Below are positions 1-64,000 of a stretch of 64,000 nucleotides of DNA, one piece after another (within the stretch, counting starts at the first letter, position 1; the number at the start of each line of letters is the position of its first letter). The notes under the pieces were generated by a model. The model saw nothing but the letters and a program-made list of their open reading frames with translations, made no database searches and was not told where the DNA came from. A program made the translations under genes and the position numbers. Source of the DNA: Candidatus Parcubacteria bacterium (GTDB lineage Bacteria > Patescibacteriota > Patescibacteriia > UBA1558 > GWA2-36-10). The stretch lies in the NCBI GenBank assembly GCA_018669975.1, contig JABHSK010000007.1, positions 128,390 to 192,389 of the forward strand, given 5' to 3'.

Positions 1-287
1 TTGGTTTTGTTTTTACAGTTTTGTTTTTAATATTATTTATTTTATTAATATTGAGAGGTTTTAAAATTTTAAAAGAAGCTCCAGATAATTTTGCTAAGTT
101 AGTGGTATTGGGTATTGTGGCTTGGCTTTCTATTCAGGTGTTTGTTAATGTGGCTGGCATGATTCAATTGGCACCATTAACTGGCGTGCCCTTACCTTTT
201 ATATCTTTAGGTGGTACTAATCTAGTTATTACTTTGGTATCGATGGGTGTATTGGCTAATATTTCTAAATATACGAACTATAAATAA
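1..287 (+). CDS. ftsW: SEDS-family peptidoglycan polymerase FtsW/RodA, C-terminal fragment (gene continues upstream of the window)
   Basis: Reading frame is open to the window edge. C-terminal motif GVPLPFISLGGTNLV is typical of FtsW/RodA. It sits directly upstream of murG, as in dcw clusters. Confidence 0.7.
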   Translation, partial: GFVFTVLFLILFILLILRGFKILKEAPDNFAKLVVLGIVAWLSIQVFVNVAGMIQLAPLTGVPLPFISLGGTNLVITLVSMGVLANISKYTNYK

Positions 288-1313
288 ATGTCAGATAAAA
301 AACCAAAAATTATTTTAGCCGGAGGTGGGACGCTGGGTTCAGTAAGTCCACTTTTAGCTATTGCTAGTAAGTATCAGGCGGATTATTTATTTATTGGTAG
401 TGATGATGGTCCAGAAAAAAAGATAATAGAGGACAAGCACATAGAATTTTTAGCTATCAAGAGTGGGAAATTACGTCGTTATTTCGACTGGAAAAATTTT
501 GCAGATATAATAAAGATCAAGTTAGCTTTTTGGCAGAGCTTAAATATAATAAATAAATTTAAACCAGACATTGTTTTGACTGCTGGAAGCTTTGTAGCTG
601 TGCCCGTAGTTTGGGCGGCTTGGATTTTGCGAGTACCAGTGATAGTGCATCAGCAAGACATTAAAGTTGGTCTAGCAAACAAACTAATGGCTCCTTTTGC
701 CAAAAAAATTACGGTCACTTTTAAAGAGCAGGTATCTAATTTTAAACACAACAAAGTGGTGATTACCGGTAATCCAGTTAGAAAAATGCAGACAGAAGAA
801 GTTTACAAGCCAATTGTGGTGATTACTGGGGGTGGACTTGGTGCTCGTCGGCTAAATAATTTCGTTGCTCTTTTTATACCTAAGTTGTTAGAAAAATATG
901 AAGTTCATCATATTTTGGGAGACAGAAATTGGGATCAGAAATTAGAACTAGATGGTTATTATCCATATAAGTTTATTAAGCGCGGCATGCTTAATATGTT
1001 GTCTCAGGCAGATATAGTTATTTCTCGAGCTGGAATGTCTTTAATTACTGAAGTGGCAGCCCTTAAAAAAGCTCTAGTGTTGATTCCTATACCAGATAGT
1101 CATCAAGAGAGGAATGCAGCTTTCTTTGCCAAGAAAAATGCAGCTATCATGGTTAAGCAGGGTTCAGATAAAATTATGGGGCGTTATTTGGATAAATTGA
1201 TGGAAAGTGATATTTTAAGAACAGGTTTAGCTAATAATTTACACCAGGCGTTTCCTAAGTATGCAGTGAATGATTATATTATTTTAATTAATAAAATTTT
1301 AAATAAAGAATAA
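288..1313 (+). CDS. murG: UDP-GlcNAc:undecaprenyl-PP-MurNAc-pentapeptide GlcNAc transferase MurG
   Basis: N-terminal ILAGGGTLGSVSPLLAIA G-loop, GT28 architecture, dcw context. Confidence 0.9.
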   Translation: MSDKKPKIILAGGGTLGSVSPLLAIASKYQADYLFIGSDDGPEKKIIEDKHIEFLAIKSGKLRRYFDWKNFADIIKIKLAFWQSLNIINKFKPDIVLTAGSFVAVPVVWAAWILRVPVIVHQQDIKVGLANKLMAPFAKKITVTFKEQVSNFKHNKVVITGNPVRKMQTEEVYKPIVVITGGGLGARRLNNFVALFIPKLLEKYEVHHILGDRNWDQKLELDGYYPYKFIKRGMLNMLSQADIVISRAGMSLITEVAALKKALVLIPIPDSHQERNAAFFAKKNAAIMVKQGSDKIMGRYLDKLMESDILRTGLANNLHQAFPKYAVNDYIILINKILNKE

Positions 1314-1651
1314 TGTCTTATTCAACACAATTTTTAGGACAAAAAGTAAGAGTAAAGATTGATCGGGCTATGGGCAGTAAGCATCCTAAGTTTGATATGA
1401 TCTACCCAATTAATTATGGTTTTATTGAAGGTATAATGGCTCCCGATGGTGAGGAGCTAGATGCTTATATTTTAGGAGTAGATAAACCCGTTGAGCAGTT
1501 CACTGGTCAGTGTATTGCTGTTATACATCGTACAGATGATGAAGATGATAAGTTGATAGTAGTACCTGAAGGCGAAGATTATACAGATGAAGAAATTAGA
1601 GAGCTGACAGATTTTCAGGAAAAATATTTTAAATCAGAAATTATTAGATAA
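1313..1651 (+). CDS. Inorganic pyrophosphatase-like protein, N-terminally truncated (112 aa)
   Basis: Aligns by eye to the C-terminal two-thirds of family I PPase: YPINYGFI, DGEELDAYIL (compare DGDPVDVLV), DDEDDKLIVVP (compare DEAGEDAKLVAVP). It lacks the first roughly 45-60 residues. Confidence 0.55.
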   Translation: MSYSTQFLGQKVRVKIDRAMGSKHPKFDMIYPINYGFIEGIMAPDGEELDAYILGVDKPVEQFTGQCIAVIHRTDDEDDKLIVVPEGEDYTDEEIRELTDFQEKYFKSEIIR

Positions 1652-1658
1652 AACAATA

Positions 1659-3026
1659 ATGAAGTTAGATTTAAAAAAAATAAATAAAGTTTATTTATCA
1701 GGTATTGGTGGCATTGGTTTGTCAGCCATTGCTTATTATTTTTTAAATTTAGAGAAACAGGTAGAGGGTTCTGATTTAATTGAATCAGAAGTGACTAGAA
1801 GGCTTATTGAAGCCGGCGTTGATGTTAAGTTTAAACAAAAATCTAATAATATTTCGAATGATGTTGATTTATTGGTATATTCTTCTGCTTTACCAATAGA
1901 TCATGTTGAGCTAGTAAAAGCTAAAGAATTAAAGATTCCTAGTCTGAGTTATTTTGAATTTCTGGGTTTGTTGAGTAAGCAGTACAAGACTATCGCAGTG
2001 ACTGGTACCAACGGCAAGACCACTACTACAGCTATGTTGGGTTTGATGTTGGAAAAAGCAGGTTTAGATCCTACGGTAATAGTTGGTAGTTTGGTACCAC
2101 AGTGGAATAGTAATTTTAGACTAGGCCAGTCAGATATTTTAGTAGTGGAAGCCTGTGAGTGGCAAGCACATATGTTGGAGATTGATCCTGATATTATTGT
2201 GCTAACTAATATCGCCGAGGACCATTTAGATTTTTATAAAGATTTAACAGATATTAAAAATCATTTTCAAAAGTTTGTTGATAAATTACCCAAAGATGGA
2301 GTACTGGTCAAAAATTTTGATGACCAAGATTCAGACGACATAAAGTTTGCCGGTAAGCTTTTGACTTTTGGCAAGGGTGATAAAGCAGATTGTCATTTTA
2401 AAGATGTTGTTATTGATGAGGGTCAACAAAAATTTTCTGTTTATAAAGAGGGCAAAGAGATGTCAAAAGTAGAATTAGCAGTACCAGGTGAATATAATAT
2501 TTACAATGCTTTAGGGGCTATGGCAGTGGCCAAACAGCTGGGAGTAAATAAACATCAGATGTGGAATGCCATGCGAGAGTTTAAGGGAACTTGGCGTAGA
2601 TTTGAAACTGTTGGACAAATAAAGAATAATATTGTTATTTCGGATTATGCTCATCATCCAGAGTCAATCAATGGTTTACTTAGGGCAACTAAAGATTTTT
2701 ATCCAGATAAAAAGATAATTGCTGTGTTCCAGCCCCACCATCATAACCGCACTAAGACCTTATTGGATGATTTTGCCAAAGCTTTTTATTTAGCTGATCA
2801 AGTAATAATCTCAGAAATTTATCAGGTTAGTGGTCGGGAAAATGAAAAACATGAAGCTGTTAGTAGCCATGATTTAATTGCCAAAATGAATCATAATAAA
2901 AAATATTATGCCAAGGATTTTTCTGAGGCTAGAAAAATCCTTAAGGATATTAACCCAGTTGATGCAGTAATATTGTTTATTGGAGCAGGGGACATAGATG
3001 ATTTGGCTAGAGAAGTAATTGATTAA
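1659..3026 (+). CDS. murC: UDP-N-acetylmuramate--L-alanine ligase MurC
   Basis: Mur ligase P-loop VTGTNGKTTTTAML; MurC N-terminal SGIGGIGLSAIA. Confidence 0.9.
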   Translation: MKLDLKKINKVYLSGIGGIGLSAIAYYFLNLEKQVEGSDLIESEVTRRLIEAGVDVKFKQKSNNISNDVDLLVYSSALPIDHVELVKAKELKIPSLSYFEFLGLLSKQYKTIAVTGTNGKTTTTAMLGLMLEKAGLDPTVIVGSLVPQWNSNFRLGQSDILVVEACEWQAHMLEIDPDIIVLTNIAEDHLDFYKDLTDIKNHFQKFVDKLPKDGVLVKNFDDQDSDDIKFAGKLLTFGKGDKADCHFKDVVIDEGQQKFSVYKEGKEMSKVELAVPGEYNIYNALGAMAVAKQLGVNKHQMWNAMREFKGTWRRFETVGQIKNNIVISDYAHHPESINGLLRATKDFYPDKKIIAVFQPHHHNRTKTLLDDFAKAFYLADQVIISEIYQVSGRENEKHEAVSSHDLIAKMNHNKKYYAKDFSEARKILKDINPVDAVILFIGAGDIDDLAREVID

Positions 3027-3134
3027 TATGAAATCAATTAAATTATTAAGATTAGGACGTTTCAAAATATCCTTTGCTTGGTATGATTTGTGGATTGGTT
3101 TTTATATAGATAGTGATGAAAATATTTTATATAT

Positions 3135-4091
3135 TTGTCCAATACCAACTTTATTGTTTACGATAAAATTATGAAAATAAAAGAAAAAGTTCTATTAAAA
3201 GACTACACAACTTTTAAAATAGGTGGGCCAGCTAAACATTTTGTAGAAGTATCTACTATTGAAGAATTGCAGGAAGCCTTGGTTTGGGCCAAAGAAAATA
3301 AACAGCAGTTTTTGATTTTGGGAGGAGGTAGTAATGTAATTGTATCTGACAGTGGTTTCGCTGGTTTAGTAATTAAGCTAGATCTACAGCAACTAGACTT
3401 TAATGATAATAAAGTGACAGTTGGTCCAGGAGTAATGCTAGCCTACTTACTTAATAAATCTTTAGCTAAAGATTTGGTTGGTTTGGAATTTGCCGCTGGT
3501 ATTCCAGGTACTGTTGGAGGGGCGATTCGTGGTAACGCTGGTACCTATGGACTAGCCATGTCTGATGTTATTGTTAAGATAAAATATCTAGACGACGACT
3601 ATACTGTTCAGGAAATGAGCAAGAAGAAAGCGGGATTTTCCTACCGTCATAGTATTTTTAAAACAAATAGTTGGATTATTTTAGAAGCAGAGCTAAAATT
3701 ATCTACTGGCAATGTAGATGCAGCTAAAAAATTGGTAGCTGATAGATTGCAATATCGTCAGGATACACAACCAAATCAACCTTCAGCCGGCTGCATTTTT
3801 AAGAATATTCGCTTTGAAGATGTTGATTTGAAAGATCTTAAAGACAGGAATGTGGATGTTGATAAGTTCGCTGAGCACAAGAAAATACCAGCTGGTTATT
3901 TGATTGAAAAGATGGGTCTTAAAGGACATGTTATTGGAGATGCTCAAATTTCAGAAAAACATGCTAATTATATCGTCAATAAAGGTCAGGCTACAGCAGA
4001 ACAAGTAATAATAATGATTAGCTTTATAAAGCAGCAAATACGGGATAAATATGGTATTCAGCTACAGGAAGAAGTGCAGATTATAGTCTAG
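3135..4091 (+). CDS. murB: UDP-N-acetylenolpyruvoylglucosamine reductase MurB
   Basis: FAD-binding LKDYTTFKIGGPA...ILGGGSNV motif. Confidence 0.85.
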   Translation: MSNTNFIVYDKIMKIKEKVLLKDYTTFKIGGPAKHFVEVSTIEELQEALVWAKENKQQFLILGGGSNVIVSDSGFAGLVIKLDLQQLDFNDNKVTVGPGVMLAYLLNKSLAKDLVGLEFAAGIPGTVGGAIRGNAGTYGLAMSDVIVKIKYLDDDYTVQEMSKKKAGFSYRHSIFKTNSWIILEAELKLSTGNVDAAKKLVADRLQYRQDTQPNQPSAGCIFKNIRFEDVDLKDLKDRNVDVDKFAEHKKIPAGYLIEKMGLKGHVIGDAQISEKHANYIVNKGQATAEQVIIMISFIKQQIRDKYGIQLQEEVQIIV

Positions 4092-4125
4092 ATTGATGTA
4101 TTTATCGGAAGTGGGCCTAAAATGA

Positions 4126-4153
4126 TTGACAAATCAAAAAAAATCTGTATAAT
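4126..4153 (+). promoter_or_regulatory. Sigma70-type promoter of the infA-ribosomal operon (TTGACA-N16-TATAAT)
   Basis: ttgacaaatcaaaaaaaatctgtataat seen directly, about 110 nt upstream of infA. Confidence 0.6.
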
Positions 4154-4262
4154 ATAGGGGCGTTTATTATGCAGTGAGATTATTATTAATTTCGCGCTTT
4201 TGAAAGATAATTCTATATATCAAATTAATGATGTATGATGAATTTCTTTTTTATTATAAAAA

Positions 4263-4499
4263 ATGGAGGATACACAAAGCAAAGTAAATAAAAAGGGTTT
4301 CTTGGAGATGGACGGCGAAGTTGTCGAACTTCTTCCTAACACTAACTTTAAAGTCATGTTAGATAATGGACATGAGATTTTGGCTCACTTAGCCGGCAAG
4401 ATGAGAATGTATAAAATTCGTATTTTGCCAGGTGATAAAGTGACAGTTGAGATGAGTCCATACGATATGAGTAAAGGTAGAATTGTTTTTAGAAAATAA
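4263..4499 (+). CDS. infA: Translation initiation factor IF-1
   Basis: S1-like OB fold, ...[30 protein letters not shown]. Confidence 0.9.
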
Positions 4500-4513
4500 A
4501 TTATATAAGAAAG

Positions 4514-4627
4514 ATGAAAGTAAGAGCTTCAGTCAAAAAGATGTGTAAGGATTGTAAAATTATTCGACGTAAGAATAGAGTTGTTTGTATTTGTAAGACT
4601 CCAAAACACAAACAGAGACAGGGCTAA
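4514..4627 (+). CDS. rpmJ: 50S ribosomal protein L36 (37 aa; below the ORF-track length cutoff)
   Basis: Translated by hand: [37 protein letters not shown], the C-x2-C-x12-C-x4-H zinc ribbon of L36. Canonical position between infA and rpsM. Confidence 0.85.
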
Positions 4628-4651
4628 TTTTTATTTTAAGAAGAAAAACAT

Positions 4652-5038
4652 ATGGCAAGAATTTCAGGCGTTAACATTCCAAATGATAAAAGAGTAGTAA
4701 TAGCACTTACTTATATTTTTGGAGTTGGTTTAACAACCTCACAAAAGATTTTGACAGAAATAAATGTTGATTTTAATACCAGAGTCAAAGATTTAAATGA
4801 TGATCAACTAAGATTACTTCGCGGTAGAATAGAGAAGTTATTGGTTGAAGGTGAGTTGAGAAGAACCAAGGCTGCTAATATCAAGCGTTTGAAAGAAATA
4901 AAATCTTTCCGTGGCAGTAGACATACAAAAGGTTTACCAGTTAGAGGTCAAAGGTCAAAGACTAACTCACGTACAGTACGTGGTAATAAACGTTTGACTA
5001 TGGGTAGTGGTAAAACTGGAACTGCACAGAAAACATAA
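4652..5038 (+). CDS. rpsM: 30S ribosomal protein S13
   Basis: [10 protein letters not shown]...VGLTT motif. Confidence 0.9.
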
Positions 5039-5062
5039 TTTTTAGTTTAGAAATATTTTGAT

Positions 5063-5446
5063 ATGAAAAAAGTAAAGTCAAAAAAGAAAGTAAAGAAGAT
5101 AGTAAAAAAGGGTCAAGCTCATATTCAAGCTACCTATAATAATACTATTGTGACGATCACTGATCCACAGGGAAATGTGTTGGCTTGGTCATCTGCCGGA
5201 ATTAACGGTTTTAAAGGACCTAAAAAGGCTACTCCGTATGCAGCTGGAATTATCGTCAGGAATGTTGCTGAGAAAGTCAAAGATTTTAATATGTCAGAAG
5301 TCGATGTCTTTGTAAAAGGTGTCGGTGCTGGTCGTGAAGCTTCAATTAGAGCCTTGCATGGTAATGGATTGACTGTTAACTCAATTCAAGATCAAACACC
5401 AATACCGCACAACGGTTGTCGACCAAAGAAAACAAGAAGAGTTTAA
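5063..5446 (+). CDS. rpsK: 30S ribosomal protein S11
   Basis: [20 protein letters not shown] signature. Confidence 0.9.
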
Positions 5447-5459
5447 TACTAATTGAAAT

Positions 5460-6074
5460 ATGGGAAGAAATCTAAAACCACGACATAAAGCTAGCCGAAG
5501 ATTTGGAGAGAATGTTGCTGATACAGCTAAGTCTCCTTTGGCTAAAAAGCCATATCCACCAGGAATGCATGGTCCTAAAAAGACTTTTGCTAAAGTTTCT
5601 GAATATGGTCGTCAGTTAAAGGAAAAACAAAAAGCCAAGGCTATTTATGGTCTTTTGGAAAAACAGTTTCGTCTTACTTTTTCTAAAGCATCAAAGATGA
5701 CTGGTGAAATTAGTAGTAATTTATTATTACTTTTAGAAACTCGTTTAGATAACGTAATTTTTCGCTCAGGTTTAGCTCCTACTAGACGTTTAGCTAGACA
5801 ATTGGTAACGCATGCCCATTTTACTGTTGATGGAGTTAAAACAAACATTCCTTCATATAGGGTAAAACCAGGACAAGTTATTAAGCTTAAAGAAAACAAG
5901 CTTAAAAAAGCTTATTGGGCTAAGATTTTAGAAAAGATCGAAGACATTGAATCAGCTGGTTGGTTGACTCTAGATAAAAAAGAAATGAGTATTACTATTA
6001 GTAGCTTACCAAACAAGGAAGAGTTACCACAAAACATTGAAACTCATTTGATTATTGATTTTTATTCAAGATAA
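5460..6074 (+). CDS. rpsD: 30S ribosomal protein S4
   Basis: MGRNLKPRHKASRRFGENV N-terminus and S4 domain. Confidence 0.9.
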   Translation: MGRNLKPRHKASRRFGENVADTAKSPLAKKPYPPGMHGPKKTFAKVSEYGRQLKEKQKAKAIYGLLEKQFRLTFSKASKMTGEISSNLLLLLETRLDNVIFRSGLAPTRRLARQLVTHAHFTVDGVKTNIPSYRVKPGQVIKLKENKLKKAYWAKILEKIEDIESAGWLTLDKKEMSITISSLPNKEELPQNIETHLIIDFYSR

Positions 6075-6099
6075 TAAATAAAAACTAAAAAATAGAGCC

Positions 6100-6870
6100 A
6101 TGACACAAATTACATTACCAGGCAAAGTTTCTATCAAAGACCAAAAAGATAATCGCTACCAAGTGATTATTGAGCCATTTTATCCTGGTTTCGGGGTAAC
6201 TGTAGGCAATTCTTTGAGGAGAGCTTTATTGTCATCACTAGGTGGTGCTGCTGTTACTTCTTTCAAGATTGACGGTGCACAGCATGAATTCGATTCTATT
6301 GATTTCATGAAGGAGGATTTAGTAGAGGTTATGCTAAATTTAAAGAAATTAAGAGTAAAATCATTTTCAGAAGAGCCAGTTAAATTAATGGTTGATGTTA
6401 AAGGTGCAAAAGTTGTGACTGCAGCTGATATTACTAAAAATTCTGATGTAGAAGTTATCAATAAAGATATGGTCATTGCTACTTTAACAGATAAAACTGC
6501 TAAATTATCAATGGAAATTATAGTTGAGCAAGGCATCGGTTATGTGACAGTGGAACAAAGAGACGATAAAGAGAAGTTAGATATCGGTAATGTTGCTATT
6601 GACGCTAGTTTTTCACCAGTTTTGAATGTTGGTTATAATATAGAGAGTGTTCGTGTTGGTGAAATGACCAACTATGAAAAGCTTACTATGGACATTTTAA
6701 CTGATGGAAGTATTGATGCTAAAGAAGCTATCAGTCAGGCAGCTAAAATATTGGAAGAACATTTTAATTTCTTGATTGACTCAGGAGACAAAAAAGAAAC
6801 CAAGAAAAAAACCACAAAGAAAGAAGCTGCTGAAGAAGAAAAAGAGGAAATCGAAGAAGATAAAGAATAA
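6100..6870 (+). CDS. rpoA: DNA-directed RNA polymerase alpha subunit, N-terminal domain only, with a Lys/Glu-rich tail and no alpha-CTD
   Basis: alpha-NTD motifs ...GNSLRRALLSS.... The 256-aa product ends in KKETKKKTTKKEAAEEEKEEIEEDKE instead of the roughly 80-aa CTD. Confidence 0.85.
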   Translation: MTQITLPGKVSIKDQKDNRYQVIIEPFYPGFGVTVGNSLRRALLSSLGGAAVTSFKIDGAQHEFDSIDFMKEDLVEVMLNLKKLRVKSFSEEPVKLMVDVKGAKVVTAADITKNSDVEVINKDMVIATLTDKTAKLSMEIIVEQGIGYVTVEQRDDKEKLDIGNVAIDASFSPVLNVGYNIESVRVGEMTNYEKLTMDILTDGSIDAKEAISQAAKILEEHFNFLIDSGDKKETKKKTTKKEAAEEEKEEIEEDKE

Positions 6871-6882
6871 ACTATATAAAAA

Positions 6883-7233
6883 ATGAGACACCGTAATAAG
6901 AAAAAAATATTAGACAGAGCCCGAGCTCCACGTCAAGCAATGTTGGAGAATTTGGCTACTTCTATTATTTTATATGAAAAAATCACTACTACTGAGGCTA
7001 AAGCCAAGGCAGTTAAGCCAATGTTGGAAAAGTTGATTACCAGATCAAAAATAAAGTCAGTTCACAATAAACAACAACTAGGCAGTGTTTTGCACGATAA
7101 AAAAGCTGTACAAAAAGCCCTGGATGTTTTAGGGCCAAAATATAAAGAGAGAAAAGGTGGTTATTGCCGAATCATTAAGATTGGTCCAAGAGCTGGAGAT
7201 GGTGCAAATATGGCTCAAATTGAATTAGTATAA
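6883..7233 (+). CDS. rplQ: 50S ribosomal protein L17
   Basis: MRHRNKKKILDRARAPRQAMLENLATS. Confidence 0.9.
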   Translation: MRHRNKKKILDRARAPRQAMLENLATSIILYEKITTTEAKAKAVKPMLEKLITRSKIKSVHNKQQLGSVLHDKKAVQKALDVLGPKYKERKGGYCRIIKIGPRAGDGANMAQIELV

Positions 7234-7247
7234 TATTTTATAAAATC

Positions 7248-7595
7248 ATGGAAAGAACAACACACAAAATTGATGCTACAGAGAGAATTGCCGGTCGTTT
7301 GGCTTCAGAGATCGCTGTTTTATTGCAAGGTAAAAACAAGGTTTCTTATCAACCAAATGTAGACTGTGGCGATATTGTAGAAGTCACCAATGTAGCTAAG
7401 ATTAAATTTTCTGGAAAAAAGATCGATACCAAGGTTTATCATAGGACTACTATGTATCCAAGTGGTATCAGAACTAAGGAGTTAAAGAATTTAATTAAAG
7501 ATGATCCAGCAGAAGTACTTAGAAAGACTATTTACAATATGCTACCAAAAAATAGACTTAGATCTAACATGTTAAAAAGATTGATTATTAAATAA
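7248..7595 (+). CDS. rplM: 50S ribosomal protein L13
   Basis: L13 family pattern. Confidence 0.85.
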   Translation: MERTTHKIDATERIAGRLASEIAVLLQGKNKVSYQPNVDCGDIVEVTNVAKIKFSGKKIDTKVYHRTTMYPSGIRTKELKNLIKDDPAEVLRKTIYNMLPKNRLRSNMLKRLIIK

Positions 7596-7596
7596 T

Positions 7597-8010
7597 ATGA
7601 GTGTAAAAACTGATAACAAAGAATATACCCCAGCTGTCGGCAAAAGAAAGTGTGCTATCGCTAGAATTAGATTGCTGAATAAAAAAGTTAATGGTATTGA
7701 AATTATAGTTAATGAAAAGGATTATAAAGTATATTTTCCATATTTTGAATGGCAGGAAGCTATTTTAAAGCCAATAATTTTAGCTGGACAGGAGAACATC
7801 GCTTTTTCTATTAAAGTCCACGGCGGCGGTCCTAAGGGCCAGTCAGATGCTGTTAGACATGGTATTGCCAAGGTTTTACTTAAACAAGATGAAGAATTAC
7901 GTGCTACACTCAAAAAAGAGGGTTTATTGACTAGAGATTCTAGGGTTAAGGAAAGAAAGAAGCCTGGTTTGAGAAAAGCTCGTCGAGCTCCACAATGGTC
8001 AAAACGTTAA
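7597..8010 (+). CDS. rpsI: 30S ribosomal protein S9
   Basis: ...GGGPKGQSDAVRHGIAKVL...RRAPQWSKR C-terminus. Confidence 0.9.
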   Translation: MSVKTDNKEYTPAVGKRKCAIARIRLLNKKVNGIEIIVNEKDYKVYFPYFEWQEAILKPIILAGQENIAFSIKVHGGGPKGQSDAVRHGIAKVLLKQDEELRATLKKEGLLTRDSRVKERKKPGLRKARRAPQWSKR

Positions 8011-8034
8011 TATAAATATATTAAAAAATCCCGG

Positions 8035-8062
8035 ATCTTACGGGATTTTTTGTTTGGGATAA
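8035..8062 (+). terminator. Rho-independent terminator of the ribosomal operon
   Basis: aatcccg-gatctta-cgggatt followed by tttttt. Confidence 0.75.
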
Positions 8063-8100
8063 ATCTTTATTTTTAAGGTCTTTTCTGCTATAATTAGCCT

Positions 8101-9540
8101 ATGGTAACAGCCCAAAAGATCACTGCTAATACCTCTTTTTTTATGGTTGCTTTGGTGTTGCAAAAGCTTCTTTCTTTTATTTATTTTACTTTACTGGCGA
8201 GAACTTTGGGTGCCGAGGGTACTGGGCAGTATTTTTTTGCTATTTCTTTCGCCACTATGTTTTCCGTGTTAATGGATGTGGGTTTGACACCAGTGCTTAT
8301 CAGAGAGGTAGCCAAGGATAAAGAAAACGGTCAAAAGTGGTTTCAACAGATATTTACTCTCAAAATTATTACTGGCATAATCACTGTGTTGATATTGGTA
8401 ATTACTGACAGTGTTATTTTTTATAGCGATGCTGTTAGGAACTTAATATATTTAACCACAGCGATTGTTTTGATAGATAGCTTTACTCTGTTGTTTTACG
8501 GGTATATCAGAGGTCGTCAAAGTTTGAAATTTGAATCATGGGGAACAATTATCTTTCAGTTGATCATTATGGTGATGGGTTTAAGCTTGATGCAGATTAC
8601 AAATAATGTATTGGTTTTGCTGACAGTTTTATTTACGGCTAGTTTATTTAATTTAATTTTTTCAGGGATAATTTTAGTTAAGAAGTTTAAAGTTAAATTT
8701 AAACTTTATTATAGACAGGATTTTGTTAAGAAAATAATAGCTGTTACTTTACCCTTTGCTTTGGCGGCTATTTTTGCCAAAATCTATGCCTACATGGATA
8801 CATTTTTATTAAAGATGTTTTTGGGTGATGCTGAAGTTGGTTTTTATAGTATTGCTTATAAAATTACCTTTGCTTTACAGTTTATTCCTTTGGCTTTTGT
8901 GGCTGCACTTTATCCAGCTTTTTCTAGTTATTTTAAAAATGATTATGAGCAACTTAAAAAAGTTTTTGCTAAAGCTTTTAACTATTTAGCCTTTATAGCC
9001 TTACCAGTTAGTTTTGGTGTGATAGCATTAGCTGAAGAAATAGTAGCTAAACTTTATACGCAAGAATTTAGTTTTTCTATCCTGCCTTTGCAGGTTTTAA
9101 TAGTTAGTATTCCATTTTTGTTTATTAATTTTTCATTATCCAGTTTTCTTAATGCCACTAATAGACAAAAAATTAACACTAGAAATTTAGGTTTGGTGAT
9201 GGCATTAAATGTTATTTTAAATATAATATTTATTCCTAGGCTAGGTATTTGGGGAGCTAGTTTAGCTTCCTCTCTGAGCACTTTATTATTATTCACGCTT
9301 AATTTAACTGCGGTTTTACGGGTTACTAGTTTTAAAGCTAAATTATTCAAACCATTAATAGGTTCTTTATTTTCAGCCTTAATTATGTTTGGGGTGGTGC
9401 TTTATATGAAAGATATTATACATTGGATATTGTCTATTATAGTTGGAGTAATTGTGTATCTAGTGCTAATGTTTATTACTAAGACCCTAAAGCAGTCAGA
9501 TATAATGTTTATAAAAAAGTCATTCGGTAAACCAAGTTAA
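8101..9540 (+). CDS. Polysaccharide/oligosaccharide flippase (Wzx / MOP superfamily), about 12 TM helices
   Basis: 479-aa polytopic membrane protein at the head of a glycosyltransferase cluster, with the Wzx-like hydrophobicity pattern. Confidence 0.6.
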   Translation: MVTAQKITANTSFFMVALVLQKLLSFIYFTLLARTLGAEGTGQYFFAISFATMFSVLMDVGLTPVLIREVAKDKENGQKWFQQIFTLKIITGIITVLILVITDSVIFYSDAVRNLIYLTTAIVLIDSFTLLFYGYIRGRQSLKFESWGTIIFQLIIMVMGLSLMQITNNVLVLLTVLFTASLFNLIFSGIILVKKFKVKFKLYYRQDFVKKIIAVTLPFALAAIFAKIYAYMDTFLLKMFLGDAEVGFYSIAYKITFALQFIPLAFVAALYPAFSSYFKNDYEQLKKVFAKAFNYLAFIALPVSFGVIALAEEIVAKLYTQEFSFSILPLQVLIVSIPFLFINFSLSSFLNATNRQKINTRNLGLVMALNVILNIIFIPRLGIWGASLASSLSTLLLFTLNLTAVLRVTSFKAKLFKPLIGSLFSALIMFGVVLYMKDIIHWILSIIVGVIVYLVLMFITKTLKQSDIMFIKKSFGKPS

Positions 9541-10625
9541 TGAAAAAAACTTTATTATTAACACATGAATATTATCCTTTTAAGGGTGGAGTAGCGCGTT
9601 ATTGCTATAACATGTTTAAGTTTTTTGATAAGGATGATTATCTAGTAGTTACAGATCATCCAGAAGTAAAAACGCAGGACAATATTATTAATGTTCGACT
9701 GACTCATAAATTTATTAAGCCTAGTTGGTTATTTAGTTTTTGGAAAATCAGAAAAATAATCAAAGATAATGATATTGAGCAGATATTCACACCGAATATT
9801 TTACCACTTGGCTCTATGGCTCATTGGTTGGGTGTGCCATATATAATTTCTTTGCATGGTTTGGATATTAATTTAGCTTTGAAAAATAAGCCAAGGTTAA
9901 CAGCTAAAATACTTAGTAGGGCTGACAAGATAATCGTTAACACAAAGAATACAGCTAAGTTGATTTCTCATCTTAAATTTCCGCAGGATAAAATACGCTT
10001 GGTATATCCCAGTCTTGATTTTAATGCTAGTCATAATCCCGATAAACTACTCAAGATAAAACAATCATTAAATATTGAATCGGGGGATAAAATTTTGTTG
10101 ACAGTAGGTCGTTTAAATAGACGCAAGGGGCAAGACATTGTTATCCGAGCCGTTAATCAACTTAAGAAAGAATTGAATCTCAAATATATCATTGTTGGTA
10201 GCGGTGATTTTAAAAAAGAATTACTGCTTTTGATTAGAAAATACCAATTACAAGATAGGGTTTTTATTTATAGTGGAGTAGAGGATGAGGATTTAATTTG
10301 TTATTATAAGCTAGCTGATATTTTCGTTATGCCTAATCGTCATGATAAGACTGACATTGAAGGTTTTGGAGTAGTTTTTTTAGAAGCAGCTAGATTGAGC
10401 ATACCGATTATAGGAGGAAATAGTGGTGGGGTAACAGAGCTTTTTACTCATGAAAAGAACGCTCTATTAGTAAATAATGAGAATGTAGACCAATTAATTG
10501 AGTATATTAAGCGCTTATTGAATAATCCTGAAGAAGCTGATAAACTAGCCAAAAGGGCTTTTGCTAGATCTCAAGATTTTGCTGATGCACAGGAACAAAG
10601 TCTACTTTTAAGTAAAGTATTATGA
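9540..10625 (+). CDS. Glycosyltransferase family 4 (GT-B)
   Basis: C-terminal GFGVVFLEAARLSIPIIGGNSGGVTELF (E-x7-E region). Confidence 0.75.
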   Translation: MKKTLLLTHEYYPFKGGVARYCYNMFKFFDKDDYLVVTDHPEVKTQDNIINVRLTHKFIKPSWLFSFWKIRKIIKDNDIEQIFTPNILPLGSMAHWLGVPYIISLHGLDINLALKNKPRLTAKILSRADKIIVNTKNTAKLISHLKFPQDKIRLVYPSLDFNASHNPDKLLKIKQSLNIESGDKILLTVGRLNRRKGQDIVIRAVNQLKKELNLKYIIVGSGDFKKELLLLIRKYQLQDRVFIYSGVEDEDLICYYKLADIFVMPNRHDKTDIEGFGVVFLEAARLSIPIIGGNSGGVTELFTHEKNALLVNNENVDQLIEYIKRLLNNPEEADKLAKRAFARSQDFADAQEQSLLLSKVL

Positions 10626-11791
10626 AAAAATTTGATGTTATAATGTTTAACATGTCCAACTATTCCGAATGGGATGAGGGTGTTTCTAATAGAAATTTTC
10701 ATGTTTTAAAACAACTAGAGAATAGGCCAGAGGTTGGTAAAATATTAGCAATTGATTATCTACCATTAACCTTTAAGCGAGCATTGAGAAATTACAAGGA
10801 GGATTTGGTGCTCAATGTTGCGGATAGCAAGGTTATTAAGCGTAGTTTAACTTCAAAGGTCAGTAAGGTTTCTGATAAAATTTATATTTATTCAGATGTT
10901 AATTTTTTTATTCGACCAAAAGTAGCCATGAAAGAGATTAAAAAGATGGCTTTGGAATTAAATTTTGGTGATTTAGTAGTTTGGTCCTTTTTCCCTTTTG
11001 CAGCTCCCTATTGGGATACGCTAGGGCAGAAGTTGACTATTTTTGATGCCGTAGATAATTGGACACTGCACTCTTCTTATGCCAAACAAAAAAAGAAGTT
11101 GGAGGCAGCCTATGAAAATATTAAAGATTCAACAGATTTGATTTTTGTAGTTTCTAAAAACTTATTAAACTTTTTTGATGACCAGCCAAATGTTTATTGG
11201 GTTCCAAATGGTGTAGATATAAAACACTATAATAAGAAGTTTACTTTAATAAATAGAGATGTGTCAGATATTCCTAAGCCAATCATCGGCTACATTGGTG
11301 TTATTCAGGATAAAGTAGATCTTAAATTAGTTAAATATTTAGCTGAAAACAATCCTGATAAATCATTAGTCATGGTGGGACCCGTTTGGAATGAACAGGA
11401 TAAATTTAAAATAGAATTAGAAGGTCTGTCTAATGTATACTTTTTAGGTTATAAAAAATATGAAAATGCACCAATGTATATTCAGCAATTTGATATTGGT
11501 ATTATTCCTCATAAGACAGAAGGTTTTAGTGCCAGCACCAATCCAATGAAGGCTTATGAGTATTTGGCCTGTGGTAAGCCTGTGGTAGCTACAAAAAATA
11601 TTGGTGTTGATAATGTCCGAGAAATGGTTAATACAGCTGCTAGCTATGAAGAATTTAATCAGCAGGTTAACGAGTTGTTAGCAGAAGACAATGAGGAGAA
11701 TCAGCAGACACGAAAAGATTTCATCAAAAAGCATTCATGGTTTAATACGGTTAATAAAATGTTAGAATTAATAAATAATAAGTTGAACTAA
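10622..11791 (+). CDS. Glycosyltransferase family 4-like (GT-B)
   Basis: ...PHKTEGFSASTNPMKAYEYLACGKPVVAT...; ATGA-overlapped start with the upstream gene. Confidence 0.65.
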   Translation: MKKFDVIMFNMSNYSEWDEGVSNRNFHVLKQLENRPEVGKILAIDYLPLTFKRALRNYKEDLVLNVADSKVIKRSLTSKVSKVSDKIYIYSDVNFFIRPKVAMKEIKKMALELNFGDLVVWSFFPFAAPYWDTLGQKLTIFDAVDNWTLHSSYAKQKKKLEAAYENIKDSTDLIFVVSKNLLNFFDDQPNVYWVPNGVDIKHYNKKFTLINRDVSDIPKPIIGYIGVIQDKVDLKLVKYLAENNPDKSLVMVGPVWNEQDKFKIELEGLSNVYFLGYKKYENAPMYIQQFDIGIIPHKTEGFSASTNPMKAYEYLACGKPVVATKNIGVDNVREMVNTAASYEEFNQQVNELLAEDNEENQQTRKDFIKKHSWFNTVNKMLELINNKLN

Positions 11792-11793
11792 TT

Positions 11794-12663
11794 ATGTCCA
11801 GTAAACCGGAAGTATCAGTTATTATTGTCAATTGGAAAGTAAGACCACTTTTAGAAAAGTGTCTAGATTCTATTATCGCTAACAGCGAGGGTGTTGATAT
11901 AGAGATTATTTTAGTTGATAATGATTCTCGTGATGGTACTTCAGAAATGGTTATGGCAGAGTACCCACAGGTGAGGATGATTGCTTTGCCTAGAAATCAT
12001 GGCTTTGCCGCCGCTAATAATTTAGCTTTAAAACAAGCACGAGGAAAATATTTATTCTTACTTAATCCTGATACACGAGTAACACCAGAGTTTTTTCCTA
12101 AAATGTTAACTTATTTAAAAGAACATCCAGATGTTGGCATTGTGGGACCAAAGATACTTAATTTTGATAGATCCTTACAATTATCAGTTAGAAGGTTTCC
12201 TGACTTATTGTCACAAATATTGATTCTACTTAAGTTGAAGAATGTGATGGTAGATAATAAGTTTTTGGCACATTATTTGTTTGGTGATTTTGATTATGAA
12301 AAAGAACAACCCGTTGATCAAATAATGGGCGCGGCTATGCTTATACGTCGTGAAGTGTTGGATGAGGTAGGTGTATTTGACCAAAAGTTTTTTATCTGGT
12401 TTGAGGAAGTGGATATTTGTAAACGGGCACACAAAGCAGGTTTTGTGGTGCAGTATTATCCAGGAGTACAGATAATTCATTATGGTGGTTCCAGTTTTAG
12501 TAAGCAGATGATACTATGGAAACAAATAGTTTTTAATAAAAGTTTATTATATTATTTTTGGAAGCATAAACCAATCTGGCAATGGTTTATATTGTTATTG
12601 TTTGCGCCAATAAATCTAGTCTTGACCCTTTTGTATGTCATTTTCCTCGAAAGCAAAAATTAA
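11794..12663 (+). CDS. Glycosyltransferase family 2
   Basis: VSVIIVNWKV...ILVDNDSRDGT and DxD region. Confidence 0.8.
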   Translation: MSSKPEVSVIIVNWKVRPLLEKCLDSIIANSEGVDIEIILVDNDSRDGTSEMVMAEYPQVRMIALPRNHGFAAANNLALKQARGKYLFLLNPDTRVTPEFFPKMLTYLKEHPDVGIVGPKILNFDRSLQLSVRRFPDLLSQILILLKLKNVMVDNKFLAHYLFGDFDYEKEQPVDQIMGAAMLIRREVLDEVGVFDQKFFIWFEEVDICKRAHKAGFVVQYYPGVQIIHYGGSSFSKQMILWKQIVFNKSLLYYFWKHKPIWQWFILLLFAPINLVLTLLYVIFLESKN

Positions 12664-14083
12664 TTATACATTTCGTATTTGTGTATCTATCTTTTTGGTA
12701 GCTGAGTTGTTGTCTTGGCTATCTTTTAATTTCACTACTTTAAATATTATAATTTTACCAGCCATTGCTGCACTGGTGATTTTGTTAGTAATAAGAGATC
12801 CTATTTATGCCCTGTATCTGCCAGCTGCAGAATTATTTTGGGGATCTTTGGGTCATAGTTTTTATTATGATTTTTGGAGTATCCGTTTGGTTATTTTTGT
12901 GGCAGTAATTTTTGCATTTTTTTTAGGTAATTTATTTAACATAAAAAAATTAGCCATAAAAAGAGATGTAAAAGTCTTATTAATCTGGTTGGTATTACTA
13001 CTTTTGATAATATTGTCTGGTGCATCAGCATATTTTGCTAATCGTGATACGGCTAAAATATTTTTTGATGGCAATGCTTATTTTTATTTATTATATCTAC
13101 CTATTTGGTATCAAGTTTACCAAACTAGACACCTGCGCAACATTATAGACATGCTTCAAGCAGCAGCCTTGGTGATAGCCGTTAAGACCTTGGTTGTTTT
13201 CAATTTGTTTTCACAAGGTTATCAGATATTAGATTTGGATTTTATTTATAAATGGATTCGTGATACCAGGACAGGAGAAATTACACCTTTTAGTAATAAT
13301 TTTACTAGAGTGTTTATGCAATCACAAATATATTTATTGGCAGCTTGGTTTTTTGCTTTTATAAGACAACTAAAAGAATATAAGAGTTGGTCTAATTTTA
13401 TTTATTTAGGTGTTTTGGCAGCTGCTTTGTTGGTTAGCTTGTCTAGAAGTTTTTGGCTTGGTGGAGTCTTAGGATTTATATTTTTGCTTGTTAATATAAT
13501 TATTTATCAACGTCGTAATTTATCAGGCTTGATTTACCTGACTATTTTAGGTGTAGTGGCGGTTGGCTTTTTAACAGTACAAATATTTTTCAATTTACCC
13601 AAGTGGAATTCGTTTAATATTGTAGAGCAGAGGACTGTAGATACCACAGAGGCGGCAGCTAATAGTCGTATGAATCTTCTACCAGTTATGTGGCAGGCTG
13701 TTCAAGAAAAACCTATTATGGGCCATGGTTTGGCCAAGGAATTATCTTACCGTTCATCTGATCCACGTATTAAAAATGAAGAAAATCCTGATGGTTGGCA
13801 CACAACCTACGCTTTTGAATGGGGTTGGCTAGATCAGTGGTTAAAGATGGGTATTTTCTTTATAGCTGTGTTGATGGCCTGGGTTTTGCTAATTTATGCG
13901 AGAAGTTATAGACTGTTAATACAGGACCCTGTGCTAGGATTGGGCGTTTTAGCTATTATGACTAGCTTAGGCATTGTTCATATTTTTTCACCATATTTAA
14001 ATCATCCCCTAGGTTTGGGATTATTAATGTTAATGACAGTAATAATTAGTAAAAATGAAAGACAAAGTTTCAGTTACCGTTAG
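12635..14083 (+). CDS. O-antigen ligase / polymerase-like (Wzy_C domain) membrane protein
   Basis: Polytopic protein with an SLSRSFWLGGVLGF Wzy_C-like loop. The start is uncertain because it overlaps the upstream GT2 by 29 nt. Confidence 0.6.
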   Translation: MSFSSKAKINYTFRICVSIFLVAELLSWLSFNFTTLNIIILPAIAALVILLVIRDPIYALYLPAAELFWGSLGHSFYYDFWSIRLVIFVAVIFAFFLGNLFNIKKLAIKRDVKVLLIWLVLLLLIILSGASAYFANRDTAKIFFDGNAYFYLLYLPIWYQVYQTRHLRNIIDMLQAAALVIAVKTLVVFNLFSQGYQILDLDFIYKWIRDTRTGEITPFSNNFTRVFMQSQIYLLAAWFFAFIRQLKEYKSWSNFIYLGVLAAALLVSLSRSFWLGGVLGFIFLLVNIIIYQRRNLSGLIYLTILGVVAVGFLTVQIFFNLPKWNSFNIVEQRTVDTTEAAANSRMNLLPVMWQAVQEKPIMGHGLAKELSYRSSDPRIKNEENPDGWHTTYAFEWGWLDQWLKMGIFFIAVLMAWVLLIYARSYRLLIQDPVLGLGVLAIMTSLGIVHIFSPYLNHPLGLGLLMLMTVIISKNERQSFSYR

Positions 14084-15050
14084 TTTGCTCACTTGGAATG
14101 GAGCAGAGTATTTACCCTGGTTTATAAAGAGTCTTAAAGAGCAGACTTTTAAAAACTGGGAACTTTTGGTATTGGATAATGACTCTTCTGATAGGTCTGT
14201 GGAAATAGTACGAGAGCACTATCCTCAGGCTAGAATAATCCAACAGAAACAAAACATAGGCTTTGCTAGGGGGCATAATTTACTAATTAATTGGTCTGAC
14301 TCCAAGTATGTTTTTGTAGTTAATCAGGATATAATTTTGGAGGAGGATTACCTAGAAAAAGTAGTTGGCTTTTTAGAAAAAAATAATAAAGCTGCTAGTG
14401 CTGCTGGTAAGACGATGTATTGGGATTTTAGAGAGGGACTTAAGAGTAAACGAATTGATTCTTTTGGATTATCCATAAATCGTAAAAGGCAGATGATGGA
14501 TAGTTATCAGGGTAAAGATGATTTTGATTTACCTAACACTGAGGTATTTGGTTTGTCTGGAGCAACAGTAGTATATAGACGTAAAGCTTTAGATATGGTT
14601 GTTACGGCTCAGGCTAGTAACCATTTAGAATATTTTGATGAAGATTTTTTTTCATATAAAGAGGACGTAGATTTAGCCTGGCGTTTGCGTTTAGCTGGTT
14701 GGGAAAATTGGCTAGTGACTGACACTAAGGCTTATCATCATCGTACTGTCAGTGGTCTTGGATCAGCTCGGCAAAAAAGACAGGGTCGTGGCATGGCCAA
14801 CAAACTTTCTTATCGTAACCACCTGATGACTTTGTATAAAAATTCTTTTTATAAAAATTTATTTAGAGATTTTTGGGTGATTAAATGGTATGAGTTTAAA
14901 AAATTTATTTATTTATTAATATTTGAAAGAGGTACTTTAGCGGGTATTGGTGAATATTTTAAAGCCTATCCAAAATTAAAAAAGAAAAGAAAATTTATAA
15001 TGAAGCATCGTAAAGTGGAGGCCAGTGATGTTTACAAATGGTTTAAATAG
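14055..15050 (+). CDS. Glycosyltransferase family 2
   Basis: VSVTVSLLTWNGAEYL...LLVLDNDSSDRS. Confidence 0.8.
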   Translation: MKDKVSVTVSLLTWNGAEYLPWFIKSLKEQTFKNWELLVLDNDSSDRSVEIVREHYPQARIIQQKQNIGFARGHNLLINWSDSKYVFVVNQDIILEEDYLEKVVGFLEKNNKAASAAGKTMYWDFREGLKSKRIDSFGLSINRKRQMMDSYQGKDDFDLPNTEVFGLSGATVVYRRKALDMVVTAQASNHLEYFDEDFFSYKEDVDLAWRLRLAGWENWLVTDTKAYHHRTVSGLGSARQKRQGRGMANKLSYRNHLMTLYKNSFYKNLFRDFWVIKWYEFKKFIYLLIFERGTLAGIGEYFKAYPKLKKKRKFIMKHRKVEASDVYKWFK

Positions 15051-15855
15051 TATGGATTTATCAATAATTATATTAAATTATCATAATAAGAACTTAACTA
15101 AAGAACTGCTTAAGAATTTAGTAGAGTTAAATTTGCCCTATAATTATGAAACTATTGTGGTAGACAATAATTCTCATGATGGAATAGAGGAAGTAGTTAA
15201 GCGGTTTGATGGGGTTATATTTATTCAAAGTAAAAAAAACGGTGGCTTTGCCCATGGGAATAATTTAGGCATCAAACAAGCTCAGGGTAAATATATCATG
15301 ATAATGAATCCAGACTTGGCTATTTTGTCAGATGCTATTGATCAATTATATAATTATATGGAGGAGCATCCAGAGGTTGGTCTAGCAGGACCACGTTTGA
15401 TAAATGCTGATAAAAGTGTGCAATATTCTTGCACATCTTTCCCCGATTGGCGCTTACCAATGTATCGTCGTACTTCTTTGGCTAATACTAAGACTGGAAA
15501 AAAATGGTTATATAAATACCTAATGAAAGATTTTGATCATTATAAGAATGATTATGTGCCAGCTTTATTTGGGGCCTGTTTAATATTTAGAAAATCTACT
15601 TTAGCCAAGGTAGGATTATTAGACGAAAGATACTTTATGTACATGGAGGATTTAGATTGGTCACGGCGTTTTTGGCAGGCTGGTTATAAAGTGGCCTATG
15701 TAGGTCAGGCAGAAATCATTCACTTGCACCGTCGTCAGTCAGCAGCTGAGAGTTTACCTAGAACGCTGTTAGCTAAATCTGCTCGGCATCACGTAATTAG
15801 TTTTATTAAATATTTATTAAAATTTAAAGGTAAGGATTTGCCAGAAGCAAAATAA
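15025..15855 (+). CDS. Glycosyltransferase family 2
   Basis: LSIIILNYHN...IVVDNNSHDG. Confidence 0.8.
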   Translation: MMFTNGLNSMDLSIIILNYHNKNLTKELLKNLVELNLPYNYETIVVDNNSHDGIEEVVKRFDGVIFIQSKKNGGFAHGNNLGIKQAQGKYIMIMNPDLAILSDAIDQLYNYMEEHPEVGLAGPRLINADKSVQYSCTSFPDWRLPMYRRTSLANTKTGKKWLYKYLMKDFDHYKNDYVPALFGACLIFRKSTLAKVGLLDERYFMYMEDLDWSRRFWQAGYKVAYVGQAEIIHLHRRQSAAESLPRTLLAKSARHHVISFIKYLLKFKGKDLPEAK

Positions 15856-15886
15856 AAGGCCCCGCACTAAGTGCGGGGCTGTTTTA
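15856..15886 (+). terminator. Terminator of the glycan operon
   Basis: ggccccgcac-taa-gtgcggggct followed by gtttt. Confidence 0.7.
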
Positions 15887-15920
15887 ATTTCTGCCAAATA
15901 ATAATTACTATTAGTTTAAA

Positions 15921-15950
15921 AAAGAAAAACCCCCTCACTTTGTGAGGGGG
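15921..15950 (-). terminator. Terminator of minus-strand cassette 15965..16587
   Basis: ccccctcac-ttt-gtgaggggg; A-run on plus means a T-run follows on minus. Confidence 0.65.
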
Positions 15951-15964
15951 TCGCCCTTGATGGG

Positions 15965-16396
15965 CTAGGAGGTGGAACTTGTTGTCCGTTGTTTGCGTCT
16001 AGCAAAGAGCTTGCGGAGCAGCCAAATGACCACGATCAGTACCAAGACGAATTTGGCTAGTGCCCAGAGATCCCAGATGAATCGCATGCTAAAGAGATAG
16101 CCGAAGAATGATTTGATTTTGGGGATAGGATCCACAAAGCCATGGTTCTTCTGGTAGACTTCATCTGGAGTCATAAAGGTTAGTGAGTCAACGGGCACTT
16201 CGCGCGTATCTTCGAAGTAGCGGAATTGTCCGTTGTCGCTCTGCGTCCAACGCAGCACTTTCCAGTATTTGGATCCTTGAGCGTTAGTTCGTTCGATGCA
16301 GGGGACTTCACGATAAGTAATGATCTTGGCCATACAGCTGGAGCTGATGGCCAGCAGCGTTAGGACTGCGACCAGTATCAGGGCCAGCTTTTTCAT
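15965..16396 (-). CDS. Hypothetical exported/membrane-anchored protein (signal peptide, about 80-aa domain, C-terminal TM, basic tail). GC-rich cassette gene.
   Basis: 143-aa ORF, N-terminal MKKLALILVAVLTLLAISSSC. About 50% GC against an about 33% backbone. Second gene of a two-gene unit. Confidence 0.55.
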   Translation of the reverse strand: MKKLALILVAVLTLLAISSSCMAKIITYREVPCIERTNAQGSKYWKVLRWTQSDNGQFRYFEDTREVPVDSLTFMTPDEVYQKNHGFVDPIPKIKSFFGYLFSMRFIWDLWALAKFVLVLIVVIWLLRKLFARRKQRTTSSTS

Positions 16397-16398
16397 AT

Positions 16399-16587
16399 TC
16401 AGTCTCCTTTTGGGTGTTGGATAGTTACCTTTCCGGTCAGCGTCATGCTGACAAAAGGACCAAACAGCTCGTTACTCACGCAATTGACGCAAGCGCCAAT
16501 AACACGCTTGAATTGATAGAGGTATATAGTGCTGAGGGTCAGTACAAGCAGCAGTAAGGGGAGTGCGATTTTCAGTGTGAGTTCCAT
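16399..16587 (-). CDS. Hypothetical single-TM small protein (62 aa from the SD-preceded Met). GC-rich cassette gene.
   Basis: The ORF track begins at 16611, but AAAGGAG lies 6 nt before the second ATG (MELTLK...). Three-nt gap to the downstream gene. Confidence 0.5.
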   Translation of the reverse strand: MELTLKIALPLLLLVLTLSTIYLYQFKRVIGACVNCVSNELFGPFVSMTLTGKVTIQHPKGD

Positions 16588-16629
16588 GAGTACTCCTTTG
16601 TTAATGTTCATTGCACTGTTGTAGTGCTA

Positions 16630-16684
16630 ATTGACTATTTGGAAGTCAATATATAATTATAGCATATTTTATGCATTTTGTCAA
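16630..16684 (-). promoter_or_regulatory. Consensus promoter (TTGACA-N17-TATAAT) plus operator-like inverted repeat ATTGACT-N7-AGTCAAT for cassette 16587..15965
   Basis: Minus-strand read: ttgacaaaatgcataaaatatgctataat tatatattgacttccaaatagtcaat. Confidence 0.6.
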
Positions 16685-16707
16685 TATTCTTAGGTTTTAA
16701 GATAAAA

Positions 16708-16735
16708 AAACTCCTCGTTAGCATAACAAGGAGTA
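16708..16735 (-). terminator. Terminator of 16753..16995
   Basis: Imperfect hairpin actcctcgtt/aacaaggagt with a T-run on the minus strand. Confidence 0.5.
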
Positions 16736-16752
16736 ATAGCCATTAAACGGGC

Positions 16753-16995
16753 TTATTTTGTCTGTTTAGGCCTTTTCCTGAAGATCAGGTAAAAGGTTCC
16801 CAGGCCAGCTAGGATAAAGCCCATGCCAGGCAAAATAACGTTTAGGCGGCCAGTGAAATAGCCAAGAACTATGCAGAGGATTACCCAACTAATGATGACC
16901 CAAGGTATGTCTTTTGGTTTGATTTTTATATAAATCATAACCAGACCTTTCGCTGAAGAAAATAGAAAAAACAAGTGAACAGTAGTTTTTAACAT
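16753..16995 (-). CDS. Hypothetical small membrane protein (2 TM)
   Basis: 80-aa hydrophobic ORF with backbone-like composition. Confidence 0.4.
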   Translation of the reverse strand: MLKTTVHLFFLFSSAKGLVMIYIKIKPKDIPWVIISWVILCIVLGYFTGRLNVILPGMGFILAGLGTFYLIFRKRPKQTK

Positions 16996-17088
16996 GTTTT
17001 GTTGATTTTGTCAATTATCAGGCTGATATCAACATTGATTTTTAGTTCAAAATTGGGTATTATTAGTCTATAAATTTATAAAAATAAT

Positions 17089-18588
17089 ATGGAGAAAAAT
17101 CAAAAATCAGAGATTGATATCAATGATGAATATCAACAACGTTTAGCTAAGTTAGCAAGTCTAAAAAAACAGGGCATAGACCCATATCCAGCTAGGACAA
17201 ATAAAAATACAACAGTAGCTGATTTTTTGAATGATTTTGATAAGTTATTCAAAAGTCAAAAAGTAATAATTGTAGCTGGGCGCATTACTAGTTTAAGGAT
17301 GCAGGGTGGTTCTTGTTTTTTGAATATTGAAGATTATTCTGGTAAAGTGCAGATTTTTTTACGAAAAGATCAGGTTGGCGCAGAGGAGTATAAAATTTTC
17401 AAAGAAAATTACGATTTAGGAGATTTTGTAGAATTTTCTGGCAAAGCTTTTGAGACCAGGACTAAAGAGCCAACTTTATTGGCAGACAAGTTTATTATTT
17501 TAAGTAAAACTTTATTGCCGCTGCCAGATCAATACTATGGCCTTAAGGACCCAGATCTAAGATATAGAAAAAGATATTTAGATTTACTGATTAATCCAGA
17601 GGTCAAGCAGACTTTTGCTTTGCGTAGTCAAATTATAAAATTAACTAGACAGTATTTTGACAAACACGATTTCATGGAGGTTGATACTCCGGTTTTGCAG
17701 AGTGTAGCTGGGGGGGCCACTGCCCAACCATTTGTTACTCATCACAATGCTTTGGATATGGATTTGTATTTGCGAGTGGCTCCTGAGCTTTATTTGAAAC
17801 GTTTGATTATTGGTGGTTATGATAAAGTTTATGAGATTGCCAGGTGTTTCCGTAATGAAGGTATCGATCATCAACATAATCCAGAGTTTACTCAAATTGA
17901 AGCTTATTGGGCATATCAGGATTATGATTTCTTGATGAAGTTTACGGAAAACTTTTTTGAATTTTTAGTTAAAGAAATTAACAACGGGGATACTAAAATT
18001 AAGAATGGTAAAGATACTATAGACTTTAAGACTCCTTATCCACGTTTAGATTTCAAAGAAGAGCTAGATAAAGCACTGAAGATTGATCTAGATAAGACTA
18101 ATGACAAGGATTTGATAGCTATAGCCAAGAAAGCTAAATTACCAGTAGACTCGACTTGGGGTCGGGGTAAGCTTTTGGATGAGTTGTATAAAAAATTTGT
18201 ACGCTTAAAAATTACTCAGCCAGCTTTTATTATCAATCATCCTTTAGAGCTTTCGCCACTATCTAAAAAGATTCCAGATAGAGAGAATTATGTAGAAAGG
18301 TTTCAATTGGTAGTGAAAACAGCTGAAATGTGTAATGCTTTTTCTGAGCTTAATGATGCACTAGATCAAGAAGAGCGTTTTGTAGAGCAAAAAAAACTAC
18401 GTGAAGCTGGTGATGAGGAAGCTCAGGGTGCTGACGCTGAATTTGTTGAAGCACTCAAACATGGCATGCCACCAACAGCTGGAATTGGTATTGGTATAGA
18501 CAGGCTGGTAATGATGTTGGGTGACATAGAAAACATCAAGGAAGTTATTTTATTCCCAACTATGAGACCAAAGAATGAAGATAAATAA
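17089..18588 (+). CDS. lysS: Lysyl-tRNA synthetase, class II
   Basis: FRNEGIDHQHNPEFTQIEAYWAY (motif 2) and class II motif 3. Confidence 0.9.
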   Translation: MEKNQKSEIDINDEYQQRLAKLASLKKQGIDPYPARTNKNTTVADFLNDFDKLFKSQKVIIVAGRITSLRMQGGSCFLNIEDYSGKVQIFLRKDQVGAEEYKIFKENYDLGDFVEFSGKAFETRTKEPTLLADKFIILSKTLLPLPDQYYGLKDPDLRYRKRYLDLLINPEVKQTFALRSQIIKLTRQYFDKHDFMEVDTPVLQSVAGGATAQPFVTHHNALDMDLYLRVAPELYLKRLIIGGYDKVYEIARCFRNEGIDHQHNPEFTQIEAYWAYQDYDFLMKFTENFFEFLVKEINNGDTKIKNGKDTIDFKTPYPRLDFKEELDKALKIDLDKTNDKDLIAIAKKAKLPVDSTWGRGKLLDELYKKFVRLKITQPAFIINHPLELSPLSKKIPDRENYVERFQLVVKTAEMCNAFSELNDALDQEERFVEQKKLREAGDEEAQGADAEFVEALKHGMPPTAGIGIGIDRLVMMLGDIENIKEVILFPTMRPKNEDK

Positions 18589-19177
18589 ACTTTTAGTAGC
18601 TACTCATAATCCTGGAAAGTTTGTCGAAATAAAACGACAACTAACTGATTTGGGCATAGAGGTTGTTTCACTTAAGGATGTCGGGATCGATCAGGACTTT
18701 GAAGAGACCGGTAATACTTTTGAAGACAATGCACGTGGTAAGGCTAGATTTTATTATAAATTGGCAGGCATACCAACCATAGCGGATGATTCTGGATTAG
18801 AGGTGGATGCTTTGGGTGGAGAACCCGGAGTGAAATCACGCCGTTGGCCTGGTTATGAAGCTGGAGATCAAGAGTTGTTAGATCTGTTAGTTAATAAATT
18901 AAAAGGTGTGCCTTGGGAAAAGAGAACGGCTACCTTTATAGCTACTGCAGTGATTATTGATGGTGATAAAGAAATAGTAACTAGAGGGGAGAACAGGGGT
19001 AAAATTGGCTTAAAGTTAGCTTGTCCAATAAAACCAGGGATACCGTGGGCTTCAATATTTTATCCAGAGGGGCACGATAAGGTTTTCTCTCAATTAAGTA
19101 TTGATGATAAAAATAAAATTAGCCATCGCGGCAAAGCATTAAATAAAGTAATTAAAGAATTAAAAGAAAATGATTAA
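18575..19177 (+). CDS. rdgB: dITP/XTP pyrophosphatase (Ham1/RdgB)
   Basis: [15 protein letters not shown]...[17 protein letters not shown]. Confidence 0.85.
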
Positions 19178-19919
19178 AAAACTATTTTTATTGACCGCTC
19201 TAGTATTCATTTTTAGCGGTTGTAGTGCAACTCAACAAACAAAGGTGACAGAGGATTGTCGATCAATTACCAACTTAGATCAATGTGTAGAGTCGGATTG
19301 TGTGGTTTGTCCACCATGCGCGGCTTGTAGTTCGCTTAGTTGTCAAACAGAGGAGTTTTGTGCGGATTTAGGTCCAGGTTTCGATAATGAATGGTATAAA
19401 AATATTCAACAAAATATAATTGATACAAATAAAACAATGGATGCAATAATTAAAACCAATAAAGGGGATATTAAGATTGAGCTTCATGCTGGTAAAACCC
19501 CAAAGACAGTAGACAATTTTGTTAAATTGTCAAAGGAAGGATTTTACGATGGTATTTATTTTCATCGAGTAATTCCTGATTTTATGATTCAAACTGGAGA
19601 CCCTCAAGCTAAAGGTACCCCAGGAGTAGATTTTTCATTTGAACGGGATGGTAGTGGTTTACCTATAGCTGGCACCGGTGGACCTGGTTATAAATTTGCT
19701 GATGAATTTCAGCCTGATCTTAAACACGATGTTCCGGGTATAGTTTCAATGGCTAACTCAGGTCCAGGTACCAATGGTTCGCAATTTTTCATTACTCACG
19801 TGGCTACACCTTGGTTAGACAATATGCACACTGTCTTCGGTAGAGTGCTAGAAGGACAGGATATAGTAGATAGTATTGTTCAAGGTGATAAAATAGAAGG
19901 TATTATCATTAATGAATAA
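19170..19919 (+). CDS. Cyclophilin-type peptidyl-prolyl isomerase lipoprotein with a Cys-rich N-terminal extension
   Basis: Lipobox FSGC; [15 protein letters not shown] and [17 protein letters not shown] cyclophilin motifs. Confidence 0.8.
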
Positions 19920-19921
19920 TT

Positions 19922-21169
19922 ATGTTGGACATAAAATATATCAGGGACAATCAAAATGAGGTAGAGCAAGCTCTACTCAAACGTATAGACAAGAAGAATT
20001 TGGACCTGAATAAAATTTTAAAATTAGACGATCAGCGTCGAGAAATTATAGTTAAAGTAGATGAGTTAAAAGCTGAACGTAATAAATTTTCTAAAACTAA
20101 ACCTGATGCAAAAACCATCAAGGCTATGAAAAAGCTTGGTGAAGATATTAAAGTTTTAGATAGAGATCTGAATTCTGCGGAGGCTACTTTAAATGAAGTT
20201 TTGGCAGCGTTACCAAATATCCCAGCTGATGATGTAGTAGCTGGTGGCAAAGAAAATAATAAAATTATCAAGACTTTTGGTGAGCAAACAAAGTTTGATT
20301 TTGAGCCAAAAAATCATGTTGATTTAGCTACTGATTTAGGGTTAATTGATTATGAGCGAGCAGCTAAGATGTCTGGTGCTGGTTTTTGGACTTATGTTGG
20401 TGATGGTGCATTATTAGAGTGGGCATTGCTCAATTATTTTATTGATTTTCATCGTAGTCATCCAGAGTATAGATTCATGATTCCGCCTTATATGTTGAAT
20501 GAAAATTCTGCTTATATTTCTGGTCATTTGCCAAAATTTAAAGATGATTTATTTTGGGCAGAAAAAGATAAATTATGCTTTAATGCTACTTCTGAGATGA
20601 TGTTAGGCAATTATCATGCTGGTGAAATGATTAACCGGAAAGATTTACCATTGAAGTATTATGCTTTTTCAACTTGCTTCCGTCGTGAAGCTGGAGCCTA
20701 TCGAACAGAGGAGAGGGGAATGATTCGCGGACATCAGTTTAATAAGATTGAGATGTTTCAATTTACTTTGCCAGAAGAATCTTGGGCAGCTTTTGATGAG
20801 TTACTAGACTATGGTGAGAAGTTGGTAGAAGGACTAGGCCTTCATTATAATACAGTTCAGCTAGCAGCTGGTGATTGTAGTGCTGCTATGGCCAAGACAA
20901 TTGATTTGGAGGTTTGGATACCAAGCATGAAAGGGTATAAGGAGGTGTCTAGTGTATCCAATGCCTTAGACTATCAAGCTAGGCGTGGTAATATCCGTTT
21001 TAAAGATGTGGATAATAAGAATAAGTTTTTACATACTCTGAATGCATCAGGCTTAGCTACTAGTAGAGTATTTCCAGCTATTTTAGAACAGAATCAGCAA
21101 GCGGATGGTTCAGTGTTGATACCAAAAGTTTTGCAGAAGTATATGGGTAAAAAAGTATTAAAGAAATAA
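19922..21169 (+). CDS. serS: Seryl-tRNA synthetase
   Basis: N-terminal coiled coil MLDIKYIRDN and class II core. Confidence 0.9.
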   Translation: MLDIKYIRDNQNEVEQALLKRIDKKNLDLNKILKLDDQRREIIVKVDELKAERNKFSKTKPDAKTIKAMKKLGEDIKVLDRDLNSAEATLNEVLAALPNIPADDVVAGGKENNKIIKTFGEQTKFDFEPKNHVDLATDLGLIDYERAAKMSGAGFWTYVGDGALLEWALLNYFIDFHRSHPEYRFMIPPYMLNENSAYISGHLPKFKDDLFWAEKDKLCFNATSEMMLGNYHAGEMINRKDLPLKYYAFSTCFRREAGAYRTEERGMIRGHQFNKIEMFQFTLPEESWAAFDELLDYGEKLVEGLGLHYNTVQLAAGDCSAAMAKTIDLEVWIPSMKGYKEVSSVSNALDYQARRGNIRFKDVDNKNKFLHTLNASGLATSRVFPAILEQNQQADGSVLIPKVLQKYMGKKVLKK

Positions 21170-22282
21170 ATGCCGTTGACCTGGATAGAAATAAATAAAA
21201 AGAATCTTGAACATAATTTGAAGCAATTCAATAAAGTTGCTAATCATTCAGAGCTTTGGCCAGTGGTCAAAAGCAATGCTTATGGTCACGGATTGGTAGA
21301 GGTTATTAAAATTTTAGATAAAGACAAGAATGCTAACGGTTTTATGGTTGTTAATTTAGGAGAAGCTTTACAGGCAGCTAAATTAACTAAAAAGCCAATT
21401 ATGATTTTGAGTTATTTTTCTATGGATGAGGATTTACTCAAAAAAGTAATCCACAAAAAAATATCTTTGCCAGTTTATGATTTAGATATGGTTGACTATC
21501 TAGAACATCTAGGTAAGAAGCTAAAGGCTAAATTTTCTATCAATATAAAAATAGATTGTGGTACTTCAAGATTAGGCTTTAAAGCAGAAGAGGCAGAGGA
21601 CGCCATAGAATACATAACCAAGAAAAAGAATTTACGTTTGCATAGTATTTTTACTCATTATGCTGAATCAGAGGCAGAAGATAAGAGTTTTACTTTGCAG
21701 CAGTTTAGTGCTTTTAATGAAATAGCCGGCAAGTATTTTGATATCAAAATGCATTCCGCTTGTTCAGCCTCAGCTATTAGTATGCCGGAAACTCAACAAG
21801 ATCTTGTGCGAGTTGGGATTTCTCTCTATGGTTTGTGGCCTAGCCAGGCAACACGTCAACGTGGAGAAAAAGTAGGTATTAAGTTGCATCCGGTCATGTC
21901 TTTAAAAACCAAGATTGTGCAGATTAAAGATTTGAAAAAAGGAGAGAGCGTTGGTTATAATAGGACTTATAGCTGCACCAAGGCTTGCAAGCTAGCAGTT
22001 TTGCCTATTGGCTACAATGAGGGTTATAGTCGTTTGTTTTCTAATAAAGCTAAAGTACTCATCAAGGGTAAGAGATATTTAGTTCGTGGAAATATTTGTA
22101 TGAATCTGACCATGGTAGAATTACCAGCTAATACAAACATCAAAGTAGGGGAGCAGGTAACATTGCTAGGTCATGACGGACGTGATGATATTAGTGCTGA
22201 AGAGTTAGCGGAGTTATCACAAACTATTAATTACGAAGTTGTTACTAAAATAAAAAAAGATTTACCTAGAGTAATCGTTTGA
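21170..22282 (+). CDS. alr: Alanine racemase
   Basis: PLP motif VVKSNAYGHG. Confidence 0.85.
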   Translation: MPLTWIEINKKNLEHNLKQFNKVANHSELWPVVKSNAYGHGLVEVIKILDKDKNANGFMVVNLGEALQAAKLTKKPIMILSYFSMDEDLLKKVIHKKISLPVYDLDMVDYLEHLGKKLKAKFSINIKIDCGTSRLGFKAEEAEDAIEYITKKKNLRLHSIFTHYAESEAEDKSFTLQQFSAFNEIAGKYFDIKMHSACSASAISMPETQQDLVRVGISLYGLWPSQATRQRGEKVGIKLHPVMSLKTKIVQIKDLKKGESVGYNRTYSCTKACKLAVLPIGYNEGYSRLFSNKAKVLIKGKRYLVRGNICMNLTMVELPANTNIKVGEQVTLLGHDGRDDISAEELAELSQTINYEVVTKIKKDLPRVIV

Positions 22283-22333
22283 TAATTAATATTAAACGAC
22301 ACATAGATAATAAAGCAAAGTAGGGTAGAGTGT

Positions 22334-23164
22334 ATGATGTCTAGAATAAGATCAAATCAAGTTTGGAAAAAACACCTGCCGCAAAAGCCACGCCGGGTAC
22401 AGCGGGGGTACTATACTGACAAAAAGAACAAGCAAAGTAAAACAGTTGTCAGGATTATTTGGGTTATTTTTATAATTTTATCTTTACAAAGTATTTTTCA
22501 TATAAAATATTTTAAAGTTGATAATATTAATTTAACAGGCAATAAAGATATTGTCCTGGAAGATATTCAAACTAGCTTGCAAGACGAGCTTACAGTCACT
22601 AGGTTTTTATTGTTTAAAAATGATAATTACTGGTTGCTTAAAACTGAGCCTATGGAAGAGATTTTGTTGGCCAATTATAACTTAGATGAGGTAAGAGTCA
22701 CCAAAAAATTTCCAGATACCTTAGATGTGAGTGTAAAAGAAAAGATTTCTCATTTTATTTGGCAGAAAGATGATGCTTTATACCTGTTAGATGCTAAGGG
22801 GTCCTTAAATCGTCAAATACGAGCTTTAGATGATAAATACCTTATAATACAGGACTTTCGTGCACGTCGTCCTGAGGGCGAGATAGTTTTTAACTCTGAG
22901 GAGATGAATATTATCAATAAACTATATTTAGCCTGGCAGGATATGATAGCCGATAAAGCTAAACTAGTTAAAATTAGGCTAGATGACAACTGGGGTTTAT
23001 TAGAACTGCACACTGATATAGGTTTTTATGTAAAGGTGGATGCCAACGAAGACTTAAAGGAACAAGTAAACAATTTGAACCAAGTATTAACAGCTGGAAA
23101 TATTACAGGAGTAGATGTAGATTATATAGATATACGTTTTGGGGATAAGGTGTATTTTAAGTAA
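22334..23164 (+). CDS. FtsQ/DivIB-like cell-division protein (POTRA)
   Basis: Basic N-terminus, single TM, then KKFPDTLDVSVKEKISHFIWQ, typical of the FtsQ POTRA region. Confidence 0.55.
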   Translation: MMSRIRSNQVWKKHLPQKPRRVQRGYYTDKKNKQSKTVVRIIWVIFIILSLQSIFHIKYFKVDNINLTGNKDIVLEDIQTSLQDELTVTRFLLFKNDNYWLLKTEPMEEILLANYNLDEVRVTKKFPDTLDVSVKEKISHFIWQKDDALYLLDAKGSLNRQIRALDDKYLIIQDFRARRPEGEIVFNSEEMNIINKLYLAWQDMIADKAKLVKIRLDDNWGLLELHTDIGFYVKVDANEDLKEQVNNLNQVLTAGNITGVDVDYIDIRFGDKVYFK

Positions 23165-23274
23165 AAATACTAAATAGGGTTAAAGTGGCCTTATTTATAT
23201 TTATAATACTAATTGAGTATAATAACTCTTACACTCAATTTGACAATATATAAACTAGGTTTTATAATATAAAC

Positions 23275-24231
23275 ATGGTAAATACTAAAAAAAGACAGAC
23301 CCTCCCCCTTCTTGATGAGTTTTTGGAAAACATCCAATCTAATAACTACTCTGCTGAGACGGTCTATAACTACGAAAGAGATCTAAATACTTTTGAAAAT
23401 TTTTTGACAGACGATATTAAAACACCGTTTAGCAAAATCACTAAGAGATCAATCATCAAGTTTAAGGCCTACCTCTCCTCTACTTCCAGGCAGACAGCCT
23501 CCAATGAGTCTGGTCAGAGTCAACTATCAAGTTATAGTATCAACCGCATCCTATCAGCTCTGCGTTCTTATTTAAGGTTTTTAGTAGAGATTGATCAAAA
23601 AGTACCTGTGCCTGCTGATGCTGTTAAACTTCTTAAAACAGAGAAAAAGTATGGACAGGTACCAGAGATGTCTGAATTAATAAAATTGATTGAGGCGCCA
23701 ACCCAGTTTGAGAATGATCCGACTATCAAGTTGCGTAATCGAGCTATGCTGGAGACTTTGTTCGCTACTGGTATGCGTATTTCTGAATTATTATCACTGA
23801 AACGTGAGCAACTAGATAAAACTGGTCGTATCTATGTTATGGGTAAGGGCAAAAAACAACGTTTTGTCTATCTAACACCTCGGGCTATTAAACATCTTAA
23901 GGATTATTTATCAGCTCGTCATGATGATACTCCCTACTTATTTATCCCTTATCGTGGTCGCAATAATCAGCAAAAAAATAAGAAAATATCGACCAATTAT
24001 TTACAATATAAGATAAAGCGCTATCGGGAGCTTTTATCTATTAATATACCGATATCAGCCCATTCTATTCGGCATAGCTTTGCTACTTATTTAGCAGAAA
24101 ATGGTGCTAACCCGGCTGCTATTCAAATATTACTAGGACATGAGTCGCTGGATACTACGACGCGTTATGTGCACGCTTCAGACCGTTATGCTGAAAGGAT
24201 GCACACTAAGTTTCATCCTCTTAAAAAATAA
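23275..24231 (+). CDS. Tyrosine recombinase, XerC/XerD family
   Basis: Catalytic R (ATGMRISEL), HSIRHSFAT (H-x-x-R), TTTRYVH (Tyr). Abuts a GC-rich island. Confidence 0.8.
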   Translation: MVNTKKRQTLPLLDEFLENIQSNNYSAETVYNYERDLNTFENFLTDDIKTPFSKITKRSIIKFKAYLSSTSRQTASNESGQSQLSSYSINRILSALRSYLRFLVEIDQKVPVPADAVKLLKTEKKYGQVPEMSELIKLIEAPTQFENDPTIKLRNRAMLETLFATGMRISELLSLKREQLDKTGRIYVMGKGKKQRFVYLTPRAIKHLKDYLSARHDDTPYLFIPYRGRNNQQKNKKISTNYLQYKIKRYRELLSINIPISAHSIRHSFATYLAENGANPAAIQILLGHESLDTTTRYVHASDRYAERMHTKFHPLKK

Positions 24232-24245
24232 TATAAAAAAAGAAA

Positions 24246-24271
24246 AACCCTGTACCAGCTGGTACAGGGTT
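24246..24271. terminator. Bidirectional terminator between the xer-like gene and minus-strand gene 24281..25087
   Basis: aaccctgtacc-agct-ggtacagggtt perfect palindrome flanked by A-runs and T-runs. Confidence 0.75.
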
Positions 24272-24280
24272 GATATTTAT

Positions 24281-25087
24281 TTAGGCAATACTGACATTGG
24301 CATTGTCGGTAAAAATCTTACTTTGGGCTTCGGGGCTACTAGGCCAGTTTCGAATAACTTCGTCGATCAGGCTCATGGCAGTCAGGAAGTCACAGTGGAC
24401 AGATTGGATACCGAAGCGGTAGCCTTTCTTGTCACCGTCTTCACCAATGAAAGTGATAGACTCTTCTAGTCCCTCACGTGCACCTTCGACTTTGACCAAA
24501 GTAAACACGATTCTGCCGGCGGAGACCAGGCTACGCATTGCGACATTGCCGAATTGGCCACTCATACCACACTTGTCCGAAGCATCGATGACTTTCAGTA
24601 GTCCGTTTTCATAGACCTGGCGTAGGAAACAATCCCAGGCCTTACTCAGGACAGTCGTCTCGGCGAAGAAATATGATTCAATATTGTGGCGGACATTGGC
24701 GCCCATGCTTCGATATTCCATATCACGCTCAATGGCACTCTCTATTAGGCGTGCCAAGGTGCTGATAGTTAGGGCTTTTTCGACAGCCTGAAATTGGACA
24801 TCCAGCAGATCGACGACTTCATCGTTACCGCGTTCGATTGCTTCCAGGTAGTCTTGGCGGCACTTGGCCACTACTGAGTGGTCATCGTGTCGGAAGAGTT
24901 CCCAGGCATCAGCTAGGATGCGAGGTAGATAGTGAGAGATGCCACAGTGTTTAAAAGTGGTTTCGTCGGCTACTCTTTCGTCGAGATACCAGCGTAGGAA
25001 AAACACAAGATGTTTTTCACCGCGGGTCTGGAAATCTCCAGCATGCAGATAGCCTGATAGGGCTCGAGTGAGTTCGTTTTTTTGCAA
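24281..25087 (-). CDS. Hypothetical 268-aa cytoplasmic protein, GC-rich orphan with a TTG start preceded by GGAGG
   Basis: Long ORF at about 50% GC with its own promoter, SD and terminator. No family recognised by eye. Confidence 0.55.
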   Translation of the reverse strand: MQKNELTRALSGYLHAGDFQTRGEKHLVFFLRWYLDERVADETTFKHCGISHYLPRILADAWELFRHDDHSVVAKCRQDYLEAIERGNDEVVDLLDVQFQAVEKALTISTLARLIESAIERDMEYRSMGANVRHNIESYFFAETTVLSKAWDCFLRQVYENGLLKVIDASDKCGMSGQFGNVAMRSLVSAGRIVFTLVKVEGAREGLEESITFIGEDGDKKGYRFGIQSVHCDFLTAMSLIDEVIRNWPSSPEAQSKIFTDNANVSIA

Positions 25088-25147
25088 GGTATTACCTCCA
25101 GTTAAAGTACATAGTTGAAGCCAAATATATAGCTCGAATGACAGTTA

Positions 25148-25215
25148 TTTTTACTATGAATATCATTTTTTGTCAATAATTGACATGTTTTGTTGGTATA
25201 TGTTAAGATACATTT
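25148..25215. promoter_or_regulatory. Divergent promoter region built on palindrome TGTCAAT-A-ATTGACA (two overlapping -35 TTGACA hexamers, one per strand)
   Basis: 25171..25185 seen directly. Plus-strand TTGACA-N17-TTAAGA(T). Minus-strand TTGACA-N17-TAAAAA(T) leads to the TTG-start gene. Confidence 0.5.
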
Positions 25216-25224
25216 AGCTTTTTT

Positions 25225-25480
25225 AGAACCTTAATTATACAACAACATGATGGCTGTAGAAGGGAAGGCCAGTATCTTGGAGACGCTCGGAATGGGTACC
25301 CAAAAGGAAGGCCTACGTGGCCCAATTAACCCTAAGGGATTCCGAGCTGTTTTAGGCAAATGTGCCTACCAACTATGTCCTAGATACCCCCTGATACAGC
25401 CACCTATTACCCCCTACCGAACCATTGAGATTTTTCCGCATAACGCTAAAAAGCCTCAATCTCGGTAGGGGGCTTTTTTT
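25225..25480 (+). ncRNA. Candidate structured ncRNA (about 250 nt) ending in a long GC-rich terminator hairpin. Weak resemblance to 23S rRNA domain III segments.
   Basis: GC-rich, stop-interrupted except for a weak 73-aa ORF with no SD. Internal pairings ggaaggcc...ggaaggcc. Terminator cccctaccga...tcggtagggg followed by ttttttt. Confidence 0.35.
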
Positions 25481-25723
25481 ATTAACATTTGACAAGATTT
25501 TGTTTATATATTAAGTTGAAAGTAGAAGGTATATAGAAAACTGAATAAAAGTTGTAAATCAATACAAATTACAAATCGCCAAAAACAAAAATATCTGGTA
25601 CTTTGACAATCCAGATTGATGATAGATAGCGTTTTAGCCTGTATTGATTTTTTGTTTCCTGTCACCCCACCACACCCAAATTTCCGACATGGTGTCGGAA
25701 TACAACCAGAAAGGTGGTTCATC

Positions 25724-26149
25724 ATGAAGAACGGGAGGAATAACCATAAGACACACAGACGTGTGAGGTATTACTTGTATTGGCTGTGTTTCGCTTGGAT
25801 GGTCGCTCAAATGGCGCTCATCCTCTGGAAATTCTTTGGATTTCCGCCCCCTATCATCATTCCGCCGAGTTTCCCGGTGTATTATTTTGTAGTCCTAGTC
25901 GTCTATTCGGTCGTCAGGGCGAGCGCTCGTTGGGCGCACAAGGTATTACCGCGAAAGAAGGGTGGAACCTTTGTGTATCTGTGGGGCATTTTTGCACTAC
26001 TGATTCACATCATTGCTGCGTTTGGTAACGGGCGCTTCGAAATTCCCAGAGTCACGTTTGACAACTTGTTGTTTGTCTCCATTGTTTACGTGGCATCTAG
26101 GATTGAAAAGCGTTTATTTCTAAATATACGCAATGGCTCTAAACATTAA
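25724..26149 (+). CDS. Hypothetical small membrane protein (141 aa from the SD-preceded Met; 3-4 TM, Pro-rich loop)
   Basis: GAAAGGTGG SD 6 nt before the ATG at 25724, in frame with the longer ORF-track call. Perfect 8-bp hairpin ttccgaca-tgg-tgtcggaa immediately upstream of the SD. Confidence 0.5.
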   Translation: MKNGRNNHKTHRRVRYYLYWLCFAWMVAQMALILWKFFGFPPPIIIPPSFPVYYFVVLVVYSVVRASARWAHKVLPRKKGGTFVYLWGIFALLIHIIAAFGNGRFEIPRVTFDNLLFVSIVYVASRIEKRLFLNIRNGSKH

Positions 26150-26428
26150 CTTGAAGGAGGAAGACTGCTATGTCCCCTTTTAGCAACTGAGCCATCTATA
26201 GATTTTTATTTCCTAGGTGGCTCGTTTTTTTATAAATAAAAAAGGAGAGTTATCGCACTCTCCCGCACATCCGTGTGACTGGTGTTGTAGTCAAGATGTA
26301 AGCGCCCTATTTTGCCTTAGGGGCAGGCTCCGGTGACATCGTCTACTATGTTGCCTCTTTTTATATATGGGCACCAGGGAGAAATGACGTATGTCTCAGA
26401 AATAATTAAGGTTCTACGGATACAAAAA

Positions 26429-26451
26429 ATATCCTATCAAGAATAGGATAT
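26429..26451 (-). terminator. Terminator of 26480..28366
   Basis: atatcctat-caaga-ataggatat with a minus-strand T-run. Confidence 0.6.
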
Positions 26452-26479
26452 ATTGTCAAGACCTAGTTGATATTTGGAT

Positions 26480-28366
26480 TTATAAGCTTATTTTAGCGTT
26501 TAATATTTGATTTTGATACGCCTCCTCTACTTCAGACCAATCAAGGTATTTTTGTAGAAAATTTTGTTTGATTTCGTCGGTCATTAACTGTGGCTGGCTA
26601 GCAATGGAAGTCATTGGTAAAAGATAAAGAGTATAAGTTTTATCTGAGGTATTATAAGATACGCCGACACCCATTTCTTCTTGGGTATCTGGAGAGAAAT
26701 ACTGATCAAAGATAAAGTTGCCCAGTGAATAAAATATTGGTTTATCTTTATATATTTCCATTCCTTGAACTACATGTGGATGATGACCAATAATCATATC
26801 AGCTCCAGCATCAATAAATTGGTGAGCAAGATTTTGTTGTATAGAATTAAAATTGTGCTCATATTCAACGCCCCAGTGTACGTTGACTATCACTAAATCA
26901 TTTTTAGTGTCTGCATTTTTAATTATACTTAAAGCTTCATCTACATCAAACATATTATAAACCATACTCAATCCAATCATAGCTACTTTCTGATCAGCCA
27001 CTTGAATATCTCTCTGACTACATTCGGCAATTTCAGAGTCTGGACAACCAGCAAAAGCTATATCTAAATCAGCTAGGTTTTTATATGTTTCAGCTAAACC
27101 AGCGTGTCCTTGATCGGTAACATGATTATTAGCAGTTGTAAAAAAATTAAAGTAATAATCTTTGTTTAGTGTTTTGATTAATTTTGGGTTAAATGAAAAA
27201 TCATAAGGCACTATTGGTAGATAGTGTTGACCATCTTTAGTGACGGCGCCTTCTAAATTAGCTGCTACTATATCTGAACCCATGAAAAATCTTTTTTCTT
27301 CAGTGGCTAAATTAGCAAATAAATGAGCTAGCCCATACTCCTTTATCTTGGTGCCCACGTTTCTGTCCAACATCAAATCACCGAAGAATAAAAAGTTTAT
27401 AATATTTTCTTGGCTAGGCTTACCTTTTGAAAAATAATACAGCTGATGACTAGTGGTTGGTTCATCTGGCATGCCTATTAGGTCTCCAGAATTGGTATGA
27501 AAAACGAGTTGACTCTGTTGAGAGTTTATAGTTTCTAGATATTTTAATAAGGTATAAATAGAGGCTGGCGAGTCAATTTCTAAATCATGTATACGGTCAA
27601 AATCAAAACTCTCTATCACTCCTCTGCTTTGCTGATCATGAAAATCAGATACTAAACTAGTTTGAAAATGTGAAAAATCTACACTAGCCAGTACTAGAGT
27701 TTTTTCTTTATCCATAGTGCTTAGTAGACCAGCCAATTGATTCAATTCTTCCAGGGGTGTTTGATATTTTATTATTATAGGTACTATTTTGGCTTGTGGG
27801 AGACTTTTTTTAATAAAAGGCACTAAACCAGATATAGAGTGTTCTCTGGCAAAGGGATTCTCATCAATATTAAAATAATTATTAAACTGGTCAATAGTAT
27901 TAGTGTCTGGTAAAAGTTCACCGTATGGCGTATTCCATTTTGCTCGGGATAAAAGTATATCTTTATTGCCAGCCTGGTAATGATTTGGTCCAATTAGGAT
28001 GACTGTATCATAGACATCTTCTAGACCGCTGAAATAAGCAGCTATTTTTTCTTTCACCATTAAGTGGTGTGGAATAATACCACCATAAATCTTATTAGCT
28101 GGAGTTGGGATTTGCCCTTGCGCAGCTTGGTAGGCTCCTTGATAGACATCGAGTTTAATGTGATAAGATCGGTGTGTATCTAAGGTAGTCGCGCTACTTG
28201 ATTGTTTTAAGATGCTTATTTCTTGTATAGAGCTTAGTAAGTTGGTATTTTCCTTTTTTAGATATATATAAATTAGTCCTACTTGTGAAATGAGTAGGAC
28301 TAATAGAATAATAAATATTGTTTTTTTGCTTTTGTCGGACATTATTTTTTTAACGGCGGGCTCCAC
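26480..28366 (-). CDS. Membrane-anchored fusion protein: Memo1/AmmeMemoRadiSam-B-like domain plus CapA-family (PGA-capsule / metallophosphatase-like) domain
   Basis: N-terminal TM. GGIIPHHLM...LIGPNHY (Memo-like). C-terminal ...VNVHWGVEYEH...GADMIIGHHPHVVQG...YSLGNF (CapA). Confidence 0.6.
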   Translation of the reverse strand: MEPAVKKIMSDKSKKTIFIILLVLLISQVGLIYIYLKKENTNLLSSIQEISILKQSSSATTLDTHRSYHIKLDVYQGAYQAAQGQIPTPANKIYGGIIPHHLMVKEKIAAYFSGLEDVYDTVILIGPNHYQAGNKDILLSRAKWNTPYGELLPDTNTIDQFNNYFNIDENPFAREHSISGLVPFIKKSLPQAKIVPIIIKYQTPLEELNQLAGLLSTMDKEKTLVLASVDFSHFQTSLVSDFHDQQSRGVIESFDFDRIHDLEIDSPASIYTLLKYLETINSQQSQLVFHTNSGDLIGMPDEPTTSHQLYYFSKGKPSQENIINFLFFGDLMLDRNVGTKIKEYGLAHLFANLATEEKRFFMGSDIVAANLEGAVTKDGQHYLPIVPYDFSFNPKLIKTLNKDYYFNFFTTANNHVTDQGHAGLAETYKNLADLDIAFAGCPDSEIAECSQRDIQVADQKVAMIGLSMVYNMFDVDEALSIIKNADTKNDLVIVNVHWGVEYEHNFNSIQQNLAHQFIDAGADMIIGHHPHVVQGMEIYKDKPIFYSLGNFIFDQYFSPDTQEEMGVGVSYNTSDKTYTLYLLPMTSIASQPQLMTDEIKQNFLQKYLDWSEVEEAYQNQILNAKISL

Positions 28367-30185
28367 CCCACTCTACTACAGTAAAACCATTTCTTTCAGG
28401 TGTAGTTAGTGTTTGTGGTTTGACTTTGACAAGTGTATCTAAACCCTGATAATCCATAAATACACGTATGATGGTATCAGGTTGTGGGTTAATTTCTAAG
28501 GGGGCCAGTCTATCAAATTTAGCTTGAGGTACAAAAGTGATGAAGTAGTATGGCTTTTCTTTCATTAATGGTTCCCAGTATTCAATGAATTCATTATACT
28601 CCTTGGCTATTAAACCCTGCTGTTCTAATTTACTAATTAGAAAACTTTTTATTTCGTTTTGGGCTACAACAAAACCTTCTTGTGGGCGATCGTAGTCTAA
28701 ACCATGTCCTTCCCAAAATAAATATGGATAGGCAGTTTTGTCATCGTAATTATAAAGAATTCCACTTGGTGTTGCTTTAACGAACCAGCCATTTTTATAG
28801 TCGGGCTCGGTAATTGTTAAACCTTTGTTAGGATGTACTTTTACACTAACATCGGTATCTGTTTCTGGATAAAGATATATAACTGGTTTAGCCATTTCTA
28901 CGGCTTGCATAAAGTCTGCATTTTTCATTACCAATAAATCACCAAAAGGGTCTTGCCAAAATAATAATGGTTTGGCATCCAAAAAGTCTTCAAAGGATAA
29001 CTCTTCTTGGCCCTCTGGCACGTATTGTCTTGCATGCATCATCTCTAGCATGCTTTTTTCACTCCCAGGAGTTTCCTTAATAGATTGGTCGGCTAGTTCA
29101 TAGATAGCGTCTCCACTAGGAGTTTGACCAACTTGTTTTAATTGCGACATGTCGTCTATATAATAAGCATAGTCATAACAACCCTCTCCCCAGCCCATAT
29201 TGTATAATCTTTTATAAGAATACTCATTTGTGTTTTGACTACCGTCAGTCCAAGTAAAATTAAGTATTTCTGGATTAACGTGTATTCTAGTGTTTTCTAC
29301 AGACTCACCTTTAAAGTCTAGATCTAAATAATAGTTAGTTACACTGCCATCATCAGCTGTGCTGAAAAAGCAGTTGTTATATTTATAAATATCACCACCA
29401 TCATAGGTAAAAAGTTTTTCAGGGTTATTATAGGTATTAGCCATTCTAAAGCCTTCCTCGCCAATTTTTTTCAATTGTAAATCAGAGTTTGGTACATTAA
29501 TGTTTACTGGTGTCTCTACATTAGTAATTGTTATTTCATTATTGATACTAGTAAATAATTTTTCATGTGCGCTATGTGGACTGGCATCATCTGAATGTTT
29601 TGTCAGTAGTATGGTGTTGCGATCAGCATCTTTAATTACTCTATATAGGTTGTCGCGAAAAGCTATGCCATCAGGTCTGACCGATACCATGTATAGAGTA
29701 TTATCTTGGTAGGGTCCTTGCTCTACAGTACCAATTTTATAGACTTTTACTCTATCCATGAGAGATTCATAGGTGCCAGAAAAATCTTCTTCAGCCTCCA
29801 AAATAGGTTTAAGTTCAAGGCCGTTAAATACATCATAATGATTTACAATGGTAGGCCATTCGTTCCAACTCATAAATATTTCGCCTTCAGTTAAGTCTAT
29901 ATTAACATCGTCATCTTGATTGTTATCTATTATCTCACCATCTACTGTTGTATTATTATCTAGAATATCATCATCAGTATTAGTAATATTAACTACTGGT
30001 GGTGTGAATGGTGCGGGTTTTGAGTCTTCTTTTTTATTAAACAAAAGGTATAGGGTTAGTGCATTACCAACAACTAGTACTACAACTAGTATACTGAGGA
30101 CAATTTTTAAGCCACCTGATTTTGGTTGAGGTGGTGTTGGATTTTCTGTTGTTGTCTCTTGTTGATTGGCGTAATGTATTCCCAT
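28350..30185 (-). CDS. Hypothetical large surface protein with an N-terminal TM anchor
   Basis: 611 aa. Pro/Thr-rich N-terminus, a single TM, then Asp/Asn-rich and aromatic-rich extracellular region. Confidence 0.5.
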   Translation of the reverse strand: MGIHYANQQETTTENPTPPQPKSGGLKIVLSILVVVLVVGNALTLYLLFNKKEDSKPAPFTPPVVNITNTDDDILDNNTTVDGEIIDNNQDDDVNIDLTEGEIFMSWNEWPTIVNHYDVFNGLELKPILEAEEDFSGTYESLMDRVKVYKIGTVEQGPYQDNTLYMVSVRPDGIAFRDNLYRVIKDADRNTILLTKHSDDASPHSAHEKLFTSINNEITITNVETPVNINVPNSDLQLKKIGEEGFRMANTYNNPEKLFTYDGGDIYKYNNCFFSTADDGSVTNYYLDLDFKGESVENTRIHVNPEILNFTWTDGSQNTNEYSYKRLYNMGWGEGCYDYAYYIDDMSQLKQVGQTPSGDAIYELADQSIKETPGSEKSMLEMMHARQYVPEGQEELSFEDFLDAKPLLFWQDPFGDLLVMKNADFMQAVEMAKPVIYLYPETDTDVSVKVHPNKGLTITEPDYKNGWFVKATPSGILYNYDDKTAYPYLFWEGHGLDYDRPQEGFVVAQNEIKSFLISKLEQQGLIAKEYNEFIEYWEPLMKEKPYYFITFVPQAKFDRLAPLEINPQPDTIIRVFMDYQGLDTLVKVKPQTLTTPERNGFTVVEWGGARR

Positions 30186-30238
30186 GGTAAGAATTTTAAA
30201 AGTTAAAAAACGGATTTACCATCCGTTATTATTTTATA

Positions 30239-31507
30239 TTAAGGTAAATAATTTAAAGCATTAACTGGTATACCATTTACGCGTAACTCGAAATGAAGAT
30301 GTGGGCCAGTAGAAAATGGACCAGCTCCTCGAGTACCTGGCATACCACCACTGTAACCAATAATTTGTCCTTTACTGACAAACTGATCTTCAGATATGCT
30401 GATTCTATTAACATGACCATAAACAGTAGACATTTTATTAGCATGCACTACCATAAGATAGCTATAGCCATATTGTCCACCATCTTTAGCTCGAGCTACG
30501 TAACCAGATTCAGCAGCTCTAATTGGGCTACCTTGCGGGGAAGCTATGTCAATGGCTGTATGTTCAAAAATATAACGGTAAGGATAATCAGGGTCATGGA
30601 AATATGCAGTTACTATACGAGAAGAAATTGGCCACATTATACCATCACTTTCTATGGCCTCTAACTCTAATTGACGATTGAGTTTTTCTCGAGCAACTTT
30701 TTCTAAGTAGACAATATCATTATTGATTTGTTCTTGCTCTTCCCTGACCTGTTGTAATAGTTCTTGAAATTTTGATTCTTGACCAGCAGTAATTGATAAA
30801 AGATTGTATTTGCTTGTTTTTTGACCCTCTAAAGAGCCTACTTTATTATCTAAAACACCCTTGAGGGTATCTAACTCAATTTTTTCATCTTCTAGTGAGT
30901 TTTTGTCGGAATGTAGGGCCATTTTAACTGTATTAAGCTCCTCTACTCCATCAACTAGTGTGTCTTGCATGTCTTCTAGTCTTTCTAGTTCTGCCATAAA
31001 GTCACTGAAACTATCATTGAGAATTAATACTTCTAACAAGCTACTTTTTTGTTGTTCACGATGTAGGGTTCTAATTATTTCAGCAATAATTTCTTTTTCC
31101 TCGTCTATTTCTTTTTCCTTAGCCTGAATTTTTAATTCAGTATTTTCCATTTTTAGATTAAGTGTTTCAACTTCCAGGTTTATCTTTTCAATTTCTAGAT
31201 TAATTTTAGCCATACTTTCATTGAGAGTGCTAACTTGATTGGAAAGACTATTTAACTCTCTTTGTTTGGCTGATATATTTTTTTTGTAAACATCTATTTG
31301 ACGTTTGAGATCTTGAATTTCTGATCTTTTTTCGTTGATATCTTGATTGATTTGCCATCTTTCGACATCGTCTATATTATCCATGGTAAACTCAACTGCC
31401 AAAATATTTCCAGCGTAAAAAAACACACTTAAAAAAGTGAGGCTTATGGCTACAAATATTAGTTTAGGAGATTTTATTTTTGAAAATTTAAGCATGGAAT
31501 TGAGCAT
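30239..31507 (-). CDS. M23 family metallopeptidase with an N-terminal coiled coil (EnvC/NlpD-like murein hydrolase or activator)
   Basis: HTAIDIA...GPHLHFELRVNG M23 motifs; long heptad-rich N-terminal half. Confidence 0.8.
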   Translation of the reverse strand: MLNSMLKFSKIKSPKLIFVAISLTFLSVFFYAGNILAVEFTMDNIDDVERWQINQDINEKRSEIQDLKRQIDVYKKNISAKQRELNSLSNQVSTLNESMAKINLEIEKINLEVETLNLKMENTELKIQAKEKEIDEEKEIIAEIIRTLHREQQKSSLLEVLILNDSFSDFMAELERLEDMQDTLVDGVEELNTVKMALHSDKNSLEDEKIELDTLKGVLDNKVGSLEGQKTSKYNLLSITAGQESKFQELLQQVREEQEQINNDIVYLEKVAREKLNRQLELEAIESDGIMWPISSRIVTAYFHDPDYPYRYIFEHTAIDIASPQGSPIRAAESGYVARAKDGGQYGYSYLMVVHANKMSTVYGHVNRISISEDQFVSKGQIIGYSGGMPGTRGAGPFSTGPHLHFELRVNGIPVNALNYLP

Positions 31508-31557
31508 AATAAGTATATGTTATTATACCATAAAATGTATAATGTGGCAAAATATTT

Positions 31558-32988
31558 TTATTTTAATTTGTTTAAAGCCAGCTTAATTCTATTTAAGCTT
31601 TCTTCTTTACCTAATACTTCTAAAATTTCAGAAGGAGATGGACTTTTTTCTTGTCCAGATAAAGCTACTCGGACTGGCCAAAATATATCGCCAGGTGTAA
31701 GACCATGTTTGCCAGCAATATCTTCCAAGGTTTGATTGAGGTTTTCTAAAGTCCAATCTTTGTCATTTAACTTAGCTAAACTGCCCAAGGATAGGTTTAA
31801 GCCTTGGTCAGTTTTTTCACTGTCACTTTTTTTAAAGACTAACATATCGGCTGTGTATGCGGGTAATTTAAATAGAAAAGCGCTAAGCTCAGATATCTCT
31901 GATAAATGATTGATTCGACTACCAAATAATTTTAAAGCATCTTCAGCTCCATCTTCGTGACCCTGTAGATAGCCCTGGCTTTGTTTGATTAATTGTTGAT
32001 AACGTTCCCCAGCTTCAGAAATTATTCGACGGATATATTCAGCATTAAACCAGTTTAATTTGTTAACATCAAAAACAGCGCCTGCTTTGTTTATTTTTTC
32101 TAGAGAAAATTGTTCAATCAGTTGGTTGATCAAAAATAGTTCTTGATCAGTGCCCGGATTCCAGCCTAGCAGTGCTACATAGTTTAATAATGCTTCAGGT
32201 AAATATCCTTTTTTTATAAAATCTTCTACAGCTACATCACCCTGACGTTTTGATAATTTACTTTTATCAGGATTGAGTAGTAGGGGTAGATGTACAAATT
32301 CTGGCAATGGATAACCAAGAGCTTGGTATAGTAAAATGTGTTTAGGTAATGATGGTAACCACTCCTCACCCCTAATCACATGGGAGATGCCCATGGTGTA
32401 GTCATCAACAATATTGGCTAGATGATAAGTGGGATAGTTGTCTGTTTTTATCAATACAAAATCATCTAAATCCTCTGTTTTTACGGATATTTTTCCATAA
32501 ACAATATCTTTGGCTTGAACTATTTGATCTTTAGGTATTTTGAAACGAACAACGTGTTTATCACCAACAGATTTTAATCTTTGTGCTACCTCGTCTTTAC
32601 TTAAATGTCGGCAATGGCCATCATATTTTGGCACTTGCTTGTTAGCTTGTTGCTCTTGGCGTAATCTGTCTAGTCGCTCACTGCTACAAAAACAAGGATA
32701 AGCTAAGCCTTTACTGATTAGTTTGTTGGCTGCTTTTTCATAAAGAGCCAGTCTGTTTGATTGGTGCTCGATTTTTCCGTCAGGTCTAAGACCGAGGCTT
32801 TCTAGGGTTTCTAATAAAGCATCAGCTGCACCTTCGACTAGTCTTTGTTGGTCGGTATCCTCAATACGCAAAATAAACTCGCCATTATTTTGTTTGGCAA
32901 ACAAATAATTAAATAAAGCTGTGCGTAGGCTGCCGATATGTAGGTAGCCAGTGGGACTGGGAGCAAATCTAGTTCTTATTTTTTTCAT
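31558..32988 (-). CDS. gltX: Glutamyl-tRNA synthetase
   Basis: RFAPSPTGYLHIGSLRTALFNY (HIGH) and KLSKR (KMSKS). Confidence 0.9.
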   Translation of the reverse strand: MKKIRTRFAPSPTGYLHIGSLRTALFNYLFAKQNNGEFILRIEDTDQQRLVEGAADALLETLESLGLRPDGKIEHQSNRLALYEKAANKLISKGLAYPCFCSSERLDRLRQEQQANKQVPKYDGHCRHLSKDEVAQRLKSVGDKHVVRFKIPKDQIVQAKDIVYGKISVKTEDLDDFVLIKTDNYPTYHLANIVDDYTMGISHVIRGEEWLPSLPKHILLYQALGYPLPEFVHLPLLLNPDKSKLSKRQGDVAVEDFIKKGYLPEALLNYVALLGWNPGTDQELFLINQLIEQFSLEKINKAGAVFDVNKLNWFNAEYIRRIISEAGERYQQLIKQSQGYLQGHEDGAEDALKLFGSRINHLSEISELSAFLFKLPAYTADMLVFKKSDSEKTDQGLNLSLGSLAKLNDKDWTLENLNQTLEDIAGKHGLTPGDIFWPVRVALSGQEKSPSPSEILEVLGKEESLNRIKLALNKLK

Positions 32989-32997
32989 ATGTTTGAA

Positions 32998-33747
32998 TTA
33001 TACTCTTTTTTTATAAAGATATCTATCTTTTATTACTAACCAAGGAAATATAAATATAGCTCGGTGGATTCTTTTTAAACGCCAGGGTTGTCTCAAAAAT
33101 CTCCACAACCATTCTAAGCCGAAACTACGCATGACTTTTGGTGCTCTTTTAATGCGTCCAGAAATGAAATCAAAAGTACCGCCCACACCTACACCAATTT
33201 TGACAGATGGTATTTTATGCATATTTTCCCAAATCCAAATATCCTGTTGTGGAGCACCGAAACCAGTTAAAATTATATGTGGTGCAAATATACGAGCCTT
33301 TTCCAAGGCTGATTTTTCATCGGCTACCTGAAAATCAAGTTCCGGGTATTTTTCTTTTATTGATATAAAAAAGTCATTTGGTTTACTTAAACCTTTGCTA
33401 TATAGGCAAAATAGAACTTTGTGATTGGAGTTGATAGCTTGATTTAAAAGTATTTCAGTCAATTGAACACCAGTCATCCTTTGTTCCAATGATATATCGT
33501 GACCTATCAGCTGCATTAGTTTGATAATACCTGAACCATCGATAGTGGATAAGCTAGCTTCATTGATGATGTTTTTGAATTTTTTATTTTTTTGGGCAGA
33601 GACTATAAACTCTGGATTAACTGTAACGATTTGGTGTTGGTTATCTGAATTTAAAAAAGTATGCAGCGTATCTTTTACTACATGCTCGGGCGCAGTTTGG
33701 ATTTTTACTCCTAGAAGTTTATATGTTTTCATAATTCTAAATATCAA
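32998..33747 (-). CDS. WecB/TagA/CpsF family glycosyltransferase (GT26)
   Basis: C-terminal ...GVGVGGTFDFISGRIKRAP...WLWRFLRQPWR. Confidence 0.75.
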   Translation of the reverse strand: MIFRIMKTYKLLGVKIQTAPEHVVKDTLHTFLNSDNQHQIVTVNPEFIVSAQKNKKFKNIINEASLSTIDGSGIIKLMQLIGHDISLEQRMTGVQLTEILLNQAINSNHKVLFCLYSKGLSKPNDFFISIKEKYPELDFQVADEKSALEKARIFAPHIILTGFGAPQQDIWIWENMHKIPSVKIGVGVGGTFDFISGRIKRAPKVMRSFGLEWLWRFLRQPWRLKRIHRAIFIFPWLVIKDRYLYKKRV

Positions 33748-34285
33748 AAGTCTGCAGTACGGTGTATTCGGGTCCTTTTTTGCTTAGGACACTTTCTTGC
33801 AATTCAAAATTAACAACAGTAAATATTTTTTTTATTTTCCAATCACTAAAACTTTTAAATTCTTCAATGGGAGCTGTTGTTTTGATTCTAGCCAAAGTAA
33901 TGTGTGGATTAAATTTTCGTACTTCTTTATGCGCTAATCCAGCATCAAATAAAGCTTGCTCTATTGCATCGTATAATTGTTGTAATTCTGGGCTATCTAC
34001 AAAATCTAATCGTAAAATACGTGGTTTATTAGGATCTACAATAGAGGTTTTATTGATGTGTAATTCAATTGGATCAATGTTTTCTATGGTAGACAGAGCT
34101 TCTATGCATGCAGGGATTTTGTCGATGGGAACATCTCCTAAAAATTTTAGGGTCAGATGTAATATTTCAGGATTAACTGGCCTGAGCATTTCCCAGGGTA
34201 AATTTAATGCTTGAAATTTCTTTTGGATGTCCTTGCTTATTCCAGGATCTAGCGAGACACTTATAAACAATCTTATATTTTCCAT
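33737..34285 (-). CDS. thpR: RNA 2',3'-cyclic phosphodiesterase (2H family, LigT/ThpR)
   Basis: Two H-x-T-x motifs: HLTLKFLG and HITLARI. Confidence 0.75.
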   Translation of the reverse strand: MENIRLFISVSLDPGISKDIQKKFQALNLPWEMLRPVNPEILHLTLKFLGDVPIDKIPACIEALSTIENIDPIELHINKTSIVDPNKPRILRLDFVDSPELQQLYDAIEQALFDAGLAHKEVRKFNPHITLARIKTTAPIEEFKSFSDWKIKKIFTVVNFELQESVLSKKGPEYTVLQTFDI

Positions 34286-34421
34286 GCCTTGATTCTAGCT
34301 TAAATAGGGTGAAAAATCAATATTTTCTAGGGGGATACTTTTCAACAAAATCCAGTGGCGTTAGACCTGTTTTTTTGGTATAATATATAGACCAATAAAA
34401 TTAATTAAAGAATAAATTATT

Positions 34422-35888
34422 ATGAACGGGTCGTTAAAGAAAACAACAGTTATTATTAGTTTGCTTAGTTTAATTTTTCCTAGCCTAAGTCAAGCTGCTG
34501 AAACAAATTATAATTATGTTATTTCTGATCAGGAGTTCAATGACCATACTAGTATGGACAAAAAAGAAATACAGAGTTTTTTATCAGATCAGGGTGGTTA
34601 TTTAGCGACTTATAGTAAATCAGGAAACAATCCGTCCCCTGCTCAATTAGCTTTAAATCCAGATAAAAAATATCCTCAAACTAGAACTGCAGCAGAGATT
34701 ATTTATAATTCAGCTCAAGAAACAAAGATTAATCCTCAGTTTCTATTGACTATGTTGCAAAAAGAAATGAGTCTAATTACATTGACTGATCCAGAGCCAA
34801 ATCGTTTGAAATATGCCATGGGATATGCTTGTCCAGATAGAGGTGGTTGTGATTGGAGTAAGAGTGGTTTTGGGATGCAAGTCAGGGCATCTGCTCAGCA
34901 ATTTAGGTGGGATGTGGATCATATAAATGAATTATCTTGGCGTCCTGGAAAACAAGCTTGTGCAGAAGATCCGAATCCATATTTACCATGTACTTCAAGG
35001 GGCGTAATAGTAACTCCAGAAAATGCCATTACAGCTGCTATGTATCGTTATACACCACATATCGCTGGTAATATGCAGTTTAAAAATATATGGGGAGAAT
35101 TTGGTTTTGGTGGAGTGATTATTGATCCTGAGATTTTGAGTGGTATATTCCCTCATGGCTCTTTAATTAAAGCCAAAGACGGTGATGATTTGGAATCAGT
35201 TTATTTGATTGTCAATGGTAAAAAGAGATTATTTGAATCAGAGGGTGCTCTAGTATCACGTTTTGATCCCAATAAGGTTTTATTGGTTGCTAGCGAGGAA
35301 TTATTAAAGTATGACGATGGTGCACCAATACAACATATCAATTTTTCAGTTTTGCAGACACCGAATGGTGATAAATATTTAATTGATGGTTTGCAAAAGA
35401 GATTAATAACTTCCGATGAAGCTTTCCGACAATTGGGCTTTAATCCAGCTGAGATTGTTGAAGTTAGCGATGATGAACTAGATAGTTTAGATGATGGGGC
35501 TGATTTAGAAGAAGGTAACGCCAGTCCTCTTCAAGAGATAATGCAAGACATGACTATTGGTAGTATCTATTACGTTAAAGATGGTAATAAATGGAGTGTG
35601 ATAGATATGGATATTTTGGAATTAAATCATCCTGGCGTAGCTCCTAAAGAAGTAACTACCAAAACTTTGGAGCAATTTGAATATATGGGAGCTCTAAAGT
35701 TGACGGATGGTACTCTGATTAAAAAGGACTTAGATAAAGATGTGTATGTAGTTTCAGCTGGTGAACGTCGTTTGATACCAGATGGAAACACCTTTGAAAC
35801 TTTGGGATACCAATGGGGAAATGTTGTTACAGTGTCTAAGAAGGTTATGAATTTTCACAAGTTGGGCACACAATTAGAAAGCTTATAA
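34422..35888 (+). CDS. Hypothetical secreted protein (signal peptide ...SLSQA-AE)
   Basis: 488 aa, Sec signal, no recognised domain. An extended -10 promoter (tggtataat) lies upstream at about 34371. Confidence 0.5.
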   Translation: MNGSLKKTTVIISLLSLIFPSLSQAAETNYNYVISDQEFNDHTSMDKKEIQSFLSDQGGYLATYSKSGNNPSPAQLALNPDKKYPQTRTAAEIIYNSAQETKINPQFLLTMLQKEMSLITLTDPEPNRLKYAMGYACPDRGGCDWSKSGFGMQVRASAQQFRWDVDHINELSWRPGKQACAEDPNPYLPCTSRGVIVTPENAITAAMYRYTPHIAGNMQFKNIWGEFGFGGVIIDPEILSGIFPHGSLIKAKDGDDLESVYLIVNGKKRLFESEGALVSRFDPNKVLLVASEELLKYDDGAPIQHINFSVLQTPNGDKYLIDGLQKRLITSDEAFRQLGFNPAEIVEVSDDELDSLDDGADLEEGNASPLQEIMQDMTIGSIYYVKDGNKWSVIDMDILELNHPGVAPKEVTTKTLEQFEYMGALKLTDGTLIKKDLDKDVYVVSAGERRLIPDGNTFETLGYQWGNVVTVSKKVMNFHKLGTQLESL

Positions 35889-35896
35889 TTTAAACT

Positions 35897-36685
35897 ATGA
35901 TATCCTTTGCTTGTTTTGTACCCCATGCTCCGGTTTTGATTCCGGAGGTGGGACAAAAAAATTTGGACAAATTGTCTGATACTATAAAATCATATCAATA
36001 TTTGGAGCATGAAATATATGCAGCTAAACCAGATATAATTTTAGTTATTTCTCCACATGCAGAAAAACGTGAGGGTGCTTTTACTATCAATCAACAACCC
36101 AAGTTAAAATTGGATTTTAAAGATTTTGGTGACTTAGTGACTAACTTAGAGTTTGATAATGAGATTGGTTTTGGTTATCAAGTTAAGGAATCTTGTGAAG
36201 AATACTTTCCGATTATTTTGACTGCCAATGAATTGTTGGATTATGGTAGTGGTGTACCACTTTATTTTTTGGCTAGAAATTTACCAGGTATCAAGGTAAT
36301 TAATATTGGTTTTTCAAACTTAAGCAATGAAGATCATATTAAGTTTGGTGAAATTCTAAAGGAACAAATCAATTTATCTGGAAAACGTGTAGCTGTGGTT
36401 GCTTCTGGTGATTTGTCACACAAACTACACCAGGATTCCCCAGCAGGATACTCTGCTCGAGGGCAGGAATTTGATCAGAGAATGATGGAATTACTCAGGG
36501 ACAGAAAGGTAGAAGAGATAGCTAAATTAGATAAGGAATTGGTTAAAGAGGCAGGAGAGTGTGGTTATCGTTCCCTATTGATATTATTGGGAATTATGAA
36601 GAATATCAATTATATACCAGAAAAACTTAGTTATCAGTCCCCTTTTGGTATAGGTTATTTGGTAGAAAATTTTAAGATTGGCTAA
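35897..36685 (+). CDS. AmmeMemoRadiSam system protein B / Memo1-like (class III extradiol dioxygenase fold)
   Basis: VPHAP...SPHAE...ASGDLSH motif set. Confidence 0.7.
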   Translation: MISFACFVPHAPVLIPEVGQKNLDKLSDTIKSYQYLEHEIYAAKPDIILVISPHAEKREGAFTINQQPKLKLDFKDFGDLVTNLEFDNEIGFGYQVKESCEEYFPIILTANELLDYGSGVPLYFLARNLPGIKVINIGFSNLSNEDHIKFGEILKEQINLSGKRVAVVASGDLSHKLHQDSPAGYSARGQEFDQRMMELLRDRKVEEIAKLDKELVKEAGECGYRSLLILLGIMKNINYIPEKLSYQSPFGIGYLVENFKIG

Positions 36686-36748
36686 TATAGATTATATTTA
36701 TGAAAACCGCCTTTTTAGGTGGTTTTTTTGTTATTTGCGTATTTATTA

Positions 36749-36802
36749 TTGACAATTTATAATATTTATGGTATAGTGCTTGGTTCGATAATTGACTGAA
36801 CC
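36749..36802 (+). promoter_or_regulatory. Consensus promoter TTGACA-N17-TATAGT plus inverted repeat GGTTC-N11-GAACC upstream of 36827
   Basis: attgacaatttataatatttatggtatagt; ggttcgataattgactgaacc. Confidence 0.55.
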
Positions 36803-36826
36803 TTCACACAAAAAAGGAGAAACGAC

Positions 36827-37672
36827 ATGCGTCGTATTTTTTTGCATGATAACCTGGACATCGATGCTGTTGCTAGTGCTTGGGCAGCAGAACGTTTTAT
36901 CCCTGGTTTCAAGGATGCTACCTTTGCTTTTCGTCCGGCTGACTATGATGGCCACGAAATGGATGAGGGTGATATCGCTGTCGATATGACAATTGGTATC
37001 AAGGGTAAGCTTGACGATGATGGCACGCAGCACTCCTCTTTCGCTAGCATCATTGCCCAGTATGCCCCGCTTGAGGATCAGGCTGCTTTGCATCCCCTGG
37101 TCACCTTCATCGATGCGCAGGACAGTTATGGTTCTGCTATCAAGCACATGGTGCCCGATATCGATGATGATGCTCTGAATATTCTTTCCACTGTCACAGT
37201 TAGCTCGGTTCTCCGGGCTTTGCAGAATACCAACCAGAGAAACGATCGCTCCGTGCTTTATAAGATGCTGATGATTTTTGATGGCCTGTTTGGCTGTGGT
37301 AAGGCTCGGCAGGAAGCTGAGAAAGAGGCCGATCAGGCTGAGCTTTTGGCCGATGGTCAGGTAGCTATCGTCGACAATTCTCGGCGTTATGCCACCAACA
37401 GTATTCTTTTCAACCGCGGTGTGCGTGCGATCATCTACATTGATGATTACAATCTGGGAGTTGTTCGTAGCAGCGAAGAAGCTTTCCGGGCTGATGATCC
37501 CCGTATTTGTGCGGTAGTTGAGGCTGCTGGTGAGTTCGATGAGTGGTTTGCCCACTCTGCTGGTTTCCTGTTCTGCCGTGGTAGTCGTAAGTCTCGACAG
37601 ACTTCTCCTTCTCAGGTCAATCCTCGTGATTTGGCCCAGGCTTTGGTAGATGTTGTTTCTACTGCTGCCTAA
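36827..37672 (+). CDS. Hypothetical acidic 281-aa protein, GC-rich cassette. N-terminus weakly resembles DHH phosphoesterase motif I.
   Basis: AAGGAG SD 8 nt before the ATG; terminator follows. FLHDNLDIDAVASAWAA resembles H-x-N-P-D-x-D-A-x-G-S, but no DHH triad is seen. Confidence 0.5.
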   Translation: MRRIFLHDNLDIDAVASAWAAERFIPGFKDATFAFRPADYDGHEMDEGDIAVDMTIGIKGKLDDDGTQHSSFASIIAQYAPLEDQAALHPLVTFIDAQDSYGSAIKHMVPDIDDDALNILSTVTVSSVLRALQNTNQRNDRSVLYKMLMIFDGLFGCGKARQEAEKEADQAELLADGQVAIVDNSRRYATNSILFNRGVRAIIYIDDYNLGVVRSSEEAFRADDPRICAVVEAAGEFDEWFAHSAGFLFCRGSRKSRQTSPSQVNPRDLAQALVDVVSTAA

Positions 37673-37682
37673 AGTAAGTATG

Positions 37683-37711
37683 CCGGGAGCGCGTAGCGTT
37701 CCCGGTTTTTT
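37683..37711 (+). terminator. Terminator of 36827..37672
   Basis: ccggga-gcgcgtagcgt-tcccgg followed by tttttt. Confidence 0.65.
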
Positions 37712-37805
37712 ATTGGCTAATATTGACAAAAATAGTTATTTTGGTTAAATTTATCTATTATTTAGCACCTTAAAATCATCTATTTTCTCTAAAAAGGAGA
37801 CTTTG

Positions 37806-37871
37806 ATGTTTAGCTATATTATCTATGAGTCAGTTACGGATAACTCAAGACTGGAGGGAAGGTCATGTTAA
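37806..37871 (+). CDS. Putative 21-aa leader peptide (MFSYIIYESVTDNSRLEGRSC), translationally coupled to 37865..38185
   Basis: AAAAAGGAG SD 8 nt upstream. Its stop (TGT TAA) overlaps the downstream start in the sequence tcATGTTAA. It carries GGAGGGAAGG, which can serve as the SD for the next gene. Confidence 0.35.
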   Translation: MFSYIIYESVTDNSRLEGRSC

Positions 37872-38185
37872 AAATCGTTAAGCATCACAATGTCAGTGAT
37901 CCCGGTGGTAAAGAAGGACCACACCCGCACTACGGTAAATTTATTTGCACCATCACCGAGGCAGCTGAGCATAATTTGATTGCTCTTTTTATTGAGCAGG
38001 TATGGAATCAGGTTGGTGATGAAACTGTATCTGTTAGTATGAATATAACTGACGATGAAACGATTTTCTGGGTTAATGCCAATACCCCTGAAAAGGTAAT
38101 TCAGGTCATCGACACAGTGACTGATGGCATGATAAAGCCCCGCTTCAAGAACGAAGGTTTTACTGTGGAAGTAGAAGAAAAATAA
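37865..38185 (+). CDS. Hypothetical 106-aa protein, GC-rich cassette
   Basis: ORF coupled to the leader peptide. Terminator acaggg-cttc-ccctgt follows at 38186..38207. Confidence 0.45.
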   Translation: MLKIVKHHNVSDPGGKEGPHPHYGKFICTITEAAEHNLIALFIEQVWNQVGDETVSVSMNITDDETIFWVNANTPEKVIQVIDTVTDGMIKPRFKNEGFTVEVEEK

Positions 38186-38236
38186 AAACAGGGCTTCCCC
38201 TGTTTTATTGAGCCGTTTGGTTTTACCAGCGGCTTT

Positions 38237-38710
38237 TTATATTAATGTTTTTTTAAGAGGTTGTATTTTAAGACCATGAAACATTCGTTGCCCAGTTGTT
38301 TTTTTATAACCCAGTCTTCTATAAAATTTATCAGCGTATATAGAGGCTCTGATTTTTATATATTCGGATCCTTTTTGTTTAGCACTCGCCTCAAACATTT
38401 TCATTAGTCTTTTGCCTATGCCTTGTCTGTGGCAACAACCATCTACAAATAAATTACTAACTCGATGTCGACTGCCACGAACTACGCCCACAATTTTAAT
38501 ACCATTCAAGGCCACATAAATAATTTCAGCATTAGCAAATCTTTCCTCTAGTTCTTTTAATCGGTCAGGTGTCTTGGCGCTAAAGTAATTTATATATCTA
38601 TCGACTGCTTTGGGATTGCCTTCATCACTGCAAAATTGTTCATAAGTCCTAGCTACTAGCGCTGCCACAGTTTTAGTGTCAGCTCTTTTGAACTTCCGGA
38701 TTGTTATCAT
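38237..38710 (-). CDS. GNAT family N-acetyltransferase
   Basis: ...VGVVRGSRHRVSNLFVDGCCHRQGIGKRLMKMFE... acetyl-CoA-binding motif A. Confidence 0.8.
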   Translation of the reverse strand: MITIRKFKRADTKTVAALVARTYEQFCSDEGNPKAVDRYINYFSAKTPDRLKELEERFANAEIIYVALNGIKIVGVVRGSRHRVSNLFVDGCCHRQGIGKRLMKMFEASAKQKGSEYIKIRASIYADKFYRRLGYKKTTGQRMFHGLKIQPLKKTLI

Positions 38711-38969
38711 TTTTTTGTCCTATTAGTTTAAAAAAGTATTTCCATTGTTCTCTGCCCTCGGCCAACTCTTTGGTGTCATCTAGGCATTTTTCGACAAAAT
38801 TTTTATCTAGATCTTTGCAGATTTTAAAGACTGAATTCCTTTTAAAACCAGGCACAGCTAAGTCCTTAATGATTTTTAAAGCAAAATCTTGCCATTGATA
38901 AGCAGGCGCTTGCTTAACTGGTTTTTTGTCCTGTTTTTTATCTTGAAATATGTCGGCTATTTGTTGCAT
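38679..38969 (-). CDS. Hypothetical protein (96 aa)
   Basis: ORF with backbone composition, overlapping the GNAT start by 32 nt. Confidence 0.35.
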   Translation of the reverse strand: MQQIADIFQDKKQDKKPVKQAPAYQWQDFALKIIKDLAVPGFKRNSVFKICKDLDKNFVEKCLDDTKELAEGREQWKYFFKLIGQKNDNNPEVQKS

Positions 38970-39016
38970 GTAGGCATTATAGCAAATTGGCTATTACTTG
39001 TCATTCGGGCTTAATA

Positions 39017-39045
39017 TTGACAAAAATATAGATAATTTATATGAT
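39017..39045 (+). promoter_or_regulatory. Consensus promoter TTGACA-N17-TATGAT for 39085..39333
   Basis: ttaatattgacaaaaatatagataatttatatgat. Confidence 0.5.
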
Positions 39046-39084
39046 TAGGCGTTAATATGTACCCTCAAAAAAGGAGAAAAGATC

Positions 39085-39333
39085 ATGATGACGGTCAGGC
39101 TGAGTAAAAGAGGTAAGTTTTTAGGGATGGAAGGAACAGTAGATGGTATCATTTCCTTATCTAGGTATGGAGGTGACAATGCAGTGAGTGCTATTTTTTA
39201 TACTCCACCTGGATCTAAGGTCGCCCAAACTGTTCTCACTATTTCTTATGACAATAGTGGACAAGGAACTCAGGAGGTTTCTACGATTTTTCCGGAAGAA
39301 GCCAGTAATAAAGTAAGGTTGGTCATTGGATGA
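39085..39333 (+). CDS. Hypothetical 82-aa protein, GC-rich single-gene cassette
   Basis: AAAGGAG SD. Terminator cccgatt-cttcatg-aatcggg plus tttt at 39340..39368. Confidence 0.4.
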   Translation: MMTVRLSKRGKFLGMEGTVDGIISLSRYGGDNAVSAIFYTPPGSKVAQTVLTISYDNSGQGTQEVSTIFPEEASNKVRLVIG

Positions 39334-39370
39334 TAGTATGGCCCGATTCTTCATGAATCGGGTTTTAATA

Positions 39371-39399
39371 TTGACAAAATAGTAAAAAATGTGTATAGT
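39371..39399 (+). promoter_or_regulatory. Promoter of def-fmt (TTGACA-N17-TATAGT)
   Basis: ttaatattgacaaaatagtaaaaaatgtgtatagt, 8 nt before the def ATG region. Confidence 0.55.
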
Positions 39400-39406
39400 A
39401 TGAACT

Positions 39407-39907
39407 ATGCTAAAAATAGCCAAATATCCAGATACAATTTTAAGAAAAACAGCCAAACCAGTGGCTGAATTTAATGATGATTTGAAAAAATTGGCTGATG
39501 ACATGGCTCAGGTTATGTATCAGGATGATGGTGTTGGTTTGGCTGCTCCACAGGTTAGTCTTGGTAAGCGTATGTTTGTGGTTGGATTGGGAGATGGAAG
39601 ATATAAAACTTATATTAATCCAGAAATCACCTTTTATTCTAAAGACAAAATAACCAACGAAGAAGGCTGTCTATCTTTGCCAGAAATATTCGGTAATGTC
39701 ACTAGAGCAAAGAAAATACACATTAAATATTATGATTTCGATGGCAAAAAGAATAAAGAAAAACTAACCAACTTCGATGCCATTGTGGCTCAACATGAGT
39801 TTGATCATCTTAACGGAATCCTTTTTATAGATCGTACAGAAGGTAAACTTAAAGGTCAGGAAATTTTAGATGAAATGAAGGCTAAGTTGAACGCAGCAAT
39901 TAAGTAA
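39407..39907 (+). CDS. def: Peptide deformylase
   Basis: GVGLAAPQV, EGCLS, HEFDHLNG motifs. Confidence 0.9.
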   Translation: MLKIAKYPDTILRKTAKPVAEFNDDLKKLADDMAQVMYQDDGVGLAAPQVSLGKRMFVVGLGDGRYKTYINPEITFYSKDKITNEEGCLSLPEIFGNVTRAKKIHIKYYDFDGKKNKEKLTNFDAIVAQHEFDHLNGILFIDRTEGKLKGQEILDEMKAKLNAAIK

Positions 39908-39911
39908 TATT

Positions 39912-40832
39912 TTGACTATGCTTAACAAAGGAAGAATTATTTTTTGGGGTACACCGGAATTTGCTCTGCCAAGTTTGCAAGCTTTGCATAAAATGAATTT
40001 GATTCAAGCTGTTGTTACTCAGCCTGATAAGCCAGCTGGTCGTGGTAAGAAGTTGTTACCCTCCCCTGTAAAACAATATTGTCTAGATAATAATATAGAT
40101 ACTTTAGAGCCTATCAAATTAGATCAGGCTTTTATTGATGGCCTAAAAAAATACTTACCAGCCACTTTTGTGGTGGTAGCCTATGGTAAAATAATTCCCC
40201 AAGAAGTTCTGGATTTATCTGAATTAGCAGCTATCAATATTCATCCTTCTCAGTTGCCGGAATTGCGTGGACCATCCCCTATTCAAACTGCTCTTTTAAG
40301 GGGTTTTGAGTCTACAGCGGTGTCTTTGATGCAATTGGATGAAAAAATGGATCATGGGCCAATTTTAGGACAAATAGAGGTCAAAATAGAGCCCAATGAA
40401 GACTATATTGAGCTAGCTGGAAGATTATCAGAGCTGGGAGCTCAGATATTGTCAGATAAGATAAATGATTATTTAACCGAACAGATTACTCCTCTACCTC
40501 AGGATGACGACAAAGCTACTTTTTGTAAGATGATTAAGAAACAAGACGGGCAAATTGATTGGTCAAAAACAGCTCAGGAAATTCACAATCAAGTTAGAGC
40601 TTTTAGACAGTGGCCAACTGCTTTTACAAGTTTGGGAGATATTGATTTGAAAATAATTCAAACACAGGTAGTTGATAGAAATTTACAAGCAAAAGAAGTT
40701 TTTCTAGAAAAAGACCAGATGTTTATTGGTGCTGGCGACAAAGCTGTGGAAATTTTACAGATACAACCCGCAGGAAAGAAGGTATTAAAAATCGCAGACT
40801 TTGTTCGCGGTTATAGTAAAAATTTTAAATAA
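39912..40832 (+). CDS. fmt: Methionyl-tRNA formyltransferase
   Basis: IIFWGTPEFALPSL N-terminus and formyltransferase core. Confidence 0.9.
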   Translation: MTMLNKGRIIFWGTPEFALPSLQALHKMNLIQAVVTQPDKPAGRGKKLLPSPVKQYCLDNNIDTLEPIKLDQAFIDGLKKYLPATFVVVAYGKIIPQEVLDLSELAAINIHPSQLPELRGPSPIQTALLRGFESTAVSLMQLDEKMDHGPILGQIEVKIEPNEDYIELAGRLSELGAQILSDKINDYLTEQITPLPQDDDKATFCKMIKKQDGQIDWSKTAQEIHNQVRAFRQWPTAFTSLGDIDLKIIQTQVVDRNLQAKEVFLEKDQMFIGAGDKAVEILQIQPAGKKVLKIADFVRGYSKNFK

Positions 40833-40833
40833 A

Positions 40834-40862
40834 AAATCCCGGTATAAGCCGGGTTTTTTTAT
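40834..40862 (+). terminator. Terminator after fmt
   Basis: aaaaaatcccgg-tataa-gccgggttttttt. Confidence 0.7.
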
Positions 40863-40874
40863 ATATTTTTTTGA

Positions 40875-41216
40875 TTAATTATTGTCTTCATCTTCACTCT
40901 CATCAATCATGGTCCTTAGTTTTTGATGGAGTTCCTCAAGAGCGGTTATTTTTTCTTTTACCAGCCCTCTTTCTTCTTCTGTGTTACCGGTTATTTCTCT
41001 TTCTTCTTCTTCCAATCTTTCAAGGTCTTTTTTAATTTCGTTTACCATTTCTAAAGATTGTGGTTCACTTGCAAATTTTTGTTGAGCTAAATCTAGCAAG
41101 CTGCGAATATTAATAGCAACTCTATTTATTTCAGCTAGTAAAATAGTTTTTTTGGCACTGTCCGCTGCCTCTGCATCGGAGCCATTATTACCAGTTAATT
41201 TTTCTAGGAAACTCAT
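40875..41216 (-). CDS. Hypothetical acidic coiled-coil protein
   Basis: 113-aa Glu-rich ORF. Confidence 0.4.
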   Translation of the reverse strand: MSFLEKLTGNNGSDAEAADSAKKTILLAEINRVAINIRSLLDLAQQKFASEPQSLEMVNEIKKDLERLEEEEREITGNTEEERGLVKEKITALEELHQKLRTMIDESEDEDNN

Positions 41217-41223
41217 AGTTGTA

Positions 41224-42744
41224 TTATTTTATATTTTCTTTTGTTTTTTCAGTTACCCAAAACCCCAGGTACTTTCCGAGCATTAATCTAGTTTGAGCAT
41301 CTACGGCTGGTATTGAACCAAAAATAATCATAGTAAACGGGAATATAATCCATTGGACAAACATTAGTGTGTAGCGAAATATTTTATTCCAGATTTTACT
41401 TTTAAATCTATCGGGCATTGGCGGTAATATAACAACACTCATGATAGCTATTAAGAAAATACCAATCATGCCAAAACGCATCAGATTTTCTAGAATTAAA
41501 GGTGCATTTTGTGTAAGCACGCTAGTTATTCCGTGTTTTTCCGCCATGTATAAAGGCAAGTAACCCATAATCATAACTAACAGAGGTGCGGTAGCCCAAG
41601 AATACACTCCTTCAGTTTGGTTCCAGGTATAAACCAACTTTTTTTTCAAAGGAATGTTTTTATTTTGTTTAAAATGCCAAACCATATATGGGAAATGCTC
41701 CACTCCATAGGCCCAACGGCGCATCTGTTTGTATTGGTTTTTAAGACTGCGCCAAAATTTACCAACATAGACAGTATCCATTGATACTGGAATATGCATC
41801 GGTACCACTTCGTAGTCACCGTCATAATGGATTAAACACTGTAAGAATATTCTGGAATCTTCGGTAACAATATTGTTTTGCCAAAAGCCAACATCTACCA
41901 AGGCTTGCCAACTCATACTATGTGATGAGAAAGTGAATAATCTTTCTGGTCTAGCCAAGTCAGTTAATAGCCAAAAAGTGGTTGAATTGGAAACCACTCT
42001 AGTGAATATGTCTGATTGCCAAACATTATTATGATAAAAAGCCATTGGCTGAAAACTGGCCCGATAAGGGTTTTTGTGGGAGATAAATTTGTGAGTCAAA
42101 TAAGCGAAATAATGAGGATGTGTAACTGTATCCACATCAAAGCCAGAAACTATTAAGTGTTTGTAATTAAGTTTTTCCTCATCAATATACTCTTTAATCT
42201 TATGACCCATGTGATAAAGATTAGCACCTTTGCCTGGTACCTCACCAACAATGTCAGATGGATGTAGTGTGATCATCACTTTTTTAAATCTGTCTGCATA
42301 TTTGGCTAATATTTTTTTGCCAATTGGCTCAAACTCTTCTCTGAGTCTTTCCTCTCCACCTAGAACTACAATCATTTTTTTGTGATCGTATTTTGTTTCT
42401 AATAGTTTTTCAAAGGCAAACTCTACTACCTCATATGGTTCACCAGCAGTTGGTAATAGGATAACGTGATAGTACTTATCCCAGATTTTGTGATTGGTCT
42501 TGAGGAATTTCCACCAATCAACCTTGATGGTTTTACGATATTTGAACCAGGATATTATCAAAAAGATAAGTGTATAGGTAATACGCAAGACAAAATAAAC
42601 ATCAAAAATGATTACAAAATAAATACCATAGAGAGGTTTAAGTAGGGACAACATAATGATGGCAACAAAGGTTGTCCAAACTAAAATACCAGGAATTACT
42701 TCCAAGATTCTGTAAAAATAATATTGTTTATATTCAGGGGTCAT
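41224..42744 (-). CDS. Processive family-2 glycosyltransferase (cellulose/chitin-synthase-like) with multiple TM helices
   Basis: Q-x-x-R-W motif (KQMRRWAYG), DxD-type core, N-terminal and C-terminal TM bundles. Confidence 0.65.
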   Translation of the reverse strand: MTPEYKQYYFYRILEVIPGILVWTTFVAIIMLSLLKPLYGIYFVIIFDVYFVLRITYTLIFLIISWFKYRKTIKVDWWKFLKTNHKIWDKYYHVILLPTAGEPYEVVEFAFEKLLETKYDHKKMIVVLGGEERLREEFEPIGKKILAKYADRFKKVMITLHPSDIVGEVPGKGANLYHMGHKIKEYIDEEKLNYKHLIVSGFDVDTVTHPHYFAYLTHKFISHKNPYRASFQPMAFYHNNVWQSDIFTRVVSNSTTFWLLTDLARPERLFTFSSHSMSWQALVDVGFWQNNIVTEDSRIFLQCLIHYDGDYEVVPMHIPVSMDTVYVGKFWRSLKNQYKQMRRWAYGVEHFPYMVWHFKQNKNIPLKKKLVYTWNQTEGVYSWATAPLLVMIMGYLPLYMAEKHGITSVLTQNAPLILENLMRFGMIGIFLIAIMSVVILPPMPDRFKSKIWNKIFRYTLMFVQWIIFPFTMIIFGSIPAVDAQTRLMLGKYLGFWVTEKTKENIK

Positions 42745-43841
42745 AAAGTATTTTTATCAGCGTCTATACCAATTGCTTGAGATATGTGTTTAAAATTATC
42801 CTTTTTTAATAATCGGTCTAATTTTTGATTGATGACTTTGATGCTACCCGGACCATTATAGATGAAACCAGTGATTAGCTGAACTAAATCAGCGCCTGCC
42901 TTTATCTTATCATAAGCATCGCTGCCATTAAAGATGCCGCCAACACCAATTATCTTATATTTATTTTCGCTATGTTTATATAGATAGGAAATAATTTTGT
43001 TGGCTTGAGGGGCAATAGCTTTGCCGGAGACACCACCAGGCTTATCTTTATATTTTGATTTTAAATTTAAATGACCTCGTTCTTTAGAAAGATTACTGGC
43101 CACAACAGCAGAAATATTGTATTTTTTGACTAGATAAATAATTTCATCTAATTGTTCTTTACTTAAATTATTGCCGATTTTGAGCCAGATTGGTTTTTTA
43201 TTTTTATTCAGTGGAATTACTTTTTCCAAAATAGGTTCTAAATATTTTTTGTTTTGTAAACCAGAAAAGTCTTTAACATTAGGACAGCTAAGATTAATGG
43301 TAATTATATCTGTTTGAGGTTCTAGGGTAACAAAACTTTTAGCATAATCAGCCGCTGCTTCTTCTCTACTGACAGCATTACTTTTGGCAATACTGACTGA
43401 CCACAGTCCTCTAGTTTTATTCTTTCTGTTTTTAGCTAATTTTTTAGCAATGGCTTTAGCACCGCTATTACTCAAACCATAGTAGACCACCAGTCCTTTA
43501 TCCTTGGGTAATCTCCACAGTCGCGGTTTTTTGTTGCCAGGTTGAGCTTGATCGGTGATTGAGCCTATCTGTGCCCAGGCAAAATCCATGGCAGCCCAAG
43601 CATTGCTGGCAGAGGCATTTTTATCCATACCAGCTGCTAATCCAACAGGATTACGAAAATATAAACCCCATATTTTTTGTTTTAGTCTCGGCGAAGTAAA
43701 GTTACAAACTTTAAACATTGTTTTATTAAGCAGTTTGCATTTACTGAACCAGGATAAATACCATAAGGCTAGGTTGTGAATAAATTCTGGCTCAAATAGG
43801 AAAAAGATTGGTCGAACTATTTTTTTATAGAAAACTACCAT
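42741..43841 (-). CDS. pyrD: Dihydroorotate dehydrogenase (quinone), class 2
   Basis: GLAAGMDKN..., TINLSCPNV, GVSGKAI, IIGVGGI...GADLVQLITGFIYNGP. Confidence 0.8.
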   Translation of the reverse strand: MVVFYKKIVRPIFFLFEPEFIHNLALWYLSWFSKCKLLNKTMFKVCNFTSPRLKQKIWGLYFRNPVGLAAGMDKNASASNAWAAMDFAWAQIGSITDQAQPGNKKPRLWRLPKDKGLVVYYGLSNSGAKAIAKKLAKNRKNKTRGLWSVSIAKSNAVSREEAAADYAKSFVTLEPQTDIITINLSCPNVKDFSGLQNKKYLEPILEKVIPLNKNKKPIWLKIGNNLSKEQLDEIIYLVKKYNISAVVASNLSKERGHLNLKSKYKDKPGGVSGKAIAPQANKIISYLYKHSENKYKIIGVGGIFNGSDAYDKIKAGADLVQLITGFIYNGPGSIKVINQKLDRLLKKDNFKHISQAIGIDADKNTL

Positions 43842-44107
43842 TTATTTTTTATTTTTTTAATAGCAATAATTGAATTATTAAATAAAAGATGGAAAATAGT
43901 ATCAATCAATTTTGTGTCTACATCATTGATTGAGGCTTGATATTTAACTTTGGTCAATATTCCATGTTCTCTATTTAAATCTCTAGTTGGTCCTTTATGT
44001 TGAGCTAATTCCCTGGCTAATTTAGTACGTTTAGCTATATTATCAACTATTTGTTCGTCTATATTGTCTATTTTTTGCCTAATGGCAGCAATTTGCTCTA
44101 TTGTCAT
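43835..44107 (-). CDS. Chorismate mutase, AroQ class (type II)
   Basis: IAAIRQKIDNIDEQIVDNIAKRTKLAREL...DLNREHGIL pattern. Confidence 0.65.
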   Translation of the reverse strand: MTIEQIAAIRQKIDNIDEQIVDNIAKRTKLARELAQHKGPTRDLNREHGILTKVKYQASINDVDTKLIDTIFHLLFNNSIIAIKKIKNKW

Positions 44108-44158
44108 AAGTGTTTTTTTATCGGCTATAATTTAGCAGAAAAGCAGTAGTTTTTCAAG

Positions 44159-44635
44159 TTATACTTCTTGTCCGTTTTCTAGGTAAACAGCCTTATCATT
44201 TTTTATAGCTGACATGACCTCATCTAAGCGATTTACTATACCTGGCATTAGTTTTCCCTTAGCCTCTGTTTCATCAACAAATTTCATTTCTGTTAGCTCA
44301 TCGGTTTGCAAGGTTATACTTTTTATTTCTTTATTTGATAACTTGCCGCCATAGAAAATAAAAAAGTAACCTTCTGGTTTATAATCATGCTTTACTTTGT
44401 AATCAACACAAACAAGTTGTAGCTTGTCTACGTGCAGGTCAAGTTCTTCTTTTATTTCTCTTTGGAGTGCTTGTCGTGGAGACTCGTTTTCATCTATAGA
44501 TCCTCCAGGTAGTAGCCAACCATCTCGATAGTTTGGTTTTACAATTAGGATTTGTTTTTTATTATTAAAAAGAATCACCCCGGCAGCGCCGCGTTTGGTG
44601 GGGAGTGCTTGATAAAATTCTTCTGGTGAGATCAT
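44159..44635 (-). CDS. NUDIX hydrolase
   Basis: Nudix box GGSIDENESPRQALQREIKEELDL. Confidence 0.8.
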   Translation of the reverse strand: MISPEEFYQALPTKRGAAGVILFNNKKQILIVKPNYRDGWLLPGGSIDENESPRQALQREIKEELDLHVDKLQLVCVDYKVKHDYKPEGYFFIFYGGKLSNKEIKSITLQTDELTEMKFVDETEAKGKLMPGIVNRLDEVMSAIKNDKAVYLENGQEV

Positions 44636-44636
44636 A

Positions 44637-44800
44637 TTGACTTATTATGTTTGATAATTTATGATTGATTCATCGACTCAGGTGTAGGCCATATAAGGCT
44701 GAACAACGAGGCGTAGACGGGACGCCTACAAAGGTAATTATTACCCAGAGACCTGATCCCAGCCAGCCATCCACGTATGTGCTGGTCTTTTTATTAAAGC
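44637..44800 (+). ncRNA. Candidate sRNA: consensus promoter (TTGACT-N17-TATGAT), then an about 125-nt GC-rich transcript, then a terminator. Divergent or antisense relative to the flanking NUDIX genes.
   Basis: ttgacttattatgtttgataatttatgat. Hairpins aggcgt-agacggg-acgcct and ccagc...gctgg followed by tctttttatt. No ORF. Confidence 0.4.
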
Positions 44801-45213
44801 ATCTTTATAAAATCTTCAATACCTACTAAAGTATCTAGTTCTTCTATCTCTGATTTTAAAAACCACCTTACATCAGAAACCTCCTCATCCATTGGTTGTG
44901 GGTTTCCAGTTACTATTTCTGCCTCATAGCATACTACTAGCACATGACATTCTTCTCCATTAGATCTTGTCCATATTCTGGATTGTATTTCGGGCATGAT
45001 TCTTTTAATTAAGACATCACAACCTATTTCTTCCTTGCATTCTCTTACTGCGGCATCTTTTGGATTTTCATTGTATTCTACTTTTCCCCCAGGTAATTCC
45101 CATTTTCCATGTGCAGCTGCTATTGAGGGATCATTTCGCTGCTGTAAAAGTATTTTACCATCTTTGTTTTTTATAAGTGCCACAGCGGCAATTAATTGTT
45201 TTTCACTTTCCAT
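44794..45213 (-). CDS. NUDIX hydrolase (MutT-like)
   Basis: LPGGKVEYNENPKDAAVRECKEEIGCDV. Confidence 0.8.
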   Translation of the reverse strand: MESEKQLIAAVALIKNKDGKILLQQRNDPSIAAAHGKWELPGGKVEYNENPKDAAVRECKEEIGCDVLIKRIMPEIQSRIWTRSNGEECHVLVVCYEAEIVTGNPQPMDEEVSDVRWFLKSEIEELDTLVGIEDFIKML

Positions 45214-45235
45214 GATGTTTTTTAAGTTTGGTTCT

Positions 45236-45760
45236 TTATAATAAGGGACCGCAAATAAAGACTTTTATTTTACTGTTTGAAAATTTATCATTTATTGCCC
45301 AGGCTATTAATCTATGAAGGCCATCTAGATGTACTAGAGATTTGTCTGTATAGTGTAATTTTTCATGCTCTATTTTATCGCAGCCTGTTAAAGGTGCTGT
45401 GCTGAGAAACAGCGGTTCAGTTATTTCTTTTTCACTGAACATAATAATCTTAGCGTGGCATTTTGGATTTTCTTTTTTATACTCTGTGGCATTTTTTTTG
45501 AAATAATTAGCCGCAGCCTGCACTGTCATTCCTGTTTTGGGTACTAGATTTACTTTTTCTCCGTGATTATGCCAGGGTAACAATATTTTTAGGGCATCTT
45601 CCTTTGTTAGTTCTGCCAAATGCCATTGGCCGTTAAATTTTTTATTTGCAGTAGTGACCAATTCTCTAGCCCAGTGATTAGTATTTCCTTCACTGATTTT
45701 ATTATATTTGTCAAAAGTTTTTAATACTTCTAAAGATTCAACTTCTTTCAATATATCCAT
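45236..45760 (-). CDS. Hypothetical protein (174 aa)
   Basis: ORF with native composition, directly downstream of secA. Confidence 0.4.
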   Translation of the reverse strand: MDILKEVESLEVLKTFDKYNKISEGNTNHWARELVTTANKKFNGQWHLAELTKEDALKILLPWHNHGEKVNLVPKTGMTVQAAANYFKKNATEYKKENPKCHAKIIMFSEKEITEPLFLSTAPLTGCDKIEHEKLHYTDKSLVHLDGLHRLIAWAINDKFSNSKIKVFICGPLL

Positions 45761-48511
45761 CTATTTACCGTGACATTTTTTATATTTTTTGCCACTACCA
45801 CAAGTACAAGGATCATTGCGACCGACTTTGTTGCCAGCATCATCGCGTGGTTTAGAGGTCTCCAGTGGTTTACTGGCTGCTTCACGAGCAGCTACCTGTT
45901 TCTGGAAAGGATTAAAGCCAGCTTTTTGTTCACTAAACTGTCTTTCTCTTTGTTGACCAGCAGCCATGTTTTTAGCAAAGCCGACTTTGAAGATAGCATA
46001 GACAATCTGTTTGCGTATTGAATCAAGTAGACTGTTAAAAAGATTAAAGGCTTCACGTTTGTATTCAACTAGTGGGTCTCTCTGACCGTAGCCTTGCAGA
46101 CCAATACCAGTACGGAGTTTGTCCATAGCAGTTAAATGTTCTACCCACAGTGTATCGATGCTACGTAATACTATGCCCTGCTCAATCATCTGCATTGGTG
46201 TATAGGTATCATCATTAAGTTGAATATTGTTATTTACATCATAGGTCAGCTTTTGATATTTTTCTTTAGCAATAGCTGAAATATATTCGATCACCTCTCC
46301 TCGCTTGTCGTGGGAGTTTTGTTTTTTATTATTATTGAGTAACTCAGTAATTTTTTCTTCCTCAGATGGTACTACTGGGAATATTGACTTGATAGTTTCT
46401 ATAATTTCTTTAGGGTCAAAGTCGCCAGCATTTTTTTCTGCTAAAGTATGGAAAGAAACCACATTACTGATTTCCTGATCCATATATTCTGTAACGATGT
46501 CAGTAGATGTTTTTTCAGAATTTTGTTCGGTATTAGAAAACATTGTCAAAAGTTCCTGTCGGGTATTATAGATTACTTGTCGGTGCTTATTGATAATGTC
46601 ATCGTATTCAACTAGATGTTTACGGATGTCAAAGTTATGTCCTTCAACTTTTTTCTGAGCTGATTCAATGGATTTGGAGATCATTTTATTTTCAATAGCG
46701 GTATCCTCTGCTAGACCTAATCTTTCCATAACGTTCTTCATTCTGTCAGAACCAAAGATACGCATCAAATCATCTTCCATGGAAATATAGAATTGTGATG
46801 AACCCGCATCACCTTGACGTCCAGCACGACCACGTAGCTGATTATCAATACGTCTAGATTCATGTCTTTCAGTACCAACAACATGTAGTCCACCGGCATC
46901 TTTTACGGTTTTATTTTTCTCCTCATCAAAAGGAGAGCCACCGAGTATGATATCTACACCACGACCAGCCATATTAGTAGCTACTGTGACTGCGCCTTTG
47001 CGACCAGCTTGAGCAATTATCTCAGCTTCTCTTTCATGAAATTTGGCATTAAGTAAATTGTGTGGAATGCCAGCTTTGGTTAGATGTTTACCTAGTAGTT
47101 CATTTTTTTCTATAGAAATAGTACCAACTAATACTGGTTGCCCAGCTTGATGTCGTTCTTCAATTTCTCTGGCAATAGCTTTGATTTTTCCACGTTCACT
47201 TTTATAAATTCTATCCTTCATGTCATTTCTGGCAAAAGGCTTGTTGGTTGGAATGACAGTTACATCTAAACTATAAATCTTAGCCATTTCTTCAGCTTCG
47301 GTAGCAGCTGTACCAGTCATACCAGCTAGCTTTTTGTACATACGGAAATAGTTTTGGAAAGTAACGGTAGCTAGAGTCATGCTTTCTTTTTGTATTTCTA
47401 CGTTTTCTTTAGCCTCTATAGCTTGATGTAAACCTTCAGAATATCGTCTGCCAGGCATCATGCGGCCAGTAAATTCATCAATAATTACTACTTCATTTTC
47501 TCGAACCACATAATCTCTATCTTTTTGGAATAAGGTTTTAGCTTTTAGGGCTTGCTCTAAATGATGGACAGTTTGTAGGCCATGACTTTCATAAATATTA
47601 TCAACATTGAGTAATTTTTCCATTCTACGGATTCCATCTTCAGTCAAAGTACAAGCCTTCATCTTTTCATCAATGTTATAGTCAGTGTTTTCTGTCAGAC
47701 CGTTGACCATTTGAGCAAATTGTTGATATTGAGAGGCGGATTCTTCAGCTGGTGCGGAAATAATCAGTGGAGTTCTAGCTTCATCAATCAATACACTATC
47801 AACCTCATCAATTAATGCATAATGCAAGCTACGCTGCACTTGCCTCTTGGTAGATTGGGCCATATTATCTCTCAGGTAGTCGAAACCAAACTCATTGTTG
47901 GTACCATAGGTAATGTCAGCCTTATAGGCTTCACCTCTTTCTACTGGCTTGAGATAGTCCATGACTATTTCTATGCCCTGATCTCTAGTGGCATCATCTG
48001 TATCTGATTTATATTCAGAGTCATAGATAAAAGAAGAGTCATGGGCAATAACACCACTGCTAATTCCTAAGAATGAAAACACCTGACTCATCCAAACAGC
48101 ATCACGTTTAGCTAGGTAGTCATTAACGGTGATTACGTGTACACCTTTACCCTCTAGAGAATTTAAATAAATAGGTAGAGTGGATGTTAGGGTTTTACCT
48201 TCACCAGTTTTCATTTCAGTGATCTGACCTTGGTGTAGGACAATGCCACCTAAAAGCTGTACGTCATAGTGTCTTTGTCCTAAAGTACGCTTAGCAGCTT
48301 CTCGAACTAAGGCAAAAGCCGGTACCAGTATATCCTCTAACTTGGTACCGCTTTGGACTTGTTTTTTAAAGTCTAAACTTTTCTTTTTTATATCTTCGTC
48401 TGACAACTTCTCAAACTCTACTTCCAAATCATTGATTTGTTTTATTTGTGGTTTGAGGCTATCAAGAAATTTTTGATTGGCGTCTCCGAAAAACTTTTGT
48501 AAAAATTGCAT
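45761..48511 (-). CDS. secA: Preprotein translocase ATPase SecA
   Basis: DEAD-motor motifs and C-terminal zinc finger CTCGSGKKYKKCHG. Confidence 0.95.
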   Translation of the reverse strand: MQFLQKFFGDANQKFLDSLKPQIKQINDLEVEFEKLSDEDIKKKSLDFKKQVQSGTKLEDILVPAFALVREAAKRTLGQRHYDVQLLGGIVLHQGQITEMKTGEGKTLTSTLPIYLNSLEGKGVHVITVNDYLAKRDAVWMSQVFSFLGISSGVIAHDSSFIYDSEYKSDTDDATRDQGIEIVMDYLKPVERGEAYKADITYGTNNEFGFDYLRDNMAQSTKRQVQRSLHYALIDEVDSVLIDEARTPLIISAPAEESASQYQQFAQMVNGLTENTDYNIDEKMKACTLTEDGIRRMEKLLNVDNIYESHGLQTVHHLEQALKAKTLFQKDRDYVVRENEVVIIDEFTGRMMPGRRYSEGLHQAIEAKENVEIQKESMTLATVTFQNYFRMYKKLAGMTGTAATEAEEMAKIYSLDVTVIPTNKPFARNDMKDRIYKSERGKIKAIAREIEERHQAGQPVLVGTISIEKNELLGKHLTKAGIPHNLLNAKFHEREAEIIAQAGRKGAVTVATNMAGRGVDIILGGSPFDEEKNKTVKDAGGLHVVGTERHESRRIDNQLRGRAGRQGDAGSSQFYISMEDDLMRIFGSDRMKNVMERLGLAEDTAIENKMISKSIESAQKKVEGHNFDIRKHLVEYDDIINKHRQVIYNTRQELLTMFSNTEQNSEKTSTDIVTEYMDQEISNVVSFHTLAEKNAGDFDPKEIIETIKSIFPVVPSEEEKITELLNNNKKQNSHDKRGEVIEYISAIAKEKYQKLTYDVNNNIQLNDDTYTPMQMIEQGIVLRSIDTLWVEHLTAMDKLRTGIGLQGYGQRDPLVEYKREAFNLFNSLLDSIRKQIVYAIFKVGFAKNMAAGQQRERQFSEQKAGFNPFQKQVAAREAASKPLETSKPRDDAGNKVGRNDPCTCGSGKKYKKCHGK

Positions 48512-48512
48512 A

Positions 48513-48875
48513 TTATTCTTGATTTCTCCTCCAAAATTTTAATGATTTTATCTTACGGGCACTCTTTCTCCAACGACTTAAGTTTTTATCTTTATACTTA
48601 ACTAATTGTCTAGATAACTTGTCTTGAACTGCGTCGACAGCTGCTCGAGGATCAGAGTGGGTTTCTTTAATCGCGATAGTCTGTTTTTGTGGTAAGGTTA
48701 CTCGGGCTTCTACGGTAAATATTTCACCTTTGTTATGTTTTTGATTACGGGATAGGTTGACATTGAAAGACATTATCTTTTCCTGGTACTTGTCTAAGCT
48801 GTTAAATTTATCTTCCAAATATTCTCTAAATGAATCAGTTAAATCAAAATTTCTATTATAAATTTGTATATCCAT
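48513..48875 (-). CDS. hpf: Ribosome hibernation-promoting factor / RaiA family
   Basis: MDIQIYNRNFDLTDSFREYLEDKF... The longer ORF-track call begins with TTG adjacent to the alaS stop. The internal ATG is preferred. Confidence 0.7.
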   Translation of the reverse strand: MDIQIYNRNFDLTDSFREYLEDKFNSLDKYQEKIMSFNVNLSRNQKHNKGEIFTVEARVTLPQKQTIAIKETHSDPRAAVDAVQDKLSRQLVKYKDKNLSRWRKSARKIKSLKFWRRNQE

Positions 48876-48932
48876 ATTTTTGTTTTTAATGTTTATTACT
48901 TTAAGACTATCAGATAGATAATTAAAGTGCAA

Positions 48933-50678
48933 TTACTCTAAAATAGCCTTGATGCGGCGTATTCCGGCAGAGCTTGATTGTTCTTTTTTTATTTTAAAAT
49001 GACCTAATTCGGCGGTGCTTTTTACGTGTGGACCACCACAAATTTCTTGGGAAAATTTTCCAACTTTATATACCTTGACCATTTCGCCATATTTTTTATC
49101 AAATAGGCCGATAGCGCCCTGCTCTTTAGCTTGGGCAACTGACATTTCTTCACATAGCACTGGTAAATCAAGTTCGATTTGTTGGTTAACTATCTCCTCT
49201 ACTTTAGTTTTTTCTTCGTCAGTCATCTTTTCTGGATGGGTAAAGTCAAAGCGCAGCCGTTGCTCGTTTATGTTGCTACCTTTTTGTTGGACATGATCAC
49301 CGAGGACATCACGCAAAGCTTGATGTAGGAGATGGGTAGCCGTATGAAACTTCTTTGCCATCTCACCATCGTCAGCTAGGCCGCCCTTAAACTTTCCAGC
49401 TGAGGCGGTGCGGGATAATTCCTGGTGTTTATTAAAAGCTTCTTCATATTTTTTTTTGTCCAATTTGATTCCTTTTTCTTCAGCCATTTCCAAAGTCATT
49501 TCTATAGGGAATCCGTAAGTAGTAAATAATATAAAAGCTGCTTCTTCGTTTAGCGCGTCTTGAGAAATAAATTTTTCAAATTCTTTCAAGCCTTTGCTGA
49601 GTGTTTTTGAAAACTTACTTTCTTCTTGATTTAGTTGTTCTAAAATGAATTCTTCGTTATCAAATAGTTCTTTATAGTCAGTTTGATAATTTTTGATAAC
49701 CACTTTAGCTAATTTGGTAGTAAATTTATTTTCTATACCTAATTGTTTAGCAAAACGGATAGCTCGACGAATCAAACGGCGCAGAACATAGCCCTGATCT
49801 TTATTGCCAGGGGCAATATTACAGGGATCACCGAGTATAAAAACAGCACTACGGATGTGATCAGCTACAATTCGGAATGATTTTTTATCATCAGCGTATT
49901 TTTTTTCAGATAAGTCCTCTATTTTCTGAATAATTGGCAAGAACAAATCAGTCATGTAGTTATCATCCATACTATTGAGTACAGCTAGGGTGCGTTCTAG
50001 GCCCATGCCAGTATCAACATTTTTTTGTTCTAGTGGTATAAATTTTCCGTCAGCAGTTTTATTATATTCCATTAGAACATTATTCCAGATTTCTACCCAG
50101 CCTTCATCGTCTTCATTGAATTTGGCTGGTGCCTCACCTTCGCCAGTCCAATAGAAAACCTCTGTATCAGGACCACAGGGACCGGTTTCTCCAGCTGGAC
50201 CCCACCAATTATCTTTTACTTTGCAAATTTTTTCTTGGGGAATGCCCAGATCCAACCAGAATTCTTCTGATTCTTGGTCATACTCGGGCACGTCATCGTT
50301 GCCAGCAAAGATGGAGATGCCTAGTTTATTTTTATTTAATTTAAGGATGCCTACCAAAAATTCCAAAGAAAATTTAATGGTATCTTCTTTGAAGTAGTCA
50401 CCTAAAGACCAATTTCCCAGCATTTCAAAAAAGGTATGATGAGTGGTATCACCAATTTCATCGATATCATCAGTACGCATGCATTTTTGAAAATTGGCTA
50501 GACGCTTACCTTCTGGGTGTTTTTCGCCCATTAAATAAGGTACTAGTGGTTGCATGCCAGCAGTTATAAACAAAACACTTGGGTCATTTTCTGGTATCAA
50601 CGAGGCAGAACCAATAATAGCGTGTTTTTTAGCCTTGAAATACTGAAAAAAGTTGTTTTTTAAGTCTTTTGAGGTCAT
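48933..50678 (-). CDS. alaS: Alanyl-tRNA synthetase, compact form (581 aa; catalytic plus shortened editing region, no C-Ala domain)
   Basis: ...FTSAGM-type core (FITAGMQPLVPY), HTATHLLHQAL and CGGPHV editing-site motifs. Ends about 290 aa short of canonical AlaRS. Confidence 0.8.
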   Translation of the reverse strand: MTSKDLKNNFFQYFKAKKHAIIGSASLIPENDPSVLFITAGMQPLVPYLMGEKHPEGKRLANFQKCMRTDDIDEIGDTTHHTFFEMLGNWSLGDYFKEDTIKFSLEFLVGILKLNKNKLGISIFAGNDDVPEYDQESEEFWLDLGIPQEKICKVKDNWWGPAGETGPCGPDTEVFYWTGEGEAPAKFNEDDEGWVEIWNNVLMEYNKTADGKFIPLEQKNVDTGMGLERTLAVLNSMDDNYMTDLFLPIIQKIEDLSEKKYADDKKSFRIVADHIRSAVFILGDPCNIAPGNKDQGYVLRRLIRRAIRFAKQLGIENKFTTKLAKVVIKNYQTDYKELFDNEEFILEQLNQEESKFSKTLSKGLKEFEKFISQDALNEEAAFILFTTYGFPIEMTLEMAEEKGIKLDKKKYEEAFNKHQELSRTASAGKFKGGLADDGEMAKKFHTATHLLHQALRDVLGDHVQQKGSNINEQRLRFDFTHPEKMTDEEKTKVEEIVNQQIELDLPVLCEEMSVAQAKEQGAIGLFDKKYGEMVKVYKVGKFSQEICGGPHVKSTAELGHFKIKKEQSSSAGIRRIKAILE

Positions 50679-50704
50679 ATTTTTATTATAAAAATCTCTT
50701 AAAT

Positions 50705-50733
50705 TTTAGGATATTTAGCCCTAAAAGTCAATG
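50705..50733 (-). promoter_or_regulatory. Proximal alaS promoter (TTGACT-N17-TAAAAT)
   Basis: Minus-strand read: ccattgacttttagggctaaatatcctaaaat. Confidence 0.45.
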
Positions 50734-50796
50734 GTTTACAGTAATGTTGGACCGATAATCTCGATACAATAGAGATAGGTTCGACGTTTTTTTGGT

Positions 50797-50996
50797 AAAA
50801 AAAGACCCTGCCGAGCAGATGGAGGGTCACACGAAACTCTCGCTATATTTCGTGGACACTATATCCATGCTCGGCAGGGTGATGGGCCGGGGTTGGTTAG
50901 GCATCAGCACTACTTGCGTTAAATAAAACAATTGTAGTTCCTTACATATCAAGGAGAGTCGCTGCTGATTATTGCCAACCCCGTTCAAAGATCAAC
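50797..50996 (-). ncRNA. Structured about 200-nt RNA upstream of alaS: own promoter, nested helices, and a long intrinsic terminator (candidate leader or riboregulator)
   Basis: Promoter TTGACA-N17-TACAAT at 51031..51003. Helices GGGGUUGG/CCAACCCC and AUCAGCA/UGCUGAU. Terminator ACCCUGCCGAGCA...UGCUCGGCAGGGU followed by CUUUUUUU. Confidence 0.4.
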
Positions 50997-51045
50997 CTAT
51001 GTATTGTAAAAAATAATTTTTTGTTTGTCAATTAAAATTTAAGAA

Positions 51046-51215
51046 AAAAAAGATCCTACCGAAGTAGGATCGTGGGAAAATTGAGCTGCCGTCGAAGACT
51101 AGTGGTTGTGTAAATTCTGGTTCCGTCCAGAAAAAGTGTTTGCCCATTTTCTACAGGACCATGCTAGATAATCAACAGCAGCCCTTAATGAGCTACTGAA
51201 TCTACCATAGCGAAA
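51046..51215 (-). ncRNA. Candidate about 150-nt sRNA: promoter TTGACA-N17-TATGGT, terminator GAUCCUAC-UUCG-GUAGGAUC plus a U-run
   Basis: Minus-strand read: ccttgacaaatatctaatatttcgctatggt ... gatcctacttcggtaggatctttttttt. No SD-led ORF. Confidence 0.4.
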
Positions 51216-51236
51216 TATTAGATATTTGTCAAGGCT

Positions 51237-51569
51237 TTAATATTGTGTCTGGGCATCAGCTATAGCTTGCTTGAGTTTTGACCAAGGAATTTGGTCTTCA
51301 CCTAATTTAACAGCTTTTTCTTTAAGTGCGGTTACATCGGGACTAACTTCTGGAAAATTAGCCAAAGAGTCTTCATCGGGGATTTGTTTGTTATTGATAG
51401 TCCTCTTCAATACTATTAAATCTCTCATATTGATTGTGGAGGAAGTCAGTAATTTTTGTAGAATAGCTTCAAAATCAGCTACTATTTCTTCTGGTGTTAT
51501 TTCTTGTTCTTGAGTTGATTCGGTCTCAGTTGTGTTATCTTCAGCTGGTGTATATTTTTCCAAAGCCAT
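51237..51569 (-). CDS. Hypothetical acidic protein (110 aa)
   Basis: ORF of native composition. Confidence 0.4.
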   Translation of the reverse strand: MALEKYTPAEDNTTETESTQEQEITPEEIVADFEAILQKLLTSSTINMRDLIVLKRTINNKQIPDEDSLANFPEVSPDVTALKEKAVKLGEDQIPWSKLKQAIADAQTQY

Positions 51570-51626
51570 ATTTTTTATTTAGTAGTTAATATTGATATTA
51601 TACATTATTTTATATAAATAAAATAC

Positions 51627-51655
51627 TTGACAGTATGCTATGCTTGTATTATAAA
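51627..51655 (+). promoter_or_regulatory. Promoter TTGACA-N17-TATAAA for the HD-domain gene
   Basis: tacttgacagtatgctatgcttgtattataaa; AAAGGAGG SD at 51687. Confidence 0.5.
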
Positions 51656-51700
51656 GTAATGTAAAATATTGAACTTTCCATTTAACAAAGGAGGCTAGAA

Positions 51701-52321
51701 ATGCAAGAAACACCCAAAGTTTCTGGTGCAGCTAGATTTGCTGCTCGCTTTAAGGAGTATTTACCCGAAGATAAGCGTTGGTTCCTCAAAAAGGCCTACC
51801 AGTTGTCCAAAGATGCTCATCGTCCCGTCACTCGCAAAGACGGATTAACCCGTTATTTTGAGCACTGTCGCGGTGCTTGTGAGATTGCTATTGGTGAGCT
51901 TGGCATCAAGGATAATTGGCGGCTTTTGGTCGCTATTCTGATGCACGATGGTCCTGAGGACACATGGTTGATTGATTTTCGTTTGATCGAGCGTGTCTTT
52001 GATAAGACTGTTCGTCTGTGGGTCGAATATGTGACCAAAACCGAAGTCAATAAAGACACCTATGTCCGAGACATACTCAACTGTGGTATTCCCGAAGTAT
52101 TGATCATTAAGCTTTGTGATCGTTTGCATAATCTGCGTACTCTGGGCACCACCCCTGAGAAATTCCAGGTCCGTCAGGCTCTAGAAACTCGTGATGAGTA
52201 TTTGGTAATTGCTGAAAAGCTTATCGAAATATTACCAGCTGACCTCAGATGGCGTGGTGTATATTTGCGCGACAACATCGAGGCTGTTTGTAAGTCTTAC
52301 GAAACAGAGTTTGGTATCTAG
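51701..52321 (+). CDS. Small alarmone hydrolase: stand-alone RelA/SpoT-type HD domain, (p)ppGpp/(p)ppApp pyrophosphohydrolase-like
   Basis: RYFEHCRGACEIA, ILMHDGPEDT (HD), IKLCDRLHNLRTL match the SpoT/Mesh1 hydrolase motifs. 206 aa, no synthetase domain. Confidence 0.8.
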   Translation: MQETPKVSGAARFAARFKEYLPEDKRWFLKKAYQLSKDAHRPVTRKDGLTRYFEHCRGACEIAIGELGIKDNWRLLVAILMHDGPEDTWLIDFRLIERVFDKTVRLWVEYVTKTEVNKDTYVRDILNCGIPEVLIIKLCDRLHNLRTLGTTPEKFQVRQALETRDEYLVIAEKLIEILPADLRWRGVYLRDNIEAVCKSYETEFGI

Positions 52322-52328
52322 TCTATCG

Positions 52329-52358
52329 CCTACCCATATTTTATGGGTAGGTTTTTTA
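52329..52358 (+). terminator. Terminator after the SAH gene
   Basis: cctaccca-tattttta-tgggtagg followed by tttttt. Confidence 0.7.
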
Positions 52359-52447
52359 TATTGACAGCTTTTTTATTTATACATAAGATAAATAGGTATT
52401 GATGTTCGTACCATATAGGCTGTAGTCAAAAACCCAAGGAGGGAATT

Positions 52448-52729
52448 ATGTTAGTATTAGCAGAGAAGGAACTATCTTTTTGGGAAGGAGTGAACACATT
52501 CATTGCCAGGCTGAAATTGGCTGGAAAATCAGATGGGTATGTAATGAGGCAGTTAATGCTTCAAGCTACGGGAAAAACTCAAGGATTGTGCCAAGAGGCG
52601 CAAGAATTGCCGTCATTCGGAGAAAATAAACAAACCTGGTCAGATTTACATCGAGTTGCTAATCATCACAAGCAGGAGTTCCGATGGACAGACGGAGTTT
52701 TTTTGACCCTGGTCAACGCTATTTCTTGA
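52448..52729 (+). CDS. Hypothetical 93-aa protein, cassette gene
   Basis: Promoter TTGACA-N17-TAAGAT at 52361..52389, AAGGAGG SD, terminator ggcgc...gcgcc plus T-run. Confidence 0.45.
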   Translation: MLVLAEKELSFWEGVNTFIARLKLAGKSDGYVMRQLMLQATGKTQGLCQEAQELPSFGENKQTWSDLHRVANHHKQEFRWTDGVFLTLVNAIS

Positions 52730-52796
52730 CAGCCTATAAGGGCGCTTTGTATAAAGAGGCGCCTTTTTTATTTGACTAAATTTAAGAGATATAGTA

Positions 52797-53065
52797 ATTT
52801 ACCTTCAGATTGAACATTTCAACTTGGTGCTCGAAAGAACGGCTGTCTAAGCGTGTGAAAGACCACGTGTAGGGATGTAAAGGTTCGAAGCCTAACAGCT
52901 GGGTGGCGATTGACGTCTTTATCTGTAGGATAGGTGGGAGACATCGAAGCGCTGACGCGAGTCAGAGTGGAGTCATCCTTGAAATACCACTGTTTTAGAC
53001 CTCTCTTTCAAAGCCTTTTCGAGCGCCATCTTTTACGGGTCCTGTCATTTGACAGGACTTTTTAT
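52797..53065 (+). ncRNA. 23S rRNA-like fragment (L1-stalk H76-H78 region homolog) as a stand-alone about 270-nt transcription unit
   Basis: UGUAGGAUAGGUGGGAG...(about 45 nt)...CCUUGAAAUACCAC with the same spacing as E. coli 23S around positions 2110-2180; upstream GGCUGUCU...GUGAAAGACC. Own promoter TTGACT-N17-TAATTT at 52762..52790 and terminator gtcctgtca-tt-tgacaggac plus a T-run. Confidence 0.5.
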
Positions 53066-53078
53066 TTTGATTTAGTAA

Positions 53079-53107
53079 TTGACAAATTATAGAAAAAATG
53101 TTATTTT
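53079..53107 (+). promoter_or_regulatory. Promoter TTGACA-N17-TATTTT for 53158
   Basis: taattgacaaattatagaaaaaatgttatttt. Confidence 0.4.
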
Positions 53108-53157
53108 AGCTAGATTTCGAACTTTGTAAACAATTACTCAAACAAGGAGAAAAAGTA

Positions 53158-53415
53158 ATGAGCCAAGATAGGACTGCTGGAGATTTGATTTTTGAAACCA
53201 TAACAGCTATGGGACAAGAAGAACAGGAACATTGTATTCATTGCAATGAAAAATGGTATTCAATTCACTATCGTGATGGTGTCTGTCATAGTTGTCAGCA
53301 AAAAAATCTTCCTGGTAGGACTGAATTAGCTCGTCGTAGTCGTCACATACGAATCATGTATGGTCTGGGCATTGCTGCCCTGTTGTTTTTGATTGGTAGA
53401 GCAATTTTTGGATAG
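53158..53415 (+). CDS. Zinc-ribbon protein with a C-terminal TM helix (85 aa)
   Basis: CIHC-x13-CHSC plus hydrophobic tail GLGIAALLFLIG. AAGGAG SD. Confidence 0.5.
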   Translation: MSQDRTAGDLIFETITAMGQEEQEHCIHCNEKWYSIHYRDGVCHSCQQKNLPGRTELARRSRHIRIMYGLGIAALLFLIGRAIFG

Positions 53416-53478
53416 TAAAAACCATTAATGTTAAGAGTTTAGAGCTCGAGTAGTTCTTTTCTCTGGAAAGGCAAGTTC

Positions 53479-53670
53479 ATGGCTAAGCTTAAAGTTAAAA
53501 TTTTTAGCGGCAGACGTTCTTCTGTTGAAGGTAAAATCAACGCTTATTTAGCTGGTGGTACAGTCGATAAAATTATCGACACCAAATTGACACCACTCAA
53601 TCCAGGGGCAGAGAGTGATATCAATAATCCTAGTGTTATAGCTATGCTGACCTTCACAGTTAAAGATTAG
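53479..53670 (+). CDS. Hypothetical 63-aa protein
   Basis: Weak SD (ggaaagg). Perfect terminator cagccattc-tcatg-aatggctg plus ttttttt at 53679..53710. Confidence 0.4.
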   Translation: MAKLKVKIFSGRRSSVEGKINAYLAGGTVDKIIDTKLTPLNPGAESDINNPSVIAMLTFTVKD

Positions 53671-53947
53671 TATTTGCTACAGCCATTCTCATGAATGGCT
53701 GTTTTTTTTATTAAAAAAGACCACGTCATTATAACGTGGTCGGAGAATTTTTCAGCTTTTTTAGACTTGCTGTTTTCTCCTTTGGAGAATTGCTTGGTAG
53801 GCAGGGATTTGTTGGAAAGGGATTTTGTGGCTGGAAGCCACTACATTTCGAATGATACTTATGATACGAGGTTGGCGATTTGGTTGAGGTCTACGACGAA
53901 ACAGAGTTGAGTTGCGGGGGTGCTTTTTGCACATATAGCCTCCTCTG

Positions 53948-54163
53948 CTAGTTGAGCTTGTGATAATCTTCGGGAGTCCTGTCCCACTCTGGGACAAAAA
54001 TCCAGAGCAGAATGTAGGCGCCTGCGCCTATTCCGTAGATCCAAATCAGGCAAAACCATAGCATGCGAACAATCCAGGTAGGAATTTTCATCCAATAAGC
54101 AAGGCCGGCACAAACACCGCCGAGCCAATTTTCGTTGGTCATGCGTCGAAATTTACTAGTCAT
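53948..54163 (-). CDS. PspC-domain mini-protein (71 aa)
   Basis: LGGVCAGLAYWMKIPTWIVRMLWFCLIWIYGIGAGAYILLWIFVPE matches the PspC domain. AAAGGAG SD. Minus-strand promoter TTGACA-N17-TATACT at 54239..54211. Confidence 0.75.
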   Translation of the reverse strand: MTSKFRRMTNENWLGGVCAGLAYWMKIPTWIVRMLWFCLIWIYGIGAGAYILLWIFVPEWDRTPEDYHKLN

Positions 54164-54279
54164 AATATTCTCCTTTTGTTGGTGTTTTGAAGGTTCTACA
54201 GAGGATAAAAAGTATAAAATATATAGTATGTTTTGTCAAAGCCAATAAAAAAGCCCCACTACTGTGGAGCTCGATAGAT

Positions 54280-54852
54280 TTATGTTTCCAAAAAAGAAGT
54301 TACTGGTAGCACTAAGGCACCCTTTTTTTCGTACCAAGGGATACTGTTGTCGCTACTGTGACCAGATTGACCAGAAATAACATCGTTGCTGATGATAATT
54401 TGATAATCTCTCCTAAGTGCGCCATTCGCAGTTCTTTTGACGCAGCAGTCTGCATTGATACCCATCAAGAATAAGGTGCTAATGTTCAGGGATCGGAGAT
54501 GTTGGTCTAGGTTTGTTTTTTTGAAGCCATTATCATATCCTTTAATGATAGTTTTGTATTGTTGAATATCACCCAGCTCTACCCTTATTTCTTTTATCGT
54601 TTCTCCATAACCTTTAAACTCTAAAACTATAATAGGGATATTATTTTCTCGACAGTGCCTAAGTACAGCAATTTGATTAGGTACGATACGGCCTTTATCA
54701 CCGCTTTTGAGGTTTCCCACAAAACCTTTTTGCATATCGATAAGAACAACAGCTAATCCTGCTTGTTTTAATTCTTGGAGCATTTCCGTAGATAACGGCG
54801 GAATTGGTTTGAAGCGTCTTTTGAGGCGACGCCATCCAAAGCGGAAATTCAT
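54280..54852 (-). CDS. Isochorismatase-family cysteine hydrolase
   Basis: AVVLIDMQKGF and LFLMGINADCCVKRTA (catalytic Cys region). Confidence 0.7.
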   Translation of the reverse strand: MNFRFGWRRLKRRFKPIPPLSTEMLQELKQAGLAVVLIDMQKGFVGNLKSGDKGRIVPNQIAVLRHCRENNIPIIVLEFKGYGETIKEIRVELGDIQQYKTIIKGYDNGFKKTNLDQHLRSLNISTLFLMGINADCCVKRTANGALRRDYQIIISNDVISGQSGHSSDNSIPWYEKKGALVLPVTSFLET

Positions 54853-55006
54853 GTTGGGTCCTTTCCTTTTTTGGTGTTTTTAAAGAACTAAATTTTTTAC
54901 GGACGATGGATTAATATAGAATACATAGGCTAATTAGTCAATGTTTTAAATAAAAAAGACCCCTGAAACCAGGAATCTTTTATTTTTTTTATTATAAGTG
55001 TGTGTA

Positions 55007-55357
55007 TTATTTCTTTTTATGTTTTTTACAGATTTGGCACTTAATATTAATTAAATAGACTAAGATTAATATCTGTATAACTAGAATAATAAGATCATAA
55101 ACGCCAAATTGATCAGTGGTCGTTAAAAAGATATTAGTCAACACATAGGCAATAGCAAAGTAAAATACCCATTTATTTTTCAATTGAACTAGGTAGGCAA
55201 TAACTAGCATCATAATAGCATTGATTAGCATTACACCAAAAATAGTGTAACGTTGAGCATCGTCTGCTACCCTGGCTAACCAAGTGTAGCCAAATGATAA
55301 CCAAATGACAGCATTAGCTGTCAACATTAACTGTAAAGTTTTAATAGAGTTTTTCAT
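55007..55357 (-). CDS. Hypothetical membrane protein (4 TM)
   Basis: 116-aa hydrophobic ORF; hairpin cctggtttcagg plus T-run downstream. Confidence 0.4.
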   Translation of the reverse strand: MKNSIKTLQLMLTANAVIWLSFGYTWLARVADDAQRYTIFGVMLINAIMMLVIAYLVQLKNKWVFYFAIAYVLTNIFLTTTDQFGVYDLIILVIQILILVYLINIKCQICKKHKKK

Positions 55358-55377
55358 GGTTTTTATTTTAAATTTTA

Positions 55378-56529
55378 TTAAATAGTTTTATGGGCCAAGA
55401 TAAACATCGCTGCATTCCATGATTGTCCTGACATGCCAGTGGCTCGACCAGTCCGCCCGTTAAAACATTCATTGAATTCCCAGTTATTTTTTTTATTTAG
55501 TTTAGCTAAGTTGTATAATTCCTCAGTCAACTTTTTATCATTATTTATGGACAATAGCATTAGCCAAAAGCCACCGATGTAGGGCCAGATTCCCCCATTG
55601 TGATATTGATAGGGTTTATTTAAATTTAAATGGGCCATACGCGGAGTCCACAGTTTATCTTTCCTAGTGATAGGTTTGAGAACTGTTTTACCTGGAAAGG
55701 GTTGGTTAGCCTTTTTCTTTTTTAGGAAATTTATTATTTGTGTTACCTTTTTTTCCTCTGCTAGGCCAACTATACTAGCTAAAACATTTGCAAAGATGTC
55801 CCCTTCATCTCCATAGAAGGTGTAATTAACAAAACTGACATACATGGGATTGCCGGGATGTTTTGGTATGTGACTTAATAGTTTTTTTAATCTAGTATCT
55901 TTTTTGAAAATTGCGGGCGAGATTTTGTAGTTAGGATCAAAAACATAATTAAAGTATTCTTTTGTCTTATCAGCGTTTTTAATATTATACAGTCTCTTTA
56001 CCCAATACCACAGAGAGTTGCTATATAAAACAAAGCCAGAACGCGGCATTAAATCTGCCCAATCACTGGCTCCATTTTGTTGTATTAAATGAAAGTTTGG
56101 ATGTTCTTGGCAAGTTAACCAATTAAGGGCTTTCTTAATTTTTACCTGGAATTTTTTTTCTAAATTATAATTAGTGTTTTTGTCAAAAAATTTAATAGCA
56201 ATTAACCACCAGAGAGTAGAATCAATGCAACCTAGATAATAAAAATCAGCATATTTTTTTTCTGGTTTTACATAAAAAGCAATTTGACCATTGTCAGCTT
56301 GATATTTTGCTAAAGTTTCTAAACTACGTTTAGCAGTGGCAATTAATTTTTTATCCCCACTAACAGCCATGCCCAAGGAACAAATTGAAGCATCTCGTCC
56401 AAAAACATTGAGATAGGCTCTATTTCTAGCCTTGCTTGATTTACTGCTAGCTAAAATACCATGTTTAGTGGAATTTTTCTTTAATAGGTCTATTGATTTT
56501 TGATAGCACTCCTGATTAATGTCATTCAT
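55378..56529 (-). CDS. Six-hairpin glycosidase-like protein (GDE_C / GH15 / neutral-invertase-like)
   Basis: ...YQYHNGGIWPYIGGFWLM... motif typical of (alpha/alpha)6 glycoside hydrolases. Confidence 0.5.
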   Translation of the reverse strand: MNDINQECYQKSIDLLKKNSTKHGILASSKSSKARNRAYLNVFGRDASICSLGMAVSGDKKLIATAKRSLETLAKYQADNGQIAFYVKPEKKYADFYYLGCIDSTLWWLIAIKFFDKNTNYNLEKKFQVKIKKALNWLTCQEHPNFHLIQQNGASDWADLMPRSGFVLYSNSLWYWVKRLYNIKNADKTKEYFNYVFDPNYKISPAIFKKDTRLKKLLSHIPKHPGNPMYVSFVNYTFYGDEGDIFANVLASIVGLAEEKKVTQIINFLKKKKANQPFPGKTVLKPITRKDKLWTPRMAHLNLNKPYQYHNGGIWPYIGGFWLMLLSINNDKKLTEELYNLAKLNKKNNWEFNECFNGRTGRATGMSGQSWNAAMFILAHKTI

Positions 56530-56539
56530 AAGCTAGTTA

Positions 56540-57385
56540 TTATTTTTGTAATAATTTTGTACCGATGATGTTGGGTTTTTGTAATTTAGATACCTTTATG
56601 GGTATCGGTTTAAATAAAATTTTATTCTTTATTTCTTTTTCCATAGATTGATGGAAAAATTTCCAGGCTTTGCTTATTTGTCCACCTAAAATAATAATTT
56701 CAGGATCATAGGCATGTATAATGGAAATAATACCTAAACCTAATTGTTGTCCAAACTCTTGCCATAGTCGCAAAGCTTTTTTGTTACCTTGTTTGGCTAG
56801 ATTGTATAAAGCTAAACCATCACCAGTGTTGAGTTTATATTTTTTTCCTAGACGTTTTAGTGCTCGACTGCCAGCATATTCTTCAAAGCAGCCTGTATTT
56901 CCACAAACACATTTAGGTCCATTAAAATTAAGGCTAACATGACCGAATTCGGAAGCACCTCCTCTGCCATGATATATTTTTTTGTCTACCACTACGCCAC
57001 AGCCCACTCCTGTTCCTAAGGTCAGAGCTACGACTATTGAGTATTTTTTTCCTTGCCCAATTATTGCTTCGGATAGGGCAAAGACGTCTGCGTCATTATT
57101 AAAAAATACTGGCACCTTGAATTTCTTCTCTAAAATATTTTTAATCTCTTTACCACTTAGTTTAATATTGGCTCTTGTGGTCGGCCAACCTAGTCCGATG
57201 CCAGACAGTTTATTGTTACCAAGTAGCTCTTCGGCAACCTTGATGACATTTTTGGCAACCTGTTTTTTACCTAGATTATTTTGAGTTGGATGAGATTTTA
57301 AAGATAGCACAGTGTATTCTTTTGATATTAAAGCACCCTCTATATTTGTACCGCCTACATCAAATCCAATAAAAGCTTTTCTCAT
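56540..57385 (-). CDS. ROK-family sugar kinase (glucokinase-like)
   Basis: FDVGGTNIEGAL; GHVSLNFNGPKCVCGNTGCFE zinc motif. Confidence 0.8.
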   Translation of the reverse strand: MRKAFIGFDVGGTNIEGALISKEYTVLSLKSHPTQNNLGKKQVAKNVIKVAEELLGNNKLSGIGLGWPTTRANIKLSGKEIKNILEKKFKVPVFFNNDADVFALSEAIIGQGKKYSIVVALTLGTGVGCGVVVDKKIYHGRGGASEFGHVSLNFNGPKCVCGNTGCFEEYAGSRALKRLGKKYKLNTGDGLALYNLAKQGNKKALRLWQEFGQQLGLGIISIIHAYDPEIIILGGQISKAWKFFHQSMEKEIKNKILFKPIPIKVSKLQKPNIIGTKLLQK

Positions 57386-57510
57386 AAAAGTTTTTATTTA
57401 ATAAACTTATTTTTATTATACCAAAAAAGTGGTCTTTATGGTATTGCTAAAAATTTGTGTCAAAATAAAAAACACCCTGCGATTTCACTTAAGGTGTTTT
57501 TTAATAAAAA

Positions 57511-59673
57511 CTATAACTTTATGTTTCTAATTCTAATACTGTTAGTAACTACGGATACACTACTAAAACTCATAGCAGCGGCAGCTATCATAGGGTTAAG
57601 TAAGCCAATGGCTGCTAGAGGTATAGCAATTATATTATATACAAAGGCAAAAAATAAATTTTGCTTGATAGTTTTGAAAGTCTTTTTAGATAGATTGATA
57701 GCACTGATTACAGCCATAGGGTCACTTTTCATTAATACTATATTTCCGCTCTCCATGGCAATATCAGTGCCGCTACCAATAGCAATACCTAAATCAGCCA
57801 AAGTTAGAGCTGGTGCATCATTAATGCCATCACCAACAAAAGCGATTACCTTTCCTTTTTTCTGTAGCCTTTTAATATGCTCTACCTTTTGATCGGGTAA
57901 AACTTCAGCTATGACTTTTTTGATGCCTAGTTGTCTGGCAATAGCCTGAGCTGTTAGCTTATGATCACCTGTTAACATGTAAACCTCAGTAGTTTCTTGT
58001 AATTCAGCAATGGCCTGCTTTGATGTTTTTCTGATAATATCAGCCACAGCAATAACGCCGACCATTTTTTTGTCAGCTACAAAATAAATTGGTGTTTTAC
58101 CCTGACTGGCGTATTCATCAAAAGCTACTTTGTAGACAGGATTTATTTCTATTTTTAAATCATTTATTAATTCTGTGTTACCCAAGTATAGCTCCTTTTT
58201 ACCCACTATACCCCTTACACCCTTTCCTCTAATGGCTTCCACTTGAGATGCTTTGGTTAATTTTAGATTATTATCCTGACTATATTTTACAAAAGCTTTA
58301 GCCAAAGAATGTTCACTACTAGTCTCTAATGAACAGGCCAAGGCCATTAGCTCGCTGGTTGAAAAATCATGACTGGTAGTATTTGTGTCTGTGATAGCGG
58401 GCCTACCTTCTGTAAGTGTGCCTGTTTTGTCAAAAACAACTGCATCTACTTTATGAGCTATTTCTAGGCTCTGTGAATCTTTGATTAAAATTCCGTTTGA
58501 GGCTCCTTTGCCAGAACCAACCATAATAGCAGTGGGTGTAGCTAGACCTAAGGCACATGGACAAGCAATTACGATGACTGCTACAGCGTTTATTAAACTA
58601 ATTTCAAAGCCAGCATTTAACAACCAAAACCAAACTATAAAAGTGAGTATAGAAATAGCGATTACAGTCGGTACAAAAATACTAGACACCTTGTCAGCTA
58701 GTTTTTGGATGGGTGCTTTAGAAGCCTGAGCGTCCTCTACTAGTTTAATAATTTGTGATAAAACTGTATCTTTACCAACCTTGTTTATTTTTACTTTAAT
58801 AACTCCATTATTATTAATGGTAGCGCCATAGACCTGGCTACCTGGTTTCTTTTCTACTGGGATACTTTCACCAGTTAACATGGATTCATCAATGCCAGTT
58901 TCACCTTCTATAATTTCACCGTCCAGGGGTATTTTTTCACCTGCTTTAATTATAACAATATCTCCTATTTTTATAGTATCAATGTCTTTTTTTATTTCTT
59001 TACCAGTTACTAAAACTGTAGCCTTTTTTGCTCCTAAAGATAATAATTGCTTGATAGCTGTGGAAGCTCTACCTTTACTTTTTTCTTCTAGGTATTTACC
59101 TAATAAAATTAAAGTGACAATAGTAGCAGCTGTTTCAAAATAGACATGATTACCTGAGAACATAGCGTATAGGCTGTAGAAAAAAGCAGATAAGGTACCA
59201 ATGGATATTAAAGTGTCCATATTTGACTTAAATTGTTTGAGTTGCAACAACATGCCTTTGTGAAATTGCCAACCAATAACAAATACAACTATTATAGTCA
59301 AAAATCCCATAATCCATTTTTCTAGAGCAACACCGATAAGACTTAGATTGAAGCTCGGTGTATAGAACATGGACATGAATAATGGTAGTGTGAAAATAAA
59401 TGACCAAATAAATTTTTTATAGGATTTTTTAGTTAGATTCATGTCGGCCTGTTGGTCGCTGTCATCTATCACTTTGTAATCCCCGGCTTTCTTGATAGCC
59501 TCTTCTATGTCCTCCTGACTAACTTTATTGGCATCAAATTCTACTTTAGCTTGATTATTAGCATAGTTGACACTAGCACTTTTTATACCTGGCTTTTTTT
59601 TGATAGTTTTTTCAATACTTAAAGCACAGGAAGCACAGTGCATGCCTGATATTTTTAAATTTACGTCCTCCAT
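57511..59673 (-). CDS. copA: Copper-translocating P1B-type ATPase
   Basis: HMA GMHCASC, CPC (IACPCALGLATP), DKTGTLT, GDGINDAP. Confidence 0.9.
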   Translation of the reverse strand: MEDVNLKISGMHCASCALSIEKTIKKKPGIKSASVNYANNQAKVEFDANKVSQEDIEEAIKKAGDYKVIDDSDQQADMNLTKKSYKKFIWSFIFTLPLFMSMFYTPSFNLSLIGVALEKWIMGFLTIIVVFVIGWQFHKGMLLQLKQFKSNMDTLISIGTLSAFFYSLYAMFSGNHVYFETAATIVTLILLGKYLEEKSKGRASTAIKQLLSLGAKKATVLVTGKEIKKDIDTIKIGDIVIIKAGEKIPLDGEIIEGETGIDESMLTGESIPVEKKPGSQVYGATINNNGVIKVKINKVGKDTVLSQIIKLVEDAQASKAPIQKLADKVSSIFVPTVIAISILTFIVWFWLLNAGFEISLINAVAVIVIACPCALGLATPTAIMVGSGKGASNGILIKDSQSLEIAHKVDAVVFDKTGTLTEGRPAITDTNTTSHDFSTSELMALACSLETSSEHSLAKAFVKYSQDNNLKLTKASQVEAIRGKGVRGIVGKKELYLGNTELINDLKIEINPVYKVAFDEYASQGKTPIYFVADKKMVGVIAVADIIRKTSKQAIAELQETTEVYMLTGDHKLTAQAIARQLGIKKVIAEVLPDQKVEHIKRLQKKGKVIAFVGDGINDAPALTLADLGIAIGSGTDIAMESGNIVLMKSDPMAVISAINLSKKTFKTIKQNLFFAFVYNIIAIPLAAIGLLNPMIAAAAMSFSSVSVVTNSIRIRNIKL

Positions 59674-59688
59674 ATATTTTTTGTTTAG

Positions 59689-61065
59689 TTATTCTACTAT
59701 AAATTTACCACGCACCATTCCCATCCAACAACTAAAACTAAGGTTGCCTTTTTTTGACGGAGTAAACTCAATAATGTTTTCTCCCTGGTAAAGACTTTTT
59801 CTAATGTCTAGGTCTGGTACAATAATTTCATTGGTACAACCTGATATTTGTTGTACATCGATAATCCATTTTACTGGTACGCCCTGCTTTATTTTGAATA
59901 CACTGGGGCTATAACCTCGATAGTTAACAGCCATGTTAATAATTTGAGCGTCAGCTTGACTAACAGCAGTGCCAATTTCTTTTGATGTCCAAAAGTTGAT
60001 ATCTATACCTCTCAGGGCCAATCCAGAAGACATGGTGTAAAAAGCAAAAACCAAAACTAGGATACCAATAGCTTTTTGGAAAACAACAGTTTTCATATTT
60101 TTAAAACGAGTAGTAGCCACTCCTAAACCAAATAGAACCGGTAAGGTGCCAAAGGCAAAAAGAAACATAGTCATACCGCCAGTAAAGAAACTTCCAGTGG
60201 ACATGGCAAATAGCTGAATGCTTTGGGTAAAGCCGCAAGGTAGAAAAAAAGTAAATCCACCTAGTATAACTGGAGCTAGTGCATGTTCTGATTCTTGTAG
60301 TTTTTTCCAAGTACCCATACTCTTTTTTGGCATTCTAATACCTAAGGTACTGAGAGACGGTACAAATCCTAAAATATTTAAAGCTAGCCATAGTAAGATG
60401 ATAGCAATAAAAACTGTAAACCAGCTCATAAAGTTTTCAGAAATATTAAACCAAGAACCGAGCATACCCAAGAGTCCACCCAATAGGAAGAAGGTTAGTA
60501 AGCGACCAAAGTGAAATAGTAGGTGTGGCTTTAAATTTCTTTGATAAAAAGAACCCTGAGCCTGATATTTAGTAGCAAAAGACATAACAACTGCCCCGAC
60601 CACTACCAAGCAACTAGATAATGAAGCGACAATTCCGATAATAAAAGAGGCACCGTAATTGATGTTACTGAGGTCGGTTTCTAGCCAATCAAGTAAGCCA
60701 ATCCACTGCAAATATCTATAGACTAAATATATACCCACTACCACTAAAACAGAATAAAACCATTGTTCAGCGGTGACTTTTTCTTTTTTCTTTTTAAGCG
60801 GCTCTAGAGAAGCCTCATAACCCAATTTTTTTATTTTTTCTATAATTTCTGGCCAATGTAACTTAGAACCTTCGTGTTCTATTTTAGCTGTGCCTTCACG
60901 ACAGCTAACTTTAGTACATTTGATACTTTCGATTTCTTGTAAAGAATCTGATATCAATACTTCGCAAGAAGTGCAGGTCATACCCGCTATATAAACTACT
61001 TTGTTATTTTTATTTTTCATCCCCTTTTTATTTATTAGATAACTTATTAAGTTGTAAAATTTCAT
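59689..61065 (-). CDS. HMA-domain membrane protein with a C-terminal cupredoxin-like domain (putative copper-handling permease/chaperone)
   Basis: N-terminal GMTCTSCE HMA domain, about 6-8 TM segments with a TauE/DsbD-like pattern, C-terminal beta-rich domain with Cys/His/Met. Confidence 0.55.
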   Translation of the reverse strand: MKFYNLISYLINKKGMKNKNNKVVYIAGMTCTSCEVLISDSLQEIESIKCTKVSCREGTAKIEHEGSKLHWPEIIEKIKKLGYEASLEPLKKKKEKVTAEQWFYSVLVVVGIYLVYRYLQWIGLLDWLETDLSNINYGASFIIGIVASLSSCLVVVGAVVMSFATKYQAQGSFYQRNLKPHLLFHFGRLLTFFLLGGLLGMLGSWFNISENFMSWFTVFIAIILLWLALNILGFVPSLSTLGIRMPKKSMGTWKKLQESEHALAPVILGGFTFFLPCGFTQSIQLFAMSTGSFFTGGMTMFLFAFGTLPVLFGLGVATTRFKNMKTVVFQKAIGILVLVFAFYTMSSGLALRGIDINFWTSKEIGTAVSQADAQIINMAVNYRGYSPSVFKIKQGVPVKWIIDVQQISGCTNEIIVPDLDIRKSLYQGENIIEFTPSKKGNLSFSCWMGMVRGKFIVE

Positions 61066-61309
61066 TAATCATACTTTTTTGTTGTTTGCTATTACCAGAA
61101 TCCATAGCAGCCTTAAAACAACTATTAAGATGACTTTCTAGAAGATTTTGATTGATAGATTTTAGGAGTCCAATGACGGCCAAGTTTTGTTGCATAATAT
61201 CAACGCAATAACGACCCTCTTCTTTCATGTCAATTATTTTAGTAATTAAACCATGAGCCTTTTTTAAACTAACTAGTGTTTTATCCGGAGTTTTTTTTAC
61301 TTTAGTCAT
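61028..61309 (-). CDS. csoR: CsoR/RcnR-family metal-sensing repressor
   Basis: ...EEGRYCVDIMQQNLAVIGLLKSINQNLLESHLNSC... matches the CsoR C-H-C signature. Confidence 0.8.
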   Translation of the reverse strand: MTKVKKTPDKTLVSLKKAHGLITKIIDMKEEGRYCVDIMQQNLAVIGLLKSINQNLLESHLNSCFKAAMDSGNSKQQKSMINEILQLNKLSNK

Positions 61310-61522
61310 AAATTCTTTATGTAATTAATATTTACCTGTACCTGGGGTATAGGTATATAATACTATCCTCTATTTTTATTGTCAACACAAAAAAATACAA
61401 ATAAAAAAGCGCACTAATGTAGTACGCTAGATATTTTAGGAGGGGTTGATAGCCACTTGAGGGTCATCATCTTCATCAGCAAGGCACTCGGCTACGTACA
61501 GCAGCCAATCAATATCACATTT

Positions 61523-61606
61523 TCAGGTTGGTGTAGTAAAGCAACCATGCCAGCCGGTGCCATCCCAAGTTTCACCACCACAATCGGGGCAATCAAAGAC
61601 AGCCAT
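61523..61606 (-). CDS. Putative 27-aa Cys-rich peptide MAVFDCPDCGGETWDGTGWHGCFTTPT
   Basis: Hand-translated. AAAGGAG SD 7 nt before the ATG; GC-rich. Antisense to the ORF-track call at 61457..61639. Confidence 0.3.
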   Translation of the reverse strand: MAVFDCPDCGGETWDGTGWHGCFTTPT

Positions 61607-61661
61607 TTTAACGCTCCTTTATTTTTAGTGGGTTTATAGAACGAAACTCACTACAAAATTA

Positions 61662-62063
61662 TCATACTTTCCAGACAAAATCAATTAGTAAGCCAGCAAT
61701 TAATGCAATGCCTGATAGGATAAAAATTATATAATAGTTATATCTTTCTTTGGAGGAAACTAAGGTTTTTAATATATAACCTAAAGCTTCGTTGTCTTCT
61801 TTATTTAATTCATCAAGAGTGTTTGCGTCTAGTTTTTCTCTGAGTCTATGTTTAACAATAAGGGCAGATCTTTTTTTGGAAATATCAAAACGATGGATAA
61901 AGTAAATAATAAAACCAACAGTACCGATGTACCAGGATATTTTGACCCAGGTAGTGTTGTAGAAATTGAGTACGATGATTATTCTATAAGCTAAGGTAGC
62001 TATTACTCCAGCCCAAAAATAGAATAAGCGTAATGATTTAGAGCTTGTTTTTGTATTTTCCAT
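61662..62063 (-). CDS. Hypothetical membrane protein (3 TM)
   Basis: 133-aa hydrophobic ORF. Confidence 0.4.
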   Translation of the reverse strand: MENTKTSSKSLRLFYFWAGVIATLAYRIIIVLNFYNTTWVKISWYIGTVGFIIYFIHRFDISKKRSALIVKHRLREKLDANTLDELNKEDNEALGYILKTLVSSKERYNYYIIFILSGIALIAGLLIDFVWKV

Positions 62064-62079
62064 AAATAATCTATTTTAA

Positions 62080-62793
62080 TTATTTAGTTGCCACCACTAA
62101 CCATTGGCCAGTTTTGTCCGCTGTCATTTTTATATTTTTAAATTTAGCAAACATTTCCTCTATTTCTTGTTTAGTATAAAAACCATGCGGTATCCCCTTT
62201 TCAGGGCCAATCAATGGTTCGGCTGTATTGTCATCAAGCATCCTATGTTTTTTAAAAGTTCGCCAAGTGTTTATACATTTTTTGTCAGGAATAGTGATAA
62301 AAGTTTTGCCTTCGAGTAATAATGCCTCGTGTACTTGATTTATTAGTTTGCTCAAATCTTTTTTAAAGCCGTGATTAATGGTTGAAATAGAAATTATTAG
62401 ATCATATTTATTTGGACTTATGTTCATATTAAACATATCCGCCTTTTTAATGCTGCCAGCTTTATCACCTAGAGCCTGTTTAGTTGTTTCTACTGAAGTT
62501 TGACTAGAGTCAACACCGTCTGTTTGCCAGCCTAAAGCAGATAAGTAAATTAGATACCTACCTTCTCCACAACCAATATCAAAGACAGACTTATTTTTGA
62601 ATTTAGTTTTAGCAATAAAGTTTACGAATAATGGATTAATATCCTCTGTAAAACAATAAGGCATTACGCCATCATTAATATCTTTCCATTTTTGGCCGCC
62701 TTTATTGACTGCTTTGTAGATTTTATCCCAATTTGGCATGTTTATATTATTTTTCTCTAGACCCAATCTTTGATGTTCTTTCAAAACGATCAA
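62080..62793 (-). CDS. Class I SAM-dependent methyltransferase
   Basis: Motif I VFDIGCGEGRY. Confidence 0.75.
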   Translation of the reverse strand: MIVLKEHQRLGLEKNNINMPNWDKIYKAVNKGGQKWKDINDGVMPYCFTEDINPLFVNFIAKTKFKNKSVFDIGCGEGRYLIYLSALGWQTDGVDSSQTSVETTKQALGDKAGSIKKADMFNMNISPNKYDLIISISTINHGFKKDLSKLINQVHEALLLEGKTFITIPDKKCINTWRTFKKHRMLDDNTAEPLIGPEKGIPHGFYTKQEIEEMFAKFKNIKMTADKTGQWLVVATK

Positions 62794-63808
62794 GTTCTTC
62801 CGTGACTCTGCCTCTGTCAGAACTATCTAAACTAGGATCCTTTTCTTGTTTTAGAAGACTATGATATCTATCTCTCTCATGCTGGGCTAGGCCTGTCATT
62901 TCTGTCATCTTTCTTTCATTGGCTACGCCGGCTTTAGCATATTCGTCTATTTCTTGTTGCCGTTTGGCAATTTGCCTATCTGTTTCTAGCGCGTCTTCAT
63001 GCTGTCTTTGTCTTCTAATTTGTGTAGCCTCAAAATCTGCCTTATCCGCCTTTTTGCGCTCTTTAGCATAGCTATCATCTTCACGTGCTTGTTCAGTCCA
63101 ACCTAAGACTTCCAAGCCTCTTTCCTCAGCTTGAGCATACAATTCTTTTAGCTTTGCTCTAAGTTCATGTACTTCTGGCACTTTTTCTGCGTCAATATAT
63201 TTCCTGACTAGCGTAGTATATTCTCTGTTCATAGTCTCAATTTTACTTAGCAGCTTTGAGTCTTCGCTTTCTTTTTGTTCTTGCGGAGTTAAGACTTCAA
63301 GGTTTCTCTTTTCGGCTTCTCTAAATGCTTCCCGCCTTTCTTTTTTTCTTTTATTTTTTTCGCCAAAAGCATGGCCCGTTCTAAATCCTCCGATGTCTTT
63401 TTTCTTCCCATGAAGTAAGGCCCTGTAGTGCCCTATAGATTCTCCGTGCTCTTCTCTTTTCTTATTTAAATGATCTGATAATTCTTCGTCATCCATATCT
63501 TTTAGATCTTTTCCCAAAACTGCCACTTTTAGTTTTTCGGCAGTTGTTGCAGCTAAATCTCTAATTTTATCTCCTACTTCAGACATTTTTGTTTGAGCAG
63601 TCTCTAGTAGACTTGGACCATCATCTACTTCTTCAGCTTTAATTCCGGCCATTGCTTCACCTAATAAGTTTTCACCATCATCAATAGCGCCCTCAGATGT
63701 TTCATTTACCCTGGCTTCTGTGGATTCTAAAGACTCTACGTTGGTATCCGCTCCTGATTCGGCAGCCATTTCTTGTTCAGCTGGAATATCCTCTCCAAAT
63801 TTTTTCAT
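62747..63808 (-). CDS. Hypothetical highly charged coiled-coil protein
   Basis: 353 aa, rich in E/K/R and predicted heptad repeats. Confidence 0.4.
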   Translation of the reverse strand: MKKFGEDIPAEQEMAAESGADTNVESLESTEARVNETSEGAIDDGENLLGEAMAGIKAEEVDDGPSLLETAQTKMSEVGDKIRDLAATTAEKLKVAVLGKDLKDMDDEELSDHLNKKREEHGESIGHYRALLHGKKKDIGGFRTGHAFGEKNKRKKERREAFREAEKRNLEVLTPQEQKESEDSKLLSKIETMNREYTTLVRKYIDAEKVPEVHELRAKLKELYAQAEERGLEVLGWTEQAREDDSYAKERKKADKADFEATQIRRQRQHEDALETDRQIAKRQQEIDEYAKAGVANERKMTEMTGLAQHERDRYHSLLKQEKDPSLDSSDRGRVTEELDRFERTSKIGSREK

Positions 63809-64000
63809 AATAAAAAATAAATTATAAATTCTCTCTTAACTTTGCTAATTTTTTTTGCTCTACTTCATTAATAAAATCATTGATGATTTTTGACTGCTCT
63901 TTTTTGAGTGCATTAAGCCTAACTATATATTCATCATAGATATTTTGTAGCTGTTCTTGTTGATCTTTTTCGGGCATAGTTTATTTTAATAATTTTTTTA

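Follow-up and report, generated by a model that had tools for sequence, protein, structure and literature searches.

We consider it probable that the tyrosine recombinase gene xer in the window, i.e., in the whole 64-kb stretch of a Parcubacteria (Candidate Phyla Radiation, CPR) contig that we analyzed, is the bacterium's own chromosomal xer with a dif-like site, and that the zone next to it is an unrelated neighborhood of gained and lost units. This 2.2-kb zone, located 3′ of xer and flanked by two sets of housekeeping genes that face each other, consists of four self-contained transcription units, every one equipped with a sigma-70-type promoter and an intrinsic terminator (Table 1). The original prediction had suggested that the recombinase and the adjacent block form an integrated element or a Xer-mobilized module, a reading that our analysis did not support, in that the edges carry no att-like repeats, xer is a syntenic housekeeping gene, and the block splits into separate units.

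A single Xer recombinase with a dif-like site

The product of xer contains a catalytic domain (PF00589, Phage_integrase, E=1e-35) and a SAM-like N-terminal domain (PF02899, E=8.5e-13), and the R, HxxR and Y residues are all present, with the motifs ATGMRISE, HSIR (at residue 263) and TRYVH read by eye in the translation. The best NCBIfam models were XerC, XerD and XerA, and every curated cut-off was missed, with 201.7 bits for XerC (cut-off 335), 189.3 for XerD (329.6), 182.2 for XerA (220) and 94.6 for XerS (267). Judged by these scores, the predicted protein is Xer-like and falls outside every named subfamily at curated thresholds. No second tyrosine recombinase was found elsewhere in the 64-kb window.

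Our comparison set was a handful of related contigs, mostly short, and in all of those reaching far enough (L004, L021, L022 and L023) the order SerRS-Alr-FtsQ-Xer is kept. Between the window and L021, amino acid identity is 92% for Xer, 84% for FtsQ, 83% for SerRS, 81% for Alr, 69% for PGA_cap and 60% for the 268-aa protein encoded next to xer. The recombinase has the look of a native enzyme for untangling the chromosome. A conserved chromosomal Xer, with a dif site elsewhere and a syntenic neighboring block, was the outcome that the original prediction had set against its own proposal, and it is largely what we observe: Xer is conserved and in kept synteny, the dif-like site lies upstream, and four relatives have the 268-aa gene in synteny with xer (60-79% protein identity).

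The arms of the dif-like site, 11 bp each, are inverted at 10 of 11 positions around a 6-bp center. No other inverted repeat of the 11-N6-8-11 form in the window has dif-type inner ends (ATAA..TTAC), and at up to three mismatches the site occurs once in the 64 kb, where the chance expectation is 0. A cognate dif is recognized by two ~11-bp inverted arms, a 6-8-bp center and a single copy, and at the sequence level the site has all of these; a search of the window with the classical gamma-proteobacterial/Firmicute dif consensus (DBBBCSBATAATRTAYATTATGTHAANT, up to three mismatches) returned nothing. The site is identical in L021 and has one mismatch in L022; in L004 the same position is altered in both arms, and in L023 the left arm alone is recognizable. 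Its pattern, position and conservation make it a probable Xer target site.

These findings describe a Parcubacteria candidate for a xer-dif module. Its single Xer, encoded beside ftsQ, would separate dimeric chromosomes during cell division, with the site as a marker of the replication terminus. Genes switch strand here, from plus over 288-24231 to minus over 26480-34285, and the cumulative GC skew, calculated over a 64-kb span only, stops rising at ~23 kb and peaks near 41 kb, which places the terminus loosely between 23 and 41 kb. Our literature search found no paper joining dif, Xer and the Candidate Phyla Radiation.

A second palindrome, the hairpin 3′ of xer, was considered as a dif candidate and ruled out. 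In L004, L007 and L021 its stem carries compensatory changes and its loop varies in length, and because of this covariation and changing loop length it resembles a terminator and not a recombination site.

Four transcription units 3′ of xer

Table 1. Features of xer and of the zone 3′ of it, with positions in the window
Feature	Position	Strand	Basis
Dif-like site (probable Xer target), 28 bp, ATTGAGTATAA-TAACTC-TTACACTCAAT	23212-23239		11-6-11; adjoins xer -35 box
xer promoter, TTGACA-17-TATAAT	23240-23268	+	12/12 consensus match; kept in L004, L021, L022
xer, single Xer-type tyrosine recombinase, 318 aa	23275-24231	+	Pfam PF00589 and PF02899
Bidirectional intrinsic terminator, common to xer and the convergent 268-aa gene	24246-24271		Perfect 11-bp stem; T-runs on both strands
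268-aa protein gene, TTG start, GGAGGT SD 8 nt upstream	24281-25087	-	Coding pattern; 263 clusters
Divergent promoter pair	25147-25209		Promoter scan; palindrome TGTCAATAATTGACA within
Structured sRNA, ~260 nt	25216-25480	+	~170-nt core closed by GGCUG/CAGCC, then long terminator 25411-25472
Promoter of membrane-protein unit, TTGACA-17-TAAGTT	25489-25517	+	Read from sequence
5′ UTR perfect 8-bp hairpin, then small hairpin holding SD	25682-25700	+	Fold
Small membrane protein, 141 aa	25724-26149	+	Three predicted hydrophobic (membrane-spanning) segments
Intrinsic terminator of membrane-protein unit	26189-26231	+	-16.5 kcal/mol, z = -4.2, then T7
Second sRNA-like unit, ~185 nt, terminator 26243-26264 included	26236-26428	-	Terminator scan
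Promoter of minus-strand sRNA, TTGACA-17-TAGGAT with TG	26431-26459	-	Promoter scan

Several features had been recognized before and were confirmed by our analysis, i.e., the Xer-family recombinase gene ending at a bidirectional terminator, the palindromic divergent promoter, the structured RNA (then put at ~250 nt), and the 141-aa membrane protein preceded by a perfect 8-bp hairpin by its SD. The promoter palindrome (25171-25185) consists of two back-to-back TTGACA -35 boxes. Both boxes are kept in L007 and L008, with 22 and 10 additional bases between them, respectively; in this predicted promoter it is the -35 boxes that are conserved, and not the palindrome itself.

The plus-strand sRNA has a predicted minimum free energy of -92.7 kcal/mol (z = -5.4), a value that none of 200 shuffled sequences equaled or bettered. 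Among the 2-3 sequences available for comparison, L021 has a homologue at the same place, with 7 of 39 pairs compensatory between it and the window, and a covariance model searched against all loci detected the window and L021 only, the RNA of L004 and L007 being not detectably related. A 73-aa ORF running across this sRNA was ruled out as a gene, with L021 having a stop after five codons.

The membrane-protein unit has the same promoter arrangement in L022, where it directly follows the xer stop codon, and the L022 gene is preceded at the same place by a hairpin of different sequence (CTAGTCA..TGACTAG). The 141-aa protein has 10 homologue clusters with 59-76% identity, and its ATG start is fixed because the nine full-length homologues are 139-143 aa long. 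No meaningful match to this protein was found in Pfam, PADLOC, NCBIfam or PHROGs.

The minus-strand sRNA (fold z = -2.5) was missed by the original prediction. It is 78% identical in L004, and a ~45-nt core is nearly invariant among the window, L004 and L021, with promoters read by eye as TTGACA-17-TAGAAT in L004 and TTGACA-17-TAGTAT in L021. In the window its promoter overlaps an AT-rich hairpin 3′ of the Memo/PGA_cap gene. The far edge of the block had been described as the terminator of a native gene, and that hairpin is indeed present (26430-26455), but it overlaps the promoter driving this additional unit. A 15-nt sequence, TAGAACCTTAATTAT, is common to the 5′ ends of both sRNAs and is not kept in the plus-strand RNA of L021.

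Neither RNA had an Rfam match when the whole window was searched at gathering thresholds, and relaxing the search to E<=10 over 24200-26500 gave terminator-driven chance matches only. Few regulatory RNAs have been described in CPR genomes, and three or more structured sRNA genes without a class lie in this one small intergenic zone.

The 268-aa protein family and its neighboring sRNA

The TTG-start ORF on the minus strand was correctly called as a 268-aa protein, but it is no orphan, with 263 clusters matching at E<=1e-3; the sequence and profile comparisons that had been suggested for it lead to an unnamed family without a Pfam or PDB match. Those members that could be located are in CPR/Patescibacteria MAGs (Uhrbacteria, Komeilibacteria, Saccharibacteria) and on two viral contigs from IMG/VR, one of them a 345-kb phage-like (jumbo-phage) contig. 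Full-length relatives of ~250-280 aa are scattered among housekeeping genes, such as those for L10, TyrRS and BipA, and no conserved neighbor or adjacent recombinase was found for them. In this spread, the protein is like other unnamed CPR/Patescibacteria-enriched families.

A word-indexed search with a 49-sequence profile of the family added one member, P0078. Pfam, PADLOC, NCBIfam and PDB sequence profiles gave no meaningful match to the 268-aa protein, Pfam gave none to 49 family members, PHROGs gave a weak match only (E=0.18), and tblastn of the window protein and its jumbo-phage homologue against 50,697 phage records gave none. An AlphaFold2 (AF2) model built from 49 sequences reached a pLDDT of 95.9 and had no structural counterpart in the PDB (best E=0.48); in BFVD, one viral model resembles it (E=1.6e-5, TM 0.42-0.49). 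An earlier AF2 model from four sequences was poor (pLDDT 68), and its Foldseek matches were noise. Conserved polar residues are few and none is invariant, with R77 present in 48 of 49 sequences and W248 the sole invariant residue, and because of this we infer that the protein, which is predicted to be soluble, serves for binding or as a scaffold and not for catalysis. The family is of interest as one that is well modeled (263 clusters, pLDDT 96) and without annotation, with a GC content above that of its host genomes and fast evolution.

Throughout the clade, the 268-aa gene comes with the sRNA, and the two could form one functional module. A stronger form of this idea, that the protein and the divergent sRNA are the two parts of one system, e.g., a phage-conflict system or an RNA-protein complex, which the clade ancestor acquired as a unit, is rather unlikely. 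It would account for the single indel block seen relative to L022, for the back-to-back promoter region kept in all four relatives, for an sRNA at that position in every genome with the gene, for a protein that evolves far faster than its neighbors (60% vs 81-92% identity), and for the viral structural match and the jumbo-phage homologue. Against it, two RNA types that the covariance model does not connect stand beside an unchanged protein, and L023 has structured RNA-like units at this place without the protein. Distant members share no conserved neighbor, and most have a same-strand gene just upstream, leaving no room for a divergent RNA; PADLOC gave no match.

Variation of the zone among related genomes

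Raised GC content, part of the description of this zone as a ~2.2-kb GC-rich island, was confirmed, at a level of 43.7% over 24240-26470 and not the ~50% given; the window averages 35.6%. The excess lies in the 268-aa gene (49.2%), the plus-strand RNA (46%) and the membrane gene (45.8%), with spacers at 27-33%. GC3 is 0.52 in the 268-aa gene and 0.55 in the membrane gene vs a window median of 0.275, which bears out that the block is compositionally atypical, and in every relative the two genes are far above the genome. Such GC3 values fit either a foreign origin or an unexplained selection pressure.

The content of the zone differs among relatives. The window, L004, L007 and L021 have the segment with the 268-aa gene and plus-strand sRNA (24232-25473), which both outgroups, L022 and L023, lack; L023 has another RNA-like sequence in that position. 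The membrane unit (~25480-26229) occurs in the window and in the outgroups L022 and L023 but in neither L004 nor L021. At least these two blocks vary independently. Genes have thus been gained or lost here, in partial agreement with the original prediction, but not as one inserted block, its parts being present or absent separately.

The junctions of variable units lie in the T-runs of neighboring terminators. Accessory units have come and gone as wholes within the clade, in our reading by ordinary illegitimate or short-homology recombination and not by Xer.

That the block is instead a mobile element, or a module like the integrative mobile elements exploiting Xer (IMEX) that the adjacent recombinase inserts or excises, is very unlikely. 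Its composition is atypical, the stretch missing in L022 (24232-25473) runs exactly from the xer stop codon to the membrane-gene promoter, the 268-aa family has a member on a phage-like contig, and the one Rfam match obtained across L021, L022, L023 and L004 is a tRNA gene in the same zone of L022. However, no dif-like or att-like repeat was found at any junction. A full dif-like site (up to three mismatches) or half-site (up to one mismatch) is present nowhere within 24.2-26.5 kb, including the positions at 24.24, 25.47, 26.23 and 26.45 kb, of which the first and last are the island edges where a search for att or dif-like repeats had been suggested. Direct and inverted repeats over 23100-26700 gave no att-like pair, only A/T-runs or chance-level repeats, and ARAGORN found no tRNA or tmRNA in the 64 kb. 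The sole dif-like site lies across xer from the block, and xer itself is highly conserved and syntenic; the units vary independently; and the 268-aa gene has stayed beside xer through ~40% protein divergence. The block contains no phage, transfer or replication genes, with no significant cargo match in PADLOC or PHROGs (best E=0.18). In contrast to a genomic island or prophage, it has neither direct att repeats at its ends nor element-type genes, and this lead can be closed.

Comparison with known Xer-related systems

In E. coli and B. subtilis, dif has an 11-6-11 architecture, and in the xerS/difSL system a single recombinase gene adjoins its own inverted-repeat site as one module (PMC5357621). 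The arrangement in the window, where xer (start 23275) adjoins the site at 23212-23239, is like that of XerS/difSL in lactococci and streptococci. The site differs, difSL being 31 bp with an 11-bp center and unequal arms, whereas the site in the window is 28 bp and resembles classical dif in its nearly identical arms. The protein differs as well, with XerS being 356 aa and the XerS model scoring far below XerC, XerD and XerA on the 318-aa window protein. XerH/difH of epsilon-proteobacteria and XerA/dif of archaea are looser likenesses.

IMEX integrate into dif and are consequently bounded by dif-like sites (PMC5357621). An atypical block of variable presence that lies near xer and a dif-like site recalls such elements (CTXphi, VGJphi, TLCphi), but here xer separates the block from the site, no junction is dif-like, and the block is made up of several independent units.

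With integrons (IntI, attI, attC cassettes) the zone shares a Xer-related recombinase beside gene-sized units, hairpin boundaries and variable content. It differs in that both strands carry units, each under a separate promoter, unlike the promoterless, attC-bounded integron cassettes in a single orientation; the boundary hairpins are plain terminators without a sequence in common, the integron-integrase model scores 76.6 bits vs a cut-off of 265, and the recombinase is a syntenic housekeeping gene. We regard it as highly improbable that the zone is an integron-like, cassette-like array whose hairpin-bounded units are exchanged by Xer acting on folded terminators. In a milder version of this idea, the 268-aa protein would belong with the divergent sRNA in a new RNA-protein module common to CPR bacteria and huge phages.

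Coding status of the 268-aa reading frame

A GC-rich patch in an AT-rich genome is often an RNA gene, and long ORFs are also present on the opposite strand, but the reading of the 50%-GC stretch as a large non-coding RNA with the 268-aa ORF as a mere by-product is refuted by the codon-position substitution pattern and by the family of 263 protein clusters, the AF2 pLDDT of 96 and the lack of an Rfam match. The ORF is truly coding because third-position substitutions dominate, the order being position 3 > 1 > 2 in all six pairwise comparisons (e.g., 63, 35 and 112 at positions 1, 2 and 3), and the full-length frame and its TTG start are kept among relatives.

The recombinase and a dif-like site

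Our searches of ORFs, Pfam and NCBIfam confirmed a Xer-type recombinase gene (xer) where the original prediction had placed one, and it is the only tyrosine recombinase gene in the window. The gene order SerRS-Alr-FtsQ-Xer (SerRS, seryl-tRNA synthetase; Alr, alanine racemase) is retained in the related contigs L004, L021, L022 and L023, and amino acid identity between the window and L021 is 92% for Xer, 84% for FtsQ, 83% for SerRS, 81% for Alr, 69% for the Memo/PGA_cap fusion protein (PGA_cap) encoded further downstream, and 60% for the 268-aa protein encoded next to xer.

By aligning the FtsQ-xer spacer among relatives, we found a conserved 28-bp site, ATTGAGTATAA-TAACTC-TTACACTCAAT, with inverted 11-bp arms that agree at 10 of 11 positions and a non-palindromic centre of 6 bp, ending one base 5′ of the xer -35 box. 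This site occurs once in the window (chance expectation, 0), and among the 11-N6-8-11 inverted repeats in the window it alone has dif-like inner ends, ATAA...TTAC, the remaining repeats being terminator hairpins. It is identical in L021, has one mismatch in L022, and in L004 carries a T to C change at arm position 2 of both arms. The dif sites of E. coli and B. subtilis share this 11-6-11 layout, and in the xerS/difSL system the recombinase gene directly adjoins its own site, the same arrangement as here (PMC5357621). This common layout, together with the adjacency of gene and site, points to a xer-dif module for this clade of Parcubacteria. The classical dif consensus has no match anywhere in the window, and the GC-skew curve of the 64-kb window, which levels off at 23 kb and has its maximum near 41 kb, is only a loose pointer to a terminus at xer.

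Features of the recombinase locus and its flanks
Feature	Position	Strand	Basis
SerRS	19922-21169	+	Own sequence and Pfam families recorded for the counterpart in L001
Alanine racemase (Alr)	21170-22282	+	Own sequence and Pfam families recorded for the counterpart in L001
FtsQ	22334-23164	+	Pfam search
28-bp dif-like site	23212-23239		Alignment of relatives
Xer-type recombinase	23275-24231	+	ORF, Pfam and NCBIfam searches
Hairpin after xer	24246-24271
268-aa protein	24281-25087	-
Promoter palindrome	25171-25185
Plus-strand RNA	25216-25480	+
141-aa membrane protein	25724-26149	+
Minus-strand RNA unit	26236-26428	-
Memo/PGA_cap fusion protein	26480-28366	-	Pfam search

A zone of gain and loss between convergent gene blocks

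The plus strand holds all genes from 288 to 24231 and the minus strand holds the genes from 26480 to 34285; xer and the adjoining "island" (24240-26470) therefore lie at the meeting point of two convergent gene blocks. The island had been described as about 50% GC, and GC is indeed raised in its three gene bodies (46-49%), but this figure overstates the block, which is 43.7% GC with spacers of 27-33%, in a window of about 35.6%. At the end of xer is the perfect hairpin that had been noted, with T-runs on both strands, and its compensatory stem changes across relatives (CCCTGTACC, CCCCGTACC, CCCCGCACC) and variable loop mark it as a terminator. The predicted palindromic divergent promoter was also found, the palindrome consisting of two back-to-back TTGACA boxes of divergent promoters.

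We compared the window with contigs encoding the 268-aa protein at 69% (L004, L005 and L006), 79% (L007) and 60% identity (L008, part of L021), and with two from more distant genomes (L022 and L023) found via the membrane protein. L004 and L021 contain the 268-aa gene, the promoter pair, an sRNA and the minus-strand sRNA, and the membrane gene is absent, with approximately 180-190 nt in place of window positions 25257-26225. In L022, the membrane-gene promoter directly follows the xer stop codon; this contig is without the terminator, 268-aa gene, promoter pair and sRNA (window 24232-25473), and its positions 4440-5235 are 71% identical to window 25474-26245. In L023, the membrane gene is preceded by a non-coding, GC-rich stretch of approximately 1 kb that includes RNA-like units, and the PGA_cap gene is absent. 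These differences in content indicate that at least two blocks vary independently, each a complete promoter-to-terminator unit. In the simplest history, the ancestor of the group comprising the window, L004, L007 and L021 would have gained the 268-aa-plus-sRNA block, and the membrane unit would later have been lost in L004 and L021.

The original prediction had interpreted the island as an integrated element or a Xer-mobilised module, with att or dif-like sites to be sought at its edges. While its observations were largely right, this interpretation is not supported: we found no full dif-like site, half-site or att-like repeat at any junction, and the dif-like site lies on the other side of xer. 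The block junctions lie in the T-runs of adjacent terminators (for example, ...GGGGGCTTTTTTT/ATTAAC... paired with ...GGCTCGTTTTTTT/ATAAATAAAAAAGGAG, where the slash marks the junction), and we infer that slippage between the tails of terminators, or deletion through short homology, has acted here rather than site-specific recombination. The recombinase is most likely a housekeeping Xer with its own site on the side opposite the island, and the island is a short stretch between convergent housekeeping blocks in which accessory genes and sRNAs are gained and lost. The locus is not yet evidence for a new kind of system.

In L022, the same variable zone includes a tRNA gene (5522-5596, minus strand; 63.7 bits), located after the membrane gene and before PGA_cap; a tRNA search of the 64-kb window found none. 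Between xer and the membrane gene, L023 (4975-6000) has two promoter-to-terminator units with long GC-rich closing helices, GGGCGGGAG...CTCCCGCCC and GCTGGGGG...CCCCCAGC, and this stretch has no Rfam match at E<=0.1.

The 268-aa protein family

The TTG-start ORF of 268 aa, recorded as a hypothetical protein of Candidatus Parcubacteria bacterium, exists where it had been noted. Since spurious ORFs are frequent in GC-rich patches of AT-rich genomes, we ran a coding test. All four homologues of 60-79% identity have the full frame and a TTG start, and substitutions follow the order of codon positions 3 > 1 > 2 in 6 of 6 pairwise comparisons (e.g., 63/35/112 at positions 1/2/3); the ORF is coding. 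The protein is not the orphan it had been taken for. A word-indexed search returned four clusters only, and an exhaustive HMMER search with a four-sequence profile identified 263 clusters at E<=1e-3, 143 of them at E<=1e-10, mostly full-length at 250-280 aa. Searches of Pfam, NCBIfam, PADLOC and PDB sequences gave zero matches. Members located in Uhrbacteria, Komeilibacteria and Saccharibacteria MAGs have neither a conserved neighbour nor an adjacent recombinase, and their neighbours are housekeeping genes, e.g., those for ribosomal protein L10, TyrRS and BipA.

In an AlphaFold model from 49 sequences (pLDDT 95.9, pTM 0.88), the N-terminal half is helical, and a five-stranded sheet and two helices make up the C-terminal half. 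Foldseek found no match in the PDB (best E=0.48); in BFVD it matched a single viral model, which carries no name (E=1.6e-5). Conserved positions are mainly G, F, W and P with a few arginines; W248 alone is invariant, and 48 of 49 sequences have R77. From this pattern we infer that the protein may serve in binding or as a scaffold, and not as an enzyme.

Family members are also encoded on two IMG/VR contigs. One is phage-like (L019, IMGVR_UViG_3300031669_000001, 345 kb), with a member of 32% identity at 8001-8756 among an RNA-ligase-like gene and genes for a phage-type helicase and a tRNA nucleotidyltransferase; the second (L020) is high-GC. A tblastn search of deposited phage genomes (50,697 records) with the 268-aa protein and the jumbo-phage homologue found no match.

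GC-rich genes in the window

Both island protein genes are true GC3 outliers, with values of 0.52 for the 268-aa gene and 0.55 for the membrane gene; of 61 ORFs (median 0.275), only two and one, respectively, have a higher GC3. A GC content above that of the host seems to characterise the 268-aa family, and not this locus only; in the distant CPR genomes L009, L012, L014 and L017 the gene exceeds its flanks by 5-13 GC points (53% against surroundings of 41% in L017). Three further ORFs are GC3-rich, at 15965-16396 (minus strand, 0.61; no Pfam match), 36827-37672 (plus strand, 0.47; weak match to ChrB_C) and 51701-52321 (plus strand, 0.44), which, with the two island genes, gives a small set of accessory genes rich in GC.

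Elsewhere, 86 nt at 52915-53000 (plus strand) match positions 2128-2213 of the bacterial LSU rRNA in Rfam (54.9 bits, E=1.5e-13), inside a stretch of approximately 2 kb without long ORFs (52.3-54.3 kb) and distant from any rRNA gene; the match could reflect a regulatory element that mimics rRNA, or a fragment of an rRNA.

Structured RNAs and the membrane protein

The structured RNA that had been proposed is strongly folded (z = -5.4), and a homologue occupies the same position in L021; these two sequences both keep the closing helix and differ by compensatory changes in 7 of 39 predicted pairs. A 73-aa ORF spanning this RNA is not conserved. Behind the same promoter, L004 and L007 have another RNA type that folds equally well (z = -6.1); a covariance model found no connection between the two types, which share, when read by eye, a similar 3′ tail, CCACC..UA..UACCCC. 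The minus-strand unit has its own terminator, a promoter conserved in L004 and L021, and a nearly invariant core of approximately 45 nt. Neither the plus-strand nor the minus-strand RNAs match Rfam. The two predicted sRNAs share an identical 15-mer, TAGAACCTTAATTAT, close to their 5′ ends, at 25224-25238 (plus strand) and 26402-26416 (minus strand); AGAACCUU is retained in the minus-strand RNA of L021 and absent from its plus-strand RNA.

The 141-aa membrane protein ORF with an 8-bp hairpin upstream is likewise present. It has ten homologue clusters (59-76% identity), and the nine full-length ones, at 139-143 aa, place its start at the ATG at 25724. Three segments of the protein are hydrophobic, its tail, SRIEKRLYLN, is conserved, and its GC3 stays high (0.51-0.65) in genomes of 33-41% GC. 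In its long 5′ UTR (25660-25720), a C-rich run (CACCCCACCACACCC) lies 5′ of the hairpin, followed by the SD (AAAGGUGG); L022 has the same layout at approximately 4660-4716 with a different hairpin sequence, and this layout could represent an SD-sequestering switch.

What the first reader, a model, noticed from the sequence alone, without database searches (positions are those of the whole stretch)
51600..54900. Array of about seven independently transcribed, GC-elevated small genes (moron-like island) encoding an alarmone hydrolase, an rRNA-mimic RNA, a PspC mini-protein, an isochorismatase-like hydrolase and small orphans
This 3.3-kb stretch holds seven small units in a row, each with its own near-consensus TTGACA-N17-TATAAT promoter, a strong AAAGGAG Shine-Dalgarno site and a hairpin terminator. 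They run at roughly 40-50% GC against a roughly 33% backbone. The units are the SAH HD-domain gene, a 93-aa orphan, the 23S-like RNA, a zinc-ribbon TM protein, a 63-aa orphan, a PspC mini-protein and an isochorismatase-like hydrolase. The known families among them act on signalling or stress (an alarmone hydrolase, a membrane-stress domain, a small-molecule hydrolase). The remaining units are small orphans, so this could be an uncharacterised stress, anti-defence or symbiosis module rather than housekeeping.
Basis: partly seen in the sequence, partly recalled or inferred. Interest (0 to 1): 0.7.

Follow-up and report, generated by a model that had tools for sequence, protein, structure and literature searches.

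The report
Small-gene locus with free-standing L1-stalk RNA
In a tiny-genome Parcubacteria (CPR) chromosome, a run of small, separately transcribed genes includes a conserved ~200-nt RNA gene that copies the ribosome's tRNA-ejecting "L1 stalk" and joins it to a tRNA-like hairpin; no such RNA family is in Rfam 15.

Summary
The features exist at the stated coordinates, but the stretch holds six transcription units, not seven. They are SAH (HD_4), orf93, an RNA gene, an orf85-orf63 bicistron, a PspC-orf57 bicistron (orf57 was overlooked) and an isochorismatase-family hydrolase. GC3 is raised in SAH, orf93 and PspC, marginally in the hydrolase, and not in orf85 or orf63.

It is not a strain-specific moron island. 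SAH-orf93-RNA-(orf85)-orf63-PspC is syntenic in three related species, with gain or loss of single cassettes. The SAH sits beside alaS with the same GC3 excess in a genome whose AlaRS is only 69% identical. No integrase, repeat, phage or defence signal was found.

The notable element is the RNA (about 52808-53065). A 12-bp closing helix encloses a T-arm-like hairpin and a complete 23S L1 stalk (H76-78; Rfam LSU 54.9 bits). It is 97% identical between species whose flanking genes are about 77% identical. It shows compensatory changes, and it recurs with its own promoter and terminator in an unrelated Patescibacteria locus.

My best reading is a stable trans-acting RNA that binds uL1 and/or tRNA elbows off the ribosome. 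That function is inferred, not shown.

The parts
51628..51656 (+). Promoter of the SAH unit (TTGACA-17-TATAAA)
   Evidence: Read from the sequence. An AAGGAGG SD lies just before the ATG at 51701.
51701..52321 (+). Small alarmone hydrolase (SAH): single RelA/SpoT HD domain, 206 aa
   Evidence: Pfam HD_4 at 40.8 bits against a cut-off of 27.2. NCBIfam SpoT/RelA matches cover the N-terminal hydrolase part only. The PDB alignment to the T. thermophilus Rel hydrolase domain keeps HD..ED and DRLHNLRT. Substitutions are dominated by third codon positions (27/18/79). GC3 is 0.44.
52328..52352 (+). Intrinsic terminator of SAH
   Evidence: 11-bp stem followed by a T-run.
52361..52389 (+). Promoter of orf93 (TTGACA-17-TAAGAT)
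52448..52729 (+). orf93: genus-restricted helical protein whose C-terminus resembles one HEAT-like repeat
   Evidence: Only 3 clusters in 5.8 billion proteins. A profile search hits repeats of HEAT-repeat proteins at residues 54-88. Codon-position substitutions are 13/9/31. The AF2 model has pLDDT 64 and gave no fold match.
52738..52766 (+). Terminator of orf93
52772..52800 (+). Promoter of the RNA gene (TTGACT-17-TAATTT; TATAGTAATTT is identical in species B (L072/L073) and TAGTAATTT is shared with species C (L078))
   Evidence: Sequence and alignments.
52826..53027 (+). Core of the L1-stalk/T-arm ncRNA. P1 closing helix 52826-52837 with 53016-53027. P2 52841-52845 with 52896-52900. P3 hairpin 52847-52872. 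T-arm-like hairpin 52881-52893 (AGG-UUCGAAG-CCU). L1 stalk H76-78 at 52915-53000.
   Evidence: Rfam LSU match. Fold z = -3.1. 97% identity to species B. Homologues in L078 and L076. CM R1 scores of 134-176 bits. 9 pairs changed on both sides; 86.6% of cells paired against 25-51% in slid controls. Helix tables.
53037..53060 (+). Terminator of the RNA gene
   Evidence: 10-bp stem plus T-run. Conserved with changes in L072 and L078.
53079..53107 (+). Promoter of the orf85-orf63 unit (TTGACA-17-TATTTT with an upstream TG)
   Evidence: In L072 the same promoter and SD drive orf63 directly because orf85 is absent.
53158..53415 (+). orf85: two CxxC pairs (zinc-ribbon-like) plus a C-terminal hydrophobic, TM-like segment
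   Evidence: Sequence read. 70% identical in L078 with substitutions 19/13/48. Absent in species B.
53479..53670 (+). orf63: small orphan protein, co-transcribed with orf85
   Evidence: No promoter in 53416-53478. Orthologues in L078 and L072. AF2 pLDDT 72 and no fold match.
53679..53702 (+). Terminator of orf85-orf63
53719..53741 (-). Terminator of the PspC-orf57 unit
53761..53934 (-). orf57: overlooked, very basic 57-aa protein downstream of PspC (SD GAGGAGG)
   Evidence: Called as a gene on L004 and L092. 65% identical in L078 with substitutions 9/11/25.
53948..54163 (-). PspC-domain mini-protein, 71 aa
   Evidence: Pfam PspC at 62.2 bits against a cut-off of 25. GC3 is 0.56. 73% identical in L078.
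54211..54239 (-). Promoter of PspC-orf57 (TTGACA-17-TATACT, 11/12)
54251..54272 (-). Terminator of the hydrolase gene
54280..54852 (-). Isochorismatase-family cysteine hydrolase, 190 aa
   Evidence: Pfam Isochorismatase at 84.4 bits. The PDB alignment keeps the D..C motif (GINADCCV). Seen only in the window's own species among the relatives examined.
54913..54941 (-). Promoter of the hydrolase gene (TTGACT-17-TATATT)

Best explanation
The stretch is a chromosomal small-gene locus of a Parcubacteria (CPR) genus. It lies between alaS-hpf-secA and a copper-ATPase operon.

It consists of six short sigma-70-type transcription units that are inherited vertically but gained, lost or swapped one cassette at a time.

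Its centrepiece is a stable non-coding RNA of about 200-260 nt. A 12-bp helix formed by the 5' and 3' ends encloses two arms:
- a small domain carrying a tRNA T-arm-like hairpin (GG-UUCGAAK-CC);
- a complete, rRNA-derived L1 stalk (23S helices 76-78). Every position shown in upper case (most conserved) in the Rfam LSU consensus line is matched.

Inferred mechanism: off the ribosome, this RNA folds like the ribosomal L1 stalk. It therefore binds ribosomal protein uL1 and/or docks the elbow of (deacylated) tRNA. In that role it would act as a trans-acting decoy or buffer linked to translation state.

The neighbouring genes are separate cassettes with no shown functional coupling to the RNA:
- SAH, which would degrade (p)ppGpp-type alarmones or tRNA 3'-pyrophosphate;
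- the PspC-orf57 membrane pair;
- the cysteine hydrolase.
For: **Shown**
- Domain identities.
- Promoters and terminators bracket each unit.
- All seven ORFs evolve with third-position-dominated substitutions.
- Core synteny holds in three species, with single-cassette indels.
- The backbone is housekeeping chromosome: murG, murC, murB, rpsM, rpsK, rpsD, rpoA, rplQ, rplM, rpsI, alaS, secA and hpf.

**The RNA**
- Rfam LSU 2128-2213 at 54.9 bits, with all upper-case consensus residues matched.
- Only the stalk part resembles true 23S genes (79-84% identity). The flanks do not.
- 6 differences in 202 nt against species B, where 79 of 206 SAH third codon positions differ.
- Compensatory changes occur in H78, H76, the T-arm, P1 and P2.
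- The same architecture, with its own promoter and terminator, lies between comF and tRNA-Ser genes in an unrelated Patescibacteria contig.
- The MFE fold predicts the closing helix.

**Inferred**
- uL1 and tRNA-elbow binding is inferred from established knowledge that H76-78 forms the uL1 site and the E-site tRNA elbow dock (PMC3664808 and PMC9297842, listed).
Against: - No expression, binding or phenotype data exist.
- Only four distinct RNA sequences are known: three congeneric species and one distant lineage. Covariation statistics are therefore thin.
- The genome's own 23S rRNA and rplA could not be examined, so a ribosomal (in-trans) role cannot be excluded.
- A simple uL1 regulator would not need the strictly conserved tRNA-contacting loops or the T-arm.
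- Nothing links the cassettes functionally. In more distant CPR genomes the SAH occurs without the RNA.
Confidence: 0.5

Rival explanations
1. Recently acquired 'moron-like' island. The units were imported horizontally from a higher-GC donor, for example by a phage or mobile element, and form a strain-specific accessory module.
For: - GC3 is raised in SAH, orf93 and PspC.
- Each unit has its own promoter and terminator.
- Cassette-level differences exist between relatives, and the right-hand flank is fully different in species C.
- The SAH has weak PHROG hits to generic HD phosphohydrolases.
Against: - The core order is conserved in three species.
- An SAH in the same position keeps the GC3 excess (0.51 against 0.17-0.27) in a genome with 69% AlaRS identity. 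Amelioration should have erased a foreign signature over that distance.
- No integrase, tRNA gene, direct repeats or attC-like sites were found.
- There are no PADLOC hits and no phage-function PHROG hits.
- orf85 and orf63 have backbone composition.
Confidence: 0.15
2. Split ribosome. In this lineage the 23S rRNA gene lacks all or part of the L1 stalk, and this RNA supplies the stalk (with uL1) to the 50S subunit in trans.
For: - Loss of 23S helix 78 and/or uL1 is documented in several CPR groups, including some Parcubacteria (PMC9297842).
- Constraint on the RNA is very strong and includes the tRNA-contacting loops, as expected for a working stalk.
- The family is found in two separate Patescibacteria lineages.
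Against: - The RNA is closed on itself by P1 and shows no segment resembling H75 or H79 that could pair with 23S. Only window 52909-52990 matches true 23S.
- The genome uses strong SD sites. [quoted passage not shown] That is inference.
- Its own 23S was not available.
Confidence: 0.08
3. tRNA-repair or anti-toxin module. The SAH removes 3'-pyrophosphate from tRNA, or degrades (pp)pApp, and the adjacent RNA recruits or presents tRNA through elbow docking. Together they would counter toxSAS-type attack.
For: - Some SAHs reverse tRNA CCA pyrophosphorylation (preprint 10.1101/2021.04.30.441581).
- The RNA retains the elbow-docking loops.
- SAH and the RNA are 0.5 kb apart in three species.
Against: - No toxSAS or other toxin gene is nearby.
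- SAH and RNA are separate transcripts, with orf93 between them.
- The RNA occurs without an SAH in L076, and SAH occurs without the RNA in L009 and L089-L091.
Confidence: 0.08
4. Cis-regulatory leader. The RNA is a uL1- or tRNA-sensing attenuator, like a ribosomal-protein leader or T-box, that controls the downstream gene through its terminator.
For: - The RNA ends in an intrinsic terminator directly upstream of orf85.
- L1-stalk-like platforms are used by T-box leaders (PMC3664808).
Against: - A conserved TTGACA promoter follows the terminator.
- The downstream gene differs: orf85 in the window and L078, orf63 in L072, tRNA-Ser in L076.
- I saw no obvious specifier loop, T-box sequence or alternative antiterminator pairing (by eye). 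No Rfam leader or T-box hit was found.
- It is not near rplKA.
Confidence: 0.05
5. Decaying 23S rRNA pseudogene fragment with no function.
For: The only database similarity is to 23S rRNA.
Against: - 97% identity where neutral sites have diverged by about 38%.
- Compensatory substitutions.
- Conserved promoter, closing helix and terminator.
- A second, unlinked genomic context.
Confidence: 0.02

Closest known systems
L1 stalk of bacterial 23S rRNA (helices 76-78)
   Same: Sequence-level homology: Rfam LSU positions 2128-2213, 54.9 bits, and 79-84% identity to true 23S genes. The UGUAGGAUAGGUGGGAG and UUGAAAUACCAC segments are invariant apart from one G-to-A change in species B (GGAUAAGUGG). 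H78 and H76 covary as in rRNA.
   Different: It is not part of a 23S gene. It has its own promoter and terminator, a closing helix and an extra T-arm domain. Its flanks are unrelated to H75 or H79.
uL1-binding rRNA mimic in the rplK-rplA (L11 operon) mRNA leader
   Same: An RNA outside the ribosome that reproduces the uL1 binding site of 23S. This comparison rests on established knowledge of rRNA mimicry by ribosomal-protein leaders.
   Different: Known mimics are short cis elements in the regulated mRNA and copy only the H77/78 junction. This one is a full stalk, including the tRNA-contacting loops. It is a separate gene and is not next to rplKA in the window or in any held locus.
Interdigitated double T-loop platforms of T-box Stem I and RNase P (tRNA-elbow docks)
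   Same: Extra-ribosomal RNAs that use an L1-stalk-like module to stack on the tRNA elbow (PMC3664808, PMC4810234).
   Different: Those share only the 3D motif, not sequence homology to 23S. No specifier loop, antiterminator or RNase P core is present here.
Bacterial Y RNA (YrlA) and other tRNA-like modular ncRNAs
   Same: The 5' and 3' ends pair in a closing stem, and an internal module carries a canonical T-loop hairpin (GGUUCGAAUCC). This is my own knowledge of YrlA architecture and was not tested beyond Rfam.
   Different: No Rfam YrlA, tRNA or tmRNA hit. No rsr (Ro) gene was seen nearby. YrlA has no rRNA-derived domain.
Small alarmone hydrolases (Mesh1, PaSAH, ATfaRel-type RSH hydrolases)
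   Same: A single HD_4 domain of about 200 aa with the HD..ED and DRLHN motifs. PDB sequence hits include MESH1 and Rel/SpoT hydrolase domains.
   Different: It is an orphan with no adjacent toxSAS or synthetase. The sequence is only 30-45% identical to other CPR SAHs. The substrate is unknown.
Prophage morons and genomic islets
   Same: Short autonomous units with their own promoter and terminator and atypical GC.
   Different: There is no prophage or mobile context. The core is conserved within the genus, and the GC excess is ancient.

Membership tests
Small alarmone hydrolase (RSH, hydrolase-only) | HD_4 / RelA-SpoT hydrolase domain above the curated threshold | tested here: met
   PF13328 at 40.8 bits against a cut-off of 27.2.
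Small alarmone hydrolase (RSH, hydrolase-only) | Single-domain protein lacking the synthetase, TGS and ACT domains | tested here: met
   206 aa. NCBIfam SpoT/RelA models match only their first ~175 positions. No other Pfam domain was found.
Small alarmone hydrolase (RSH, hydrolase-only) | Catalytic motifs (HD, ED, DRLHN) | tested here: met
   The alignment to 6s2t_A keeps 'lmHDgpED' and 'cDRLHNLRTL'.
Small alarmone hydrolase (RSH, hydrolase-only) | Hydrolysis of (p)ppGpp, (pp)pApp or tRNA 3'-pyrophosphate | not testable with these tools
   Needs an enzyme assay.
PspC family | PspC domain above threshold | tested here: met
   PF04024 at 62.2 bits against a cut-off of 25, residues 4-59. It falls below the NCBIfam equivalog cut-off for PspC proper (40 against 104), so it is a domain-only mini-protein.
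Isochorismatase-like cysteine hydrolase | Isochorismatase domain above threshold with the Asp and Cys motifs | tested here: met
   PF00857 at 84.4 bits. 'vvliDMq' and 'giNADCCV' align to 3eef_A. The catalytic Lys is inferred only. The match is below every NCBIfam equivalog cut-off, so the substrate is unknown.
Bacterial 23S rRNA gene | Match to the LSU model across the molecule | tested here: not met
   Only model positions 2128-2213 of 2925 match. blastn to true 23S covers only window 52909-52990.
Ribosomal L1 stalk (H76-78) as a structural module | Conserved stalk sequence and helices, with covariation | tested here: met
   54.9 bits against a gathering score of 50. H78 has four pairs changed on both sides, and H77 is invariant.
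uL1 autoregulatory mRNA leader | Located in the 5' UTR of rplK/rplA and controlling it in cis | tested here: not met
   Flanked by orf93 and orf85, or by comF and tRNA-Ser in L076. It has its own terminator followed by a new promoter.
uL1 autoregulatory mRNA leader | Binds uL1 | not testable with these tools
   Needs EMSA or structure determination.
T-box riboswitch | Specifier loop, T-box antiterminator sequence, and a regulated aminoacyl-tRNA-related gene | tested here: not met
   No Rfam T-box hit at E up to 5. Downstream genes vary.
tRNA / tmRNA / tRNA-like (YrlA) | Detected by ARAGORN or by Rfam tRNA, tmRNA or YrlA models | tested here: not met
   ARAGORN found 0 genes in the window. No such Rfam hits were found. 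Only the T-loop hairpin is tRNA-like.
Prophage moron / genomic island | Mobile context: integrase, att repeats, tRNA target, phage genes | tested here: not met
   The nearest integrase-family gene is 27 kb away.
Prophage moron / genomic island | Presence or absence polymorphism among close relatives | tested here: inconclusive
   The core is conserved in three species, but individual cassettes differ: orf85, a 133-aa ORF, orf116 plus an SDR, and the hydrolase.
Prophage moron / genomic island | Atypical composition due to recent import | tested here: not met
   The GC3 excess of SAH persists in L009 (0.51) and in species B and C (0.49-0.53).
Integron cassette array | Repeated attC-type recombination sites and an integron integrase | tested here: not met
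   No repeat family beyond generic promoter and terminator strings.

The most novel reading that the evidence does not exclude
The RNA is a detached ribosomal module: a free-standing L1 stalk, with uL1, that works in trans. It could either be docked to 50S subunits whose 23S rRNA has lost helix 78 or the whole stalk, as reported for several CPR lineages. Or it could act as an off-ribosome E-site surrogate that captures deacylated tRNA. Either would be the first bacterial case of a ribosomal functional domain encoded as a separate, independently transcribed gene.
Probability: 0.1. Interest if true: 0.95.

Novelty: new variant of a known kind. Interest (0 to 1): 0.66.

Why it matters
CPR/Patescibacteria have unusually reduced ribosomes. 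Some lack uL1 or 23S helix 78, and how they handle E-site tRNA release is an open question (PMC9297842).

A strongly conserved, separately transcribed RNA carrying an intact L1 stalk plus a T-loop hairpin makes that question testable. Does it bind uL1? Does it bind tRNA? Does it associate with ribosomes?

It also adds a candidate RNA family absent from Rfam 15. It shows that rRNA mimicry can exist as a stand-alone gene rather than a cis leader.

For the island itself the lesson is cautionary. GC-rich, promoter-and-terminator-bounded small genes in an AT-rich genome need not be recent imports.

Tried and rejected
- **Rfam.** At gathering and at E up to 5, nothing but the LSU fragment was found over the island. 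For unclear reasons the LSU hit was not reported for L072, L076 or L078. My own covariance model was used instead.
- **ARAGORN.** No tRNA or tmRNA in the window.
- **More family members.**
  - The viral-contig pattern scan found none.
  - The metagenome pattern scan gave 3 true lineages and 1 chance hit, L079: tRNA-Pro followed by a 16-mer.
  - CM R1 found no further copies over the fetched loci searched. These were AlaRS-anchored CPR loci, comF-anchored relatives of L076 and SAH-anchored distant CPR contigs.
  - Extra species-C contigs carry an identical RNA.
- **Phage and plasmid blastn.** Only true 23S genes were hit.
- **Orphan proteins.**
  - orf93 has 3 clusters only, and a profile search found only a HEAT-like repeat resemblance.
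  - AF2 models of orf93 and orf63 were low-confidence, and Foldseek against PDB gave nothing with E below 1.
  - PHROG and PADLOC gave nothing informative.
- **RNAalifold.** Run on a MAFFT alignment, it misaligned P1 of L078 and cannot model the stalk's non-canonical fold. I relied on the Rfam-guided structure and explicit pair counts.
- **Cassette-boundary repeats or attC sites.** None found.
- **This genome's own 23S rRNA and rplA.** This is left as the key next step.

Full report
**Context**

The window is chromosomal DNA of a Patescibacteria/Parcubacteria (CPR) bacterium with about 34% GC. The backbone carries housekeeping genes.
- murG, murC, murB; rpsM, rpsK, rpsD, rpoA, rplQ, rplM, rpsI; an Asp/Lys/Asn-type class II aminoacyl-tRNA synthetase; secA, hpf and alaS.
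- uL13 is only 115 aa, which fits Parcubacteria (PMC9297842).
- The closest species representative in GTDB has only 69% AlaRS identity (L009).
- Contigs of the same species are 100% identical over the region.

**Checking the observation**

- SAH is a single HD_4 domain that keeps HD..ED and DRLHNLRT.
- The 71-aa protein is a PspC domain.
- The 190-aa protein is an isochorismatase-family cysteine hydrolase that keeps the Asp and Cys motifs.
- 52915-53000 is the only Rfam hit in 64 kb. It matches bacterial LSU rRNA model positions 2128-2213, which are helices 76-78, the L1 stalk (54.9 bits).

Reading promoters, SD sites and terminators gives six units, not seven:
1. SAH
2. orf93
3. the RNA
4. 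orf85-orf63. No promoter precedes orf63. In L078 orf85, orf116 and orf63 are packed as an operon. In L072 orf85 is missing and its promoter and SD drive orf63.
5. PspC plus an overlooked 57-aa basic ORF, on the minus strand
6. the hydrolase, on the minus strand

Terminator-like hairpins are about three times the shuffle expectation (20 against 7.3). Promoter matches of at least 10/12 are about 3.5 times denser here than elsewhere in the window. At the laxer 9/12 cut-off they are not above chance.

Per-gene composition:
- Backbone GC3 is about 0.27.
- SAH is 0.44, orf93 0.40, PspC 0.56 and the hydrolase 0.35.
- orf85 (0.27) and orf63 (0.31) are ordinary.

Similar GC-rich, promoter-bounded small-gene patches occur at about 16 kb, 24-26 kb and 37-38 kb. 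The phenomenon is therefore not unique to this stretch.

**Are the small ORFs real?**

Orthologues in related contigs differ mainly at third codon positions. The counts below are differences at positions 1/2/3.

| Gene | Differences (pos 1/2/3) |
|---|---|
| SAH | 27/18/79 |
| orf93 | 13/9/31 |
| orf85 | 19/13/48 |
| orf63 | 17/18/31 |
| orf57 | 9/11/25 |
| PspC | 18/10/24 |

All are protein-coding genes under purifying selection.
- orf93 is confined to three clusters among 5.8 billion proteins. Its C-terminus resembles one HEAT-like repeat.
- AF2 models of orf93 and orf63 were weak, and fold searches were empty.
- orf85 has two CxxC pairs (zinc-ribbon-like) and a hydrophobic C-terminal segment, read from the sequence.
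- None hits PADLOC. Only generic HD or unknown-function PHROGs appear.

**Is it a recently acquired, strain-specific island?**

No.
- A 559,896-bp contig and several short contigs of a species whose SAH is 83% identical carry alaS - orf110 - SAH - orf93 - (450-nt gap) - orf85 - orf116 - orf63 - SDR - orf57 homologue - PspC. orf63 and the orf57 homologue are seen in the short contigs (L078, L092). The gene calls for the 559,896-bp contig, for which no DNA was available, do not list them.
- A third species (SAH 84% identical) has SAH - orf93 - an extra 133-aa ORF - RNA - orf63.
- The core is thus genus-level conserved, and single cassettes come and go.
- To the right of PspC the content is swapped wholesale up to the conserved copper ATPase. 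The window has hydrolase, orf116, a GH100/GDE-like gene and a ROK-family gene. Species C has TSP_3, DUF2339, MFS and a pilin.
- In L009 only an SAH homologue (38% identical) remains, in the same divergent position next to alaS. It has GC3 of 0.51 against 0.17-0.27 for its neighbours.
- The SAH of species B and C likewise has GC3 of 0.49-0.53.
- A compositional excess that survives this much divergence is a maintained property of these genes, not a sign of fresh import.
- No integrase, tRNA, direct repeats or attC-like sites flank the units.

**The RNA**

Architecture, from the sequence:

| Element | Coordinates / sequence |
|---|---|
| Promoter | 52772-52800, TTGACT-17-TAATTT |
| P1 closing helix | 52826-52837 (GGUGCUCGAAAG) with 53016-53027 |
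| P2 (5 bp) | 52841-52845 with 52896-52900 |
| P3 (variable hairpin) | 52847-52872 |
| T-arm-like hairpin | 52881-52893, AGG-UUCGAAG-CCU (the canonical T-loop heptamer) |
| Linker | short, between P2 and the stalk |
| L1 stalk, H76-H77-H78 | 52915-53000 |
| Terminator | 53037-53060 |

Only window 52909-52990 resembles true 23S genes (79-84% identity). The rest does not.

Conservation:
- Against species B the 202-nt P1-to-P1 core has 6 differences (97% identity).
- The flanking genes are about 77-80% identical, and 79 of 206 SAH third codon positions differ.

A degenerate pattern (T-loop hairpin, 17-47 nt, then the stalk 16-mer) scanned over 241 million metagenome records returned four hits:
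- the window's own species;
- species C (L078);
- one chance hit (L079);
- a distant Patescibacteria contig, L076. There the same architecture lies between comF and two tRNA-Ser genes. It has a closing helix, P2, a hairpin, GGG-UUCGAAU-CCC, the stalk and an extra 3' hairpin domain, with its own TTGACC promoter and terminator.

Across the four distinct sequences, UGUAGGAUAGGUGGGAGAC, GGAGUC and UUGAAAUACCAC are invariant, apart from one G-to-A change in species B (GGAUAAGUGG). The helices covary:
- H78 has four pairs changed on both sides.
- H76, the T-stem (A-U to G-C), P1 (A-U to G-C) and P2 also covary.
- Formal count: 9 of 28 pairs changed on both sides; 86.6% of cells paired against 25-51% when partners are slid; 0 of 500 shuffles reach the observed covariation score.

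A covariance model (R1) scores the four at 134-176 bits and finds nothing else in about 1.2 Mb of held CPR loci.

This is therefore a real, independently transcribed, structurally constrained ncRNA gene. It is not a pseudogene fragment. It is not a cis leader either, because the downstream gene differs among lineages and a conserved promoter follows the terminator.

**Mechanism**

What is shown:
- The RNA contains an intact copy of the ribosomal module that binds uL1 and stacks on the tRNA elbow.
- It also contains a T-loop hairpin.
- Both are under strong constraint.

What is inferred:
- The RNA forms an off-ribosome RNP with uL1 and/or docks tRNA elbows, or its own T-arm in cis.
- It acts as a decoy or buffer tied to translation status.
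- A plain uL1 autoregulator would not need the tRNA-contacting loops, so tRNA or a tRNA-like ligand is probably involved.

The neighbourhood has a translation and stress flavour: hpf, alaS, SAH, and two further structured sRNA candidates. But the RNA occurs without SAH (L076) and SAH occurs without the RNA (L009, L089-L091). Functional coupling is unproven.

The most novel admissible reading starts from the fact that several CPR lineages have lost 23S helix 78 and/or uL1 (PMC9297842). On that reading this RNA is a stalk supplied in trans. I could not reach this genome's own 23S rRNA or rplA, so this stays at about 10%.

**Comparison with known systems**
- It works like, and is homologous to, the 23S L1 stalk, but it fails membership as an rRNA gene.
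- It resembles uL1-binding mRNA leaders in mimicry, but it is a stand-alone gene, full-length and unlinked to rplKA.
- It shares the elbow-dock logic of T-box Stem I and RNase P, and the closing-stem-plus-T-arm layout of YrlA-type RNAs. It matches none of those Rfam models.
- Literature searches for L1-stalk mimics or CPR structured RNAs found no description of such an RNA.

**Verdict**

The 'moron-like island' interpretation is not supported. The locus is a conserved but cassette-plastic small-gene neighbourhood.

Its value lies in the L1-stalk/T-arm RNA, a candidate new ncRNA family of the CPR.

Noticed in passing
window 50800-50997 (-): Candidate sRNA gene. It has a TTGACA-17-TACAAT promoter at 51031-51003, two long hairpins and a T-run terminator near 50807. 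The fold z-score is -6.7. It is conserved in species C (L071), with apparent compensatory changes in the AUCAGCA/UGCUGAU stem. No Rfam match.
   Followed up: partly
window 51044-51198 (-): Second candidate sRNA. A ~100-nt hairpin closed by GGGCUGCUG/CGGCAGCUC, plus a GAUCCUAC-UUCG-GUAGGAUC terminator. The fold z-score is -5.8. It is conserved in L071. No Rfam match; it is not recognisable as SRP, 6S or tmRNA.
   Followed up: partly
window 15965-16940 (-): Another GC-rich mini-cassette region (GC3 up to 0.61). A perfect TTGACA-17-TATAAT promoter lies at 16684-16656. It drives two small membrane or lipoprotein-like ORFs, and a further small TM ORF lies upstream. None has a Pfam match.
   Followed up: partly
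window 23275-26149: An XerC/D-type tyrosine recombinase (23275-24231) is followed by GC-rich ORFs with no Pfam match (24281-25087 on the minus strand, 25616-26149 on the plus strand) and a cluster of TTGACA promoters at 25.1-26.5 kb. This may be an integrated element.
   Followed up: no
window 36827-38185: A GC-rich pair. One is a 281-aa protein with only a weak ChrB_C hit, overlapped by a long antisense ORF. The other is a 106-aa orphan. Each has a TTGACA-17 promoter.
   Followed up: no
L009 8421-9137 and 7901-8113: The SAH homologue next to alaS and an adjacent 70-aa ORF are both GC3-rich (0.51 and 0.45) in a genome with GC3 of 0.17-0.27. The GC excess of this locus is ancient and unexplained. 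It could reflect selection on codon use or mRNA structure, or repeated replacement.
   Followed up: partly
L072 1500-2009 and 2374: Species B has a 133-aa secreted or membrane ORF inserted between orf93 and the RNA. It also has a clean absence of orf85, so that orf85's promoter and SD are fused to orf63.
   Followed up: partly
window 6100-6870: RpoA is only 256 aa and hits only the N-terminal and insert domains. No alpha-CTD family appears at E up to 1e-5.
   Followed up: no
window 48933-50678: AlaRS is 581 aa (catalytic core plus tRNA_SAD). To my knowledge typical bacterial AlaRS is about 870 aa. The same length is seen in all relatives fetched.
   Followed up: no
window 52808-52825 and 52973-52979: The RNA's 5' leader (AUUUCAA; GUUUCAA in L078) is complementary to the stalk's invariant UUGAAAU. 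This could be an alternative pairing or a coincidence. It is not conserved in L076.
   Followed up: no
L079 8300-8418: A genuine tRNA-Pro is followed 30 nt later by the exact 16-mer GTAGGATAGGTGGGAG, but no further stalk sequence. I judged it a chance match to the search pattern.
   Followed up: yes

Follow-up and report, generated by a model that had tools for sequence, protein, structure and literature searches.

A single-domain small alarmone hydrolase of the RelA/SpoT type encoded in a Candidatus Parcubacteria chromosome

Small alarmone hydrolases (SAHs), which break down (p)ppGpp, the starvation signal of bacteria, are well known, and 11 SAH subfamilies have been published. The hydrolases of the RSH group, to which SAHs belong, are recognized by a set of hallmark residues, namely an Arg in motif HD1, a His in HD2, a His-Asp pair in HD3, a Glu-Asp pair in HD4, Asp-Arg/Lys in HD5, and an Asn in HD6, along with a conserved Tyr (PMC9293644, PMC11554896). 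The base of the substrate is bound by the HD1 Arg and the HD6 Asn, with a Thr/Ser located three residues past the Asn and the Arg/Lys that follows the HD5 Asp (PMC9293644). In human Mesh1, which shares the fold of these enzymes, residue D91 replaces the 3'-beta-phosphate as a ligand of the second metal (PMC11554896). Phages have been proposed to carry SAHs against alarmone-based defence (PMC7229694), and the toxSAS toxins act either by making (pp)pApp or by pyrophosphorylation of tRNA. Genomes that encode an SAH as their only RSH protein are rare in bacteria and also occur in animals and in some archaea (PMC3153485). Regarding the CPR bacteria, a study on Saccharibacteria treated the inability to make (p)ppGpp as an exception, with at least one CPR genome reported to be unable to do so (PMC6031116).

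The SAH gene described here lies in a 64-kb stretch of DNA, which was analysed as a whole and is called the window throughout. Its product (NCBI MBT6691545.1) and the ribosomal proteins of the window are encoded on one 844,504-bp contig of a metagenome-assembled genome (Candidatus Parcubacteria bacterium), of which contig the window covers about 8%, and this is consistent with the reduced genome assumed in a first-pass annotation of the sequence. The rest of the window is occupied by typical CPR housekeeping genes, such as those for ribosomal proteins, Mur enzymes, aminoacyl-tRNA synthetases, SecA, and glycosyltransferases. The reading that we favour, and regard as probable, is that the product is a cytoplasmic SAH, competent in catalysis, that lowers alarmone levels, that the gene is chromosomal and belongs to a clade centred on CPR bacteria, and that it does not form one half of a toxin-antitoxin pair.

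The gene, its product and its expression signals

The transcription unit contains the following features:

51627-51655, + strand: promoter-like site, consisting of a -35 element TTGACA (51627-51632), a 17-nt spacer, and a -10 element TATAAA (51650-51655)
51650-51683, + strand: near-invariant block of ~34 nt in the three-species alignment, running from the -10 element into the 5' leader
51687-51694, + strand: Shine-Dalgarno (SD) sequence AAAGGAGG, placed 6 nt before the ATG, with AAAGGAG common to three species
51701-52321, + strand: SAH gene, 206 aa, with an ATG start
52328-52360, + strand: intrinsic terminator of the SAH gene (also delimited as 52328-52352), with an 11-bp stem, a 3-nt loop, and a T-run

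The product is an intact single-domain hydrolase of the RSH type (SpoT-like), i.e., a protein of a known kind. Residues 32-174 match the Pfam family HD_4 (PF13328), whose cut-off of 27.2 bits is clearly passed by the score of 40.8 (E 2.4e-10). The RelA/SpoT models of NCBIfam, spoT_relA included, have about 700 positions, and because the matches are confined to the first ~170 of these, the protein corresponds to the hydrolase domain alone; synthetase, TGS, and ACT domains are all absent from the ORF. The first-pass annotation had described the protein in the same terms, as 206 aa without any of these three domains, and had quoted two HD motifs. Both are in the translation, within AILMHDGPEDT (H82 D83 ... 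E86 D87) and KLCDRLHNLRTL (D140 R141 ... N144), the ORF is exact, and the HMM comparison that the annotation proposed as a check gave the HD_4 match reported above. The HD-only reading frame is followed by a stop codon and the terminator, it is preceded by the SD sequence, and it has the same length in three species. The N-terminus is not signal peptide-like.

In addition, no RSH synthetase came into view in the 64-kb window, as the annotation had also stated: a motif search, a Pfam scan of the unidentified ORFs, and an HMM of the synthetase and TGS regions of CPR Rel proteins, run against all window ORFs of at least 40 aa, each gave no synthetase. TGS and ACT domains are likewise absent from the window.

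The structural comparison leads to the same protein class. The best matches in the PDB by sequence are hydrolase domains of Rel/SpoT proteins, the first being Thermus thermophilus Rel (E 1.6e-11), and the hallmark R, H, HD, ED, DR, and N align with theirs. The AlphaFold (AF2) model, built on a 42-sequence alignment of the family, has a pLDDT of 94.6 and a pTM of 0.91, and in a Foldseek search of the PDB the ppGpp-bound form of T. thermophilus Rel comes first (TM 0.73). Every significant match of this search is an RSH hydrolase, the top 40 each with a probability of 1.00, and the fold is the all-helical HD fold.

Regarding expression, the gene had been described as part of a GC-rich cassette with a consensus promoter and a strong SD sequence, and this description needs adjustment only for the promoter. 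The -35 element is perfect and the spacer has the length given above, while the -10 element agrees with the consensus at 5/6 positions and lacks the final T. The last T of a -10 element is usually invariant, and its absence explains why the promoter scanner did not list the site. The -35 and -10 blocks are kept in two related species, with a spacer that varies, and the promoter, leader, and SD sequence are conserved across the three species. The block at 51650-51683 is near-invariant although synonymous sites in the SAH gene are near saturation, and it contains the right arm of an inverted repeat (I1, 20 nt, 90% complementary) whose left arm lies at 51595-51614, so that the two arms flank the -35 element; the block and the repeat may simply reflect two divergent promoters. 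Since an intrinsic terminator of its own lies directly downstream, the SAH gene forms a monocistronic unit. The gene has a GC content of 45.1%, compared with 35.6% across the window; in GC3 it ranks ninth among 74 ORFs, with a value of 0.44 (median 0.276, sd 0.089). A 23S-like element was considered as a conserved RNA partner of the SAH and was rejected, being absent in a related species and folding no more stably than shuffled sequences (z -0.25).

Catalytic residues and predicted activity

The residues that carry the hydrolase hallmarks are encoded at the following positions:

51833-51865, + strand: HD1 Arg45 (51833-51835), Tyr52, and HD2 His55 (51863-51865), inside the motif G-x-RYFEH-x-R, placed by alignment with T. 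thermophilus Rel
51944-51961, + strand: HD3 His82-Asp83 and HD4 Glu86-Asp87, in the motif HDGPED (roles from PMC9293644, PMC11554896)
52118-52141, + strand: HD5 Asp140-Arg141, HD6 Asn144, and Thr147, in the motif DRLHNLRT

All of the metal-binding His and Asp residues are kept in the alignment with T. thermophilus Rel; their loss was one of the two findings that the first-pass annotation had named as speaking against its reading. The four residues of the 2H2D metal site (H55, H82, D83, and D140) align with those of Rel and are invariant in the family (42/42 members), and the ED diad is close to this level, with E86 in 42/42 and D87 in 41/42. The remaining hallmarks behave alike: Y52, R141, and N144 are found in all 42 members, R45 in 41, and position 147 is T/S in 40. 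When the protein is aligned with what we take to be the Mesh1 sequence, the Asp that determines phosphatase activity (D91) falls on Lys113, a position that is K/R in 40/42 family members, as it is in Rel/SpoT.

With all of the hallmark residues kept and a Lys at position 113, an active 3'-pyrophosphohydrolase of the Rel/SpoT type is predicted from the sequence, and the protein is thus predicted to be neither a pseudo-enzyme nor a phosphatase like Mesh1. Among the candidate substrates, namely (p)ppGpp, (p)ppApp, pGpp, and pyrophosphorylated tRNA, the sequence cannot tell one from another.

The family, the locus and the search for a partner

A profile of the family was run against 1.84 billion cluster representatives (50% identity), and 1,567 representatives were retained at E<=1e-30. 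Among the best 150 of these, the HD domain is present in all and a synthetase or TGS domain in none; their median length is 214 aa, 132 have the length of the window protein, and a few are tandem HD duplications. Almost all members of the family are about 200 aa long. They carry a signature of their own, G-x-RYFEH-[PLC]-R, in place of the PYIxHP of Rel, and we refer to them as the RYFEH family. The sources named in the records are Parcubacteria (the window genome), Candidatus Paceibacterota, and "Patescibacteria group bacterium". Many of the metagenome loci come, as judged from the contig names, from groundwater assemblies of small size fractions.

The position of the family was examined with an NJ tree (50 bootstraps, with the distances of very divergent pairs capped) that included HD domains of long RSH proteins from many phyla, four CPR Rels among them. 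The long RSHs, including the four CPR Rels, split from the SAH family in 50/50 bootstraps, and for this reason the family is considered a distinct SAH lineage, and not the outcome of a recent truncation of a CPR Rel. The window protein belongs to a clade of four sequences that are 81-87% identical (50/50 bootstraps), and this clade groups with chromosomal rather than phage members, at the weak support of 25/50. The motif [IV]K[LM][CA]DRLHN is common to all Rel/SpoT proteins, and a scan of genome contigs with it returned at least four CPR Rel genes and at least one CPR SAH.

Of the five family loci taken from IMG/VR, four are genuine large phages, with genes for a DNA helicase, an NAD-dependent ligase, a polymerase, two RNA ligases, an HNH endonuclease, and NAMPT; at the locus L095, the family member is placed beside RNA ligases. 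One of the four is a 485-kb "uncultured phage" from GenBank (LR745208.1), whose family member shares 34% identity with the window protein along 98% of its length. The clade is therefore common to CPR chromosomes and big phages, and its presence in phages fits the published idea of counter-defence, with the window copy on a different branch.

The immediate neighbours of the gene in the window are two small ORFs:

51237-51569, - strand: orf110, an acidic protein encoded divergently, a conserved neighbour in close relatives only, without a Pfam, PADLOC, or PHROGs family
52448-52729, + strand: orf93, served by a separate promoter (52361-52389) and terminator (52738-52766), and conserved beside the SAH gene in no more than the close relatives

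Like orf110, orf93 lacks any match in Pfam, PADLOC, and PHROGs, and no homologue of either is found beside distant members of the family. The order alaS-orf110-SAH-orf93 is common to the window genome, a sister that is 83% identical (559,896-bp contig), and a third species that is 84% identical, and it differs among the three past orf93; for orf110, this synteny takes in the window genome and the lineages P0002 and P0003. Against two related species, the dN/dS of the SAH gene is 0.09-0.11 and that of orf93 about 0.13, at a dS of about 0.8-1.1, and the GC content of the SAH gene is 45-48% in all three species. Taken together, synteny in three species, purifying selection at a dS near 1, and the shared GC richness indicate that the gene is old and maintained: it is a long-maintained chromosomal gene and no recent insertion. 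Its raised GC content (45% vs 36%) and the island of small unannotated ORFs around it are compatible with an old horizontal acquisition.

The first-pass annotation had pointed to stand-alone SAHs that act as antitoxins of toxSASs or as counter-defence enzymes of phages and mobile elements, and had suggested that the enzyme could degrade (p)ppGpp/(p)ppApp of host or phage origin. At the window locus, the proposal of an antitoxin or a mobile counter-defence enzyme finds no support: the genes within +/-10 kb are housekeeping genes, namely alaS, hpf, secA, and those for a NUDIX protein, a ROK protein, and a copper ATPase; no integrase, tRNA, or phage structural gene was found in this interval, nor any tRNA or integrase gene in the window as a whole; the neighbouring ORFs are without a match in PADLOC or PHROGs; no cognate synthetase or toxin, whose presence would have spoken against an orphan hydrolase, is adjacent; and the gene is syntenic and evolves at a dN/dS of about 0.1. 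Nor do the small neighbours have the properties of a toxSAS-SAH module of the ATfaRel type, in which a toxin of the RelA_SpoT synthetase fold shares a two-gene operon with the SAH, with orf110 divergent, orf93 under its own promoter and terminator, and neither with a synthetase-fold signal. What survives of the proposal is the membership of genuine large phages in the RYFEH family, though on a branch other than that of the window copy.

The question of a partner was extended to the whole family by using the RYFEH motif as a probe, and 80 metagenome loci and five IMG/VR loci yielded 77 distinct proteins on a total of 788 kb; 25 of the loci extend for 5 kb or more to either side. The 77 loci contain no match to the HMM of the CPR Rel synthetase and TGS regions and no EVQIRT-type motif; the HMM might miss a toxSAS of strongly divergent sequence, but the motif check was negative as well. 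No partner gene recurs, as no family of neighbours is present in more than eight of the 77 loci, and relatives at about 40% identity are found in an unrelated chromosomal context (polA-holA-GNAT-rpsT-rmuC). Finally, a BLASTP comparison of the small ORFs of the window with those that flank distant members gave nothing below E 0.6. With neither a synthetase nor a recurrent partner at the 77 loci, the role of a toxSAS antitoxin is unsupported, and the gene was rejected as half of a toxin-antitoxin pair, since no toxSAS is adjacent to it here or at the family loci.

Probable role, alternatives and comparison with known systems

If the favoured reading holds, Mn2+ would most likely be held by H55, H82, D83, and D140, with a second metal probably on the E86-D87 pair, while R45 and N144 would grip the base. 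The enzyme would cut the 3'-diphosphate off (p)ppGpp, and perhaps off (p)ppApp as well, leaving GDP/GTP and pyrophosphate. Since synthetase, TGS, and ACT domains are all missing from the protein, neither the ribosome nor a partner within the same molecule can switch it; the enzyme is presumed to be constitutively active, with its activity set mainly by transcription of the monocistronic unit from its own conserved promoter. Its likely role would be to keep alarmone levels low, alongside any synthetase that the cell has or meets.

This role depends in part on the remainder of the genome, because a task of housekeeping alarmone clearance would lose its obvious substrate if no synthetase were encoded there. 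In that case the SAH would be a true orphan, acting on alarmones taken up from, or injected by, a host or a competitor or produced by an infecting phage, or salvaging guanine nucleotides from (p)ppGpp in an organism that relies on scavenging, and we regard this as the strongest of the alternatives, though a doubtful one. It agrees with the absence of a synthetase from the 64-kb window and from the 10 kb around each of the 77 family loci, with the documented SAH-only genomes (PMC3153485) and the CPR genome reported to be unable to make (p)ppGpp (PMC6031116), and with the existence of secreted and injected alarmone synthetases (PMC12691689). However, the window is only the stated small part of its contig, nothing ties the SAH to uptake or export, its N-terminus being unlike a signal peptide, and a compact Rel with a synthetase is common in CPR bacteria. 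This compact Rel (~500 aa, HD+SYNTH+TGS) was seen in Saccharibacteria, Parcubacteria, Peribacteria, and Moranbacteria and in near-complete CPR genomes of 0.81 and 0.87 Mb; the material included the best 120 of about 8,000 matches that a profile of the CPR Rel synthetase and TGS regions gave in a set of 5.8 billion proteins. In two near-complete CPR genomes the gene order is Fpg-Rel-NDK-cyclophilin-ComEC; the cyclophilin gene of the window (19170-19919) lies instead between HAM1 and SerRS.

We think it unlikely that the genome is truly without an alarmone synthetase. It is at most as credible that the lineage has lost every synthetase and, in conjunction with this loss, uses the SAH as a sink for foreign alarmones, i.e., those of the host, of the secreted or injected synthetases of competitors, or of toxSASs triggered by phages; here an episymbiont living on scavenged nucleotides would detoxify or salvage foreign (p)ppGpp/(p)ppApp, and we would hesitate to bet on the two parts jointly. 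If true, the RYFEH clade, with its members in both CPR bacteria and huge phages, would represent an "anti-alarmone" tool in which bacterial parasites have specialised, and a genome without a synthetase would offer a clean case for studying the function of such a hydrolase in an obligate symbiont.

The protein could also act on another substrate, either as a phosphatase of the 3'-monophosphate of NADPH, like Mesh1, or as a hydrolase of some other 3'-phosphorylated nucleotide. In its favour, Mesh1 shares both fold and motifs with the protein and occurs in organisms without synthetases (PMC11554896). Two observations make this reading quite improbable: Rel hydrolase domains score higher than Mesh1 (47.6 against 33 bits), and the position of D91 is taken by Lys113, K/R in nearly all family members, in the alignment with the presumed Mesh1 sequence.

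Least credible of all, and in our view very improbable, is that the SAH serves as a type IV antitoxin or anti-defence hydrolase against a toxSAS encoded elsewhere or on a mobile element, or is the relic of a phage counter-defence gene that the chromosome has captured. In favour of this reading, SAHs such as ATfaRel and those of phages were able to neutralise every toxSAS tested (PMC7229694), the RYFEH family has members in genuine large phages (with the 485-kb huge phage and the neighbourhood of RNA ligases at L095), and a gene that is GC-rich relative to its genome and has its own promoter and terminator has a moron-like layout. The partnerless loci, the neighbourhood without defence or phage genes, the synteny, the purifying selection (dS ~1) and shared GC bias of the gene in three species, and the grouping of the window clade with chromosomal members all speak against it.

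The protein represents a very large uncharacterised clade that is found in the ultra-small CPR bacteria and in some huge phages (~1,570 clusters at 50% identity). Public records name such proteins "bifunctional (p)ppGpp synthetase/hydrolase"; as the proteins of this clade cannot synthesise alarmones, metabolic reconstructions of CPR genomes could attribute a stringent response to them in error.

Among the known systems, the HD domain of long Rel/SpoT proteins, such as T. thermophilus Rel (6S2T/6S2U) and Acinetobacter baumannii SpoT (7QPR), is the best match by both sequence and structure. The TM score of 0.73 extends over ~197 columns, with the N-terminal helix and the C-terminal helices overlaid, and the SAH has the six HD motifs and the conserved Tyr of these proteins, as well as VTK, unlike the VTD of Mesh1. 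It differs from the long proteins in lacking the synthetase, TGS, and other regulatory domains, in having RYFEH in place of PYIxH, and in its separation from them in the tree (50/50). RickSpo of Rickettsia conorii is likewise a hydrolase-only RSH of a bacterium with a reduced genome (PMC3153485); RickSpo, however, is a long RSH that has lost domains (PMC3153485), whereas the family described here stands apart from the long RSHs.

With Mesh1 (3NR1/5VXA), the SAH has in common the fold, the 2H2D site, and the ED diad, and Mesh1 is found in genomes without synthetases (PMC3153485); unlike Mesh1, the SAH has Lys113 in place of the phosphatase-determinant Asp (PMC11554896). Phage SAHs and ATfaRel (PbcSpo/PaSpo; PMC7229694) are also stand-alone hydrolases, and the RYFEH family in turn has phage members, but the window SAH is chromosomal, without a toxSAS neighbour, syntenic in three species, and on a different branch. 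Finally, the characterised SAHs, namely Corynebacterium glutamicum RelH (7QOC/7QOD), Pseudomonas aeruginosa SAH (6YVC), Listeria monocytogenes Lmo0812 (4YF1), Leptospira RelH (7QOE), and Treponema denticola SAH (7P1Y), are single-domain RSH hydrolases of ~170-200 aa with the same fold and catalytic residues (PMC9293644). The window SAH is nevertheless only ~20% identical to them (phmmer E 1e-3 to 0.3, or no match), and where the characterised SAHs have an insertion after HD1, most of the RYFEH family has a short loop of Rel length, to which the window clade adds one residue.

The islet around the small alarmone hydrolase gene

The stand-alone small alarmone hydrolase (SAH) gene (51701-52321, plus strand) lies in a 4.4 kb stretch, 50600-55000, in which 14 terminator-like hairpins were found, versus 2.8 expected from shuffled sequences, and across which near-consensus promoters are numerous. 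Nearly every small ORF of this stretch (orf110, the SAH gene, orf93, orf85, orf63, and pspC) seems to form a transcription unit by itself. Since the sister genomes differ in the genes downstream of orf93/orf85, the stretch acts as a variable islet, bounded by alaS and the copper ATPase gene.

The promoter of the SAH gene, upstream of which the divergently transcribed orf110 lies (51237-51569, minus strand), is marked by the following feature:

51595-51614 and 51650-51669: arms of a 20-nt inverted repeat, 90% complementary, on both sides of the -35 element

Each arm falls within a block conserved in three species, and the left one reads TGTATAAT on the minus strand, towards orf110. The repeat may be an operator, or its arms may simply correspond to the -10 elements of a divergent promoter pair.

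Past orf93 (52448-52729, plus strand), the islet holds two further elements:

52915-53000, plus strand: 23S rRNA-like stretch from the L1-stalk region, GGAUAGGUGGGAG...GAAAUACCAC
53037-53060: terminator-like hairpin, directly past the 23S-like stretch

This 86-nt stretch matches positions 2128-2213 of the bacterial 23S rRNA model with 54.9 bits (E 1.5e-13), which reaches the gathering level of Rfam, and is placed between orf93 and orf85, distant from every rRNA operon. Its folding is no better than that of shuffles (z -0.25), and it is not kept in one relative, a species that has another gene, on the minus strand, at this spot. It could be either an rRNA fragment gained via recombination, or an L1-binding mimic.

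Upstream genes and other GC-rich patches

The following genes lie upstream of the SAH gene, some kilobases away, or adjoin the islet:

44159-44635 and 44794-45213, minus strand: two NUDIX hydrolases
48513-48932, minus strand: ribosome hibernation factor (S30AE/HPF)
48933-50678, minus strand: alanyl-tRNA synthetase (AlaRS) of 581 aa (domains tRNA-synt_2c and tRNA_SAD)

Certain NUDIX hydrolases break down (p)ppGpp, and in other bacteria HPF is linked to the stringent response. Bacterial AlaRS is typically ~870 aa long, so that the C-terminal part of this one appears to be missing; the enzyme of the sister genome has the same length.

Further GC-rich patches occur elsewhere in the window:

15965-16995, 24281-26149, and 36746-37729: GC 45-49%, GC3 0.43-0.61 (window median GC3, 0.28)
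36746-37729, minus strand (327 aa), and 36827-37672, plus strand (281 aa): pair of candidate ORFs on opposite strands within one such patch, with near-complete overlap

The ORFs of these patches have no Pfam family, bar one weak ChrB_C match, and of the overlapping pair only the plus-strand ORF has a Pfam match, a weak one, so that either strand may be the coding one. The genome seems to contain several islets whose unannotated genes stand apart in composition, that of the SAH among them.

Relatives of the hydrolase and their annotation

A few members of the SAH family, namely P0053 (537 aa), P0055 (400 aa), and P0097 (559 aa), carry the hydrolase domain in tandem duplication, each protein showing two or three stretches that resemble HD_4, and the second copy of P0053 retains HPLE...LLHDSIED. 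Large phages also carry members of the clade, one of them a 485-kb huge phage (LR745208.1, surveyed as L093/L122). Another phage locus, L095, is arranged as follows:

7662-8801: RNA ligase (Rnl-like)
9896-10549: SAH
17608-18813: RNA ligase (Rnl-like)

This gene order is suggestive, and hints at functions in tRNA repair or against toxSAS toxins. An IMP dehydrogenase gene, whose product serves guanine-nucleotide synthesis, lies immediately downstream of the SAH in 3 of the 77 family loci (at 10741-12183 in L108, and in two more loci from metagenomes), too few for an association.

In NCBI (MBT6691545.1) and JGI, the 206-aa, hydrolase-only SAH is labeled either [quoted passage not shown] or "GTP diphosphokinase". 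Such a synthetase-type name is incorrect across the whole clade, and could misdirect metabolic reconstructions of CPR genomes.
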